This document shows, in pieces, positions 1 to 64,000 of a stretch of 64,000 nt of DNA. The stretch is from Phoronis australis. Taxonomy: Eukaryota > Animalia > Phoronida. The notes beneath the pieces are model-generated. The model ran no database searches, was not told the DNA's origin, and worked only from the letters and a program-made list of their open reading frames with translations. The stretch covers positions 155,030 to 219,029 of the forward strand of contig NMRA01000574.1 in NCBI GenBank assembly GCA_002633005.1. Reading direction: 5' to 3'. Position numbers and translations under genes: made by a program. The stretch's first letter is position 1. Each line of letters begins with the position of its first letter.

Positions 1-897
1 GAAGAAAATTGGTTAGGAGTGAAAACATGCATACCAATGGCTTTTTGTCATATTCTGAGTCTTTACTAATATTTTACATGCAAGTTAATTGGGTTTTAAA
101 ACTGAGTACTTCTAGTAAGTAAAATGACCAAAAATTTGATCAAGATTTCATGGTACTTTCAATCTGAAAGCGAAAGCAGTGTTTTGGTTGGAGTTAAAGG
201 ACGAGTTAAACAAAATGAATGGGAGATTCTCTTTGCAGTTTCATCTTTCTAAAGACAAAACAAAAATGACCTAACGTATGCTGCTTTCAACACCCAAGAA
301 GCAAGAATTCTGCAGACTCCAATGCATAGTTCCTTTGGAACAGATTGCTTTTAAACTGCAGATTCTTGGTAGTCAACAAATTCATTCAAGAATTCTTGAT
401 GTGACATATTACTTTATAAGCATATCTGACAAGCTGATGTATCATTCCCAGTTATCTACTCATTTGTCATGTATTTTGGCTCATGTACCACACACTAAGT
501 GTACGGTAAAAATTTTCAATTTGGGGCAGTGAAAAAAAAAATTATTGTTTTGCTCAAGGACAGAGCTTGTCCCAAATAGGCAATATTAGCCGTCCCAAAT
601 TCAAGGATCACCAGAAAGATGGCAAAAATTACTCACTCTGCACACTGAAAACACATTGTTTGAAATTTAAAAAATTTGACAAACGCCAAAATCGCCCTTG
701 TCCCATATTCCAAAATGAAGAAAGTTCAGTTTTGCGAGAATTCTAGAATCCCAAATTCTAGAGACTGTACCAAATTGGAGAATCTTTATCATATACTGTA
801 TCATTTTACAAGACCAAGTTAAATGTTCCAAGACTTGGCGTGAATGCTAAATTCTAACTAAGCTACAAGACAACTCAATGAAGACAGACCAGCTCAC

Positions 898-1356
898 CTG
901 TAGGTAACATTCCCTGATAACTGACTACATGCACCAACAGGTATGGGGAGCGGCACGGCCTTCCTGGTCAGTCCATCAGTCTTGTCCTCTCCCCTACTCA
1001 ATAGAACTGGCACAAGCTCTGGAGGTACCGTTTTTTCAGGCGAGGGGGACACCTCACCGTTCCTCTGTGGGGTTGCCAGCACTGCCAATCTGTTGATTTT
1101 CTCCGCCTTCAGCTTGGCTCGCATGTCCAACAGCAACTTATGCACAGAGTCACTTGTCGTGATGCCGTCATTGACGACCGTTTCAATGACCTCGAGAAGG
1201 CCGCAATTCAACATGGCCTCCTTGTTAGCACGGCTGTTGTTGGCCAAGTTTTTGAAAGCTTTCACAGAGGCCTGGACAAACTTCTCACTGTCAGTCTTCG
1301 ACAGCCTCTCAGCAATGACAGGAATGATTCCCTCTTTTCTGAGCATATCTCGCAGT
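898..1356 (-). CDS. TDRD12: TDRD12 exon, ARM repeats and linker (EGIIPVI...KNLANNSRANKEAMLNCG); gene continues left of the window
   Basis: ttcag acceptor, AG|gtgagc donor, open frame. Confidence 0.8.
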
Positions 1357-1752
1357 CTGAAGATAGAAATAAGGACATTATACAAGACAGAACAAGGCCA
1401 GTAACTAAACAAGGAATACTTGATCTTCCAAATCTGATGCCAACAGTCAAAACTCAGTAAGACAATGCTTTCCACTTCTTCAATACCTAAACAAATCCTA
1501 GATAAATACCACTGTGGGTCAGTCGCAAATTCATCCTGAATCTTCAAAGCTAATAATGCAGTAACATATGTCAACTAAGTAAAATATGTTACAAAAACTC
1601 ATCCTGTTGAGAACATCAGCCATGTCTACCCTCGCTCAAATCTCTCGTTCAGTCATCAGAAGGCAAGGACAAATTCCTCCATCACCCGTTTCCACTGAGT
1701 TTCACTAGCACCCAACAGAGACAACAGCATACATTACCCCATCTACACTTAC

Positions 1753-2007
1753 TCCATGTACGAAGCCATCGTTCCAATAATCGTCGTCGCACCTGTTAGC
1801 ACCGCGTCATTGCCTGTGGACTCAATCACTGTCCGCAGACACTGTATGCCATCACTGAACTTAACCGCTTGACAATTGGGAAGACACTCAGCAGTCAAGG
1901 CTGCCAAAGCCCAGATGACCTCATCTGCTACACGGTCACTAACGGACGACTTGAGTAGGGTGCACAGAATGTCCACTCCTCCTTCCGTGCGGATGGCTGA
2001 GCGCATT
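1753..2007 (-). CDS. TDRD12: TDRD12 exon, ARM repeats (EGGVDILCTLL...WALAAL)
   Basis: Clear armadillo consensus; ttag/gtaagt sites. Confidence 0.8.
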
Positions 2008-2569
2008 CTAAGAAATTGCAAGACTGATCAGGCTCACTCAAGTTGATGACTGGTAAGTTGAGAAAAAAGTATGCACGATTACTCTAAATTTCCACTAGCT
2101 CACTTTCAGAGAAAAAAATAATTATTTCATACTTCAGAAATCTAATAAATAATCTATCTAGACAGAAATTCCATCGGATCCTAATCTCTGACATCGTGCA
2201 TGATATAAATTGTTATTTAAAGTATTCTGTATAGAAAGCAAAATTTTTCTCAATCTGATGTTATTCTAAGCTACTTAAATGATCATTTATATTTATCAGC
2301 TACAATTTTTCAAGGTCAGCCAGATTTCTCAGAATACATTTTACGATAATTTAACACTATAATCAACATCACAATATTATGCAATGAAGCACAACTCTTA
2401 GTATCATCAAAACAATAATTTAACAGTCAAATAAAACTACTTTCATCATTTCACAAAACTACTGTCTTGAAAGAGAGGGAACCAACTGTAAATCATGGTC
2501 ACTGATGGCAATGTATTTCCAATGGTAAATACCTATCATTGAGGGCAATGTATTTCAAATGGTAAATAC

Positions 2570-2634
2570 CTGTCATTGAGGGCAATGTATTTCAAAGCCC
2601 AGGAAAAACATGAGATCATGTTGGGGTCTTCTGT
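2570..2634 (-). CDS. TDRD12: TDRD12 exon, ARM helix 3 (TEDPNMISCFSWALKYIALND)
   Basis: ttgcag acceptor; WAL motif; bridges phase 0 to 2. Confidence 0.75.
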
Positions 2635-2997
2635 CTGCAAAGGTATTCAAAAATTCATTTAATCCTGACTTTGTTACAAAAAGAAAGTGAACGATATAGT
2701 TAGGTCACTTGTACCTCAAACAAACATATCAACAAATTATAAGAATGAAGTATAAACACAAGAACTGCTCAAGGTTACCTAGGACCATAGCAAAATACCA
2801 TAGCAAAATGCCCAGAAACATATCTCGGAGATGGCTGATCGGATTCATGTTAAACTTTCAGATACACTGCTTAACGCACTGTTCTGTAAAAGACTTTTAA
2901 GTATTTAATTGTGTTGTTATAAGTCAGTGCGTAGATATCACATAAACAAGAATTATTAGTCTCCATGCTATTAAATTTGTATTTCAGTACTCCACCA

Positions 2998-3075
2998 GAG
3001 GTCCCGATGGCTCAGTGGACTAGAGTATATGCACGGTTAGCAGAAAGTCCTGGGTTTGAACCCCGGTCAGAGTAG
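2998..3075 (+). mobile_element. tRNA-derived SINE head or tRNA pseudogene
   Basis: A box TGGCTCAGTGG and B box GGTTTGAACCC at tRNA-like spacing; no clean cloverleaf. Confidence 0.55.
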
Positions 3076-3804
3076 AGACTTAAGTATGGGTCAGGTGATG
3101 TGACCAACATACGGCATGTATGAAGATTAATAATTCTTGCTTGTATGCTGTTAAGTATTGTTTTTGAAATTTTCTACTTTTGTATGATTGACAATCAAAA
3201 TGGGGCTTTAATCAGGTTGCATAAATGAAAAACGAAAATATAACTTAGCAAATTGTAATAACATTTTTGAAGTTTCATCTAGAGCACTTATGTCCAATGA
3301 AATTAGTCATGTTATTGATAACGCGATTTTGCTATGAATGCACCTTTAGTTTTGATAAATTTTACTAGAAAGACAAGTTCATATGACCCAACAGATGACA
3401 GATATAAAGTCAAAAATAAAATACATTCTGCTGGATTTCTTCTTACAGAAAATAAATTATGCTTTTACAAACTAGTTAAAATATATAGTTTTATAGACAT
3501 TTGGCTAAATTCACACATTTGTCAATATGGTCCTACATAACCTCAAGTTCACATTCATTTCCATTTTGATGGCTTCAAGGACAAACAAAATTCAAAATCT
3601 AAAAAATTTTTTGAATGAATACGAACACAAACATCAAACAAAAGTGCAGACAAAATGACCCAGATGTCCTCATCAAGACGGCAGAGCATAAACAGAGTTC
3701 ACCGTCATCACGCCGAGTGAAATCGAAATTCATCGTCAGAGAAGCTGAAATGGCGATTCCTTGCCCACCAAAACGGAGAAACGTAATTTAACACAATGAA
3801 GTAC

Positions 3805-3994
3805 CTCTTTTAAACATTCACACAGAGTCTTTATACCATCCATCTTGTGTATTTCATCACAGTTCCTCACGTTGTTGATGGACATATAGATGAGTGAAAA
3901 CACCAGCTGCTCCAGCACGGCGTAATTCTCCTCCTGGTTTATCTGCTCACAGAGGGCAGTAACGCAGCCAGCAACACGCATCTCGTCTTTAAAA
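3805..3994 (-). CDS. TDRD12: TDRD12 exon, ARM repeats (FKDEMRVAGCVTALC...DGIKTLCECLKE)
   Basis: Armadillo G-x-x-x-L periodicity; phase fits. Confidence 0.75.
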
Positions 3995-4424
3995 CTGTTC
4001 GATGGAACGTGTTACAAGTTACAGAACAATAACATTTGTAAGAATCAAAATAAAGCTTCTTTGATCGCAGTATGCTTTGATGTCTTCACAAAAAAGTTTT
4101 GAAGTCAAACATGAAGGAAAAGAGGGGCAACGCCGTACATTAAAACACCGACAGGAATTAATGAGGAAGTCGTCTAGTGTGGATAGATGTACTTCTAGTG
4201 CACGTCATATTAAAACTGTTGATAGCCTGATGGGCTTCTGAATGACCAGATGCCCAGTTGATCTCTTCATGATTGTCTGCCGACTGCCATCGTGGCATAT
4301 CATCCCTTTCGTGTCGTTACTCCCCATCTGATAAAACATCGTCTATCATTTCTGGCCAAATGGATGTACCTCATTTCACGAGACCAACCAAACAGACATT
4401 TGACCACGCCACAGGCATACTTAC

Positions 4425-4579
4425 TTAGTACTCTTGACAACAATGCTGAGTACAACCTTGGCCACCTCAAGTCGCTTCTCCACTGCCTGAGTCTGTCTCA
4501 TGAAGGCACACAGGTCAGGAATCTTCTGGTAAGGATAGTCGTAATGCTTCCTGGTCTCCACAGCCTCTGGAAATACGTC
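4425..4579 (-). CDS. TDRD12: TDRD12 exon, linker into ARM region (DVFPEAVE...VVKST)
   Basis: ccag/gtaagt sites, open frame, phase 0 to 2. Confidence 0.75.
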
Positions 4580-4983
4580 CTGGAACACAGGACCAGGCGC
4601 TGTTTAGAATGGTCTACTTCACACCAATTATGTCAAAAGAGCAAAATCGCAAATGAACACTTAACGACGTAAAACGTAACTAGACAAACATGTTGTTCTA
4701 GCTTATTGATACTGTCTTAAGAGTATTTGCCTCTACTGTAACATGAGTAGCAAGGCATATGGTACATCAATAAACGCTTTCAGACTAAAATTCATTAGAT
4801 CATGTGATGTAGCCAACAGGTGGCATCTCCACCAAATGTGCAATTAATAAAACAGCAAGCAATTGGAAGGCATAGTACAGTCGACAGTAAAAAAAATATA
4901 ACACACTCTACCACAAGTCATACCCAAAATAAGGATGGACTAAGATATGACAATCGCATAGCCGGACATTCAGCTAACCATAC

Positions 4984-5213
4984 CTCGTCACATTCTGGTA
5001 CATATCGAGCATGCCCAGACTGAATGAGTTCCTTACGGATGTTTACATCCTCTGTGCCCGTTGTGTCGAACAAGTCAACATAGAACCTCTGTATCCCTGC
5101 GTAGAGTGATCCCGTCTTCTTCGCTACCTTAGCCATCAGCCACTTCTGGAAGTCATCTTGGCCACGAGTCAGCTCCCATAATGCATCACCGTCAGCCTCT
5201 GACCAGCTGCCCT
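4984..5213 (-). CDS. TDRD12: TDRD12 exon, end of Tudor-3 (WSEADGD...VNIRKELIQSGHA)
   Basis: SN-like C-terminal part of extended Tudor; AG/GT ends. Confidence 0.85.
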
Positions 5214-5260
5214 CTAGAACAATAACAAGGTAAAATTCATTCCTCATCCATACTGTGGTA

Positions 5261-5361
5261 ATGGTCCGATATAATGCGCCCAAATTTTGAGAACCGGTTT
5301 TCTCCAATGAATAACAGGCATCAAACTGGTTCTCAAAATAAGGATACGTTATATCAGACTA
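5261..5361. mobile_element. Small hairpin MITE family; related copies near 38580-38680 and 51745-51820
   Basis: Inverted ttttgagaacc...ggttctcaaaa core inside atggtccgatataa/ttatatcagactat ends. Confidence 0.5.
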
Positions 5362-5457
5362 TTGTCAATACAGCAACAAGTAGTTGTGAAACTTGTGATA
5401 AATGGACCTATGGCTTTGCAGTTAATCAGCTCCCTGTGTCGAAACTGATCAGCTTAC

Positions 5458-5630
5458 CTGGTGAGGTGACATTTGCCAACGAGCATTCAATCGCCTGGAA
5501 TGGGAAGTCATGATACTGAGCAGGGAGGGCGCAGACACTGTCTCGGGAGACCGGCTCGTAGTCACCGTAGTCAACGAAGAACACTTGGACCTGGTCGTCA
5601 CGGTGACTCATCACCTGGGCTCTGTACCAC
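5458..5630 (-). CDS. TDRD12: TDRD12 exon, Tudor-3 (WYRAQV...FFVDYGD...PFQAIECSL)
   Basis: Canonical Tudor motifs. Confidence 0.92.
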
Positions 5631-6171
5631 CTGTAATGTCCGTGAAATCAATGAGCAACTAGCAGAACACTCAGATACTCAAAACAAATAATGCCAAATT
5701 TTTAAGTAAAAAACAAACAAGAGTCATTTACAGGCAATAATTGCTATTTCGCATTCTTCGCAACATCAAACTTAAAGAGAAAACACGAGAACATGTTGAG
5801 AGTGACAAAGAGTAATTCTGTACCGTCATGGTGTCATAATAAATGACCTTTTAATTGGTCTCTTCACAGTCTCCTTTTCATCTCTGGAAACGGAGCTTGC
5901 AACACACCTATCATTTTCGGGACATATGCTGAACATAATGAGTTTGTCCGAGCCACATGGAACAGCTTCAGTTAGTTGTGTCTGCCTTAATATAATCCCT
6001 CTGTGCAATACACCAACTAAAGCCAATTATAGTCAACCAGTCTTTCACACTGCACTGAATGTCAATAGTATGATCCAACATCATAATCAGGGGTTTAACA
6101 ATGGACTAACACTAGGGCGCACTTAAAGCTTCTTTATTACACAAATACAACAGAGACCAAGAAGGGTACCT

Positions 6172-7961
6172 GTGCCCAGCTGCATGAAACACTCCCTAAT
6201 AGGGACTCGACTAAGGTCCCTAAATCTACTGTGCATTTGTGGACTTGTGAAAACATTGATTACCCTTTCTTGTATTGTTTTAGTTTCGTTACTTAGTCAG
6301 CTTTTGGCTTTGATACAAACTGAGAGTGAACTCTACGTCGAATTTTCAATATTATTGAAAATGAGTAGGATCTTTTCATGCAACACCCCCAATTTAAGGA
6401 CTGAATCCCTATTTATTTTCAATGAATTCAGGGCCCATTTTTAATTTTATTACCATAAACTCATGGGTTAACACCTTGGGCACTTAAATTGGGAAACCCT
6501 GCGACAGGGGGTGGGCGATTACCCAAGTTGTGGACGCTTAAAACGAAAAATTGGCAAAAAGTAGGGGGTGGGCGATTACCCAAGCAGTGACCGCTTACGT
6601 CCAAGTTTTAGCCGAACTGGGCAAGCTCACGGGTTGTTCATTCGAGAACAGAACTTGTAAGTTTGGTCAAACAGCGGGACCAGACAACCACAAAATTTCT
6701 CACGGCTCAAACAGAAACATGATTTCGACTTTGAAAGGGTGACTTCGCGAGAACGTTGTTAAAAAGTCTGATGTTTTCAAATGTATTAGCATGTTGCAAA
6801 ATGTCATACCACAGGGTTTTATGAAACTCGAATGTCAGTCCACTTACCGTATCAGCAAGCACTGTTTCCAGCGCCATTGTATTGTTAGTGTTGTTCGGAT
6901 GATTCTGTTTAGATGGAGCCTTTTCGGTCCCGTCTCGTTGTTAATGTCGTCTGCGTATTAAACCCAATAAAATTTCCATTCACTGTTTAGTTTATCTGGT
7001 GCTGGATTAAAAACACGGACTATTCGTTCCTGGCCGACACAAACCGTTTGCAATTACAACGGAAGTGGGTGAGGTGTGAGTAATTGTTCAGTTCAAATCT
7101 GTGTTGACCCAGGAAATAAATCTATCAAAATCACGTGGTCTGTGCGTGCAATTATGAGAGGGGGTTAGATTAATTAGTCAATTCAGATATGGGTAAAAAA
7201 TCTAGAAAAATCAAGTGTTCCGTCTGAAAATACATGGCCATGTTTCTAAGTTTTACCTGTTCTCGCCAAACACTCAAAAAATTTGATCTACTGAACTCGA
7301 AAAAGCATCGGAAAAGCATCGGAAATGGTGTCTGATATGAAAAAATTTAGACTAGGTAATTCGAAAACTTGTCACCTAGACAACCTATGGCGGTGACGAC
7401 CAAGACGCCTAATCTCGTAGTAGACTAGCGTTACATGTATAAAAATCTATGTAGTAGGCCAATATTAATTTAACAAAAGATCAGTTGATAAGTTTAAAAA
7501 AAGTGGTTTCAGCACTTGAGCTATTCCACAAACGCCGTCTGAAAAACATACTTTTCGAAGCAATTGCCCGCAAGTGTAAGCATGCCATGTTTCTACACGG
7601 AAGTCTGAGCCCAAGGCGAAGCTGTGAGCAAAAAACATGAGTTCAAGTGCAAGTTCTATAAGCGATAAGTTGGGGATGGGCGATTACCCGAGAGGTTGAT
7701 GCTTACGTGGAAATTAGCACAAAGTAGGGGACGGGCGATTACCCAAGCAGAGGGCGCTTAAACCAAAAATTGACCAAAAGTCGGGGATGGGCGTTAACAC
7801 GTGAGTTTATGGTATTAGAAAATGTCATTAATTAAAGAGCCCATAATAAGATAAAATGATAGAAAAATATTGCAGCTGTGAGTACATAGATATGAAAATG
7901 CAAAAAAACTTAAGGACCTTAGTTGAGTCCCTATTAAGGACTGTTTCATGCAACTGGGCAC
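6172..7961. mobile_element. MITE with ~50-bp TIRs, interrupted by a nested element
   Basis: gtgcccagctgcatgaaac...gactaaggtcc is mirrored by ggaccttagttgagtccctatt...tttcatgcaactgggcac. Confidence 0.75.
6451..7814. mobile_element. Non-autonomous Tc1/mariner-type (TA-flanked) element nested in the MITE
   Basis: TIRs taccataaactca / tgagtttatggta; repeated subterminal gggcgattaccc motif at both ends. Confidence 0.7.
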
Positions 7962-8200
7962 CGGGGACCACAAACTGCCCCCTGGATTCGTGTATTGAAT
8001 CTAAAAGACTAAGGACGACAATACAAATTTATATCAAGTTCCGAAGAAATTACCATTAGGTGATTATATATCATGAAAGGATATAGACATCACACAGGAC
8101 TAATTGTGAGTTAGGTAATAACAGAATAAATGAAAGCTTTAAGCTATGGGTCAGAGATCTTCAGAGTTAAAATGAATTTGACTTAATTTGATAAAATTAC

Positions 8201-8308
8201 CGGTCATCTACAGGGAATTTGGCAAGACACAGCTGTCCCGTCACGTAGCTAACTTGAGCAGTCGTGTCGACGACATTACTATTGATTTCATCCATCATTT
8301 CTTCCAAC
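8201..8308 (-). CDS. TDRD12: TDRD12 exon, Tudor-3 (GQLCLAKFPVDDR)
   Basis: Tudor core pattern. Confidence 0.9.
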
Positions 8309-9408
8309 CTACAACAAAGCGCCAATTACATGAAGACAAAACCCTCCATAAGTTTACACTTTTTGCAAGTGATACTTAGCAAAGTTTGATATTTTTCTCT
8401 AAGTTTGAACCCTATGGCTCCTTTCCTAACCATTGATACTAAGGAGTACAGTAAATCGAAAAGTCTTGAGAGTTGTTGCGTCAGTCACATTTTCCAACAT
8501 TGATTAACAAGCATAAAAAACATTTTGTCTCTGGTTAACCATTGCTGTGCAAGCTTGACTAAAATTGCTCTTCAGAATCATAATTCAAGCTGAATGGAGA
8601 TCGAAATAAACAATTCCATGGCTTGTTCATGCATAAGAACATGGCTCGTGCTGTAAACTCAAGCATAAACACGTCTGCCACATCACTAGATAACCTTGGT
8701 GAGGAGCCTTGAATAACACAGGCCCCAAAAAGATTGAATAATATTAACCAAGATTTAATAATATTGACCAAGCTTGAATAATACTGACCACGCTTAAAGG
8801 AGTATGCCACCCGATTTAATTAGTCTTTTTTACAGTGTCTTAATTGGTCTATATCCACATCACCTCGTATAGAGTCGATGTTACCTCACCGAGAGGTGTC
8901 GCGTTAACCTGTGAAGGTGAGCAACACAGCAGTGATGTCAGTGGTTCCTCTTCAGAGTGAGTGCCGCTATGGTGTGGGGTATTATTCCCGCTTGTCACAA
9001 CGCTGCTATTCTTACTATTCCTAAAAGATCTGTTTAAAGCTATATGGAATGCTGCTTCGGTGGGTCAAAAATGGCCAATTTCGAAGTAAAAAGTATGCAT
9101 GAAGCACACTGTGAGCACAGGAAAACAAAATTAGTGTTAACTTGCCTAATTTACAATCTACAACTGTTGAAATTGTGTGAAATAGAATGTCCCAAGGTAA
9201 TGGTCATTTTACCTAAACAGTGCTCAAAATTAATCTAATAAAAAGTTTACATGACACGATTGTGGGGGGCGTAGTAACATGAGTTAGAGCAGATAACATT
9301 TTTCATACATGCACCTTTTTGAAATGGCGGTATGAATTTAACTTTGTGACGTCACATTTATATTGACTAATGTAAGATAAGCTAGTACCAAAACCACAGT
9401 ATACTCAC

Positions 9409-9632
9409 GCTGTGCTCAGTTCTCTTGTCTGGACAAAGAACAGTTCAGGTGATGTCACTGCTGACACATAAACTGAGTGGAAGTCTTTGTTCTCCGCCAG
9501 TATTGCAAAGTCGTGTTCACCCTGTGTGTCAGCCAACTCGAGCTGACCTCCACTGTTGTCAGCCTCTTCTTTTTCTGGGACCTCCGGGAGGTCAATTTTT
9601 CCCTGGCAGGCAGCTTTCAGTAAATCTATGTG
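9409..9632 (-). CDS. TDRD12: TDRD12 exon, Tudor-3 start (HIDLL...VYVSAVTSPELFFVQ)
   Basis: Extended-Tudor SP-x-x-F-x-VQ motif; cag/gtgagt sites. Confidence 0.9.
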
Positions 9633-9951
9633 CTGTAAATAAATTGGGACGCAAAATTGTTCAATATGAAGAAATAATAATCTCTTAGCGACATTGAGAT
9701 TTCATAAGCAGAATATTCTGAGGTCATCTTTTGCTATCTCAGTAACTATGGAAGTTTAATCTTTGCCTTGTTGGGCTTTATACGCAGCAAGAAAAGTGTC
9801 GTTACAACAAAACGATCCAGACCCACATTAACACAGCAGTTCTCGCATTTAAAATCATGAGCTCAATCCAAAGCTTTCAATTACAAAATTCTAATAAGCG
9901 TCACTCTTGAGTTGGCCAACAGGTGGAGCAGCACATAGCCCTAGTTCCCAC

Positions 9952-10081
9952 CTCTTTATTGTCCAGTGCCAGTCCATTCCTCAGCAGTTCCCGTCGGACA
10001 TTAAATTTATTGGTGATAATCCTCACATACTTGTATCGGACCCTCTCCACCAGGGGGTCCAGCCAGAGGCAACCACCGAGA
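9952..10081 (-). CDS. TDRD12: TDRD12 exon (SLGGCLWLDPLV...NVRRELLRNGLA)
   Basis: LW-x-DP segment typical of TDRD12. Confidence 0.9.
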
Positions 10082-10969
10082 CTGAAAAGCATAAGGAAAA
10101 CGAAATGGTAAGTTCAAATATGCTCATCGTTGGACAAAATCAGAATCCCCACTCTCATCACTCAAACAACAGACCACAGGAAAAGGCAACGAACACGACA
10201 CTTCATAAAAAAGAAATGAAGAGTTTCGTAGCAGAGCAAGATAACCGCCAAATTTGAATGTGCCCAGCCATTACAAGTTTAACTCATTTAGTGGCCTTTC
10301 AGAGGAGAGAGCAGTGCTGAAAATCAGATAAGACCTTTTTTCGATTGTTTTAACAGTTAAAACTAGTCCAGGTAGCCATTGTCCTCAATCACAACATGCA
10401 TGCTAATTATCTACCAGGCTTTTAAAGAGTTACCTAAAACCAAGCATTCAATGGAGGGCAGCCAAATTGTAATGTCTTACGGACATTTGGGCAATTATCA
10501 AACAAAATGCCTAGTTTGGAGTCAGAAACGATACAGTGAAGTTACTCAGCAGGACAGACGTTCATCGACACAACTGGGAAAGCTAACTTGTTCTAATCCT
10601 GTTGAACTTAACAGGAAACAGTCAAGGAGAGAAAGTTGCAATGGCGCACATACCACTTTGTAAAAAGATGGAGCACGTTTTGGGGCATGTGTTACTGTTG
10701 GATACCTACCATCTACAACTTGTGATGTCACAGCAGCCTATTCGACAATAAACGTTTAGTGAGATACAGTCGTTTTTCTTTTTACAGAAATGGTGAAATT
10801 AAACACAGCTTACCAAAGTTTCATAACAACTTCAAAGCTGAGAATTTTCTGAATAATGTTAACTCAAGCATTGCTCAATTTTTGATGACTACGGTACTCA
10901 GTCTTCTACCAGAAACTACAATAACTTGAGCATCAAGGTCATAAATTACGGTTGATGACCTTTAATCAC

Positions 10970-11094
10970 CTGAGAACTATTTTTCCGTCCATGTCCTTGC
11001 CAGATATGAGGTCAAACACAAACTTGTCGGCACGTGGCGTCCACTCAGGGTCAAGGTCCATTGGCTTGACACGGCAGATGAACACTTGAACAGC
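10970..11094 (-). CDS. TDRD12: TDRD12 exon (AVQVFICRVKPMDLDPEW...GKIVL)
   Basis: CRVKP-x-D-x-x-x-EW segment characteristic of TDRD12. Confidence 0.9.
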
Positions 11095-11904
11095 CTGGTG
11101 GATTAAAGAAAACTCATACCCACAAAGGAAAAAATTACCTTCACTACAAAGTTCTAGAATAGCAAGACACTCAGTACCAATGTAGACAATTTCTGCTCAC
11201 TTCAACTATGATTTGACATCCAGACTTTTGAATCTCGTGACAAGCAGGCTGAACCAGTCAACCAAAATCCAATCAGGCTCCTTTAATGTAGCCACATTTA
11301 AACTGCAATTCTCCAACCAGTAAGATGCAGCTCCAAATCTTATCATTCGAGCTATGCCAACAGGCTTTTCTCCCTGAATTCTTTAGACCAAAGCAACTTT
11401 AAATTAGTTAACTGATGAGGTAAGTTAGTGGTCTTCTTGCATCTGATCAATGTCACTCGTCACTCATCACTCAGAATCTCACAGATTCACTGCTTACAAT
11501 ACTAAGTATCATACGAAATAAGTGTAAGTACAGTCGTTACTTACAAAAAGAACCTATTGATACTATCAATAATAACACTGAAGTATGACAATTAAGTGAC
11601 ATCTTCTTCAATACAAATAAAATATTAAATATTCCAGTGTTATTTTTCATCATCAATAGAGAATCCTACACGAGTCTAAGGTTTATGACATGAGCAAAAC
11701 CTCTTGGAAATTTTGTCAAAATCCCGAGGCTTGTACTTTTTTGTGATTCGCCCATGTAATACCAAAAAATTACGTACTCAGTGCTATCAACCAGTCGTAT
11801 CGTAACACATTCCAGGTCATGTGAGAAACACTGATATTGCACCAGTGTAATGGTAAACAGTCCGATCAAATTCTTAAGTCTGAAAACTTAAGTTACATAC
11901 TTAC

Positions 11905-11994
11905 CTGGTATGGTATGCTGACAAAAGTGTTGGGCAATATATATAGGCGGGACAGCTCAACCACTTCAGATCTACCCAAATCCACGAAGGAGAC
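11905..11994 (-). CDS. TDRD12: TDRD12 exon, Tudor-2 (VSFVDLGRSE...IPYQ)
   Basis: FVDxG motif; ttcag/gtaagt sites. Confidence 0.9.
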
Positions 11995-12399
11995 CTGAAA
12001 CGATCACAATAATACCAATCCATAATACTTATAAATATTATCACAGCATTGTGCTCTTGAGGGCCAAAAGTCAAAAGCATATTTAACACTTAAAGCACTA
12101 GCTGAAAATCCATAATTGCTGAGTTTAAAATTAAACAAAATAACCAGACTACCAGAAGTACCAGAACCCTAATCAAATGGTTCGTTCACTACTTGCACGA
12201 ATTCGCCATGTTTGAAAATGATGTCCAAACTAAAACGGTTTTGCATGTTTGGAACACTCGCGATTTCACGTACGCATTGTTAAAACTGATGCTAAAATGA
12301 CGCATAGTGTCATAAACAACAATGGACAATTATCATTTTTGCAGTGCCACCAAAGTGTGCAAGTAGTGAATAATTAACTACATACAATAAAGCCATCAC

Positions 12400-12512
12400 C
12401 TCAAGTTTGTCGGAATAATTCTTGCCATCGTCCAAAACCTTGACCACTTGAACTCTGTGAAACGTTCCTGATCTTGCCTCATAAGCACACAAGTCACCGA
12501 CAACAGGTGGCG
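12400..12512 (-). CDS. TDRD12: TDRD12 exon, Tudor-2 (GDLCAYEARSGTFHRVQV)
   Basis: Tudor core pattern. Confidence 0.85.
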
Positions 12513-12808
12513 CTAGAGAACACATCAGAAAAAATTTAGCACACCTAAACAACCATGCTATTTAATTTGAGGGCTATATAAAAAGGTATAACGAAACCAA
12601 ACTGGGAATCAATCTTCAAAAAAATTCAATATCTTGTCGAGTGAGTAAAAAATTTGTTTGCATGTATTGTATAAATTGCAAGTTAACACTTCTTAATACG
12701 TGTACAAACAATATCAAGTCGCCATTTTAACAAAAAGACAGATAATAATTGGCTACAGACATCACAAATATGCATCCTGCACAAGGTGGCGCTGCATGTC
12801 TAACATAC

Positions 12809-12977
12809 TTCCACACGCATACAGTCGTTTGTTCGTCTGCTTTCCAAAGTGAAGCTTCATGTCAAAGTCGAGTTGAGCAAACTGTACATTCAGTCGATGA
12901 GTTTCGCCCTCCAAATCCCGATGTTCTTGCAGACGAACAAAGTAACAGGAAGCAGTTGCAACGTGGGTAATCAGCAC
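12809..12977 (-). CDS. TDRD12: TDRD12 exon, Tudor-2 start (VLITHVATASCYFVRL)
   Basis: Extended-Tudor first strands; donor chosen by phase fit. Confidence 0.8.
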
Positions 12978-13110
12978 CTGTGATGACAACAAAGAAGCTG
13001 TCATTTGGGTTAACACTAATACAACAACTGGAGTATTTTTGGACTGCAGTTTCACTAGTGCCAACTAGTGAACTTTGAGCTTCGCACAGAAAAGACTTTT
13101 CTAACCATCA

Positions 13111-13984
13111 TATAAAACATGTTATTATTTCAACTGGCAATTATTTTTTCAAGTGGCATTCCACATTTTGAGTTTTTCATTAAATTGTGATTCAACGTTA
13201 GTCAAAATGCTTATGCAAAACTAGTTGAAACTGGTCAAACTAACTAATACTAAGTGATTGAAAGCTTTTTTTTGCTTCGAACTAACATAAGTTAGTCAGA
13301 ATACTCCAATGTGTTGTTTGACTAACGTCAAAATATTGTAGTCGATGGCATGACTGTACAGTTGAGAATTCTGACTAATGTTCCCCATGGATAGCGTTAG
13401 TCAGAATTCTCCACTGTACAGTCATGCCATCGACTAACGTTCCCCATGGATAGCGTTAGTCGGTGGCATGAATGTACAGTGGTGAATTCTGACTAACGTT
13501 CCCCATGGATAGCGTTAGTCAGAATTCTCCACTGTACAGTCATGCCATCGACTAACGTTCCCCATGGATAGCGTTAGTCGATGGCATAAATGTGCAGTGA
13601 TGAATCCTGACTAACGTTCCCCATGGATAGCGTTAGTCGATGGCATAAATGTGCAGTGATGAATCCTGACTAACGTTCCCCATGGATAGCGTTAGTCGAT
13701 GGTGTTCATCTACAAAGGAGAATTACAACTAACATTTTCCTTGGCACAAAACCACATTATAGAATTTTGACGTTAGTCAAACAACACATTGGAGTATTCA
13801 GACTAACTGACGTTAGTTCGAAGCAAAAAAAGCTTTCAATCACTGAGTATTAGTTAGTCTGACCAGTTTCAGCTAGTTTTGCATAAGCATTTTGACTAAC
13901 GTTGAATCATGATTTAATGAAAAACTCAAAATGTGGAATGCCACTTTAAAAAATAATTGCCAGTTGAAATAATAACATGTTATA
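13111..13984. mobile_element. Foldback/palindromic element with ~230-bp TIRs and an internal ~59-bp hairpin repeat array
   Basis: Arms 13111-13340 and 13760-13984 are reverse complements; internal gactaacg-ttccccatggatag-cgttagtc units. Confidence 0.85.
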
Positions 13985-14181
13985 AGTGATTGTTCTTCAA
14001 AGTTACCGGAGAGTTCCAGACTTGAGTCCAAGTGAAAACGGATCAATCTTCGAAGAAAGTCAGAGTTAGAGATTTAGTTTAAGAGATGTGACAAACCTAT
14101 GGTGGTAGACTAACAAACCCCATCGTTTGATGACCTGAAGACACGTCAAATGCTTTTAAGACGAATGAAAACTTTACCCAC

Positions 14182-14281
14182 CTTAACTTCACCTTCCCGT
14201 GGTAACGCAACTCCCCTCTGCTTTGTTGGATCATCAAACTCGGATGAGATGAGATGACGATCTGTACATTTCATCTTGTTG
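14182..14281 (-). CDS. TDRD12: TDRD12 exon, CCCH finger second half (KCTDRH...PREGEVK)
   Basis: Completes C-x8-C-x5-C-x3-H. Confidence 0.85.
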
Positions 14282-14498
14282 CTGCAAAATTTGAAAATGT
14301 GGTTTGAATAAAATAAGCTAATGAAAATCCAAAATGCCATTGACCTTATGGATAGTGTATCGAGATTCATGCGCATTCCAGAGTGGAGATTTATGAGATA
14401 TTTCTTTTTTTTTTGTCACTGTACTGTTATTTTACCTACTACAACGGAATGATTTTCCACACTTCATTGAAAATATGACGTCTTATTCTATCCACAGA

Positions 14499-14570
14499 GA
14501 GGTCCATAATGGCTGGTCACAGTGAGGTCCATAATGTCTGGTCACAGTGAGGTCCATAATGGCTGGTCAC
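14499..14570. repeat. 25-bp tandem repeat x3
   Basis: gaggtccataatggctggtcacagt repeated. Confidence 0.85.
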
Positions 14571-15054
14571 GAGATTGATGAGTCTTATAGCCAAAACTGA
14601 GCAACAATCTCCTCATGAGCTGGACGACAAGAGTGATAAGTCGCCATTGATTTTAGAAAGCTTTGCAAATAATAATTGATGATGAATAATTGTTTGTTCC
14701 GGGGATTATTCTAGCTATGATGGATTATTCACTCTCACTTCTTGCTTCTTTACAGCAATTGAAGAGGTACACATTTCACCTAGACCTAGACAAAGTTGAA
14801 CAAAAATCTGATGCATCAAAGGACATTGTACAAACAGAATAAGAAACAAGGATTGTATTCCGTAAGCCTACACAGTACAAGTTCAACAGCAGCTATGCTC
14901 TTTCACTAAGCATTTGTGGCTCCTACAGTACAAAGTGATTAAAGAATACTAACTTACAGACACTGCCTGGCAGCTCTTACTGTACAATGTGATAACAGAA
15001 TACTTACAGACACTGCCTTGCAGCCCCTACTCTACAAAGTGATAGAATACTTAC

Positions 15055-15116
15055 AGACACTGCCCAAACGCCTTCATAGTCAGACAGAGAGAGCCACACC
15101 TGCTTTCTTCTTTACC
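15055..15116 (-). CDS. TDRD12: TDRD12 exon, CCCH finger first half (LCLTMKAFGQC)
   Basis: ttcag/gtaagt sites. Confidence 0.85.
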
Positions 15117-15698
15117 CTGAATGAAAATACAAAATATTTGCACGTGTACAGATGTTTAACACTTGAACATCAACTAATCAGATGGGATGGACAAACCTCT
15201 CCTGGCCAACAGAGCCACAGTGGACAACTCCGTTTACACACTGACTTTAAGAGCTGATCAAGCTATAATCAGCATACACAGTGGTAGCATAGTGTCTGTC
15301 TATTAAAAGTGCATTTTTGGGTTCGGAAACATTGATCTTTATTTAGCTAAAAACGTGAAAAGTAATATGAAACCAAGCAGAAGTAGTATGGAACTCAGTC
15401 GACATTTACCAAAGTTATTTAGGCTGGTTTTGCAGGAATCTGTCTCTGCCGCAGACCCATATTTGTAACTGGGCAAAGCCTGGATAGACTAAACCAGGGC
15501 TTAGAATGACCATTGACAAAATAAGAGGAAAAATCAACAACAAGTAATGACTTGCAATGGTTTCATATTACGTCATTACAACAACGACAAACCAATAAGT
15601 TTGTGAAAGAGAAAGTGTCATCAAAAAACATTAAATTGATGAATTTAATAAATTTGTATATCTTGAACGGGCGTGGAAATACAGATCACAAATATTTT

Positions 15699-15874
15699 TA
15701 AGTCTGGTCTGCACGCCACCTGTTGGCCACATCGTGCGACCCAATGAACGTAAGTCTGGTCTCCATGGTTAGCAAAGTCATGGGTATGAGTTCCGGTCAG
15801 AGCAGAAATGTTTTAAGACTTATGGTCATTAGTTCACGTGACGTGACCAACAGGTGGCATGCAGACCAGACTTA
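15699..15874. mobile_element. Short TA-flanked MITE
   Basis: taagtctggtctgcacgccacctgttgg / ccaacaggtggcatgcagaccagactta TIRs. Confidence 0.75.
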
Positions 15875-16585
15875 TCTTTCTGTGTTGAGTTCAATGTTAT
15901 ACATGTACTTTGAAACTTACTCAAGGGTTTTGTGACATCTGCCGGCCACATAAGCTGGGCTCATTATACAAAACCCCTAAATGAAACTCATGAGAACCAT
16001 CTTATGTATTTATAGCCAGCAGACTTCTCCTGAGAGAGGTAGCACAAATCCATAGCCATGTAGAATACATTCATCTGCTATTGATGCTTGGCATTTGAAC
16101 CAAGTCACTGTTTACAGATAGCTCTATTGTTTTTAAACTATAGTCTGTGGAAGTGACAACATGGTTTCGAAAGTCAGTGGCCTATGAAAGGCTTAAAAGT
16201 AATTTTACTTCGTTATTTCTTATTTCACCTGTTTTTCCCTGATTGTAACACAACATTTTAATCTGCATATTTCTACACCTTCTCATTTCATGGAGTTATC
16301 CCCCTACCAGTTGGTAGTTAGGTCTCATATCTTCCTTTTTGAGTAACTGTATAATGTTTCACTTTTTGTTTTTCACTCTTGCGTTTTGTTTTATAACACA
16401 TTGTAACTTTGTAATATATATCACTATATTGAGGCTATTTTTTTCTCCAGTCTCTAACATATTTTCCTACAATGCTGGCGAAGAACGCAAAAAATATTTT
16501 AATAGTACACCTGTGCTAGAACATCGATATCCACATTAATGTTATATTTGTAACTTTGCACATTTTAATAAAGCTCACAACACAC

Positions 16586-16726
16586 CTCCAGTATCCCATT
16601 CACCATAGCCCTTAGTTGGGCTGGGACAGGCTCTTTGAGTCGGTCCAACAAATGGACCAGGGTCAAGGCCTGGTCAGCGTTTTTGCTAGTCACCATTATG
16701 TAAGACAGGCCACCTGGCTTGAAATT
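16586..16726 (-). CDS. TDRD12: TDRD12 exon (LSYIMVT...EPVPAQL)
   Basis: DEAD-box C-terminal VP-x-x-L segment; AG/GT ends. Confidence 0.85.
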
Positions 16727-17475
16727 CTGCAAGAGAGAACAATGCATTTTGGGACAGATATTCATATGATATATTCTTTTACAATTATAATACATCATTA
16801 TTTTTTTCCATTAAGAGCACCCAACTACCTCTAAAGTTAACCCTACGTCTAGGGAAAGGTAAACCCTGAAATCAAGGGGAGTGTAGCTCTAACCCTAAGA
16901 TAAAAGGGAAGAGGCCCTAACCATATGACTGGAGGTTGAATTATTTTTTCTGATATGCAATATTCAAGTCAGGTTGCAAAACAGTGCAGGAAGAAATGAA
17001 ATTTTTGAAACTTTGGGAAAATCAGTAAAGTAGACAAATTTTTGGAAAAGGGATTTAGAAAATACTAATATCAAGTGGCTATGGTTGTGGAGGTCGAAAG
17101 TAAAACATAACCAAAAATCCCTCTCAAGGTTAGAATTGCTTCTGCAAAACTTTTTGGCTACTTGAGGCATTGCCATGAGGGATGTGGAATTGGTGATGCC
17201 CGGAGGGCAGCGGAGGATTTTCACCCAAAACCAAAAAATTCCCCACTCAAGACAGCACACGTAACTTTCCGATGTGGTGAGCAAGGGCCTCGTGGTAGAA
17301 TGTATAAACAAAATCTAAAGCTTTGTTCTAGAGATAGGCCATCAACACTATTTTCCCTAATGCATGGCGGAGAATGTAAGCCTGGGTTAATTGTTAAAAT
17401 CCAAAACCAAAATGATAGCGAATAAAATTAATAAAAATGCTATCATAAGCTAATGGCAAATCAGCAAACACTAAC

Positions 17476-17621
17476 CTTGTTATCAACCTCGATGACCTTA
17501 TAGTTTTTGGCCATGCAGGCCAGTCGTTTCCCAAAGTCTGACTTGAGGTCAGGAATGTCATAGTGTATGACACAGTCAGCGTCACGGATCTGTAGTTCAC
17601 TGACACACTCATCAGTTAAGA
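17476..17621 (-). CDS. TDRD12: TDRD12 exon, motifs V-VI (LTDECVSELQIRDADCVIHYDIP...FGKRL)
   Basis: Degenerate helicase C-terminal motifs. Confidence 0.9.
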
Positions 17622-17677
17622 CTGAAATGATAAATCCTAGGTGGATGAATCCTGTAAACCTAAACATGTTTGATATG

Positions 17678-18322
17678 AATAGGTTATGTATGACCTTATA
17701 GTCAAGTCAATAGGAGGTTATGTATGACCTTATAGTCAAGTGAATAGGAGGTTATGTATGACCTTATAGTCAAGTCAATAGGTTATGTATGACCTTATAG
17801 TCAAGTCAATAGGTTATGTATGACCTTATAGTCAAGTCAACAGGAGGTTATGTATGACCTTATAGTCAAGTCAATAGGAGGTTATGTATGACCATATAGT
17901 CAAGTCAATAGGTTATGTATGACCATATAGTCAAGTCAATAGGTTATGTATGACCATATAGTCAAGTCAATAGGAGGTTATGTATGACCTTACAGTCAAG
18001 TCAATAGGAATTATGTATGACCTTATAGTCAAATCAATAGGTTATGTATGACCTTATAGTCAAGTCAATAGGTTATGTATGACCTTATAGTCAAGTCAAT
18101 AGGTTATGTATGACCATATAGTCAAGTCAATAGGAGGTTATGTATGACCTTATAGTCAAGTCAATAGGAGGTTATGTATGACCATATAGTCAAGTCAATA
18201 GGAGATTATGTATGACCATATAGTCCAGTCAATAGGAGGTTATGTATGACCTTATAGTCAAGTCAATAGGAGGTATGTATGACCATATAGTCAAGTCAAT
18301 AGGAGGTTATGTATGACCTTAT
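17678..18322. repeat. Minisatellite, 31/34-bp unit, roughly 19-20 copies
   Basis: (agg)aggttatgtatgacc(t/a)tatagtcaagtcaat tandem. Confidence 0.95.
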
Positions 18323-19371
18323 TGACAAGTCTGTGCATTTAGCCAAATATCTTTAAAGCTGAAGATCTTTAATTCTGTGAAAGTATTTATCCTTTTCGCG
18401 TGATAGTATGGCCATGAAATACGGGTTGTATTGTGAGGTTTCATATGGAAGAACTACTTTTCCGTATTCAAAGCGCGTAACAAAAAATGAAATAAAAGTA
18501 CTGTTGAAAATTTTTCTTAAAACACCTTGAAATTTTGCACCTGAACAGAACACATAAATCACTAAAAGTCTTGAACTTGCCACAATATATTTGGAATTAG
18601 GAAAGCAATAAACGTTACCAATGCATGACTCCTTTTGGTCACCTATTGCATTACACAAGATGAAGTTCTCTATGGTCAAATATGAGTCAATTTTTAAATT
18701 CGTTCTCAAAACAATCAAAATACGTCAACCCCGAAGTTAAGATCTGAAAAATGCTGAAACAGTTACAGTTTTCCAAATTATCATTTCATTGTTCAAGGGA
18801 CAAACATCTACAGAAGAGCAATGAATTGAACATGTACATTCAGAAATGCCAGATACTATCAAACAAAATAAATCAATCACACAACATATTATAAGGCAGT
18901 GAGACAATTACAAGGAGGTATCGAGACATATTTGGCAAAAATGTGATGTTGTACAGAGGTCCTAGTTGATAGCACAATTGAGTTACAAAATACTAGACTG
19001 TAATAACAATGAACAACATATAACTCAACGTCTTAGACATTACTTCAAAGGGGCTACAAAGTATGCGTTTTGTCAAAGTAAATAACGCTTAATTTTGACC
19101 TCTTATGGCAAACGTCAATGTGTTCCTGTTCAAACGACAAGTGGTAACTGGGTTTGGAAAAAACTGACATTAATATTTGAGACCATGCTAGGTACATACG
19201 CTGTGACAAGTCACAGTATTACAATCTGATCTTAAGCACAATTAAACGAACTCCAAGTTCTTTCCAAGTCAAGAAATCACCTGAAGAACAATTTGAGACC
19301 AGTAGAAAGTGATCTAAATAAAAAACAAATTTTGCTATTCTTAGGGCGGCCAAACTGATAGTAAGAGTTAC

Positions 19372-19495
19372 CGAGAACTGGCTTTGATTTCTGCTGGTGA
19401 ACTGTCTCCCACTCAAAGCGCAGATCAGAAAAGTGAGTAGAAGTCATCTTCTCCGTAGCAATCCATACGTTGAAACTGCCATGGTTATGGAGTAG
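19372..19495 (-). CDS. TDRD12: TDRD12 exon (LLHNHGSF...KSKPVL)
   Basis: AG/GT ends, phase 0 to 1 fits the next exon. Confidence 0.8.
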
Positions 19496-19943
19496 CTGCA
19501 ACATAGACAGTCAATCGATTGTCAACCAAACTGGATTATATTCGACTGAGCTGGCTTACTGAGGTCCAAAAATCGGCACACAGGATTGACTTTTGTCCCC
19601 ATAATAGAAACCTAATTGCCAAATTTCATGAAACACCATCAAGGATTAAGACATAGAGGCAAACATTAAAAATTAAAATTGCCACCTGGGGGGGGGGGGG
19701 GNNNNGGCACAACAGTAGTCAGATCCATCCAAAAGTCATTGCTAGTTGTTGCCACATTCAAAGGAAAACAGCTGTTTAATTTCACAATGATTCAGCAAAC
19801 GGTTTAAGAATGCAGCCATGGATGCAAAAAAATCACCAGTAGTCACACATACAAACATGAGGGTGCGCTACAAAATTCTAAACGACACAAGAAACAGCGG
19901 TGATATCATACTTTGCTTAACATAATACATGCCGTCAACTTAC

Positions 19944-20066
19944 ATGGTAGACATCCTCAGCATGGTGTGGTGAGGTGAACACGAGGACACAACAACCCTG
20001 AAGCTGGTCCACGAGGCTGATCAGTTTGAGGCTCTGTTCCTGTGCCGTTCTACACATCACTATGTT
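19944..20066 (-). CDS. TDRD12: TDRD12 exon, RecA2 motif IV (CVLVFT)
   Basis: tag/gtaagt sites, 123 nt open. Confidence 0.8.
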
Positions 20067-20479
20067 CTAGAATGGAGACGTAACTAAAACTTACATACCT
20101 CATCTCCGCATTACGTTCATCATTAAGCAGATAAGATTATATCCTTGAGATGTGGACTTAAGGTCAAGAAGCTTAAAACAGGTAAAAATACACGCTGGCC
20201 AGACAGGCAGGCAGACGGGTAGACAGAAAGACTCTGTTAAAAAGTGCAACAAGTTGAGAAAACTGCACAAGAACATGACACTATAAAATAATTAAAATCT
20301 TAAGGTAACAGTTTTTGTGAGTTCTCATTGAAAACCACTTGCCTATTAAAAAGTGGCATTAATTCAATTTCAGGACAGTGATTTTTACATCATAATCCAA
20401 CTTATGTGTGACAAAAGAACGGATTTTACAAGTTATTACACAAACAATAATAGCAATACATTTGTCCATTGCCTGCTGC

Positions 20480-20550
20480 TTTAAACTCGCATGATCAATG
20501 ATGTTGAAAACAGCAGACAAGTCAAGAAACATCACACACTCATCCAATGA
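20480..20550 (-). mobile_element. Tiny LINE (CR1/L2-like) reverse transcriptase remnant
   Basis: VMFLDLSAVFNIIDH resembles RT motif LDLSAAFDTVDH. Confidence 0.5.
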
Positions 20551-20952
20551 ATGTAGGCTTACAATTTACATGATGCAACACTGCACATATTTGCAAGTAC
20601 TGCAGTATGAGTACATGCAACAAAATTAAAAGCAACAGAAAGGTGAGGAAATGGTCCAAAGGATGTAATCAAATTCAGATTAAGAATGAACTCCAAATTA
20701 CTTTGATAAAGGCAGTATCGGACTTCTTCAGTACTCAGTATCTTAAAAATAATTCTGCATAATGTCAGCGTTGGATATAGGATGTTACAGGGAAGGGGCA
20801 AAATTACTACTTTCGAAGACAAAATGATGCAAGAGACGTTCTTTGTTTTTGCTTTTGGAAGATATGGAGGAGTGAGGGAGGCCCCGGATTTCCGGCCCCC
20901 CACACACACTAATTGTTATTACAGGCAAAATTAACCAACATTTTGTTTTTAC

Positions 20953-21150
20953 CTGCTTCACTTTGCCATAGATCGCTGCTTCAAACTTGGATGCAATGAT
21001 GGTGATGGGATCTTGGAGATATCGGAAGAAGAAGGACTCCACTCCCTCCGTCCACTGTGAGCTGAACACCATGGTCTGACGAGGTGTGCTGCGGAAACGC
21101 TCAGGCTCGTCTCGCAGCACGTCCACAAATGAAGCCATGATTTCTTTGAT
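20953..21150 (-). CDS. TDRD12: TDRD12 exon, motif III region (RQTMVFSSQW...FEAAIYGKVKQ)
   Basis: Helicase motif III position; EAA-x-YG segment typical of TDRD12. Confidence 0.9.
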
Positions 21151-21396
21151 CTACCGCAAGATGGAGCAAGTTACACAAAGGTGTTGATCACGAAATCATT
21201 TTCTATTTTTCACCATTTACTCAAGACACAGAACATAAGCATACTATTCCCTCCGTCTGTGCGTATGTTTGCTTTTCATCGACAACTATTAAATGAAGGT
21301 TTGTGTATAACAAAATGAAATCTTTCTGAAATCACTGAACTCCAGCAAAACCTCCTTTGAAAAGTGGACTTGAAAGGTAAAACTCATTAGAAGTAC

Positions 21397-21543
21397 CTGT
21401 CCACGGAACTGATCAGTAAGAACATCTGCGTCATCCAACACAATATGACACAGTCTCTGTAGACTTGTGTACTGCTTCTTCAGTATACGTAACAGGCAGT
21501 GAGGGGTCGCCACCAGTATCTCACAACCATTTATTAGAGTCAC
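21397..21543 (-). CDS. TDRD12: TDRD12 exon, motifs Ib and II (ILVATP...VLDDAD)
   Basis: Helicase motifs; AG/GT ends. Confidence 0.9.
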
Positions 21544-22270
21544 CTGGTGAGAAGACATAAAACAATGGTTAAATGCAAAAGTAAACAATGTGTCGCTTAT
21601 AGGCAATCAGTTGAGCAAGCTGAGCTTAACCACACTTAGTTTAGAAAATAAACCGGTCAACATCGAAATTCGATGATGTACAAAACCGCTCTTAAACATC
21701 CATTCATTTACCACAAGGTCCCATTATAATTCTGGCTAAATCTTGACAAAAGCTCAACAGGTGTTGCTCCACGCAATTCTGTCGAAATTCTAAAAAGTTA
21801 CTAGTTAATTTGTGTTAAGTCTGGTAGAGTTTGACAAAGTTCTGCTGATGTCCGTCCAGTTTATTTTGAAAAATAATATACTTCAATGGAGGGAAAACTA
21901 ATTAAAGGAGACGTAAGCAAAGATATAAGTAGCTTAATAACAAAACCTGCCCATAAATTTTTATTCTTACAACTACAATAATTTTATTAACTTCTACTAA
22001 TTTCTCCACAGCTACGTACAGACTAGACGTATTTACAGAAGATATGATCTAGGACATGCCTCGTTCATATATCCGGTGATGCTTGGCCAAAACCAGCGAT
22101 TGAGCATCAATATCTGGTCGGCACTTTTGATGATCAAATGATTGTTCACTAATATGATCATTTTTTTTACCACTAACTCATTAGATGATCACCGAAAACT
22201 TTATGAGACCAAGGTAATATTTCTGCAGAAGTTAGAATTTTGCAGCCACATAACAGGCGGGGCTACTTAC

Positions 22271-22405
22271 AGCTTGGCTCTCTTCAGCCCCACCCCCAAA
22301 TACTACTCGAGTTCGCACATTCGGGCAATTTTTGTCGTACTTCTTGAACTCATCATAGATTGTACACGCTTTCTTCCAGCAGGGAGATATCACCAAAACG
22401 TAGGG
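22271..22405 (-). CDS. TDRD12: TDRD12 exon, motif Ia/GG (PYVLVISPCWKKA...VFGGG)
   Basis: Helicase motifs; ttag/gtaagt sites. Confidence 0.85.
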
Positions 22406-23403
22406 CTAAGAAATTAATAATTAATAAAATCACACAGTTATCAAAACACATAATATTACGATTCAATTTTCAGAATATCTAACAAGAACATGCATATTCT
22501 TTTCAAACTGCATTAACTTCCTTCGTAATTTTTCTTTACAAATAGTGGACATTAAAAACAGCGCGAAATTTTGAAATACAAAAATAGGCGATTGATAAAC
22601 TGTAAAATTTGATTAACGAGAGTCATTCAAACTCAAGACAGCTTGCGATTCACTTAATAGCTGCTTAGGATAACATGAAATAGGACAGAAAAGACCGAAC
22701 TTATTTTGTCAAGGTCCTCAACAAAAAGTAACCCTATGGAAAAAACGAAATTCCAGTTATAACTGTCATCAAATAACATGATAAAATTTTGAAAATTGAG
22801 AATATTCAACCTTCAAAAAACTAAAATTTCAACTTCAGCAATCAGTGGTTACCAAAACTGAAGAATCTTTATTGAGCAATCTCTGGGGGATAGTTTATCA
22901 GCTGGAGGACCACTAGAATAATCTGATTCCCACGATGTCTGTCTTCCATCAAACAAACTACGGTAAGAACTCTTCAGCTTGGGACAGTGAAAACTTAATT
23001 ATTTTGCTTAAGGCTGGAACTTGCACCACATTTTAAGGCAACATTGGTCGTCCAAAATTCAAGAATAAAGATAAGTGACAAATGATTGTTAATCTTGATT
23101 TTACATGTGATGGGGACAAGTGACGGGGACATGTGAAAATATTGCACCAGTGGCTATGTTTGAGGATTTTGACAACTAACAATGTATTATCAGACTCTGC
23201 TGATGCAATACACATATTTGAGAAATATTGTGAGCGCCAAAATTGCTCAAGTCCCAATCTTCAGAATCAAAACAATTAAAGTTTGGCTTGAACTTTTGTG
23301 TCCCAAATTTTAGAGACTGTCCCAAATTGGAGAATGTTTACTGTATAAAGATTCCAAACAACAGCTTATAATCCCTGCATAAGAACTCCAACAGTTTACT
23401 TAC

Positions 23404-23592
23404 CCCAGTCCCGGGTGGCATCTCTGCATAATTGGCTGGGCGGATGACCTGAGACAGAAGAGGGAGAAGATAAGCCAGAGTCTTGCCTTTGTTGGGCGGG
23501 GCTATACCCACAAGATCACTGCCTCGGAAAATACATGGCCAGGAGTAGCTTTGAATGGCAGTAGGACCAGGAAAATCAGCCTCCAGCAAAAT
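23404..23592 (-). CDS. TDRD12: TDRD12 exon, Q motif and motif I (FPGPTAIQ...GIAPPNKGKTLAYLLP)
   Basis: DEAD-box Q motif and Walker A-like GKT. Confidence 0.9.
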
Positions 23593-24359
23593 CTGAAATA
23601 AGTCAGACGTGTCAATACAATCAAGTTTGCAGTATTAAATCTTGACTCAGAAGCTACCAGTAACGTTCACTTCGTCCTTAGTGCAACGCTATAAAGTCAT
23701 GAACAAAAAAAAAACATGCCAGATCAACCCCTAAAAAACAACAGGTTAATTGAAGAAATGCTGAAACATAAATATCAGCATTTCAACACATTTCATATTC
23801 AGTTTGTCATAAATAACAAGGCTTTGAAGAATAGTTTCTTGGTTTGGTATAGGAACAATAAGTGTACATGAAATTTCTTCGAATAAATTTAACAGTGCTC
23901 AGGCAGTATAATGCTGCACTATTAAGTAAATACCAATTTCTTATATAACCAAAATCCTTCTCTTACAGTAAATAACGATTTCGCAAATTTCCACAATCCC
24001 TAAATCAATTCTCCTGCAAAAGTAGCTCAATCTATTGTCTTCACCGTCTTCAATTAATACTCAGTAAATTTCACAACTTAAAACACCTTGCTAATTCTTT
24101 TTGATTGGTCGTTGCTTCCAAATCTCCATTTTGTACTGTATAGGTCTAAGTGGTTATTGTGCCATTCCTGCTTTTGTGGTAACTCCGTACTGACTTTCTA
24201 TATATACAGTTCAGAGCTGATTATTTGAGAATTAACCTCTGAAGATGAAGGAGGATTCCCATGAAACATGTTTTGATTAAAAACAGTTGTTGTTTTTATT
24301 AAGTACTAATTCAATTTGGACCAAACACGTCCTGCATCATACGATTACGATGTGATTAC

Positions 24360-24473
24360 CTTTTTAACACTGTCTGGAAAGTGAGAGGCCTTTTCCAGAG
24401 AGGTGATGGGATTAGGCACGCCATCTCCATGGACAAGGATGCCATCGTGGTGACCCCGAACTCCAGGAATTTC
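24360..24473 (-). CDS. TDRD12: TDRD12 exon, helicase lead-in (ILVHGDGVPNPITSLE)
   Basis: Typical DEAD-box V-x-G...P-x-P segment preceding the Q motif. Confidence 0.85.
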
Positions 24474-24818
24474 CTAGAAACGAGGTGAAGTGATTAATAA
24501 TCTGGCCGGTGGAATTCGGCAACAAACCACAGCATACAACAGTTTTCTACTGAGGGGGGAAATAATGCACAAGTTCTTGATACGATCCCGTCGTGCCAGT
24601 CTGCAAGTTGATATTCCTTTTTGAGAAATTTATGCGTTGAAGCATAGTATAACAGAAAATTTTGTAAGTTGGCGACAACTAACCTAATAGAAGACGGCAT
24701 CTAATAACCAGTGCCACAAAGTTTCTGAAGTTCACATCTATAGGGAAGTGAATTCAAGAATGAATTAATCACTAGAAAGTCGAATAGTTTGAAAATACTT
24801 CAGACCAGGAGAACATAC

Positions 24819-24882
24819 CGGTTTTATCCAATTGTGAGCTGCTAATTTACTAGACAGATCTGACGTGAGCCCATGCAGCAAT
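24819..24882 (-). CDS. TDRD12: TDRD12 exon (LLHGLTSDLSSKLAAHNWIKP)
   Basis: ttcag/gtatgt sites; converts phase 2 to 0 as required. Confidence 0.7.
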
Positions 24883-25807
24883 CTGAAATATTAGAAACCC
24901 AATGGAACAAATTGACATTCTGTGACAAAATGAATTCGCATCAGTGATATCCAGTCCTATTAAATAACCATTGACCGTGATGATAAACAAATGTTGAGAA
25001 ATGCCAAAACAAAATAAACAGTGCATTTTGATAAGAAGTCTGCAAAACTCCATGAATCAGCGAAAGAACGAATGCAGTAGCCTTGCCTCAGCTAGATGAA
25101 AATCTAATTTGCTATTTATGTGCAGACGGCGTGTAGCCTCAGCCGAAGTTCCTCCCTCCTCGGTCAATTTAATCCAGAGCAGGTGAGTGTCTGCATGACA
25201 AACTTGCCGCAGAGGTAAGGCGGACGTGACAAAAAGAAAGTTCCAAACTACACGCGTCACAAGAGGAAAGGTGACTTTCGAAATAGCTGCACCAATAGAA
25301 ATTCATGAGCCCGCCAGACGACGAACAGATTTTTGGTGGACAGGCGTTCAACGCCACCTACAGATCTCATGTAATGCGGATGTGAGGTTTCAACATATCG
25401 GTCGCCGATAGGTGACGACTTTATGTATTCCCTATACTATACAATGATGCCAGCTATGACCAAGACTACTAGGTTTCAACCTTCTGGTATAAACAGCGTT
25501 TTAACACCTTTCCTTCTATTCACATGCTGGCAAATTTTGACTGCTGAGCAGTGAGATGTATTAAATAATGCCTTACGAGAAAAGGCAAGTTTTGACCAAT
25601 GGATGAAGGACACTATATTACCAATGGATGAAGGACACTATATTCCGCACGTGGCAAAGAGGAATCTGAGACAACGCCATGAAAAGGTGGAGCAAATAGT
25701 TACACCCGTACAAAACTGCATTGGTTAACATTTCTGTCCACAGGAGTGCTTGTGCCAAATCCTCGTGCCTATCTAGACACATCCTTTGGTTCAAATTTCT
25801 TTCATAC

Positions 25808-25885
25808 CTATTTCCAGGTGAGCTGTGATGTTCCTCTGAGTCTGATGATGAATACGAGACACTCTTTCGCTTATTTGTTCGCAAG
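25808..25885 (-). CDS. TDRD12: TDRD12 exon (LRTNKRKSVSYSSSDSEEHHSSPGN)
   Basis: ccag/gtatga sites, symmetric phase 2. Confidence 0.7.
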
Positions 25886-26192
25886 CTGGAAAACCAATTT
25901 TCAGTGAGACAAAGAAACTATTAGAACATTATCACTTCAAGGGAAGTTAGATTTAACTAACATGCATTTTATGCAGAAAGAAATAAAATGCAATAAAAAT
26001 ATTTTACTATTAAACTGTTATGATCAATATCATTACAAGTATTATTATAAAATATTTCTACTACTATGCTTCTTCTTATCGTACCATTTCTCAAATCATG
26101 CTCATTACAGAATACTGAACACAATAATACAGAGAGATAAAAAACAAAACAAATAACATGTGAAAAAGGACAAAAGAAATCTAGTGGCATAC

Positions 26193-28005
26193 CGTGGTGA
26201 ATGTTCTGAATCGGAGTCAGTGAAATAGACGCTGGAGCATTTGCTTTTCAGTATGGACTTGAGCGGCTTGGCACTAGGTTCTGTCTCGACCACTTCAGGG
26301 ACACGTGGCTGTTCTGACCGTTTGGCACTCTCATCAAAATTGTCCAGATCAACCAACATGGCGGTTGGCACTTCACAGACATGATTTGCTGTTGATTTCA
26401 TAGTCTCAGAACTGCTAAAAACTTTTGGTTTAAAGTTGCTTGGCTCCTTTGTACCACTGGTAACGGGCAAACTGTTAATCACAGTCATAGTGTGTTTGTT
26501 ACTCACAGCACAATCATCCACAGCACTAGGTTGTTGCTGGTGCAGTAGTTGCTGCTGCTGCTGTTGTTGTTGCTGAAGCAGCAATTTACATTGCTTATCC
26601 TGGTATTGCTGTTGTTGCAGTTTCAGCCGTAACTGTGATTGTGGTCGCTGTGATTGCTCATTCATAAGATGCTTGGGCAAACGAGCCGACAGCTTGCCAC
26701 CGGCTAAAGTCTTTATGCCAGCAGGCATCCCCTCATCGGGCTTCACTGTTAAGTCTCTAGACATAGGTTGACTGGAGCCAACAACATTCTCAGCATGAGA
26801 TTTCGCAGCTAGGTTCTTAGGCCGAACGTCAGCTGGTGGTGACAAAGGCAAAGGTCCTTTCCCATGGCAAGTTTGAGCCCCCGAAGATGCCTCCACCTCC
26901 AAATCCATTCCGCTGTCGCACACACTGTTTAGTTTAACATTATCCATAACCAGAGATTCTAATGTTTTCTCAACGCTTGACACATGTTTGGGATTACCTA
27001 CCTTGCTTCTACACCCAGGTTTCTCGGGAGAAGTAGAAGCCAAGAGAAGCCGCATACCTCTTCCTATGGTTTTGCGAGGAGGAGAGCCGGCGAAAACAGA
27101 CTGAGACACAAGAGACTTATCATCAACAGACTCGTCTGACTTATTACTCCCCTGCGCGGGTACTTTCTTCTCGTCGTGGGCAGCTCTCAAATCATTCACA
27201 GGAAGCTGTCGAGTTGCAAATCTGGACACTGCTTTGGTAGATTCAAATGAAACGACACAGTTTTTATCCTTGATTAGTGAAGACACTTGCTTTGAAGCAG
27301 GTTCAGATTTGTTTTGGTTGAGATCACCAACAGGTCTGCTAGATGGAAGACCCACAGTTGCAGCAGGGATAGATTGAGTTGACCCATGATTCAACGCAGC
27401 AGCGAGCAGCGCTTTACCCCTTTTCTTGGAGGGATTCTGGGGTATGATGCCACCATTTGAGGGAGTGTTTGGCTTAACCAGCGAGTGAAAACCTACATCT
27501 GAGGAACTTGAGGTTAATCTAGGGTGGCACTCGTGGGCGAGAGCTGAAACAGGAAATGGACGTCCTCGTCCAACTGCAAATGGTCCAGCAACACCACTAA
27601 CACGAGATACATCACCCACTACAGTAGAAGGCACATCTGTTCCCGAGATCCCCTTAGGCGTTGCAGATACTGACAATGAGCTTCCTGGCTGCAATCGAGA
27701 ACTAGAACGATGGTGTATAGCAGAAGTCAAAGTCGTCCATTCGCCAGGGTCCGGTGAACCAGAGCGCTCCGGCATCAGGGAAGTGGTATACGTGTTCTTA
27801 GCATTTAAAAGACCTTGTCTGTCTGTATTTTGCGCATCACCCTTCGCTGTGGCTGAAACTGCGTCTGGTTTGAAGAGATTGCAGATCTCCTGCAGGTGTT
27901 GGGAGTATCGCTGTTCTTGTCTCTCTTTAGTGGTACCCGTGAGCTTGCTAGGGGCAGCCATCTGTGCCTTCTCCTCTGTCGAAACATTGTCTTGCGCAGT
28001 ATGAT
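26193..28005 (-). CDS. TDRD12: TDRD12 large exon, S/P/K-rich disordered linker with polyQ
   Basis: 1813-nt open frame inside ORF 26105..27961; cag acceptor, gtatgc donor, phases fit neighbours. Confidence 0.85.
26530..26620 (-). repeat. Coding CAG/CAA polyglutamine tract
   Basis: QQQQYQ...QQQQQQQQQLLHQQQ in the large exon. Confidence 0.85.
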
Positions 28006-28395
28006 CTGTAGGATATAAACAACACGATGAGTTGACTTTGGCAATTAAGTGTTTACAGAGTCATGTCTCTAGCTTCTCAGCTCAAGTTTAACTACACATC
28101 AATAAAGCATAAAAAAGGTTCCAGGTGATCAGCGCAGCGGCCCACATGAGCGACCTAATAATCACTTAGAAGAACAACTTTTTATCCACGACCAACAACT
28201 TAAGATAATTAAAATATGTAATGTTGTTACTGTTAGTAAACACTCAAAAGTCATACTACGAAATCACGCATTTCTTCATTTTTCACCAATGCCAGTCGCC
28301 ACATTTTACGAGGTCGAACATTTTCTAGTCTTCAGGCAAATGATTAAGTTATTTGAACTCTGCTTGTAAGACCTGATATAGATTCAATTCTTTAC

Positions 28396-28542
28396 CTGTA
28401 GTGCTGGCATACATAGCGTACTGCAGTCGTACAAGCTCATCGTTGAGACACAGACTCTCCGTGGGGGTGCTGAGATACACCCGCACCTGCTTGCGCTCAG
28501 TCTGGGGCTCTCGGCACACGACATCAACCTTGGCACTATGCT
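28396..28542 (-). CDS. TDRD12: TDRD12 exon (VRVYLSTPTESLCLNDELVRLQYA)
   Basis: End of extended Tudor-1; AG/GT ends. Confidence 0.85.
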
Positions 28543-29136
28543 CTGTAAATTATAAAAACTTTTAAATGTTTACCCTTCGTTTAATACTAGTAATGACTCA
28601 AAGATGACCAAAAAGCATATAAAAATAGGGGAATTGAATCAAGTGTCCTTTTTTTCTAAACACCTTTTTTTCTAAACAATCCGAGATTGAGAACAGAAGA
28701 CTTACTTACAAAAGGGGGCGTTCATTTTTGATGTTTAGCCCACACAAATACAGTCCTGGAGGTGAACTGTCATGATAACGTATTGCAGTAACTGGTCCAC
28801 ATAGTTCAGAGTCTATGGGAAAATCCCTAGCAGAATTTTGAGCATGAACCCAGCATGTAATGGCTCCATACGGCAACAGCACCCATCAAATTGTACGAAT
28901 GAACTGGGCTGCGTTCCGTAGACACAAGAACCGGGTAAAAACGCAAGATGATGCACAAAATCATAAGATATCTCCATGCATCTCAAGAGAACCACGTGAT
29001 CACACTACCTTTATTTCTGAGTGCCTTGCATCTACACAATGCTGTCCTGTCATTTCAGTAGATGATGAGTGACAGATCTACTTACAGGACTTAACAAACT
29101 TACTTGATCATACGACAACAAAACCAATAAACATAC

Positions 29137-29192
29137 CTTGCAGGGTTTTCGTCAAGTAATCGCAAGCTGCTGTGTCCCATGTTTTAGCTGGC
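29137..29192 (-). CDS. TDRD12: TDRD12 exon (PAKTWDTAACDYL)
   Basis: Resembles vertebrate TDRD12 PAKKWDNAA; AG/GT ends. Confidence 0.85.
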
Positions 29193-29654
29193 CTGAAAAA
29201 GAATGTCGCACTTGTTGTTACTCGTCTACATTAAGGAATGACGAGTTGCCTAGCAACAGTCAGAGATTCAGAGTGAACAGAGACGCGTTTGGTAGTTTAT
29301 CAAGAGAACAGTCAACTTCATCTTGAACTTACAGCACTCATACACCATGCCAGATAGAAAGTTATTATTAACAGATACATGTTAACGCTTTGTTGTAAAC
29401 AGAACAGTTTCCAAAAAATGCAATGGCAAGATGGTCTATAATAAGAAATACCAGTAAGTCCAATTCACACCAGATTTTACAGAGCAGACCATCTAACTAC
29501 AAGCTGAAGCCCACTACGTAATAACAGTGCCTTTTCTTTCAACCACTTTTCAGCCAAGGAGCAAACCGATCTTCAATTGACCTTTCGCAAGCTCCACTTC
29601 CTTACGAAATGTTGACAAACAAACAAGAAGTTTTACCCGACGTGTTGTTTGTTG

Positions 29655-30322
29655 GGTAAAATAGCGGCTTGGAAACAAAGGTGTGTTAAGAATGCTGCCT
29701 TATCATTGGTCAGTCAAGCTGTCACTCAAAATCCTGGTGATAGGTCAATTCACCAAGCAACCTTAAAACTGTTTCTACTCAATACCTCTTGGAGCTTCAA
29801 GCAATTAATCCTTGAGAAATGTTAGAGAAATCATATTACAATCACTGCTATCACAGGCCCATTCTTTGCGACCTCAGCTGTTGTTATGACAACAGGTCTG
29901 CAGCCAGATTACCTGCGCTCGACGTCAAACGTATCTGGGTTTGTGTACATCGTGATGGGTACAACACCATGGAGTGTGAACTCCTGAGCTTGGAATGGAA
30001 CATCCCAGAAGTGAGAGTTGGGCTCCCGAAGCCTGTAATAACAATGCATAGAATTAAAAGAATGAAACAAACAAGGTGTCAATATGAATACTGAATGATG
30101 TTCTTGAAGGATGACAAGTTTTAGTAGATGTTTTCATCGGTCTCAATTTCGCAACATAACCTATAGCGTCGTATACTCTGCCTCTCCCTTGTGGAAAGTC
30201 ACCGACAATGTGTTCTTTGTCGGGTAAAACGGCGGCTTGGAAACGCAGATGGTGTGTCAAAAATGTTGCATTCTGATTGGTCAGTTAAGCCGTCAGTCAA
30301 AATCCTGGCAATAGGTCAATTG
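29655..30322. repeat. Diverged ~100-bp direct repeat pair (29655-29752 and 30225-30322) bracketing exon 29913-30032
   Basis: gcggcttggaaac...attggtcagt...tcaaaatcctgg...ataggtcaatt in both copies. Confidence 0.7.
29913..30032 (-). CDS. TDRD12: TDRD12 exon (LREPNSHFWDVPFQAQEFTLHGVVP)
   Basis: Extended-Tudor P-x-QA motif; AG/GT ends. Confidence 0.85.
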
Positions 30323-31261
30323 GTGAACCAACTCGTAGAACCTACACATTAAGGTACAAAACCATTACCATTATACACACAAGGTAGTCTTTGATTCACC
30401 GATTCATTATGTCTTGACTAAATAATACTATATTTGTAGTTTCTTCAAAATGAAGCTTGAGAACCGTATTATCGAAATATGGCGCCGCAAATTTCAAACA
30501 GTGCACTAGTATTCTAAAAGTTATCTAAAAATATAGGGGCATGTCCTTGGTTTTGAAACACACGAGAGTACTAAGTGAAATCTAGCTAAATTGTGTCTAA
30601 AATTATAGAAAACCTTTCACAAAACACCTATTGCGTTGTGAAAATTTGACAGACAACGTTCAGCGTCCCAACCACAAATTACCACTCGAATTAAGCAATT
30701 TCTATCATGCTGCAATTTCACTGCCACACTGGTATTTCAAATTTGTGTTACTTGTCCATACTAAGACTATTCTATCATTTCCAGTCACGTTCAACTAAAT
30801 GAAGCCAAAAAATTGAGACCTATGAGAAATATTATTGTATTTGAGAAAGTTTTGTTAGCTGGAAACTCACCACTGAACTGGAATAAGCGTGTTCTTAGCA
30901 AAGTCGACCATAACACAGCTACAAAAGAAACCTCAAAATTAAACAAAGAAACCTTCCAAAATTTGCCGCTCGACCCAATGTACATAAATAAAAATTTAAA
31001 ATACAGTACATCGAAAGAACTTACAGACAACTGAGTGTGTGTTTTCTGCACTTCGGCTTCAGCCCCAGATGAAGCTTATATAATTAAGAAAAATGACAAA
31101 AATAAATAGAATATTGGCAACACTATTGCACCGGCTAATACATAAAACTGCTGTAAATCCAGTCACCATCAAATGCTATTTTTAATTAGACCACTTACTA
31201 CTATAAAACATCCCTCAACTTACACACAAACGATGGGATTTCTGGGCAGAGAAAGGACAGT

Positions 31262-31760
31262 TTGGAGACCAGGGTCAGTAGGCCGGCTTGTTGCCTCATA
31301 TTATAACTTGAAAACCAGGGTCAGTAGGCCGGCTTCTTGCCTCATATTATAACTTGGAGACCAGGTACGGTAGGCTGGCTTGTTATCTCATATTATAACT
31401 TGGAGACCAGGGTCAGTAGGCCGGCTTATGACCTCATATTATAACTTGGAGACCAGGGACAGTAGGCCGGCGTCTTGCCTCATATTATAACTTGGAGACC
31501 AGGTACAGTAGGCCGGCTTGTTGTCTCATATTATAACTTGGAGACCAGGGTCAGTAGGTCAGCTTGTTGCCTCATATTATAACTTGGAGACCAGGGTCAG
31601 TAGGTCGGCTTGTTGCCTCATATTATAACTTGGAAACCAGGGTCAGTAGGTCGGCTTGTTGCCTCATATTATAACTTGCAGACCAGGGTCAGTAGGCCGG
31701 CTTGTTGCCTCATATAACTTGGAGATCAGGGTCAGTAGTCCAGCTTGTTGCCTCGTATTA
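31262..31760. repeat. Minisatellite, 46-bp unit, about 10-11 copies
   Basis: ttggagaccagggtcagtaggccggcttgttgcctcatattataac tandem. Confidence 0.95.
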
Positions 31761-32016
31761 TATGCTGAGCACAGTCTCAAGTTACAAGGAACATACTGCC
31801 GGACCTTTGCAAGTCCCAGAAACCAACTCTCGTCTAAAATGGACTGAGTCAATCTCGATTTTATGACCAAAGGTGATCTAAATCAAAAGTTAAGTTTCTT
31901 TGATGGAACGCACATTTATCGCAGCTTTTCTGTACTTCACAGTGTACCAGTGCTAAGATGCCATTTTTGTTTTCCACACGTTTTGAAGTGTATCCATAAA
32001 ACAATCAGTAACTTAC

Positions 32017-32105
32017 TTGGCTTGGTATCCATTCTTAGTTAGAACTACGTTGTCAATCTGTACTCTGTACCATGTCTTATCAGAACTCAGGCGTCCATAG
32101 CAGAA
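32017..32105 (-). CDS. TDRD12: TDRD12 exon, Tudor-1 (FCYGRLSSDKTWYRVQID)
   Basis: Tudor WYR motif; gtaagt donor. Confidence 0.85.
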
Positions 32106-33004
32106 CTTCCAGAAAAAAGAGATGAATAAAACAAAAAAAACAAAAGCATTACATCAAAAACTGATTCAAAGTATTTGGAATTTCGAACACGTAATTGCAA
32201 TTTATTTCAAGCTAAATCTCAATAAATAGAACATAAAATGACAGCATTCCACAATCATATAATAGCTATTTTTGTGCCACAATGTCAAACATTCCGTTCT
32301 ATTCAACTGACAAATTAACCATGGTATTTCCTCAATTGTTATGAATTGAATATAATGGAGACAGAATACCATCCAAAACTTGATGCAAATTGCGCAATTA
32401 GTGAACCATTATTAACAACAATTCAGAAATTTTGCAACGGATGGCCAAACCTAGACTGGAGGAATGTGCCTGCTCAACAACTGCTTGTCACAAATGGTCA
32501 GGTGAGGTTCAACTGTGTCAATGTTTCATGTCAAAGTTACAACATACAGGTTGAAACCAGTTGTTATGTCTAACAGTGCAATTGTTTTAAGCAAAATCAG
32601 AACCAGAAATACATAACTTAGATAATCCTACATGCTCACGTCATTTTGACTTGCAATTGGCATAGTAAATGCTCAAATGCTTTGCAGGTCCCAAGGAGTG
32701 GCCGAGATCCAAAATACTGGTCTGACTTAAAATTATCAATAAACGGAAAAACTGGATTTTCGTGTCAGACTGACCATGTAGATTGAATTATTTTCTTCAC
32801 AAACATTTGTTCTATCTATGAAAACGTGAGCCAGAATGTCACAACACTTCACCATAGGCACGTTCAATCCCCACATTCACTCTCTCTGAAGTGCTGCGGC
32901 CATTTTAGAAAAGTTTCAATTAAGACCGATTATCCGCGACCAAAATTTACCACACCAGTACGGTAAAAACTCTTCCTCACAACATGAGATGGAGACTGAC
33001 TCAC

Positions 33005-33163
33005 CTGGCCTCGTCCAAACTGCGTCGCCTGGTTGGACACCACCTGATCGTCATTCAGGTATTCGTTGACACTCTCCATGAATGCAGCAAAATTTTTTGC
33101 ACCAGAAGACGCATGTGAGCTGGGTGCCTCCTTGGCGAAGAAGACACCCCGTTTATCTGGCAC
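33005..33163 (-). CDS. TDRD12: TDRD12 exon, Tudor-1 start (VPDKRGVFFAKE...FGRGQ)
   Basis: cag|GTG acceptor, CAG|gtgagt donor, 159 nt, open frame. Confidence 0.8.
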
Positions 33164-34267
33164 CTGACAAACATTTGAAAGGCACGATAAGGTGGTAAAA
33201 ATTTGTCAATTACCAAATTACAACAGCCTTTTTTAAGTACGCTGCATGTGAATGTGGGTGGTCACTGGTAGAGATAGAGACTTCCACGGTTCCACCTCAG
33301 CGCAAAATCTCATGCAGTCTCAGTGTCACTACTGCTGCCATGTGAGAACAAAAGACTAGAATATTGTAGTGGCTGCCAAAAAAAAATATGGTTTAGCAAA
33401 TTGTTCTCTTGTCATTAAGTTCGAATGATACAAAAACTTACGGTTCAAAACATGGAAATACGTAAATTGTTCTCGTCATTAAGTTCGAATGATACAAAAA
33501 TTTAAGGTTCAAAACATGGAACTACGCAGTGTTGGCGAAAACAATGATTCTGGTAACAATAGTTCTAATTGGCTACAAGTTTTTAGACATATTTGCCAAA
33601 CTAGCAAAGAAATCTGGTGCAAGCCAAATACAAACCTTCAGAACTGTGATGTCCATCTCACCCCTCCAGTCGTCTGAAAGGCACAATGAAATCTTGTTAA
33701 TTGTAAAACATTCAGCAATTCTGCATTCTGAGATATTATTTCAGTCTTAGTTAACAACCATTTTTTCACTTTAAACACTTTTTAAAACAATACCTATTAA
33801 CACCCAATCCAGTTTAGTTAAATGCAGTTTAAACTGTCAGGACTTTAGTATGTTAAAAGTAACGAGGGAAAAATAATAGCAGGCGGTCTGGTACACGCTG
33901 TACCAGATGTGTGCAGGCCACTCAGAAGGGCCAATTATTCAGCGGAAGAAACTGGTACTCTAAATCAGGGACTACTACATCCGGCTAGTGCCGAAATAAG
34001 CTCCCAACACAGGCAAGTTTAATCAGCCCCTTGTCAATATACTAGAGAAAGGTACATAACTGCCATCCAATATCGTCATCTGCCAGGCAATTCCACAATA
34101 ACTCAAAGTATGTCAATCAGGGAGTAACTTGCATCACACATTTTATCTGTGGCTTCAACACGTTCACTAGTTAAATTTGTTGACATGGAAAACAATAAAA
34201 ACCAATCATACTTCTAGATTTTCCTAATTCAATGGGCAATACTCACGGCAAAGTGTCATGTCAGACC

Positions 34268-34738
34268 TGGTCCATTTGCGTCAACTAATGCACATGCTCA
34301 CAAGGCTGCTTACAACTAATGGGCATGCTCATAAGGACGATCACAACACCATCAGAATGCTTATATCAACTAAAAACAGCAACATTACACTTGCAGTACT
34401 CTAGGAGCATGCTGATTGGGTACAAGAAAAATAAGTCAACATTTCAAGGGGCCTTCGAATTTCCTCCCGTTCCTCCTAAATCATCAAGTACAAACACAGA
34501 ACTGTGTGACTTAATTAATGAAATGATGGTCAAATTACAGAACAAAAGGCAACTAGATGTTTGTGATTTCATACCACCAGGTCAAACTGAGGTTAGACCG
34601 ACATGATCGCGAATTACCATCAAGAGCCCATCAGTTTAAAAGATGCCTCTACTGTTGGTGTTTTTTCTTGATATAAGCGTTCTGGTGATGTTGTGAGCAG
34701 CCTTATGAGCATGCGCACTAGTTGACGCAAATGGACCA
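34268..34738. mobile_element. MITE with ~50-bp TIRs
   Basis: tggtccatttgcgtcaacta...ggctgcttacaac / gttgtgagcagcc...tagttgacgcaaatggacca. Confidence 0.7.
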
Positions 34739-34959
34739 CGTCCGTTACGGTGCATTGATGGGAATTAAATTAAGAAAACCTGAAGGTATGTATGGTATTG
34801 ATTGGTTTCCATGTTAACAAATGTAACTAATGAGCGTGTTGCAGTCGCAGATAAAATGTGTGACGCAAATTGAAATGAAATGTGATTTACTGAAATATAT
34901 ACATATGGCCATAGGCCCAAAGTATAACATGTACAAGACAGAACACTGTCAGGTGCGTT

Positions 34960-35840
34960 ACAAACTTCTTGTCTACCCTTTGTAGTATGCAAATTAATTG
35001 TTCCACAATGATAGCAACAGTTGTGTATGACCTCTTGACCTGAGAAAGTAGTTTCCTGAATGTCAGTTATCTTCTGCTGCGCTAGACAATAGGTCATACA
35101 CGGTGCATTAGATTCCAAATAATAGAGGGACAACAGGGCTCGACATAACGAGCTGCAGGTCGCATTTGCGACCTGAAATTTGAAAATGCGAGCTGAGATT
35201 TTTGTCAGCTCGTATAAAGTCGCAAAATGCGACCTGGAATTTCCAACGAATGCGAGCTGAGTTTTTACACTTCTCAACAGATACCCGTCAAATACGAATC
35301 AGCTCTTGTTAATCCGACCGTTGTTTGGTTGTTGCCAAATACAAGTTCAAAAGAACACTAACCGAGAACAGCCCTCCCGATGACTTGTAAGCAATCCAGT
35401 CGTGTGAACATGGGATATGCAGAATCGATCTTTGACGCGTTTCATTGGCTAACACTTTCGGCCACTTTTGTAAATTCCCGGATTCGCCGAAGAAAGTTTC
35501 GGGCCACTGCTTAACACGTGATAAAACTTCACAAAACAACGGTGTTTCTATTAATTCTTAAGCGATCAACTTACCAAACATTGTGGTGGACAAAAATGTT
35601 TGTTTTTCACATAAGATGTCCTTATTACATGTACCAAATATCCACGACAATATCCCTGATANACAAACTTCTTGTCTACCCTTTGTAGTATGCAAATTAA
35701 TTGTTCAACAATGATAGCAACAGTTGTGTATGACCTCTTGACCTGAGAAAGTTGTTTCCCCGAATGTCAGTTATCTTCTGCTGCGCTGGACAATAGGTCA
35801 TACACGGTGCATTAGATTCCAAATAATAGAGGGGCAATAA
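34960..35840. repeat. ~175-bp near-identical direct repeat pair (34960-35135 and 35663-35840)
   Basis: acaaacttcttgtctaccc...aataatagaggg occurs twice; an N lies at the start of copy 2. Confidence 0.8.
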
Positions 35841-35979
35841 ACATGGGGCAGTAAAGTGTGCGCTAAACTGGCTGAATTTCACCAAGGTTTGCTATGATAT
35901 GAAGACCTGGCATCCGTTATAGGGGGTTTCACAGTAATTTTGGTACATGCCTGTGGGCTACTTATCAGTTAGGCAACAC

Positions 35980-36690
35980 GTAGCCCCTCAGTTGGCCATT
36001 TAGGGGCTACAATACTTCCCTACGCTTTCTGTACTCATTTCGTTACATGTATTTTAAACGGGCGGTAGGCCAAATCCAGCCACCAATTTTGAGTTTTCAC
36101 TTTGACAAAATTACATTCCACACTTAAAACTATCATTTAAAAACGCGCTTACTTTCATCATTGGTCCTTTCTACTTCTATACATATCTTTGATGAAGTTT
36201 AGTTGTGAGAATTAAGGTGACTTTGGCGTTGAATTCCAACTCCACTTTTTTGGTTGCCGCTAACTTTTTCACCACGCGAGCAATAACCACAAAGTATGTC
36301 AACTGAGTCACGTGAGTTAGGCAAAGGCTAGCGTGAGACTGATCAGCAAAGCACGTGACGCTAAGCGTGACATTTGAAAAATAGCACTGATGAGAAGGTA
36401 AAAATTTTGTCCCTTGGTTTTGTTATTCGTCAACATGCGCGATTTCACGTAACTTCCTCAAAATGGCAACCGGTAACATTAACTCGAGCAAACCGCGACA
36501 GATTTTTAATCAATTTGGTCAAATTATCTTGACTGCCTTGAATCGTCTACAGACTTATGCCATGTGTTAATTTTAACTCCACGTGCATATAGGCATGTTT
36601 CATTTGATTTTATTTCCTGTATTTTGAAATGAGTAAATTTTTGTGGGGATGTACTATCGCCCCTGCATGACTGCAGCATCCAGGGCGATG
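35980..36690. mobile_element. ~700-bp non-coding interspersed element, copy 1, with hairpins at both ends
   Basis: Colinear with 39682-40390; tagcccct...aggggcta and atcgccc...gggcgat hairpins. Confidence 0.75.
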
Positions 36691-36702
36691 TAATTACCTA
36701 CT

Positions 36703-37810
36703 TACTGTATTCGCCGTAATAACCGCCCAGGGCACTCAGAAAAGTTCGGTTCAGGGGGGGCGCTTATTATAACCCAGGGCGGTTGAAACCCGGTCTCCGA
36801 AACGGGTGAAATCGGAAGCTAAGATTCATCAAATTTACGCTCTGTGACGTATATCTAATCAATGAAAGACTTTCAACAAAACTGTGGTGCATTACTACCA
36901 AACTTTACTGCTAAATTACGATCATGTTACAGAAAATTGTGCTGAAATCCCAGGGCGAAAACTCGCCGACTGACTGCCTCGAAATCGCCGCCTTCGATAT
37001 GGTGACTTCAATGCTTGAATAAAAATTTTTTCGACTCAAGCAAATTACCTGAAATCCTCATTAAGTTTTACAAGTAGCGTCTCCAAGATTTTTTAAGTTC
37101 CCGTGGAGTCTGGATTAACGGCAGGTTTAAGTACAAATCTGTGCAACATNTGTAGCTGGATGCGTACGTAACTATTTAACAGTTATTTTTCGGTGTAAAG
37201 GTGTGTAAACATTCACTGTCAGTTGTCATTTTATCGGATATTCGGCTTTAAAACACCAATTATGGTTAATCAAACAATCCATCTCAAAAATAACGCAAAC
37301 ATGTTTTATAGTATTAGAAATTGTCGGAAAAATGTGCCAATATTCATTTCTTATCGATGCTATGCTACCCGTTTCATGAATGGATAGTTCCCAACTGTCT
37401 TTGATGACAGGTTCATGGATGTAGCGCACGCTTCCTGGCCACGTGCATTTAACACCGAGTTATTTTTATTCATGAGACAGTCGATGTGTACTGAAAGGTC
37501 AGACCATAGTGGGACGCGGTCGTCGCGAGAGCGTAGCAACGCTGTTGCGTTCTTTTTGAAGCGCTGCGTTACTTTGAAGTGTAAAGTCACGGCTAAATAC
37601 AAACGTAGCAGTGCCGCTGGCGGTCTAGAAGACCCATGCAAAATTTTTTTGATAAATTGAAGACGTTACTGTAGCCGAGTTTTAGGACAGTAGGTACGTC
37701 ATTGTTCGCATGTACACGTTCATGGACTGGGCGCTTACTTCTGCAAAGTTTGAAAACGCGTGGGGGGGGCGCTTATAGGGGCATGGGCGGTTATTACGGC
37801 GAATACGGTA
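36703..37810. mobile_element. Non-autonomous Tc1/mariner/pogo-type element
   Basis: TIRs tactgtattcgccgtaataaccgccca / tgggcggttattacggcgaatacggta with TA ends. Confidence 0.8.
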
Positions 37811-38312
37811 TCAGTATGAGTGACCCATAGGCGGCATGCCGGTTTTCTGAATTTCATTTTGACTTTCGCGCACTTCCGACCTGTGTCGGGTTTTCAGTTA
37901 TACAGAACACTTTGCCATAAAAGTCAAAGTATAAACATAGTTTTACCTTTTTAAATGTTGTCGTCTTGCATTTCTTTTTTACAACTCAGACATAAGTGGA
38001 TATGATTGAGACACTCAAATATCATGTGCTTCTTCTCGCAACAGGGTTAGTTTAAGTGTCCAACTGAAATAGTAGGTTTACTTTCTGATCCATAAACTTC
38101 ACAAAATTAAATCTTAATATAACCGAACAGCTTCTCAAAACAAGAAGCTCAAGTGGATATCATGAAGTTAAATTCTTTCAACATGATCCTTTTGGCATAT
38201 ATCGTTTTTCGCTCCTCTTTTGGCCAAAGTCGGATTTCACCGAAGCTCAATTTTCCTGGAACATCTTTACTTATGCATTGAGAACGCATGAGATCGTTCG
38301 CACCTTGACACT
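37811..38312. promoter_or_regulatory. Probable bidirectional promoter region between TDRD12 (-) and MPHOSPH6 (+)
   Basis: Positional inference: non-repetitive stretch just upstream of the MPHOSPH6 ATG; a possible minus-strand donor (AAG|gtaaaa) at 37946. Confidence 0.4.
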
Positions 38313-38360
38313 ATGGCTTCACCACGTTCAAACCTTTCGAAAAACTTGCTGCAGATGAAA
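38313..38360 (+). CDS. MPHOSPH6: MPHOSPH6/MPP6 exon 1 (MASPRSNLSKNLLQMK)
   Basis: LSKNLL-x-MK motif of MPP6; gtaggt donor. Confidence 0.92.
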
Positions 38361-39681
38361 GTAGGTTCTTTTAAATCTAATCTATTGTATTTTGATGGAA
38401 AACCTTCATAAATATACAACTCTGTACCGGTTTGGGTAAAAAAATCCCCAAATAGTAGGCCTACGTGACTTACAGTAGACTAGTTAGACTCAGACTCACT
38501 CAGAGTCAGAGCCTCTGACAGAGGTCCCGGATTTTAGAACCTGTTTGATGTTTGTTATTCAGCAAAGAAAACTAAGCGCTGGTCGGATATAATGGCACCG
38601 GATTTAGAAAACCAATTTCATCCACTAAATAACGATCCTGTTATTTAGTGACTGCCTGGTTCTCTAAATCATGGACCACTACAGTCAAGTGACCTAATTA
38701 TCAGACGTTTTGGCACATTTTGCATTATAATTAATTGAAAATACTTCGAATTGTTGTAAATTCTTTGTTGAAATAAAGACTTACCTTTATAGAATTGTTG
38801 TGTTACTATATCTTGTCACCGAAAGCCACATTTATATTCTGACTGATCTTTAAAAGACACAACTAGCAAACCTTCGGAGAACCTAAATATCGGACACCGT
38901 GTTTCCCCATACACCACACAGCAAAAAACTGACTAATGGCCGCAGGCACCTTGTAGCCAAATTTCAGCTCTAGTGTTTTGACATATGAGCTGCTAAAATA
39001 CAGCTCCATTCGCAAAAAAATTATACATAACTTGACATAAAATCTGATGACAGGTGAGGACAGCACCAAGTCGTTTCAATGAATCAGTGCAGACGACTAA
39101 AGCACGTGCAAACTCAGTGAAGTTTTTAATATCTCTTTACCTTCTTGATATGACTCACGCAAGTGCGCGGCCCGGGTTTGACTTGAGTTTAAAAACAAAT
39201 GAAGACATGAAACGGTGACATAGTGTCAGTTCAATGAGATGATTTCATTGTGGAAAAAGATTTTGCTTTCAACTTGTATAACCGATTTATGCAATCATCA
39301 ATTTTAAGCCGACTTGGAGGTCTAAATTGCACCCTCTCTCGGTGAAATCAAAACGAGGCAACTCTAGAAAAAAAAACGAGACAGTGCCTGACATTGAATG
39401 CATTACAGCGGAACGAAAATTGGTGTCATTTATTTCTCAGATTATGCTTCAAGTAAGATTTTATTTTATGTCTGATATTTAGGGTTTGTCCGATAATTAG
39501 GTACACTATGTGCATATCCGACCAGTGCCGAAAACTATATCTCGAAATGTGGAGATCGACTCTTGTAAGGTACTATAAACAAATAATGATTAAAAATTAC
39601 ACTGTTTCTTGAGTGAATGTTAAATGTGGAGTAATCAGGTCCCCCCTTGAAATGGCTGCCGGGAAATAGGCAACACCTAGC

Positions 39682-40390
39682 CTAGCCCCTCAGTCGCGGT
39701 TGGACGGATAGGGGCTACAATACTTCCAACCGCTTTCTGTACGAATTTCGTCCAGTGTATTTTAAACAGGCGGTAGGCAAAATTTGGTCACCAATTAAGA
39801 ATTTTCACCTCGTCAAAAATACATTTCACACTTAAAACTCACTTAAAAAAGCGCTTACTTTCTTCAGTAGTCCTTTCTACTACTGCACATATTTTTGATG
39901 AAGCTTAGCTATGAGAAATAAGGTGACTTTGGCGAATAATTCCAACTTCACTTTTTTGGTCACCGTTAACTTTTTCACCACCTGCGCGATAATAAAAATT
40001 ATTTCAACTGAGTCACATGAGTTAGGCAAAGGCTAGCGCGAGACTGAGCGAAGCACATGACGCTTACGCGTGACACTTGCAAAATAGCATGAGAAGGTAT
40101 CGTGTGAAATTTGTAAGATTTGTGGCCCTTGGACTTTTTATTCGTCAACATGCCTGATTTCACATAATAACCTCCTCAAAATGGCACCCGGTCAGAGAAA
40201 CTCAAACAAACTGCGACAGATTTTCATCAATTTGTTTAAATTATCTTGGCTGAATCGTCTGCAGACTTCTGCCATGTGTTAATTGTAACTCCATGTGCAT
40301 ATATGCATGTTTCATTTGATTTTATTTGATATATTTTGAAATTCGCAATTTTTTGTGGGGATGTACTATCGCCCCTGGATGCCGCAGGGA
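39682..40390. mobile_element. ~700-bp interspersed element, copy 2 (MPHOSPH6 intron 1)
   Basis: Same orientation and colinear with 35980-36690. Confidence 0.75.
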
Positions 40391-40899
40391 ACCAGCTTTC
40401 ACAGAGTAACGGCAGTGTACTGAGTAAACTAAATTGGGCACAAGTCAGATGAACACCATGTTGTTCTAAATGTATTATTTGGTCTACATCAATGATTTTG
40501 GTATTCGTTACATTCCTTAGATATTTGGCGATCCATACATTCCAACCTCATGCCTATCCAGCACTCCATTTTAAAACTCCGTACTTCCAATGTTAGCCCA
40601 TTTTAGATATGTGAATTATTGATTTGGCAGCCATTTCAGTTCAGTTACTACACAAACTGCCCCCTGTCAGTGATCTACTACAACACGCAAGGTCTACTTT
40701 TTATTATTCAGCAGCATATCCGCCGTATCCGCTGTTGTCATCACTGTTATCATTGACATAGCCATTGTTGTCCTCACCGTCGCCATAGTTATGGCCGCTG
40801 TTATCGTTACTGTTACGGCCACCATCATCGTCATTGTCGCCATCGTCTCTTACCCGTGAATGTTATCGTTATGATCATTTGTTGGTGTATGTAATGATT

Positions 40900-41230
40900 A
40901 CATGTATTCAAGTTTGGAAAGTGAAACGGCCCAATTGGGACCTGGTCTATTGTTGTGTTGAGTTGTATTTACCTACATTCCTGCCCAAGCTTCTCCCTGA
41001 TTGGTTAGTTTTGTATTTGGCCTACATTCTGATTGTTCCAATAGGTTCCCTTGCAAGTTATATGTAACTTTTCTATAATATCATGCCAGAAGCTTTCAAT
41101 ACATCATACCTAATACATGTGCATTTGTCTCTTAAGCACCTGGGGTTTTTCCTTGTATAATAAAACCCACACGTAGAGACTTGTCAAAACGCCAATCATG
41201 AAATACCAGTCAGATTCCACGTAGTCATCA
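40900..41230 (+). mobile_element. Solo/partial LTR related to the BEL/Pao LTR at 57798-58209
   Basis: attggttagtttt...cattctgattg...aataggttc...agaagctt...aatacatcatac matches the reverse complement of 57895-58010; boundaries approximate. Confidence 0.65.
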
Positions 41231-41337
41231 ACTGGGTAAGTGAAGTATGGTGGTGGCAAAGCAATTGACTAGTTATCAATTTAAGGACCAAGTTTTGAGA
41301 AAACCGTGATCTTGTCATGTTTTCTTTTACAGGCCTT

Positions 41338-41585
41338 GGGCCCGTTCCAACAAAACTGACTTAGCTAAGACAATTCCTAAATCTTACTAACTTTTAAAAT
41401 AAAAGTTCAATTTGTCTCAAAATTATTTCAAGAAAGAGATGTTAAGCTTGATTCAAATGTTTGACGTACGTTTTGGCTTAATTTTGATGAATTTACCAGA
41501 TATGGAAGTTTCAAAGTTTGGAAGTTAAGAAAAATCTTAGACTTAAGTCAATAATGAACTTAAGTCAGTTTCTTGGAACGGGCCC
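41338..41585. mobile_element. MITE (Harbinger-like) with 3-bp TSD
   Basis: TIRs gggcccgttccaa...actgactta / taagtcagt...ttggaacgggccc flanked by ctt on both sides. Confidence 0.75.
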
Positions 41586-41738
41586 CTTGGTCCTGCGCAA
41601 CAGAAATGTTCATGGCTTCTTCCAACCTCTTTCAGGTTCCATGGGACTTGAGTTTGCTTGTTCCTGGATTAAATAATGGTTCATTTTTTTACAATCATGT
41701 CATGCCTCGGCTTAGTTTAGTAATTTGTCACATTTCAG

Positions 41739-41851
41739 TTCATGCAACGCAGTTCACTGAAAACAGAACAAGGTTTGAACGAGCAAGAAAAGAAGAAAGT
41801 GATTGATGACGAGCATTGGGTGCTTGATATTCCCGAACTTCAGCAAAGAGA
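41739..41851 (+). CDS. MPHOSPH6: MPHOSPH6 exon 2 (FMQR...DDEHWVLDIPEL)
   Basis: FMQR and EHW-x-LD-x-PEL motifs; AG/GT ends. Confidence 0.92.
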
Positions 41852-42722
41852 GTAAGTGAAATGTGTAATTAGTTAATGAATTATGTAATTAAACCATTGC
41901 ATATTGTGTTCACCTTGGAAATGCTTTGGTGTGGTAATGTAGACTTCTCACTGGGCCAACTGGGTGTTTTATTGTCACAAGACAGAACACGGGCACGTTC
42001 CATGATGCTAGTCGTTGACTGGATGCTTTGGGTGCGAATCTGCTTATAATGTAGCAAAAATAGTTATATCCCATAATTCAACATTCCGGTCTAGCTGTCC
42101 TTTTTCGGTGGCAACTAGTTTGCTAACGTACGCCTATAAGGTTGTGAGTTCTGTCATGAAAGATTTGCCTATCACTGATGCATTTTTGCCAAACTTACAA
42201 GGTACTATACCTGTGGAACATGTGCTTATATTTTGCATCCAATGGCCAGAGTCCTTTTTTAATGTATACTATAATCTGGCTTTTAGATTTTCTTGGTGCA
42301 TCTTAAGTGGCACAGCCCAGTGTCTGACACCCCTATTATGAAGTGGATTGTTCTGGTTACAGTTGTATGTAAATTAGTCTGGTTGACAATTTTGTGGTAT
42401 CTAAGTAAAGATTAATTCAAGGCTAGCATTCGACTATTCAGACTCTGGATGTGTGCCTTGGAACATGGGAGTGAGTCAGTTTCATGGGTCCTGTTCTTGC
42501 ATGTCTTACTGAAAATATGTTTGCGGTATTCTACTCTTTCATATTGGGGGACTGCACTTGAGTTCAGAACACTTCAAATAATATTTCAAAACGTGCACTT
42601 GAGACCTCTAGAATTTGTCCCTGGAGGTGTCTGCACTTAAATTCAGACTTACATATAATTTCACAAACCGGCACGTAGCTATTGATGCATGCTTTCTATC
42701 CAATATTGTTTTCTTTTCACAG

Positions 42723-42813
42723 GAGTTTGTACATATTCGAGCCCAGCTATGCTGTATTTGCTGGTCTAAAGTTTGGCAGATTTTCGTTTAAAGGCATGAA
42801 TCCAGAAGTTGAG
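42723..42813 (+). CDS. MPHOSPH6: MPHOSPH6 exon 3 (GRFSFKGMNPEVE)
   Basis: GR-x-SF-x-G-x-NPEVE motif. Confidence 0.93.
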
Positions 42814-43665
42814 GTGAGAGTTTACTTCCACACTTTCGAGAAGTACGGTGATCGCGTATCAAGCACACGCGTGTTAAGAAATATTTTGGCGTAATTTTCT
42901 TAAAGTGTATGCAATAAGTGCTTTATGTCAGTCTTGTATTGAAGAACAACACATCTCCACACAAGTTTTACCATGCAGGTACTTTTGACTAAGTTGTTGA
43001 GAGAATTGTGTATATTGTAATGAAAAGGTGATACTGGGTCAAAAATGGCAAATAAAATGTGAATGGAACAGTTTATTAAACCAATGAAAAACACGAAGTG
43101 TTAGTTAAGCTTATCCCAAGACTTTATGAAGCATTGTGAGCATTGAAGTAGTCCACATATGCCACTGTGCCAAAGGTAATAATCATTACGAAACAGTGCA
43201 TAAAATTGCTGTTAAAGTTGTAAATTACAGTTTGCCTTTAATGTTTGCCGTGCCATGTTTAATGCATTATTTTGGCAAAAAAGTGAATTTCTTGTATCTT
43301 AAAAGGATGTGAGAACGAAATGATTTCCTGTAAGCTCCTCAAATATCTTCCTACCTGCCACTTATATCCTCCATCATCTGAACAGAACGATTTTGCCTCA
43401 CAAGTCACGTAGTTAGTTTTCATGCAGTGCTGGTCAGCGTTTTGCAGAATGAGAACCTTGCGACAATGAAAGACCACCGAAAATTTCGCGAGATCACCAT
43501 TTGTTGTAAGTGAAGTACGTGACTACACTAGCTTTACTTGTGACTTTCTCACTTTTGTGGAACGCAGCCCTAGTGTTACGCAATTTACAGTTAACCTTTG
43601 AGACTGTAAAGTACGAAGAAAGCCTGTTGAAAACCATCATGACATTTATGTCTCTGTGATTTCAG

Positions 43666-43760
43666 AAACTAATGAAACAGTTTGACACAGAGCAGGAATT
43701 GGAGGAGTGTGAAGCGAGGGAGCAAGAGCAGGCTGTCTCTGAAGAGCAGATGGCTGAAAG
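43666..43760 (+). CDS. MPHOSPH6: MPHOSPH6 exon 4 (KLMKQF...VSEEQMAER)
   Basis: KLM and VS-x-E-x-MA motifs; phases fit. Confidence 0.92.
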
Positions 43761-44254
43761 GTATATAAATCTATTATAGTATAGTGACATCTGCAGTTAC
43801 CACTGTAGACATGTTAGTTAGACATCTGTGTACATGTCAAAATCAACTAATTCGGGGGATTTCATCTGCTGTTGTTTTTCAAATGCGCATCCTTAAGACT
43901 CGCGAAATGGCAGCGCACAGACAGTCGCAGATTTCACATTACACTCACATTCTTAAGACACACAAAATGGCCCGTCAGCTGATGGCAATCAGGTCATCAC
44001 ACAAAGGTCGAGAGTTTTCCAGTCCTTTGGAAACTTTGGGCGTATGATTATGCCGATCAAATTGGAACTGAACCTCATAGCTATGAAGGCTGTTGTGTTT
44101 TCTAATTTTGTTTAATTAGTGTTTAGCTTTTAGTTTTCAGAATATACTGGTATGTCAGCAGAAATTTAGTCAACCTTGAATTATGTCACCAATCCTAAAA
44201 GAAAAATCTTGGCCGCTTCGGAACTCTGTATTTGTCTCTCTCGCTTTTTTTTAG

Positions 44255-44387
44255 ATATGATAGTCTAATTGGGACAATCGGCAATAAATTTACAAAAAAG
44301 AGACAGCGTTCGTCTGCCAGTGAAGAGGATGTTGATGGCGGTAAATCAAGCAAGAAAAACAGGAAGTTCATGAAACCTGCCGACTGA
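44255..44387 (+). CDS. MPHOSPH6: MPHOSPH6 exon 5 (YDSLIGTIGNKF...FMKPAD*)
   Basis: GTIG-x-KF and F-x-KP-x-D stop; total CDS 480 nt, 159 aa. Confidence 0.93.
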
Positions 44388-45859
44388 GATGGTTGACTCT
44401 CTGGTTGTCTAAAGATAAAAGAAGAATGTGTCAAGTTCTAAAGATCTGTTGTGGCTCGGTAGGATCGTTATGGTGCTATAGTATTGTCATTCATGGTTTT
44501 TGTATTTGCAGCAATCGTACCAGGATGTTGTTATCACCTGTTCGATGTATTGGTACGATTCAAAATTGTTTCAAATTTCTGGGCAACTATTGAATAATCT
44601 TGCGGGAAGCAAGAACCTAATTGTTATTTGGTTTCGGCATTCAAAGCTATTTCTTTGCGGAGCTGGAACCGCCTTTGAGTCGGCGACCACTTGGTCTTGA
44701 CCAAAAAGTTGTAAATTTCGTGTGATTCATCGCATTTCTCTATGTGACAAATACAGCATTCTCCAGGGTAGATGTTTCAGGTGTCGGAAACCATTGTAGA
44801 ACCTTTGCGAATCTCAATGTCTACAGTCATGTAGAAGTCTTGTTACACCAAAAATTCTTTCATCCCGAAGCATTTACTGTTGAATTTAGGTGAAAGATCA
44901 TAGTTGACCTGATTAGCAAAAATAGAACCCAACATATCGTGCTGAACCATTTTACGAGTTACTAAAAGTATCATCATTGGAACCTTACATATATACCTTT
45001 TTTCTATGTTATGGTAGTTTACTATTGCTGCATCTATACACTGGATCACTAGTGTTTCCAAAGTGCCATCCATCCATCCTGAAGGTTTTCTTGCATGAGC
45101 ATTGTTGTTCTGGAGATTTTATGTTTTTCTACTTAAGTATGAACTGCGTGCAGAGTTACCATAGTTCATTTCCGTAGTAGTTACCTTATGCCAGTTATAT
45201 CTATTGCCATAACGAAGGCCATGTATTATTGGCGTTTATCGGCAGAAAATTTCTTGAAGAAATACAGATGCTTGGCGTGTGTCTTAAAATAAGGTTTAAT
45301 CAAGGTGCATCAAAAGTGTGATTTGAAACTAGATTTCACATTCTCTGTCTCATGAGCAAAGTTGCTGTTAGTCATACTACAACAATCCTGCCATTGTTTC
45401 TTTAAACATTCGATCTGAACAGGGAGTCTCTTGTACTCCTGGTGCTCCATCCTTTTATAGTTTGGTTGTCTATTTACTGTTCACCTTATGTCAAATAAGC
45501 GACGACACACAACACATGCGTCAGGTAAATAGTGAACCTCCAGGTTTCCTTACCAGTTGTACTGCCGGTTGTTTACATTCTGTGTTCTGATGGTGTCCTG
45601 TACCAAAACATGAAACCAGTCTGTACCCTTTCCAAAAAAAAAAAACATGACAATAAGGTGCAAGGCAAGGATGCTATTGAAAGTTTATTTATACACAATC
45701 CATGAGTTACTTACCAGCTATCCGTCTATTGATACTACATCCTTTGTCAAACTAGTAACATTGTCAGTGGATTGGATGAGCGACGTCATCCGTGTAGGCT
45801 GTGGGGACATCTATTGGTCATCTTGTCTTCTTGTTGTGCAGATATCTGGCAAGGCATAC

Positions 45860-46400
45860 TGACTGATGTGTCTGTTCATTCAGTCGGCAGCCATTGCCTC
45901 CATTTAAGGACAGGAAAATTTTCCTGTCCACACTCTGCTTTCGTTTTGAATGTGAAATGTTGTCGTATAGTAAAGACTTCTCGTCAAAAAACCCAAGACT
46001 GCACCGTTGTTGCTCTTCATGACGTGGCAGAGTCTTTCAAATGAAAAGTGGTTCACCGTTAGCCTCAGTGAATCTTCCTCAGGGACTTAGGCTTCAGATT
46101 GATTCTTGGGGTTTTCTTGCATTTTTTTTCCAAATTCATCAATCTCTTTTCTAAACTGCCTAGCACCTGGTAATTTTGAACCACCTTTCTCAGAAGACTG
46201 TCCAGATTATGGCGGGCTCCATCCCGGTTTCGTTGAAATGAAGGCAATAAAATTGGCGACGACAGACAACAAGGGGAAAACTGCGAAAGCTGGAACCTAT
46301 CCGATGACGTTGGAATATGCTTCCACAAACTAGAGTGTCGCACGAGAGCATATGCTGGATATGTTAGAAAGAATTGACTGAGCTTGTTCTGTTGTTTTAA
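45860..46400 (-). pseudogene. Frameshifted remnant of a DUF3987/YfjI-like P-loop ATPase
   Basis: Across frameshifts: PLLSVVANFI, EPAIIWTV, KGGSK, VNHFSFERLCHVMKSNNGAVLGFFDE, DRKIFLSLNGG; family recalled from memory. Confidence 0.55.
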
Positions 46401-47029
46401 TGGTGTTGGATGGTAACGTAGACACGGTGTATACTTCGAAAGATCGCAGTGGTGACACTTAATTGTGATTAGTTTGCTTAGGCTGTGCAAGCGGGTTTTA
46501 TGTAGGTACATAAGTCATGTGACAAGATGCAGATTTGGGCCACATAAACGTAGTCCAACTGTAAACTATTGATAAAAAGCACTAGATTTGAGCTCACGTT
46601 GACGAGTCAAAATCTTTGTCTCATTCCATCACATAGTTTCCTGCACTGAAGCTTGGATTCATTCGTCATATGTGAAGAACAACGTTTATGTAATCCCATT
46701 TTCTGTTAACTTGGAAAAACAGGAAAATCGTACGGCAGAAGCACATCCAGTCTAGATATGATGCAGTCAAGCGAATTGAACCCAAACATGTATGGTATTT
46801 ATAGTTGAGTTCATTTCTGATTATTTCCCATAAATCTTTGTCATCACTGGGAGAACACTGTTAGGTAGGATATCCTCATGGTTGTCGGGACTTGCTTCAG
46901 GAACTATTATAATGCCATCATTGTCCCCTGTCGATATTGGGGGATCAGGGTCGAAGCCAAAAATTGCTGGCTGTATTGAAGCCTTTGTACGCTCTAAATC
47001 AGAGTCAGAAAATATGGATCGATGCAGCT

Positions 47030-47627
47030 TGACTGCTACCTCATCTGCCTTTTTAGACGGCAATGGAAAAGTACGTGGAATTTAAAGAAGACATTTGCAA
47101 CATGACTGATGTAATCATATTTACCATCGTGCAACTGTCTCATGTCAGTCAAGTCGATCTGAATATGGTGAAGAGACTCCTCAAAGATGGGCTTTCAAGG
47201 GTGGACGTTCTTTCCCATTCTTGCAGGTAGGACTGGTCGCGCAGAAGGTCTGCACATATGTCTGTGGAATTCCTCAGAATTGCCAGTCGACGATGTCATT
47301 TACCTTTTTTGTAACCAGCATGACCCCCGTCTACCCTATAGATATTTTCCACGACTTAGTATACTCGACTTGCCAGAAGGACTGTAGAGGGCTCATCATA
47401 CTGGCAGTCATTTCCTTTCATCTTAGCAGGTTGCTCTTGGATTTTAGTTTGTGCTTTTCTTTTAGGTGACTTTTCTCTTATAGGTTGTTCTCTGTTGTTG
47501 CTGGCAAGACTGATACAGTGTTGTTTTTCTTGCAGTCGTCTCCTTTCATTTTCTGAGCAGGTGGCTCTTTGTTAATCTTAGGCTGCACTTTTCTTTCTGT
47601 CTTGTAAGGTTGTTCTCAGTTTTTACA
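47030..47627 (-). mobile_element. Ginger/KRBA2-like integrase fragment (H2C2 plus start of rve) with Ulp1 stub and linker
   Basis: DRGHAGYKK...CxxC, QIDLTDMRQLHDGKYDY, FPLPSKKADEVA; near-copy of 63690-64000. Confidence 0.75.
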
Positions 47628-47646
47628 CATGATGCCCTGTATTAGT

Positions 47647-48595
47647 CTAATCGTTCTTTTGAAAGACTTCCTTCATCAAAGGTGGATTTAGATTGGTTAA
47701 TGCAGCACAAGCACACCAGACGTGATTGGCAAAAGGCCTCAAACTACATGGAATGCTGGCAAGAATTTCAAATTGCTTTATTTGTTGGATGGCCCTTTCC
47801 ACGTGAATACGAGCCCGTGCAATGCTTCTTGTGAGTATGCACTGCTGCTCTGACAACTGACCATTGTTTAAAAATGGGGGGATGTTAAGTCCCACTCCAC
47901 TGGGCATAATATCATGAATGACAAAACCTTTATCTGCCATTACCATGTCGCCTACTGATAACTTGCTCAAAATACCTGTCTTTTGTGATTGCCTTATCGG
48001 ACATACAGCCACCATAGAGGTCACTAATAAAGGTCACAACACCATTTGGTGCCACTCCAACTAAGCCTTTGAAGGTGTTGGCACTTTTGTAGGAGCTCCA
48101 TGTTTGGTTCTGCTCCCTCATGTTCTTTGGTATTTTAATATAAATTTCTGTACAGTCAAGAACAATATGGGTATTACTGAATTTATTGAAAGCAGATGGC
48201 AAGAATTGTTTGTTTTTGTTAATAGAAGGCAACTTATTCATAAAAATTTGGCAAAGAATTTTGTCCAACACATGGATCCACGTAATTGCAATGTTCGTGA
48301 CAGTAGTCTTAGAGCACCCAAAACGGTAAGCCAGATCTAGGTGTTCAAGGTTGAGGCGAAGCTTCATGAGTGTCATCAATAACTGTTCCGACTTCCCTAT
48401 CTCGGTCACATTCCAACCATTCCAATAACTGAGAGCAAACCCCGAGCCCAACTCCAGCAGACACAAAAAGGTAGCATAGTTCTGCAGTCCAGTGTACATC
48501 GAGATCGTCACCCTTAATATTGTTAATGGAAAATGTTTTGGCAGCATAGTCCACTTTCTTCTTAAGTGCTGAAATTTCCCTATCCTCGTTGACAA
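47647..48595 (-). pseudogene. DDE_Tnp_4 (ISL2EU/HARBI-like) transposase, frameshifted
   Basis: HTH LMKLRLN...DLAYRFG; VLDCTE; SSYK...KGLVGVAPNG; YGG-x-x-SD; MADKGF; ARARIHVERAI. Confidence 0.9.
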
Positions 48596-49712
48596 AGGGG
48601 TTCAACACTGACTGGGAAATAGCTGGTGGCGTCGAAACTGAAGTAGAAGGAGTGGGTGGCTCCGGATCACTGTATAATGTTCCTTATTTCCAACCAAGGT
48701 AGGGTCATTTTCCTTCACACCAGCTGCACAAGCGATCTGAGGCGGTAGGTTTTCTGTCGAGACGTCTGTAAAACAAAAATTAAATTTGAAGTACATATTA
48801 CAAATCCTAAAACTAAGTGATTAGTGTCTATTTACACAAACGTTTATTTTATATTTACACTGACATAACATTTCATTCTTAACTCATTATAAGCATTTCC
48901 TGTGGGGAGTTCAGCAGGAAATGATGTTACTGTAATTTGGAACACCTTAAATTAGACAAAACTTTACATCTTTTGCAGTTTTTAAAATCACGTTTGTTGA
49001 CTTATTTTATCACACAGGAAGCATAATCTTTGGTTCACATGAGCAGATCGGCCAATAAAAAAGGTCAGAAATCAATTCATTGGTCTGACTGTATAGAAGT
49101 AAGGCTATATCAAATAGGAAAATCAGGCAGTTACATTGGCTGAGAACGAATTTTTAAAACATACATACAAATACATATAATAGGGAAAAAGGAAACAACT
49201 TTGCCTGAGAAAATAAACATGGCTGTAGGCTACAATACCTCTAGTTTATAAAAAGTAATATTGGGAATTTAGGGACAAAGTGAGATCTGTTAAAAAATAC
49301 ACATCTGTAAGTGCTGCATATCAAAATATATAAATGCCTCAACTTACATATTACATGTTTAGGGTGTGAGCTTCCAAGTTAACAAAATATGATCAACAAA
49401 ATACATACTATTGAAGGTAGAAACAGACCAGTACCATTGTGATAATAGGAAAAAATATGCATACCTTTAATCACATTTGTTTGATATGAGTACAAACTCT
49501 AAAATCAGCGCATATGTAAACAACGAAAACAACAACAACATCAAAATACTTATTATTGGAGGCAGAAACAGACCATTACAATTGTGATAGAAAAAAACCT
49601 TTATGCATATCTTTAATCACATTTGTTTTTGGCCAAAATATGCTTTTAATGTGCCCTCAACATCAGGATGCAATACAGTAGAATATAATATGATAAAGTA
49701 GTAAAACAATAA

Positions 49713-50524
49713 GGGCTGTTCCAGTAAAATCTGTGTGGGAGGGGGGGGACGGCAGTAGAAATAAAAATTCATGGGTGGTGGTCTTCAGAAAAAAACTCAA
49801 ATTATGGGTGGTCGTTCCCCTAAGAAGTGATGCATTAAAAATGGGTGGTATTTTTTGACCTGTTAATGTTGACAGGTTGGTTACTTCTGCTGTCCAAACT
49901 CAAAAGTCCAAACTCAAAAAAANNNNNNNNNNNNNNNNNNNNNNNNNNNNNNNNNNNNNNNNNNNNNNNNNNNNNNNNNNNNNNNNNNNNNNNNNNNNNN
50001 NNNNNNNNNNNNNNNNNNNNNNNNNNNNNNNNNNNNNNNNNNNNNNNNNNNNNNNNNNNNNNNNNNNNNNNNNNNNNNNNNNNNNNNNNNNNNNNNNNNN
50101 AATAAAAAGTATGAGGAGTTAGATAAACAAGTTCCAATATTCACTTGACATAGAAGTAGAAAAGAGTTTGTGGAGACAGTTTGAGATTCATAGATCCTTA
50201 TAATTGAAAAAATGTTCGTTGAAATTATAGACACATGGTGAACAGAGACACCTGGTGGATGCGAAAAGTATTGCTCACAGGCTACTTTAGTTTTTGACGA
50301 TATTGGACAAGACAACTAGTTCTTATCTGTCAATCATCTAAGTTCTTAACAGGTCCTCCTGGAGGCGATTTGTTTGCAAGTGTTGGATTTTATGTTTCAA
50401 CCTATTAAAAATAATTAAAAAATTATGGGTCATGGGTTGGAGAAATAAATGAAAAATATGGGTGGTGGGTACGAAATAAAAGTGCCTTCCCCCCCCTCCC
50501 ATACAGATTTTGCTGGAACAGCCC
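49713..50524. mobile_element. PIF/Harbinger-type MITE with TAA TSD (spans a gap)
   Basis: gggctgttccagtaaaatctgtgtgggagggggg / ccccctcccatacagattttgctggaacagccc with taa on both flanks. Confidence 0.8.
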
Positions 50525-52375
50525 TAATTAGATACAGTTAACAAAGTAGCAATTAAAACAGGTTGATGACGAAACTTTGACCAAGAGAACTGAAATAAAG
50601 AGATGATACTAAATAGTGAGAGCATGTACAATAATGAAAAATGACGTAATTAAGAAAGGTAAAGTGAAAGAATAGGTAAGTAAATTACAGCCACTTTTTA
50701 CTATTAAGTTTGACAGTATTAATTGATTTGGGCCGTTTAATTTCTGGGCTAAGAGAATTCCTTATTACAGCAGCAGCATAAGTAAGAGATCTCTCGCTGG
50801 TCTCGGGTTTTAATTTTTTTAAAAGAAACATTACCAGCAACAGAAGAAGGTGTTAAGTATACAGCTTGACTGCTGCTGAATTTGTGACCGTGATACGTTG
50901 GAGCCAAACAATTGACACACCTGTTACAGGCAACAGGCAGAGAGAAATTTACTTCTTACTATTTCAATACAAAGTGAAACTTCACATTGCATCTACTTAT
51001 ATCAACATCAGAATTACTTAATGATCACTGAAACTAAGTACACTAAGCATTAGCATGGCATGTGCAGAGTGTTCAATAAGTCTAAATATCAATGAAGTAT
51101 GTACACTGCACAATAATATACTTTTAAAAACCCCTTTTAATATTACGCAACACTTGTTTATGTTTAGATCAATTACAAAACAAACAGCAGCAACAAGTCA
51201 TTGGCCTGGTCCACAACATTAGAATGAACATGAGGGTCACACCAAAAAGAAATGTGCAAAGCGCGACATGAAAAATAAGCCTGGCAACTGCTTCACGAAA
51301 CTCAACTATTGATTATGTTTGTAAAAATAAAAGGAGAATTTAAGAGCATGTCAGAATCCCTATTCAAAACGATATCAAATGGCGCTTGGAGATGTCCCAC
51401 CCTACATCTCAGTGCAAAATATGAAAAAATCAGATTCCTTTATGAGATGTCATGCCAACGACATTGTGTGACATGCAGACAGACCTTTGTTTTTACCACA
51501 TCTCCCACATCATACTGTGGGGGACAAAAATTACACCAACGACATTGTGTAACATACAGACTGACTGCCAAAAAGTTGGACTTAAAACTGTAAATTTCAT
51601 AAAAAATGAATGAAAAATTCACATAGCTTTCATTTACAAAACTGAAGCAAAGTTAAAATAACGATGTTCATTTACCACTTCCCTATAGCACAGCTCAAAA
51701 CTAGCACCATGCGAACAGCAAGGCTCTGCCTACAACAGGCCTACATTTTGAGAACCGGTTTTCTCCATTGAACAAACGTTAATCAAACTGGTTCTCAGAA
51801 TTTTGCATGTTATCATAGGACTATTGCAGGGGATGCAGCAGTTAACCCAATGTGACAAGAACTGTGAACTGACGTTTGTACCTTTATGTCCTCCCATTGT
51901 ATCACTCCTAAGTCTACTTTAGCTACTTCTCACATAAAGACATTCACGTATTTTATAATCCTTGTTTGTTCTCCATCTCGTGCTAAGTACTTCACTGGGT
52001 CACCATCAACCAATGTTTTCTGCTGGGAGGACAATCTTGCTTTGGGACCTCTGCGTTGTTTCCCTTTGACAAATCCACCGACTGAAAAAAGGCAAACAAA
52101 GTTAGAATTCATAACACATACCCGACTTGCAGGGTGTAATGCATGTTGAAAACCCCATTCACTTTTCCTCAAAGGCAAGTATGAAACACAAAGTCTACAG
52201 AAGGAAAAATATATTAGTTAAAACAAATAAGACTGTAATTTTATATATTCTAATGTTAATGGTTTCATCACTTTTGAATGCAATTATTGAAGCCTATAAA
52301 AATCTATTCGGTGTAATCACACAAACACTCCACCCTCACAAAATTTCAATTTTTAGCTGGGCAGGGTTCGTCATG

Positions 52376-53045
52376 CAAGCTTGACCTGGATGGCAGTAAC
52401 TGCTACATTTGATGTTATTTTACTTAATCTGTTTCCCAGACATTTTGTCGATGGCTTTAACAAACAGGCAGCTTCCCTGATGGTGCACAGCTAAATCTCC
52501 AGCTCTGTAATTTTCCTTTAGAAGGCCAACTTTGATGCTAAGTTGATAATGCATGTCAACTGTTCCACTGACACTGATGACGCTGGCTACTAATTGCTTC
52601 ATCTCCATTGAAGCTCTGTCAAAATACGGAAGTGTGATATTTACGCAGTCGTTCTCAGCAAAGCGTGGAGAAATGAGCTTGTGTTTCTTGTTATAAGGTG
52701 TTGCCATTCGACTTGGCACTCAGCAGTGTTGACATTCAAGCTCTTTTCTTAACCCCTTTTCCCTATGTGTGAGGTTGAGTTTCTCAAAGGACTATGTCTG
52801 CTCTCCACTGTTTGAGATGTGGCTCCAGGAGGTTGTTGGCGAACTCTCGTCCATTGAATAGAACACGTGTGAGGCACCCATGTTCAACAGAAGTCTTTCC
52901 TGCAGCATGGCTGCTACCTCATCTGCTTTTTTGGACTGCAATGGAAAAAGTATGGAATTTAGAGAAGACATGAGCAACATGTGAGGTGTAATAATGTTCT
53001 TACTATCGGGCGGCTGCTTCATGTCAAACAGGTCGATCTGAATAC
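52376..53045 (-). mobile_element. Ginger/KRBA2-like integrase fragment and C-terminal domain
   Basis: FPLQSKKADEVAAML; DCVNITLPYFDRA...YQL...GLLKENYRAGDL. Confidence 0.75.
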
Positions 53046-55013
53046 TGCTGGGTATATTACGTTGTCAAATAAAGTAGACACTCCACGAACTACGCAGTTA
53101 AACAAACAGAACTGAACTGAACAACATAAAGATTATCGTCAATGCTTCTTTTTCAGTTTGAGGGTATTTCCTTTCTGTTTTACTCAGACTACGTGAAGCA
53201 AATTGAATTGGTCTTTCCTCACCATCTACAATATGTGACAATTGTGCACCTACACCTTCAGGAGATGCATATGTTGCTATGGTTTCTGGTAATTCTGAGT
53301 TAAAATGAACCAGAAATCCAGACTCTTTCAGTGCGTTGTTTAAAGCTTTTTAGCTTTGACTGTCCACTCAAATTTAGTGGATTTCTGCAACATTGCAGTC
53401 AAAAGGCGCAATAACCGTGGACATATCTCTTATGTAGGGTCTGTAGTAATTTAGAAGACCCAAATAGCTTCTTAGACCAGACACATCTTTTGGTAATGGT
53501 ATGGTCATAATCAAATCAACTTTTTTCTGAGATTCATGAACTCCAGTTTTGTCAATAACGTGGCCCAAATGCTCCACTGAATCCTTCATGAATTCATATT
53601 TGGACCTGCCTTGTAAATTATGTTTAGACTGCTTGACAAGTCCAACCACAGATCACATGACTGATCTTCGTACTGGACATTTACAAGAAACTTACCTACA
53701 GGTTTAACAATCTCACCCATGAAACACTCACTTAGATGGTTTCAATTCACTTTGGTTTTCAAACAGATTTACATACAAATCATATGGTATGATGGAGTCA
53801 TGGCTCCCAGTGTCATTTCCATCTCTAGATAATGACCACCAACATTTAGTGTCACATAGATAGCGTCACCTGTTCCCGTGTTATTTACGCTGTATTCTGT
53901 ATCGCTGTCCTCTCTGTCGTTTGTGTTGTCTCCAGCTTAGAGTACATGTCTTGTGCTAGGCTGTCTCCCACATGCAACTTTAATGTGCCCCTTTTTCTTA
54001 CACTTGCGACATGTTGCATTCTTGAACCAGCATTGGTCCGGATGGTGTGAGGGTTTGGCACATCTGTAGCACTCTGTGCTGGTTTTCCTCTTTGGTCCCG
54101 CCTTTGGTTTGCCAACTCTCCGGCTTTTCTGGTATCATTGTTTCTTTTTGGCCTTTACCACCTTCACATCACTGAAAGCTATTTCACTTATCATGGTTTT
54201 GTTTTCCATGAAAGTATTTTCTCTGGCCAAGGTGAATTGATAGTTTCATTAAACGTCAGCTCCTTGTCCTTTGACTTAGCGAGTAACTTTAGCGACATCT
54301 GCTCATTAGCACTTCCACTAATGAGTCTGTCCCTCAATTGCTCGTCCAGTTTATCACCAAACTTGCAGGTAAGATTGAGGTGTTTGAGCACGACTACAAA
54401 GTCCGTAATTGACTCCCCTCTCTTTTGGTGTCGTTTGATAAACTTTCTTCTTTCAGCAATTGTCAGTGGGGGTCCTGCCAAGTGTTTCGTCAGAGTTTCC
54501 TTTAACTCTACGTATGTTTTCTGGCTGGGTTTGGCTGGGCTGACCAGATCCCGTACAATTCCATAATACATCTTGCCAATGGAATGCAAGAACATTGCTG
54601 CCACTTGCTTCTTCGTTAAATCCGTTTCCTCATTCGCTTGTAGAAACAGTTCAAATCTTTCCAAGTAGCATTCCCACTCCTTGATACCATCATATTCGCT
54701 GGAAAACGGGGGCAGGTAACTTTGTGAGCACACAGTCATCTCGTCGCCACTGTTGTGTATCTTACTTTGTCAAATAAAGTAGACGCTCCACGAACTACGC
54801 AGTGAAATGAACAGAAATGAACTGAACATCAAACTGATTTATTCTACATATCATAGCTATATGTATACACAACTACATAACAACATATGATGCATTACCT
54901 ATGACACACTTCCTATACCTGAAATCGCATGACATAATACCAATTAAACTAATGAACTCATAATCAATAATAACCTACAGACATCCTGTTATTGTGTGAC
55001 TAAGTACACAACA
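53046..55013 (-). mobile_element. Internally deleted Gypsy LTR retrotransposon A (5' LTR 54751-55013, PBS, gag, protease/RT remnants, partial 3' LTR 53046-53130)
   Basis: LTR tgttgtgta...tacacaaca; PBS TGGCGACGAG; gag WECYLERFELFL...LRDRLISG; HLGHVID...LRSYLGLLNYY; imperfect 5-bp TSD aatac/actac in the host integrase. Confidence 0.88.
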
Positions 55014-55592
55014 ACTACGGTGATGAAACTCCTCAAAAATTGGCTTTAAGGGTGGGCGTTCTTTCTGTGGTTGACCCTTCTTGCAGGTAGGACAGGTTGC
55101 GCAGAAGGTCTGCAAATATGCCCATTGAATTCTCAGAATTGCCGGCGACAACATCTTTTACCTTTTTGTAACTGGCATGACCCCTGTCTACCTTATGGAT
55201 TTTTCCACAACTTTGTATTCGGCCCTTTCTGGAAGGACCCATCCCCAATAGTTGAAACGCAAACCCAATGGCTCTCATTCACATTAACAATCTGAATGAA
55301 ATCTACTTTCACCACTTGCCGTGTCGGACTGTTGTTAGACTGGGTTGTACAATCCTTCCACACCTTACGTTAAGTGCTTGCTTGATCACCTGTCAAGCAG
55401 CATCCATGTGGATGTCATTTAGCCAGGCATTTGATGAGAGGATGTCATCATACTGGCAGTCATTTCCTTTCATCTTGGCAGGTTGCTTTTGGATCTGAGT
55501 TAACGCTTTTCTTTTAGGTGGCTCTTCTCCAAAAGGTGAGAAATAATAATCTTGTCTCTTGTTGTATTCTGTGTTCTTATGTACTTTACCTG
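55014..55592 (-). mobile_element. Ginger-like unit: Ulp1 N-part joined to integrase H2C2
   Basis: AWLNDIHMDAA, NVNESHWVC, then IHKVDRGHASYKK. Confidence 0.75.
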
Positions 55593-55684
55593 GAACAAAG
55601 CGCACAATGTCCCCCCCCCCTGTGCCTTGGCTTTTCTGTGCAGGTGATGTGTTCTGGAATAGCAGTAACACCACTTAATCTCAC

Positions 55685-56580
55685 AGTCACATACGCTGTA
55701 TATGTAGTATCGGCCGATTTGTACATTTTGCCATTGGGATGGGCATCCAATTGGGCAATAGCCGTAGGTCCCAAAAATGATCGTAGTAGCATATTTTTTG
55801 TTGATGGGTGAGGTGGTTGCCTTCCTTTTGGTTAGCGTCCGTTAATACGAAGTAGTCCTCCAGCATTTCAAGGAACTGTTCGAACTTGAGAGATGGAGTG
55901 TCCAGTCCAGTGGGCCAGTAAGTTGGCGGTACAGGCACGTGAAAATGTTGAGCCTTTATGAAGTTCTGCTTTATCCTCGTCGCCAATTGTTGTGTAGGTG
56001 GTAACACAGTAAATTGGTATAACACGTATATTGCTTGTTGAAAAGATAACTACATATAATACGGAAATACTAGTAAATAGGTCTATACACTACGGAGTCC
56101 TTTGTCACACTGACTGTAGAATCTAAGTGAGTAATCTCTGAGACTCGTGGCTTCATTGTTCGTGGTTGGCACACCTTCTAATGGTGACACACCAACCTCC
56201 CCCCGCTCACAAGCGTTAGTGCGGAAATCGAGTTGGTGGCAGTCCTCTGTTGGAGCGAAACGATCGCCGAGGCACGTCAAAATGGTCATGGTAACATGCG
56301 AAGTTGTAGCAGGTGTCGGGTGCCTCTTCGAAAACCTTTCGCATGCGGCGGGCATTCCAGAGCTGACCGTCTGAAAGGCGATACGTCCAGTTGCCAATGC
56401 AGTCGACAACTTTGAGAGGCGTTGACCATGGTGACGATCCCTTGGGAGTATGCGGTTTCTTCACGCGTACGGAATCGCCAGTTTTGTAGGGTCCTCTGTG
56501 TGTCACTGGAGTAGGTTTTGGGCGAGTGGACTCGCGCTTCTCCTCAGAGAAGACTGGAACGCGCTCGACCCTGCCTTACT
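55685..56580 (-). mobile_element. Gypsy B fragment in permuted order: integrase C-terminus, PPT, single LTR (55988-56194), PBS, gag N-terminus
   Basis: GDSVRVKK...TYRLSDGQLWNA; PPT gcggggggagg; LTR tg...caaca; PBS TGGCGACGAGGA; gag-like FEQFLEMLEDYF. Confidence 0.8.
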
Positions 56581-56699
56581 CTTGCAAAATACTGCTTACA
56601 CCTTTCCTAAAGTGTTCAGAGTCAGTGTGACTGCATATCGTTCTTTACCAAAGCTGGCACTGATGATTCCTTTTCAGCTAAATTCGTCACCCATTTAAA

Positions 56700-57790
56700 T
56701 TATCACATTCTATGCATGGCCACATTTAAATAAGTTGTACCCAGACACTCAGTGCTTTTCATCACCACCAACTCTGAGATGAGCGTGAATCTTTGCCTCG
56801 CTAAAAAGTGGAGGGTAACCAGACAAATACTTTGTGTCTATCAAAAAATCACTTTGTAGTAGACCTTTTAAACATGGTGGAGCATAAAAAAGAAGCCAGG
56901 TTTACAATTCAGTTCCCTTGATTAAGGTATTTGTTTCTTAATCACTTAGTAGTCTTCTGGAAGACAAATATTCTGTAGACGTTGTGAAATTAATGTTAAG
57001 TGCTTCCCAATAAAAAGGGTTTTCCACTATGAGTTTTTGAAAACCAAAAAGACATCAACTGTTTTGTGACACCCATGAGGACACCGTGTATGTAATCTGG
57101 AACAATGCCGCTAACTAAATCGAACCATGGCATAGAAGCAAGGCCAGTCAGTCCAATAATACCTTCGCAGCGCATTCCAGAAATTGCTGCTGTAGGTCTT
57201 TTAACATACTTAATGTTGTCCTTCCAAAGGGATTGTGCCTAGCATGACCCTTGCCTACTGTCATTGCTTCTTCTTCACACGTTGAACACCCAAAAGTACC
57301 ATTGTGCATGGTTTTTTAAGCACATACCCTTTCGCCTGCAAATTAAGTGTGCCGCACAATATCGTAAGCTGTACGGTAAAAGGTTCCTTAAAAGGTGGTG
57401 GAAATATTACCACCCCATGTTTTGTCAACCTGCACATCTGTTCCTCAAATGACCACAGGTAGTTTAAATATGGGGGGTTGCTCTTACCGTGCCAGATGCC
57501 CGCAAGAATAATATTATTTCGGGCAAATGTTGCTTAGACTGGCATCTGATTAGTGGCTTAAGATATGGGTCAAAGTTTGACTTTAGATGAACTGTAAATT
57601 GAAATACCTTGTATGTTAAAAAAATTGCACTGATGGTATTGACAGAAGCCAAAATTTGACCCTACTATAACTCTTCTAGATAAAGTCGGCCATCTATCAT
57701 ATCTCGTGTTACACCCTCTCATTTAAACACATTGCTTTAGATTTAGTTTCCTGAATATTTGTCCAGCAGTCAGGCTTTTCTAAAATTTGT
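56700..57790 (-). pseudogene. CACTA/EnSpm-like transposase remnant
   Basis: Across stops: GISIYSSSKVKL*PI, NIILAGIWHGKSNP, HNGTFGCSTC, DYIHGVLMGVTKQLMSFWF. Confidence 0.75.
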
Positions 57791-57797
57791 GACAACT

Positions 57798-59017
57798 TGT
57801 GTTCAACATCAGACAATAAAAATGAAGCATTGGGTTGCCCGATTGGCTTTACTTGGGCTGTGGGTTTATATTGCACAAAGATAAAACCCGAGGTGGTTCG
57901 TATGATGTATTAAAAGCTTCTGATGTGATAGTATAAAAATCTAACATATAGCATGCAAGTGAACCTATTCGACCAATCAGAATGTGCGCCAAATATAAAA
58001 CTAACCAATGGGGAAGATTGGCTAGGGCTGGGATGATTTGTAAATATATGTCAAGAGGTAGCAAGTAATAAGTTTAAACTGAACATATACAGGAAATACC
58101 TAAGGTAAATATATGTCAAGAGGTAACAATTAATAACTTGAACTGAACATGTACAGGAAGTACCTAAGCTAAATAAACCAAGAAAACCAGTCACAAACAC
58201 ATTCCAATATTCTCCCCGGGCGCGAAAAATGTTGAACATAATAGTAAATGGTCGAAACCAGAAATAAATCAGGCAAACATTAAATATTAAGTCAATACGG
58301 AAATAAAACAGCAAACAAATGTGAAACAAGACAATAAGAATAGTAAACAAGATATATATGTCACAATCGAGTAAGTTATATAGAGTCCGTATCATGCAGT
58401 TTATGCTGACGTTTCCAAAGGGTAAAGTTTCTTAACGGGTCTACTGATTAGTCCGTTTTTCGTTTTGAGAACCACAGAACGCACATGTCCATCGTTACCG
58501 CGATTGATTTTTTCCACTTTGCCCATATTCCACATGACACGTGGGGTATTTTCGTCATGTATAAGAACGATGTCACCACAACTTATGTTCAAGGATTGGC
58601 AACCAGATTTGATAGTGTGATACTCGCGAAGAGATGTAAGATATTCGGATTTCCATCGCCGAGTAAAGGTTGGAACGTCGTACGTATCATTGCTCTACTG
58701 CTGATGCCCCAAAATCTGGGTCGTCGATGTCATCATCATCCACTGAATTGAACGGTAAACAACTGAGGCGGCACCCATGCAATAAGTGAGCCGGAGTAAG
58801 CGAATCGGGGTCCTGTATGTCACTAGACAGAAATGTGATTGGTCTGTCGTTAAGAAGACACTCACATTCAACAAGCAGAGTGCGCATCTTCTCAAAGTGA
58901 AGTTTCGATCGTCCAAGTATTTTCTTAATCGTCGTTTTGGTAATGCCTATCAGTCTTTCCCAGAAACCACCATACCATGGGGCACGCTGAGGGATGAATT
59001 TCCATTGCACGCGATGG
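57798..59017 (-). mobile_element. BEL/Pao element 1, 3' part (integrase end, PPT, 3' LTR ~57798-58209)
   Basis: WKFIPQRAPWYGGFWERLIG, LTPAHLLHG, RPVKKLYPLE; PPT cccggggagaa. Confidence 0.88.
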
Positions 59018-59612
59018 TGTGTGGAAATTCTGGCTATGTAGTATAGGGGGTCGCCGTGTGAGTTGCCTCGCAGTGTCGGTAGATACAAAGTGGTGATAAC
59101 TAGACAGTTCAGCAGTGAACCTGTCTAAATAACAAGTCGTGTCGTTGTGCTGACTAAATGGCAACTGATTTTATTCTACACTCCAAGTCATTTATATACA
59201 CAATCATTGATAAAATAACTATGACACGTGGGCTAATACTAAGGAAATGACTAAACTATAATACAAAACAATTCTTATAAATGATTCGATGTCACAAGGA
59301 AGCTAGACCAAATAAGGCAGATTGTTACGTAACCAATTCCTGAGTTGAAGGAACTCTGTAGTAAACAAACTGTCTGTGAGGTATGGCTGGACATTTGAGC
59401 TGAGACACATCTGGTTCCGGTCAGTATGAATCAGCTGATGGGCGAAGTGTCAAAACAAATCACGGAAATCCGTGACACTCCCCGGGTGGCCGAAAAAATG
59501 GCAAAGTACTAAAGAAAAATACATGTCTAGATACTAAAACAAACAATCAACAGAAAACGGTAACTATAACTAACTGGAATACAAATATGCATGTCTCACT
59601 AAATAGATGTAA

Positions 59613-60604
59613 TTAGTCCTTAAAACAATTTCGTATCTTCTGTATGGCTTGCCTTGCTGCATTCCGTACTGGTCGGGAAGTTGCAGTGGTTTGGGTCTCC
59701 ATCTCCAGGGCGAGTGGTCGGTCTCCATCGTCAGTGGCGTCATTTACCTCCAGTGGATAAAGCTTGGCTAGTGGACGATTCGTAACTCTGTTGCCGGTTC
59801 TCACTGTTGCTGAACGCACAAGGCCATCAGCACCGAAGTGTAACTGTATGACCTTGGCTAAGGGCCACGAAACACGTTTTTCATCATCCATGTGAATGAT
59901 GACAACATCACCGACTTGAATTCTGTTGCATTGCTGGTTGTTCCCTTTCGTCTGTGCGTGTCTTTCTCGAAGTACCGGCAGATACTCATGTTTCCAGCGT
60001 GTCCAGAAATTGCGAAATACGTTGTCTAGGTGTTTGAAGCGTCTGCTAAGTTGATCTGGGGTCACTGTGTAATCAGGGTCGAGGATTTCCTCGTCTGTGA
60101 CATAGTTGTGCGGCAGTGGAGAGATGATTCGTCCATGCAGTAGATGAGATGGGGTTATAGGTTGTAGATCGTCCGCATCATTTGACATGTATGTGAGTGG
60201 CCTGTTGTTGATAATCATCTCTGCTTCTGTTAGGATGGTTGAGAGTTCATCGTAGGATACACATGCGCGGCCAAGTACCTTCTTGATGACTGATTTTGTA
60301 ACACCAATGAGTCTTTCGTAGAACCCTCCAAACCACGGGGCTCGTTTCGGTATAAATGACCACTTTATCTGGTTAGAGGCAAGGTATGTTTGGACTGGAA
60401 CACTGTTGATCAACTTTCCGACGGTGTCAGCGGCGGAGAGAAATGTCGTCGCATTGTCCGAGATGATGTGGCTGGGCATGGAACGTCGGCTTGTAAATCG
60501 GCGAAAGGCTTGTAAGAAGGTGTGTGCAGTCATGTCAGGCACTAACTCCAAGTGAACGGCTCTGGTGACAGCGCAGGTGAATAAACAGACATAACACTTG
60601 TTCT
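59613..60604 (-). CDS. BEL/Pao integrase (open frame running into the gap)
   Basis: CLFTCAVTRAVHLELV, SDNATTF, APWFGGFYERL, RPLAKLYPLE. Confidence 0.88.
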
Positions 60605-60711
60605 NNNNNNNNNNNNNNNNNNNNNNNNNNNNNNNNNNNNNNNNNNNNNNNNNNNNNNNNNNNNNNNNNNNNNNNNNNNNNNNNNNNNNNNNNNNNNNNN
60701 NNNNNNNNNNN

Positions 60712-60984
60712 ATTCTGGAGATCGCTGAACAGGCAGTATGTTTCCATGAGGAAGTCGTCGGTGTCCCCCAGGTAATTGAGTTTTTCGGCGTCGTCTGGCA
60801 TGAGTTCTAAAAGTTCTTTCTGGTAATCTTCATATAGCTTTCGTTGTTGTGCGATGACGCCTAGACGGTTGTCTAGCGTTTTTAGGTCCTTGGCTTGGAG
60901 CGATTGCATCATGTCGGTGACTTCATCAATGTAGCGTTCTATGTGCTTTCTGGCTTGTTGTTGGCGTTTCTGGGCGAGATCCAT
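60712..60984 (-). CDS. BEL/Pao gag N-terminus (partial)
   Basis: ATG shortly downstream of the PBS; helical ORF running into the gap. Confidence 0.65.
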
Positions 60985-61453
60985 GCTTCGTTGTAGTTAA
61001 TGGTCGTCGTGATCGTCTTTGAGACTGTAGTAGTTTGCAGTTGGCGTTGTGTCGTCGCTGGGCTGGCAGCAGGCTGGTTGAGTCAAGCTGGTTGGTTCTC
61101 GGTTCTTCTCCTCTGTTGGCCACGGCACCAGAAAATGTGGGGAAATTCTGGCTATGTAGTATAGGGGTTCGCCGTGTGAGTTGCCTCGCAGTGTCGGTAA
61201 ATACAAAGTGGTGATAACTAGACAGTTCAGCAGTGAACCTGTCTAAATAACAAGCCGTGTCGTTGTGCTGACAAAATGGCAACTGATTTTATTCTGCACT
61301 CCAAGTCATTTATATACACAATCATTGACAAATAACCATGACACATGGGCTAATACTAAGGAAATGACTAACTATAACACAAACAATTCTTATAAATGAT
61401 TCCACTTCACAAGGAAGCTAGACTAAATAAGGCAGATTGTTACGTAACCAATT

Positions 61454-62399
61454 CGTTAAGTGCTTGCTTGATCACCTGTCAAACAGCATCAATGTGGATG
61501 TCATTTAGCCAGGCATTTGATGGGAGGATGTCATCATACTAGCAGTCATTTTCTTTCATCTTGGCAGGTTGCCCTTGGATCTTAGTTTGTGCTTTTCCTT
61601 TAGGTGGCTCTTCTCCAAGAGGTGAGAAATAATAATCTATAATCTTGTTGTATTCTGTGTTCTTAATGTACTTTACCTGTAACAGTGCCACGTGTCGCAG
61701 TTGTTGCACTGTATCTTGAAGCCTTCATTAGGTTTTCTACTAGAACAGAAATTTTTCTTTTCTACTGGCACAAACACTTTCTTGCGTCACCTGCTGTTGT
61801 TCTCTGATAGAAAAGGTGTTACTTTTCCATTCTTTAGGCAATAATCACAAGATGTTGACGCATTCCCTTCAGCTCATAAGTCAGATTATGCTCATACTCT
61901 TCAAATACCAGTGATGTTGCAAAAGCAGTGGCACATACACCACGGCTAGAGCTGTCATTTTGGCGATTCATAGCGACAACATTGAGCGACTTTGTTGTCC
62001 TTGGCATGCAGCAGGTCTGTAACCACCTTCAAGAGGTCTTAACCTAGTTTCAGCATCATGCTGTCATAAACAGATGCTGTAGAGGGCTCATCCCCAACAG
62101 CAGAAATGCATACTCAATGGCTATCATTCACATTAAGAATCTGAATGAAGTCTTCTTTCGCCACTGTCCACGTCAGACTCTTTTGGTAGACAGGGTTGTA
62201 CAATCTTTCCACACTCTGATGTGCTTGCCATTTCAGTCGACAAGCGGCATCAATGTGGATGTCATTTAGCCAGGCATTGGATGGGACGATGGCATCATAC
62301 TGGCAGTCATTTCCTTTCATCTTAGCAGGTGCTTTTGGTTTGTGGTTTTCTTTTAGGTGGCTCTTATAGGTTGTTCTCTGTTGTTGTTGGCAAGACTGA
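61454..62399 (-). mobile_element. Ginger-like unit: degenerate Ulp1/C48-type protease domain plus duplicated linker
   Basis: WLNDIHIDAA, FIQILNVNDSH*VC, YDS, QNDSSSRGVCATAFATSL, MRQHL...CLKNGKVTPF. Confidence 0.75.
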
Positions 62400-62724
62400 T
62401 GTTGAAATTTGTGAGCGAGAAAACCACTTTCTTTGACGAAAGTTTATTGAGCAAAATAAAAACAAAACATTACAAAGATGGCTGGCGGACGCTGAACGCT
62501 TTCCTGCTTCTTGTTGTGAAGTCCTTCTTTTCTTTCTCCGAAGCACTGTCCGCTTGTGGATTTTCTGTGCCATCAATGAATCCAAACAAATTTTGTTGAG
62601 GTGAATACCTAACTGTTGGTTGGTGAGATATACCACAAGATTTCAAGAAATCAATGAATTAATTTGATACATATTCTCCTCCCCCATCACTGCGTAACGT
62701 GCCTATCTTACACCAACAGCAACA
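62400..62724 (-). mobile_element. 325-bp scrambled Ty1/Copia remnant (integrase piece, gag piece, LTR end)
   Basis: KIGTLRSDGGGEYVSN*FIDFLKSCGISHQPTVRYSPQQN, then LFGFIDGTENP...RSRKAF, then AATAAA...tcaaca. Confidence 0.75.
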
Positions 62725-64000
62725 TCAGTGTGGATGTCATTTAGCCAGGCATTTGATGGGACGGTGGCATCATTACTGGCAGTCATTTCCTTTCATTTGA
62801 GCTGGTTGCTTTTGGATCTTAGTTTGTGCATATTTTACTCATAGGGGGCGCTTCTCTTTTAGGCTTATCTCTGTTGTTGCTAGACTGTAGCGCTGGCTGT
62901 TGTTTTTCTTGCAGTCGTCTCCTTTCATTTTCTTAGCAGGTGGCTCTTTGTTGATCTTAGGTTGCTCTTTTCTCTCTGTCTTGTAAGGTTGTTCCCTGTT
63001 TTTACAAGCTTGACCTGGATGGCAGGAACTGCTACATTCTGGGGAGATTGCTCTCCAATCACAGAAGCAGTTGATGATGGCCCCTCACTCTCATGGGATG
63101 ATGTCTCCTGATTAGCTGGTGATGGTCCTGAACTGGCAAGCCGTGGCGTGCTACAACTCTGAAAAGATTGCTATTCACCACAGAAGGAGGCGATGATGGC
63201 CTCTTCACTATCACAGGATGATTTTGACTCCTGTGTAGCCGATGGTATTGGAGGTTTTTGTTACTTGATGGTGTCATGTGCAGGTAATTCCTCTTCATCC
63301 AAAACAGCTGGCCCAGCACCTTGAAAAGGGCTACCCTTGGGGCTTGATCCCATTGACCACTTAATAAGGCAGTTCATTTGTTGTTGTGCTCCAAGTTGTG
63401 TTCATTTTGTACATGTTTCTGAGCAGGTACATAGACCAAGGAAACAATAGTTTCTGTAAATCAACTCCTTCCTCAGCCTTCATTTTTTCCAGCTTCTCTT
63501 GTACCACACGTCTTCCACTCTCCACTACTCCTTGAGATTGTGAATGATTTGGTCGGCCACTAGCAAATTATACGTCTGCTCTCAATTGTTTGAGAAGTGA
63601 CTTCAGGAAGTTGTTGACGAACTTTTGTCCATTATCTGAATAGAAAATGCGTGGGTGACCCGTGTACAGCAGAAATCTCTCCTGCAGCTTGACTGCTGCT
63701 TCATCTGCCTTTTTGGACGGCAATGGAAAAAGTATGTGGAATTTAAAGAAGACATTCGCAACATGACTGATGTAATCATATTTACCATCGTGCAACTGTC
63801 TCATGTCAGTCAAGTCGATCTGAATACAGTGAAGAAACTCCTTAAAGATGGGTTTTCAAGGGTGGACGTTCTTTCCCTTTCTTGTAGGTAGGACAGGTCA
63901 CGCAGAAGGTCTGCACATATGTCTGTGGAATTCCCCAGAATTGCCAGACGACGATGTCATTCACCTTTTTTGTAACCGGCATGACCCCCGTCTACCCTAT
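62725..64000 (-). mobile_element. Ginger/KRBA2-like unit: H2C2, rve integrase, linker and Ulp1 stub; continues past the right edge
   Basis: GHAGYKK...CVTC, QIDLTDM, FYSDNGQKFVN, GRPNHSQSQGVVE; contains stops and frameshifts. Confidence 0.85.

Follow-up and report, generated by a model that had tools for sequence, protein, structure and literature searches.

A Phoronis TDRD12 gene with an armadillo-repeat block directly after its third Tudor domain, a possible docking arm

TDRD12 is required for secondary piRNA production and for fertility, and its mechanism has been studied in mouse, fish, silkmoth, and fly. Described members of the family (mouse, human, and zebrafish TDRD12, Bombyx Tdrd12, and Drosophila SoYb, BoYb, and Yb) share an N-terminal extended Tudor domain, a DEAD-box-like helicase, a zinc-finger-like region, an extended Tudor domain, and a CS domain. 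According to two reports, these proteins cooperate with PIWI, EXD1, and TDRD1 or Vreteno in making piRNAs and localize to the nuage in mouse, Bombyx, and fly; TDRD12 is presented as a nuage scaffold whose helicase core binds EXD1 or the RRM of Vreteno and whose CS domain binds Vreteno and localizes the protein (PMC12526068, PMC4712191). In the same reports, the helicase core of BoYb spans residues 38-476 and its CS domain residues 901-998, with one eTudor and then the CS domain past the helicase in both BoYb and SoYb (PMC12526068), and Bombyx Tdrd12 consists of a helicase flanked by Tudor domains and then a CS domain, the second Tudor being required for Siwi association and the CS domain for nuage localization (PMC4712191). 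Two further papers give zebrafish Tdrd12 as a protein of 1362 aa with a pair of Tudor domains plus a DEAD box (PMC5485951) and mouse TDRD12 as a protein of ~130 kDa on a gel with two Tudor domains (PMC4932588).

The gene reported here lies in a 64,000-nucleotide stretch of DNA from Phoronis australis (the window). Compared with the studied proteins, its product adds a third extended Tudor domain with a mostly intact cage and ~290 aa of armadillo (ARM) repeats before a likely CS domain. Upstream of the ARM exons, the locus contains a long low-complexity exon and encodes three extended Tudors together with a helicase of DEAD-box-like type and a region resembling a zinc finger (Table 1), and it is colinear with five homologs by tblastn. 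Pfam DEAD and TUDOR matches at the locus give a helicase core flanked by extended Tudors, the arrangement by which TDRD12 is recognized. The N-terminal half of the helicase is 37-51% identical to that of the 20 homologs considered below, several of which are named TDRD12 by NCBI. Motif II is without the catalytic Glu, with no D-E-A-D, in 21/21 aligned rows including the window, and degeneracy of this motif is reportedly (Pandey, in 2013) a trait of the TDRD12 family. By sequence, the host gene is identified as a TDRD12 family member.

Table 1. Features of the TDRD12 locus in the window (positions are those of the window).
Feature	Coordinates	Strand	Evidence
Tudor-3/ARM junction and N-terminal ARM capping helices; the one invariant Cys of the module	4425..4579	-	RNA, alignment
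First ARM repeat and beginning of the second	3805..3994	-	RNA, Pfam, HMM
Helix 3 of ARM repeat 2	2570..2634	-	RNA, alignment
ARM repeats 3 and 4	1753..2007	-	Pfam Arm score over the cut-off, model of six helices (pLDDT 91)
Fifth ARM repeat, capping helices at the C-terminal end, Pro-rich linker	898..1356	-	Pfam below cut-off, RNA
C-terminal half of extended Tudor 3	4984..5213	-	RNA, tblastn
Core of Tudor 3, carrying three of the four aromatics of the cage and the Asp of Papi/TDRKH type	5458..5630	-	Pfam, PDB match
Exons 9409-9632 and 8201-8308: linker plus the N-terminal portion of extended Tudor 3, first cage aromatic	8201..9632	-	RNA, tblastn
Extended Tudor 2 in five exons; its cage is degenerate	9952..12977	-	RNA, tblastn
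Two exons, Cys/His zinc-finger-like region (approximate edges)	14182..15116	-	Sequence comparison
DEAD-box-like helicase exons; motif II is D-D-A-D	16586..24473	-	Pfam, tblastn
Long exon, low-complexity, likely disordered region	26193..28005	-	Sequence
Exons of N-terminal extended Tudor 1 (approximate edges, start codon not fixed)	28394..33162	-	tblastn

A preliminary description of this DNA had read five exons as continuing the Tudor-3 frame without a stop and had named the 4984>4579 junction and those after it as the place to look for RNA support. All five minus-strand exons have AG/GT ends at these coordinates, and their joined frame lacks a stop; with nine upstream exons, it forms an open frame of 828 codons from 12977 down to 898. 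RNA came from three raw stranded runs (X1-X3) of one study under the same species label, of which ~18-19% each was used, and junction counts are sums over the three. Every junction named for these exons was seen at the predicted base: the one from the Tudor-3 exon to the first ARM exon (4984/4579) in 10 reads, followed by 4425/3994 (4 reads, all from one run), 3805/2634 (8 reads), 2570/2007 (7 reads), and 1753/1356 (14 reads). Upstream, reads joined 5458/5213 (9), 8201/5630 (13), and 9409/8308 (12); junction 9952/9632 was absent among the matches listed, and the other Tudor-2 and Tudor-3 junctions were present. The first mate was on the plus strand in all junction reads, which fits a minus-strand transcript. 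No exon-skipping joints were listed within 850-5270 at this low depth and short read length, no single short read spans from Tudor to CS, and 0 records of a fourth RNA set (X4, contigs) aligned at the locus. Of 21 exonic read variants, 16 were synonymous versus an expected 34% (p 9e-5; ARM exons plus the preceding exon, from 40 of 42 variants listed), showing purifying selection. These results demonstrate a spliced, expressed TDRD12 gene with an ARM block whose splicing, frame, and position are established. A separate ARM gene is ruled out by the RNA junctions, which tie these exons to Tudor-3, as had been proposed, and to Tudor-2, and by homologs in which the same parts are fused.

Eight reads from one run continue past 898 beyond the window edge, and thirty read-derived bases there, translated by hand, carry the frame into P-x-V-x-W-S, like the start of the CS domain in homologs. 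Exon 898-1356 thus appears to be spliced onward to an exon likely starting the CS domain, and, from this resemblance, the CS domain that was to be sought left of the window is very likely there. An AlphaFold2 model of the C-terminal piece of an acorn-worm homolog runs from a Tudor domain through an unbroken helical run (solenoid) and a disordered linker to a beta-sandwich; it has a mean pLDDT of 76.5 and a pTM of 0.59, a value that does not fix the Tudor-3/ARM angle, and its structural matches are the Tudors of TDRD1/TDRD2, ARM proteins of designed sequence, and p23. The ARM-to-CS linker is variable and of low confidence among homologs.

The identity of the block as ARM is consistent across methods. 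A one-repeat HMM, built from homologs with the window excluded, detects in the window protein five repeats spaced by ~42 aa, of which one is weak, and the aligned block comprises the repeats with capping helices at both ends. The whole-module HMM gives the window 226.8 bits versus 8.2 for the best of 500 shuffles. In a Pfam Arm (PF00514) scan of the four exons other than 2570-2634, exon 1753-2007 scored 29.1 bits (cut-off, 20.6), exons 898-1356 and 3805-3994 matched below the cut-off, and exon 4425-4579 gave no match. Exon 1753-2007 was modeled as six helices (pLDDT 91), and this two-repeat model superposes on ARM proteins at ~1.5-2 A with a TM of 0.75-0.87 by query length; its Foldseek E values were 0.004-0.02, none reaching 0.001 with so short a query. 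The ESM Atlas returned generic ARM clusters for the same exon (scores up to 0.96), and PDB sequence matches were designed ARM proteins and importin-alpha, down to E 4e-11. Pfam, the HMMs, and the models thus agree on tandem three-helix repeats of ~42 aa, as in importin-alpha, beta-catenin-type, and designed ARM proteins, and the block in the window is five ARM repeats plus capping helices. Of the approximately five to six ARM-like repeats initially claimed, five and their caps stand (HMM, Pfam), whereas exon 898-1356 ends in ~60 codons that belong to a linker rich in Pro and not to ARM.

Unlike the ARM domain of importin-alpha, that of the window has five repeats plus caps, sits inside a helicase-Tudor protein, and is without the Trp/Asn ladder on helix 3. 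Among the aligned rows, Trp occupies the groove in 7/20 at repeat 2 and 2/20 at repeat 3, helix-3 Asn occurs in at most 4/20 at any repeat, and net charge is not constant. Conserved columns belong mostly to the hydrophobic core, the best-kept stretch being the cap adjoining Tudor-3. The poor conservation of the groove argues against a single fixed peptide ligand bound in importin-alpha fashion.

To define the spread of the module, one helicase exon was searched against 1.84 billion cluster representatives, and 22 of the 62 matches, those longer than 900 aa, were scanned; 18 of these are TDRD12-type, and 4 were dropped as unrelated repeat or domain-less proteins. Names were taken from cluster look-ups, with a longer cluster member used for three species. 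A profile search including the ARM region added Oculina, Amphiura, and a second amphioxus and could be ARM-biased; most homologs were found by the helicase query and hence not picked for ARM. The final set holds 20 long proteins from nine phyla, all >1490 aa, plus a sea urchin model ending after the helicase. This 976-aa TDRD12 model, listed in a sea urchin localization study, is without everything past the helicase and flags truncated gene models. The profile search aimed at vertebrate and insect TDRD12 returned 4 TDRD12 among 9 matches, none from those groups, and the helicase-exon and profile matches included no TDRD12 from vertebrates, arthropods, flatworms, tunicates, sponges, or ctenophores. 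Cluster look-ups of short fragments added no full-length protein except Oculina, an ESM Atlas search with the amphioxus protein gave no usable match, and exact-word searches with an ARM exon and a helicase exon, limited to 2000 aa and uninformative, had no match.

The ARM module is complete in 19/20 long TDRD12 proteins (leave-one-out module HMM, 92-235 bits), from Cnidaria, Brachiopoda, Mollusca, Annelida, Nemertea, Priapulida, Echinodermata, Hemichordata, and Cephalochordata, versus <1 bit for each of five Tudor proteins run as controls and for the truncated sea urchin model. The exception, Tegillarca, has the first 81 module positions followed by a decapeptide repeat and is likely a faulty gene model. 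In the homologs, the block always sits between Tudor-3 and the C-terminal region, its alignment is colinear with a shared repeat register, and its length is 241-328 aa, mostly ~290 aa. These unstudied long proteins (Lingula, Oculina, Branchiostoma, Owenia, Priapulus, echinoderms, hemichordates, Tubulanus, and molluscs), known as sequences only, have the same domain order and ARM register as the window. Identity to the window is 15-31% over the ARM block, below the 23-42% of Tudor-3, Lingula being the closest (31%). Pfam Arm exceeds its cut-off in 9/20 homologs and in 0/8 molluscs, which helps to explain why the module was overlooked.

In the window, the cage of the third Tudor domain is made up of F, Y, F, Y, and D; at least three of the four aromatics are present in 19/21 rows and all four in 8/21. 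The best PDB matches of its core are Papi, TDRKH, and TDRD1, and the Asp after the last cage aromatic is common to Tudor-3, Papi, and TDRKH. With four aromatics and this Asp, as in methylarginine-reading eTudors, it is a predicted reader. Papi/TDRKH and TDRD1 read PIWI tails, and the window Tudor-3 resembles them in its core, methylarginine binding being a prediction. Tudor-2 is without an aromatic cage.

The ARM block follows Tudor-3 almost without a linker. From this adjacency, from the best-kept cap lying at the contact, and from the apparent joint absence of the two in short forms, we infer a single docking arm. The Tudor-3/ARM block would be an extra arm of the nuage scaffold, in which Tudor-3 would grip methylated arginines of the PIWI tail and the ARM repeats would offer a neighboring second surface to a partner protein. 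That TDRD12 proteins from coral to amphioxus have an ARM solenoid directly after Tudor-3 and that this block is a docking arm is, taken together, somewhat probable; the specific role in docking a PIWI tail and a partner is plausible but falls slightly short of an even chance. The ARM repeats may serve as the protein-binding scaffold that the preliminary description had proposed. What they bind is the least supported part of this explanation: with the ladder not conserved and the charge variable, the partner may be a protein that is folded and evolves fast, or no partner may exist.

In the latter case, the repeats could be mainly a rigid spacer or stabilizer of Tudor-3. The restriction of conservation largely to the hydrophobic core and the cap next to Tudor-3 would fit such a role, as would the seeming dispensability of the block in vertebrates and flies; the length and register held in nine phyla and the purifying selection count against it, weakly, because a spacer could keep these too. 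We regard this as unlikely. An equally doubtful proposal is that the ARM block and the p23-like CS domain form a built-in co-chaperone, in which the CS domain would engage Hsp90 or a TDRD1-like partner while the ARM repeats would hold unloaded PIWI during piRNA loading. ARM-type client-holding co-chaperones exist, such as UNC-45, and the CS domain in the acorn-worm model, predicted to lie one flexible linker beyond the ARM block, matches p23 in Hsp90 complexes. One report lists Hsp90 and Shutdown/FKBP6 as piRNA factors; however, it also records no in vitro binding of HSP90 by the CS domain of mouse TDRD12, and the CS domain of BoYb binds Vreteno (PMC12526068). The geometry also disfavors it, since the ARM block abuts Tudor-3 and is separated from the CS domain by the variable linker, and by published lengths, the CS domain is kept where the ARM block is absent.

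Very unlikely, in our judgment, is a solenoid bent back onto the helicase core to govern how that core holds RNA, by analogy with MIF4G/HEAT domains on DEAD-box proteins (eIF4G-eIF4A and CNOT1-DDX6). Helicase and ARM do co-occur in 19/20 long homologs, but the absence of the motif II Glu throughout probably leaves no ATPase cycle to tune, and two Tudors and the zinc finger intervene. A complex prediction for the coral helicase core and coral ARM block scored 0.00, with no alignments used and no controls modeled, and speaks neither for nor against. A docking arm for PIWI tails and other nuage partners would be the likeliest role of the block.

The module had originally been taken for a lineage-specific gain, a view that its completeness in nine phyla overturns. 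In an ARM-only tree (20 rows, Tegillarca excluded, midpoint root), support was 100/100 for molluscs, 99/97 for echinoderms, 100/100 for hemichordates, and 100/100 for amphioxus, and taxa required 3 changes versus 6.6 on average after shuffling. Lingula is the nearest neighbor of the window, which does not group within the sampled molluscs, and the base is unresolved. A tree matching the taxa, together with the same position and register, is as a single origin with vertical descent predicts. On these sequence data, the ARM module of TDRD12 is almost certainly ancient, with an origin that would predate the cnidarian-bilaterian split, as one cnidarian species (a coral) suggests. A gain confined to this lineage, or several independent gains, would fit the absence of ARM from what the published text available says about the proteins of fly, silkmoth, fish, and mouse but is extremely improbable given the shared position, shared register, and taxon-matching tree.

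The direction of change initially assumed is reversed: the block is ancestral, occurs widely, and has probably been lost from the model species. From the published coordinates, BoYb has ~425 aa between helicase end and CS start (PMC12526068), versus 839-1001 aa in 18 homologs; this gap matches Tudor-3 plus ARM, as measured from Tudor-3 to the ARM end in 18 homologs (497-562 aa). BoYb and zebrafish Tdrd12 are too short for both, which suggests that the studied proteins are reduced. Published lengths and domain lists suggest that fly BoYb and the vertebrate proteins lost Tudor-3 and ARM together as a single block, and loss in the studied models is highly probable. Bombyx Tdrd12 may carry the block, the available description giving no length. 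A further possibility, rather unlikely, is that ancestral animal TDRD12 had its own PIWI receptor, a Tudor-3 with an intact cage and the ARM block gripping PIWI and handing it over; vertebrates and flies would then have deleted the block independently and outsourced the job to separate Tudor proteins such as TDRD1 and Vreteno, and mechanistic work to date would concern a cut-down protein.

We found no description of a TDRD12 ARM module in the accessible literature, a scope that leaves out subscription papers, including the original TDRD12 papers. The word "armadillo" is absent from the accessible text of PMC12526068, PMC12147562, PMC12925329, PMC5485951, PMC13495564, PMC11316121, PMC10243637, and PMC6411831, and in the portion available of a survey of Tudor genes from 2025, DEAD is the sole domain given for TDRD12 (PMC12147562). 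Three proteins already have precomputed Pfam tags in which Arm stands alongside DEAD and Tudor. Of the alternative that the architecture was already common and described, the first half is correct, in that it occurs in nine phyla; as to the second, the module is apparently undescribed, yet latent in databases via automatic Pfam tags.

If most other phyla carry the 500-aa Tudor-3/ARM block, the textbook TDRD12 is a derived form, and the piRNA machinery of regenerating invertebrates would have an interaction module that nobody has tested. The block thereby offers a concrete target: its partner, and whatever replaces it in lineages that lost it.

A short tandem repeat lies among the exons that encode the armadillo-repeat (ARM) block of TDRD12. 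The end of exon 2570-2634, together with its donor site, is present in approximately three tandem copies of ~37 bp each that reach into the intron (window ~2495-2595, minus strand). The repeat thereby creates a look-alike donor after this exon, whose use would shift the reading frame, and among the RNA joints listed the first donor is the only one used. Just past exon 3805-3994, the intron (3671-3757) is covered by four reads with two start points from X2, one of three RNA read runs carrying the same species label, and these reads reflect intron retention or unspliced RNA.

For four predicted isoforms from abalone and oyster (P0065, P0083, P0084, and P0052; 1,757 to 1,826 amino acids), the match to the ARM block is confined to its first half, and no CS match was found in those that were scanned. 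These may be genuine short forms or annotation artefacts.

Where the long, likely disordered exon ends, a short block (26183-26275, minus strand) is conserved, with 50% identity to Lingula over 40 amino acids (E = 0.001). Within this block, an S-I-L-K motif precedes V-x-F, an arrangement that imperfectly resembles PP1 docking motifs.

The interspersed intronic repeats are not parts of the gene structure. Elsewhere in the window, the frames that resemble Gag and RT (53.4-56.6 kb) gave no match in the Pfam scan.

Low-complexity, repeat, and transposon-derived features in the window
Feature	Position	Strand	Remarks
Poly-Gln tract	26525-26600	-	Inside long low-complexity exon of TDRD12
Tandem repeat arrays	17680-18320, 13350-13720, 31270-31720		Intronic; by eye
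Interspersed repeats	5284-5340, 8794, 6300-6510, 7730-7940		Intronic; many unstranded reads, loose ends
PIF/Harbinger-type transposase remnant	47650-48601	-	Frameshifted; DDE_Tnp_4, HTH_Tnp_4
LTR-retrotransposon pieces	53374-63855		Decayed, clustered; Pfam-scanned
Integrase + DUF5641	59616-60602 and 58404-58694		In LTR-retrotransposon cluster
Integrase-like piece	63571-63855		In LTR-retrotransposon cluster

In its supplement, a sea urchin study lists XP_030831270.1 (P0042) as its TDRD12 (PMC12925329). This model comprises 976 amino acids, whereas TDRD12 is 2,090 to 2,235 amino acids long in three other echinoderms, and it has only Tudor-1 and the helicase. The same study describes the localisation of GFP-TDRD12 in sea urchin as weak (PMC12925329), which may be due to the use of a truncated construct.

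Follow-up and report, generated by a model that had tools for sequence, protein, structure and literature searches.

Results

Genes at the locus

The window, a stretch of 64,000 nucleotides from Phoronis australis, holds two host genes and, behind the second of them, an 18-kb pile of broken mobile elements at 45,860-64,000 (Table 1). The leftward gene encodes a Tudor domain, a long low-complexity exon, a DEAD helicase domain, two further Tudor domains and ARM repeats, in that order (Pfam). Its top phmmer matches, from Haliotis, Mizuhopecten, Branchiostoma and others, are named TDRD12, and judged from its sequence it is an ordinary, general invertebrate TDRD12 orthologue. The Tudor-DEAD-Tudor architecture is common to the family, that is, to invertebrate TDRD12 and to fly Yb, SoYb and BoYb. 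ARM repeats were rejected as a peculiarity of the Phoronis protein, since 8 of the 10 homologues compared carry them, and mollusc, echinoderm, hemichordate, nemertean and amphioxus homologues have them in common with it.

Among the fly members, Yb is specific to follicle cells, and a review table pairs mouse Tdrd12 with BoYb (PMC4269861). The 20 hits that were named include no fly protein, the homologue tree took in no fly sequence, and nothing found suggests that the gene is Drosophila Yb, the follicle-cell-restricted, soma-specific paralogue. A word-index homologue search with a TDRD12 exon gave no match. The first exon was looked for in the window and not located; the 3' end probably extends beyond the window start.

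MPHOSPH6 is intact, with five coding exons (38313-38360, 41739-41851, 42723-42813, 43666-43760 and 44255-44387) that encode 159 aa and a stop at 44,387. The two genes are arranged head-to-head, and the spacer from the first recognised TDRD12 exon (33,162) to the MPHOSPH6 start codon (38,313) is at most 5.2 kb long and full of repeats. Their introns within the window are a few kb at most. TDRD12 is oriented away from the pile, with no less than 12.7 kb between them. Rfam and ARAGORN gave no match anywhere in the window.

Table 1. Features of the window and the evidence for each
Feature	Position	Strand	Evidence and remarks
TDRD12 orthologue (predicted)	897..33162	-	Pfam; phmmer best hits; collinear tblastn exons from 33,148 to 1,014
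MPHOSPH6	38313..44387	+	Pfam MPP6 on exons 2 and 3; GT-AG sites; open frame
MPHOSPH6 3' UTR/spacer	44388..45820	+	Variant hexamers only; few first-mate-minus reads (RNA runs X1 and X2)
Decayed coding remnant, presumably DUF3987-like	45821..46430	-	Sequence motifs only
Ginger1-like integrase piece and linker/protease start	47023..47627	-	94% identical to 63,683-64,000; tblastn
Harbinger/ISL2EU-type transposase remnant, frameshifted	47647..48750	-	DDE_Tnp_4 (E 3e-18) and HTH_Tnp_4 (E 2e-15) at 47,650-48,601 (HMM); ISL2EU not distinguished from PIF/Harbinger
High-copy MITE, non-coding, no orientation	49710..50524	.	Terminal inverted repeats, TTA/TAA flanks; assembly gap 49,923-50,100
Thin layer of reads, inferred plus-strand (antisense to TEs)	50671..64000	+	Candidate locus of origin only
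Ginger1-like integrase, 3' side of Gypsy A insertion	52376..53043	-	79.5% to 63,571-63,827
Gypsy A, internally deleted: LTR, PBS, gag, pol scraps, truncated 3' LTR	53044..55013	-	RT_RNaseH; RT_RNaseH_2 at 53,101-53,349, E 2e-19 (HMM)
Ginger1-like pieces: integrase zinc finger; linker/protease start	55014..55597	-	Sequence comparison
Gypsy B, permuted: integrase end, PPT, one LTR, PBS, gag start	55690..56600	-	PPT 56,204, PBS 55,985
CACTA/EnSpm-like transposase remnant	56700..57680	-	DUF1258 at 57,264-57,683, E 0.003, under the curated cut-off; sequence motifs
BEL 1: integrase 3' half, PPT, 3' LTR	57860..59017	-	DUF5641 at 58,404-58,694 (HMM); PPT 58,220
BEL 2: truncated 5' LTR, PBS, gag start, integrase, PPT, 3' LTR	59018..61454	-	rve and DUF5641 at 59,616-60,602 (HMM); assembly gap 60,605-60,711
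Ginger1-like C-terminal protease/PHD-like pieces, repeated linker	61455..62443	-	Domain order as in PMC2836005
Copia-like scrap: integrase core, then gag start	62444..62725	-	Copia-type rve stub at 62,590-62,733, E 7e-5; sequence motifs
Ginger1-like integrase core and linker, runs off window	62726..64000	-	rve at 63,571-63,855, E 1e-5; Atlas rve clusters at 0.93

Composition and orientation of the transposon pile

The first-pass annotation had described the DNA from about 1.5 kb after the MPHOSPH6 stop as mostly nested, broken mobile elements, and this description held. The first remnant lies about 1.45 kb past the stop, which places the beginning of the pile closely behind a gene on the strand of the proposed precursor, as in a read-through cluster. 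With element borders drawn by eye, about 79% of 45,860-64,000 (14,350 of 18,141 bases) falls within elements. Among the 163 ORF pieces of 1-45 kb scanned with Pfam there was no TE domain. DNA transposons make up about 53% of the assigned DNA, and Gypsy elements 2.9 of 14.35 kb (20%). Gypsy A is nested in a Ginger-like integrase, both flanks being contiguous in an uninterrupted copy, and the 3' LTR of BEL 2 abuts the integrase of BEL 1. Insertions of different ages share one orientation, with 78 of 91 positions identical between the LTR stubs of Gypsy A (86%) and 305 of 319 between the LTRs of BEL 2 (96%).

Ginger1 elements have a Gypsy-like integrase, C-terminal Ulp1/OTU and PHD domains, TIRs and a CCGG/CCGT target duplication (PMC2836005). 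In the pile the rve domain was found, and the protease and PHD pieces were recognised by eye only, the HMM scan and a PDB search with the protease-like piece both being blank. A word-index homologue search with the Ginger-like integrase gave no match. The labels Copia, CACTA and Ginger1 are in part provisional, motif-based assignments. A viral scan with the integrase end of Gypsy B was blank, and comparison of the Gypsy A and Gypsy B gag regions found no relation (E 0.4). The metagenome scan gave a single weak locus (48% over 29 aa), which was set aside.

The strand bias of the pile is real: transposable elements are dense, lie in one orientation and are all antisense to the upstream MPHOSPH6. 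Of the nine elements previously assigned to the minus strand, seven have an HMM match there and an eighth, Gypsy B, which has none, is oriented by its PPT and PBS; the DUF3987-like remnant was not confirmed, with no support from Pfam, the word-index homologue search or Atlas. Seven of 30 minus-strand frames matched TE families in Pfam; among 30 plus-strand stop-to-X frames over 45,551-63,999, none matched a TE family or contained a host domain. By the motif definitions assumed here, four PBS-like motifs lie on the minus strand, three of them directly behind an LTR end, and two on the plus strand, neither at an LTR end and both within minus-strand elements. The PPT-like motifs number four on the minus strand (three at LTR starts) and zero on the plus strand. 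N-free ORFs of at least 100 aa are 4 on the plus versus 15 on the minus strand in the pile, and 10 versus 9 in 1-33,200. Since Pfam missed two of the nine minus-strand remnants, a very decayed plus-strand remnant may lie in the unassigned 21%.

One Ginger-like segment is present five times at 87-96% identity. Tandem duplication was rejected as a full explanation of the bias, because the repeats are confined to Ginger-like pieces. One duplicated unit is insufficient, since both DNA transposons and LTR elements, of at least six superfamilies, are affected.

The odds of 1/256 given before (2 x 0.5^9) assume independence and were too optimistic, because nesting correlates orientations. Independence with the eight verified elements gives 1/128. 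For nested human elements a same-direction bias of up to about 2-2.6:1 is described in PMC2836564, and a 2:1 bias raises P to 0.04-0.06 (about 0.04 for nine elements), in models for this locus alone. The pile could be an ordinary transposon nest, made by same-direction landing bias and local copying of the Ginger-like segment, with reads that come from other genomic copies. The observed nesting, the five Ginger-like copies and the P of about 0.04 fit such a nest. However, the duplication is confined to a family that had already been counted once, and the common direction is antisense to the adjacent gene.

RNA reads over the pile

Reads from three RNA runs (X1-X3) were aligned to 44,001-64,000 only; X4, a contig run presumed to be RNA, was left out of the expression analysis. 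Their plus-strand polarity is inferred from the dUTP convention, for which the control amounts to one or two reads because the last-exon bin of MPHOSPH6 is barely covered (0.23, 0.45 and 0). Every read in 44,001-47,335 is in the first-mate-minus direction. About 12 and 8 reads of X1 and X2 and zero of X3 fall in 44,001-49,336, and all three runs have zero in 47,336-48,669. The first-mate-minus direction occupies 20, 20 and 18 of the 20 bins of 50,671-64,000 and is the only one in the CACTA bin (56,674-57,340) in all three runs. The opposite direction prevails in X1 and X2 over 50,671-60,675 (0.58 and 0.60), and in 60,676-64,000 the first-mate-minus share is 0.97, 0.81 and 0.95 (about 87, 71 and 61 reads).

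Away from the MITE, read depth is generally 0-4x, with peaks of up to about 10x; in the MITE it is about 90-340 per bin, in both directions and with diverse loose ends. Most aligned reads are 95-99% alike and about half continue into unlike sequence, shares that are dominated by the MITE. Many reads therefore derive from other copies; many carry fixed differences or loose ends, in line with an ordinary nest. Active copies should, however, yield sense reads, whereas 81-97% of the distal reads lie in what would be the antisense direction, and we consider an ordinary nest rather unlikely. Two groups of six molecules in X1, one starting at 61,679 and the other ending at 61,262, were rejected as proof of junction-spanning RNA, since they may be duplicates of one fragment.

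The read layer is thin, even and one-sided, as pre-mRNA would be. The pile might thus be a long intron or an unstable read-through tail of a plus-strand transcript, from which sense insertions are purged and which gives few or no piRNAs. An antisense bias of LTR elements and LINEs within genes is presented as established in PMC3088655, and the stretch may continue beyond 64,000, where the window ends. Against this, MPHOSPH6 is complete, the plus-strand frames hold no host domain, the introns of both host genes are short, and no canonical GT-AG splice joint is among the nine joints listed. Mouse read-through genes without piRNAs lack an excess of downstream antisense elements in the account of PMC11615739, and P is 0.015 if LTR elements are assumed to have a 75% bias and DNA elements no bias. 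An intron or tail is, in our judgement, quite unlikely.

No AATAAA or ATTAAA occurs for 1.86 kb past the MPHOSPH6 stop, until 46,246 (chance of none, 0.17). Within the pile, the plus strand holds more AATAAA than expected (10 versus 5.6 and 8 versus 4.2), an excess that is awkward for one long precursor.

Discussion

We lean towards reading the pile as a spiralian candidate for a known kind of locus, the uni-strand piRNA cluster of the read-through type. Pol II would transcribe the plus strand, either by running through a weak poly(A) site of MPHOSPH6 or from a start inside the pile. Processing of this RNA would yield phased piRNAs antisense to Ginger, Harbinger-type, CACTA, Gypsy, BEL and Copia elements, and selection would retain antisense insertions and remove sense ones. 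The first-pass annotation had proposed a flamenco-like uni-strand cluster. The anatomy fits a uni-strand cluster, with thin support from RNA, but flamenco is a less close model than a read-through cluster, because DNA transposons account for roughly half of the assigned bases and Gypsy for only some 20%, instead of the Gypsy/ERV enrichment of flamenco.

The flamenco and flam-like loci of Drosophila share with the pile a strong one-strand orientation, which is predictive of real fly clusters (van Lopik et al. 2023, PMC10643416). As described there, flam-syntenic clusters of species beyond the melanogaster subgroup measure 227-1,085 kb and are Gypsy-enriched and somatic, whereas the Phoronis pile spans at least 18 kb. 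Flamenco has its own promoter. Mouse piC-DoG (PMC11615739), in the data reported for it, resembles the pile in dense antisense fragments just behind a same-strand gene whose coding sequence is untouched. It differs in that read-through RNA and piRNAs were shown and the cargo is L1/ERV, whereas the Phoronis cluster is a candidate only. The read-through core clusters of mosquitoes, as presented by Qu et al. (10.1101/2022.08.22.504762), are likewise one-directional, lie within a few kb of the end of the upstream gene and have an RNA-seq signal that rises towards the far end. Unlike the pile, the Aedes clusters trap non-retroviral viral elements, and read-through was validated there by RT-PCR and knockdown. 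Molluscan piRNA clusters, spiralian as well, are described as enriched for Gypsy/BEL and DNA transposons (Jehn et al. 2018, PMC6128900); they were defined from small RNA.

Nothing new in mechanism is shown yet, and the locus fits a known kind of cluster. Confirmation of piRNAs at this locus would extend antisense read-through clusters from mammals and mosquitoes, the groups in which they have been shown to date, to a spiralian lineage, and such traps would then hold DNA transposons as much as retroelements. Among the literature matches listed there was no piRNA-cluster study in brachiopods, phoronids or Lingula.

The link drawn earlier between a Yb-family processing factor, an exosome cofactor and the pile found no support, the gene being a general TDRD12 orthologue that faces away. 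Yb acts in cytoplasmic bodies (PMC4269861), and the mosquito core clusters are reported to depend on a Yb-named Tudor protein in trans (10.1101/2022.08.22.504762). TDRD12 would likewise act on pile RNA in trans, in the cytoplasm, and its position beside the pile is for this reason most likely that of a chance neighbour. The three parts could instead form a co-regulated anti-transposon module, in which a shared germline promoter or enhancer drives the factor leftward and a read-through precursor rightward, as the close head-to-head genes and a pile antisense to the rightward transcript would allow. Such a module is very improbable in our view: the first TDRD12 exon was not found in the window, the intergenic spacer is repeat-filled, and the literature search gave no paper tying TDRD12 to MPHOSPH6, only unrelated gene lists. 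In known read-through clusters, moreover, the identity of the upstream gene is reported to be neither conserved nor needed (10.1101/2022.08.22.504762). A chance neighbour is expected occasionally under rough assumptions of about 35 pathway genes in 20,000 and tens to hundreds of clusters per genome. This module would belong to a spiralian that has received little study and whose grouping with the brachiopod Lingula is weak.

Orientation and composition of the pile

A Pfam scan of 186 stop-free frames of at least 45 aa (44,846-64,000, both strands) found transposon domains on the minus strand only. In a strand-neutral scan, with each stop codon replaced by X so that frames stayed open throughout, no plus frame of 30 matched a TE family. 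Matches came from 7 of the 30 minus frames: DDE_Tnp_4 in two frames, rve in two (one of them with two stretches), DUF5641 in two stretches, RNase H and, weakly, DUF1258. Narrower scans also recovered an rve stub of Copia type (7e-5) and gave 0.003 for DUF1258. We also used assumed motif patterns for the LTR-element landmarks PBS and PPT. On the minus strand, three PBS motifs immediately follow an LTR end and three PPT motifs fall at the start of one; neither of two PBS-like matches on the plus strand lay at an LTR end. Pfam domains and LTR landmarks agree, and between them give eight elements a tool-based orientation, minus in every case. The first-pass annotation had counted nine; its one-way orientation holds, and the ninth element, open mainly on the minus strand and presumably DUF3987-like from its motifs, was named by none of four tools. 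The onset of the pile is abrupt: across 1-45 kb, 163 ORF pieces, almost all at least 60 aa long, yielded no TE domain in a scan less sensitive than that of the pile.

With borders drawn by eye, about 79% of the pile is assignable to elements: Ginger-like 4.1 kb (Ginger1 as defined in PMC2836005), BEL 3.6 kb, Gypsy 2.9 kb, Harbinger/ISL2EU-type 1.1 kb, CACTA-like 1.0 kb, MITE 0.8 kb, DUF3987-like 0.6 kb and Copia 0.3 kb. Self-comparison gave a minimum of seven Ginger-like pieces, and they share one direction. Gypsy A is nested in the Ginger-like integrase, because both its flanks match adjoining parts of an uninterrupted copy. The 3' LTR of BEL 2 abuts the BEL 1 integrase; at the other end of the element, the truncated 5' LTR runs into a Ginger-like piece, so that deletions came after insertion. 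LTR pairs are 86% (78/91) and 96% (305/319) identical; the direction was thus kept over insertions of differing age. The permuted order in Gypsy B and in the Copia scrap suggests an origin in tandem copies, or in circle junctions that deletion then trimmed.

Features of the window
Feature	Position	Strand	Remark
TDRD12, collinear exons	33,148 to 1,014	minus	
Foldback element, TDRD12 intron	13103-13994		890 bp; entire length is its own inverted repeat (79%); centre, 59-bp unit about 6 times in alternating direction
Minisatellite, TDRD12 intron	17678-18331		about 20 copies of 31-34-bp unit
TDRD12 exon used as query	20,953-21,150	minus	
Low-complexity TDRD12 exon	26108-28060		about 600 codons with polyglutamine run, between first Tudor and helicase; no Pfam match
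Minisatellite, TDRD12 intron	31262-31762		11 copies of 46-bp unit
Non-coding repeat, 700 bp	35970-36669; 39667-40381		copies 80% alike; between the genes and in MPHOSPH6 intron 1
Element with inverted ends	near 36,705 and 37,810		spacer
MPHOSPH6	38,313-44,387	plus	5 GT-AG exons, 159 aa, no internal stop
BEL 1-like fragment, MPHOSPH6 intron 1	40958-41109	plus	79% like BEL 1 LTR region (57,900-58,054)
Harbinger-type MITE	49710-50524		48-base skip at 50,165-50,214
A-rich, unassigned	51730-52090	minus	exon-like, nearly open frame with splice acceptor; no Pfam match in three frames; may be a later exon of a DNA transposon
Gypsy B	55690-56600	minus	integrase ahead of gag
Copia scrap	62444-62725	minus	integrase ahead of gag
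Uninterrupted Ginger-like copy	63,571-64,000	minus	

The chance of 1/256 proposed for nine elements (2 x 0.5^9) is arithmetically right for independent events and becomes 1/128 for eight. However, nested insertions need not be independent. PMC2836564 describes a same-direction bias of up to about 2-2.6-fold for some pairs of nested human insertions, and a 2:1 bias raises the chance to 0.04-0.06, so the layout is suggestive, not decisive. One Ginger-like linker/protease segment is present five times at 87-96% identity, which points to duplication in place or to recurrent insertion; the remaining families are single. Both this segment and the human nesting bias speak for a plain transposon nest, which we nevertheless regard as rather unlikely.

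RNA across the pile

Three raw paired RNA runs under the same species label (X1, X2 and X3; about 18-19% of each) and one contig set were compared with 44,001-64,000 at 95% likeness. The majority of matching reads fall on the MITE and derive from other copies; outside it, depth is mostly 0-4x. The MITE is abundant in all runs in both directions, and its 48-base skip, probably a shorter subfamily, recurs in 28-34 reads per run.

At 60,676-64,000, the first mate is on the minus strand in 97, 81 and 95% of depth (about 87, 71 and 61 reads), and this direction was found in 20, 20 and 18 of 20 bins in 50,671-64,000. It is the only direction at 44,001-47,335, with a handful of reads in X1 and X2 and zero in X3. 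Such one-sidedness indicates stranded libraries. By the usual convention, and from the one or two reads that fall in the last-exon bin of MPHOSPH6, these reads mark plus-strand RNA, antisense to the elements.

Counted against a clean precursor are the absence of reads in all runs at 47,336-48,669, the scarce coverage of MPHOSPH6 itself, plus-strand AATAAA at about twice expectation in 46-60 kb, and the middle part, where opposite-direction reads are the majority in X1 and X2 and peak on BEL 1 with fixed differences from the window, the pattern expected of other copies. So is the lack of a canonical intron among nine listed joints, which also argues against the pile being an intron; that reading, or a non-productive tail, is unlikely. 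Antisense bias of intronic insertions is established for LTR elements and LINEs (PMC3088655). No canonical poly(A) signal lies in the 1.86 kb past the MPHOSPH6 stop, as would occur by chance alone in 17%.

We consider an antisense trap the most likely reading, with a little better than even confidence. Plus-strand transcription, by MPHOSPH6 read-through or from an internal start, would yield transcripts antisense to at least six TE superfamilies, and these would be processed into piRNAs. Of the proposed uni-strand piRNA cluster, the layout and a thin one-sided RNA layer are observed, and precursor, piRNAs and selection are what we infer.

Comparison with known systems

In mouse, 269 of the 1,000 top pre-pachytene clusters lie downstream of genes, and the most productive are rich in antisense TEs, whereas genes generally have equal sense and antisense TE content downstream (PMC11615739). 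Most core clusters of mosquitoes are described as read-through products whose upstream-gene identity is not conserved between distant species (10.1101/2022.08.22.504762), and piRNAs arise from antisense 3' UTR insertions independently of host-gene identity (PMC13226689). We regard the locus, which resembles uni-strand piRNA clusters of the read-through type, as a further candidate member of a class already described. The likeness to flamenco extends to the one-strand TE layout; fly flam-like clusters are far larger and Gypsy-enriched (PMC10643416), and in the pile Gypsy makes up about 20% of the assigned sequence. DNA transposons alongside Gypsy and BEL are common to the pile and molluscan clusters (PMC6128900).

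The neighbouring host genes

The window has a GC content of about 39% and five N runs. The TDRD12 exon query gave 62 representatives at E <=0.001. The 20 looked up were TDRD12 or unnamed RNA helicases, from molluscs, echinoderms, hemichordates, amphioxus, a nemertean, an annelid, a brachiopod and a priapulid. Tudor and DEAD domains were present in all ten homologues scanned and ARM repeats in eight; five of the ten align to collinear exons, and the single stop among 24 aligned pieces is at the intron-side tail of one piece. From these names, domains, exons and the position of the stop, the gene is by sequence an ordinary TDRD12 orthologue. A search for its first exon was negative. The brachiopod Lingula is the top blastp match (429 bits vs 344 for the next) and adjoins the window in a tree of its TDRD12 pieces with 18 named invertebrate homologues and 1,079 columns, weakly (UFBoot 69). 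On this basis the DNA is taken to be spiralian and possibly from a lophophorate.

A functional link of the pile to a TDRD12/Yb-type factor had been proposed and is not borne out. TDRD12 and MPHOSPH6 are head-to-head, and TDRD12 is transcribed away from the pile, at least 12.7 kb off. We hold a TDRD12-coupled module very improbable and the adjacency probably a coincidence. Yb acts in cytoplasmic bodies of follicle cells only (PMC4269861). A literature search on TDRD12 with MPHOSPH6 listed two unrelated gene-list papers and none tying the two genes. The spacer between them is filled with further repeats, and the BEL 1-like fragment in MPHOSPH6 intron 1 runs opposite to the pile, in sense to its host gene.
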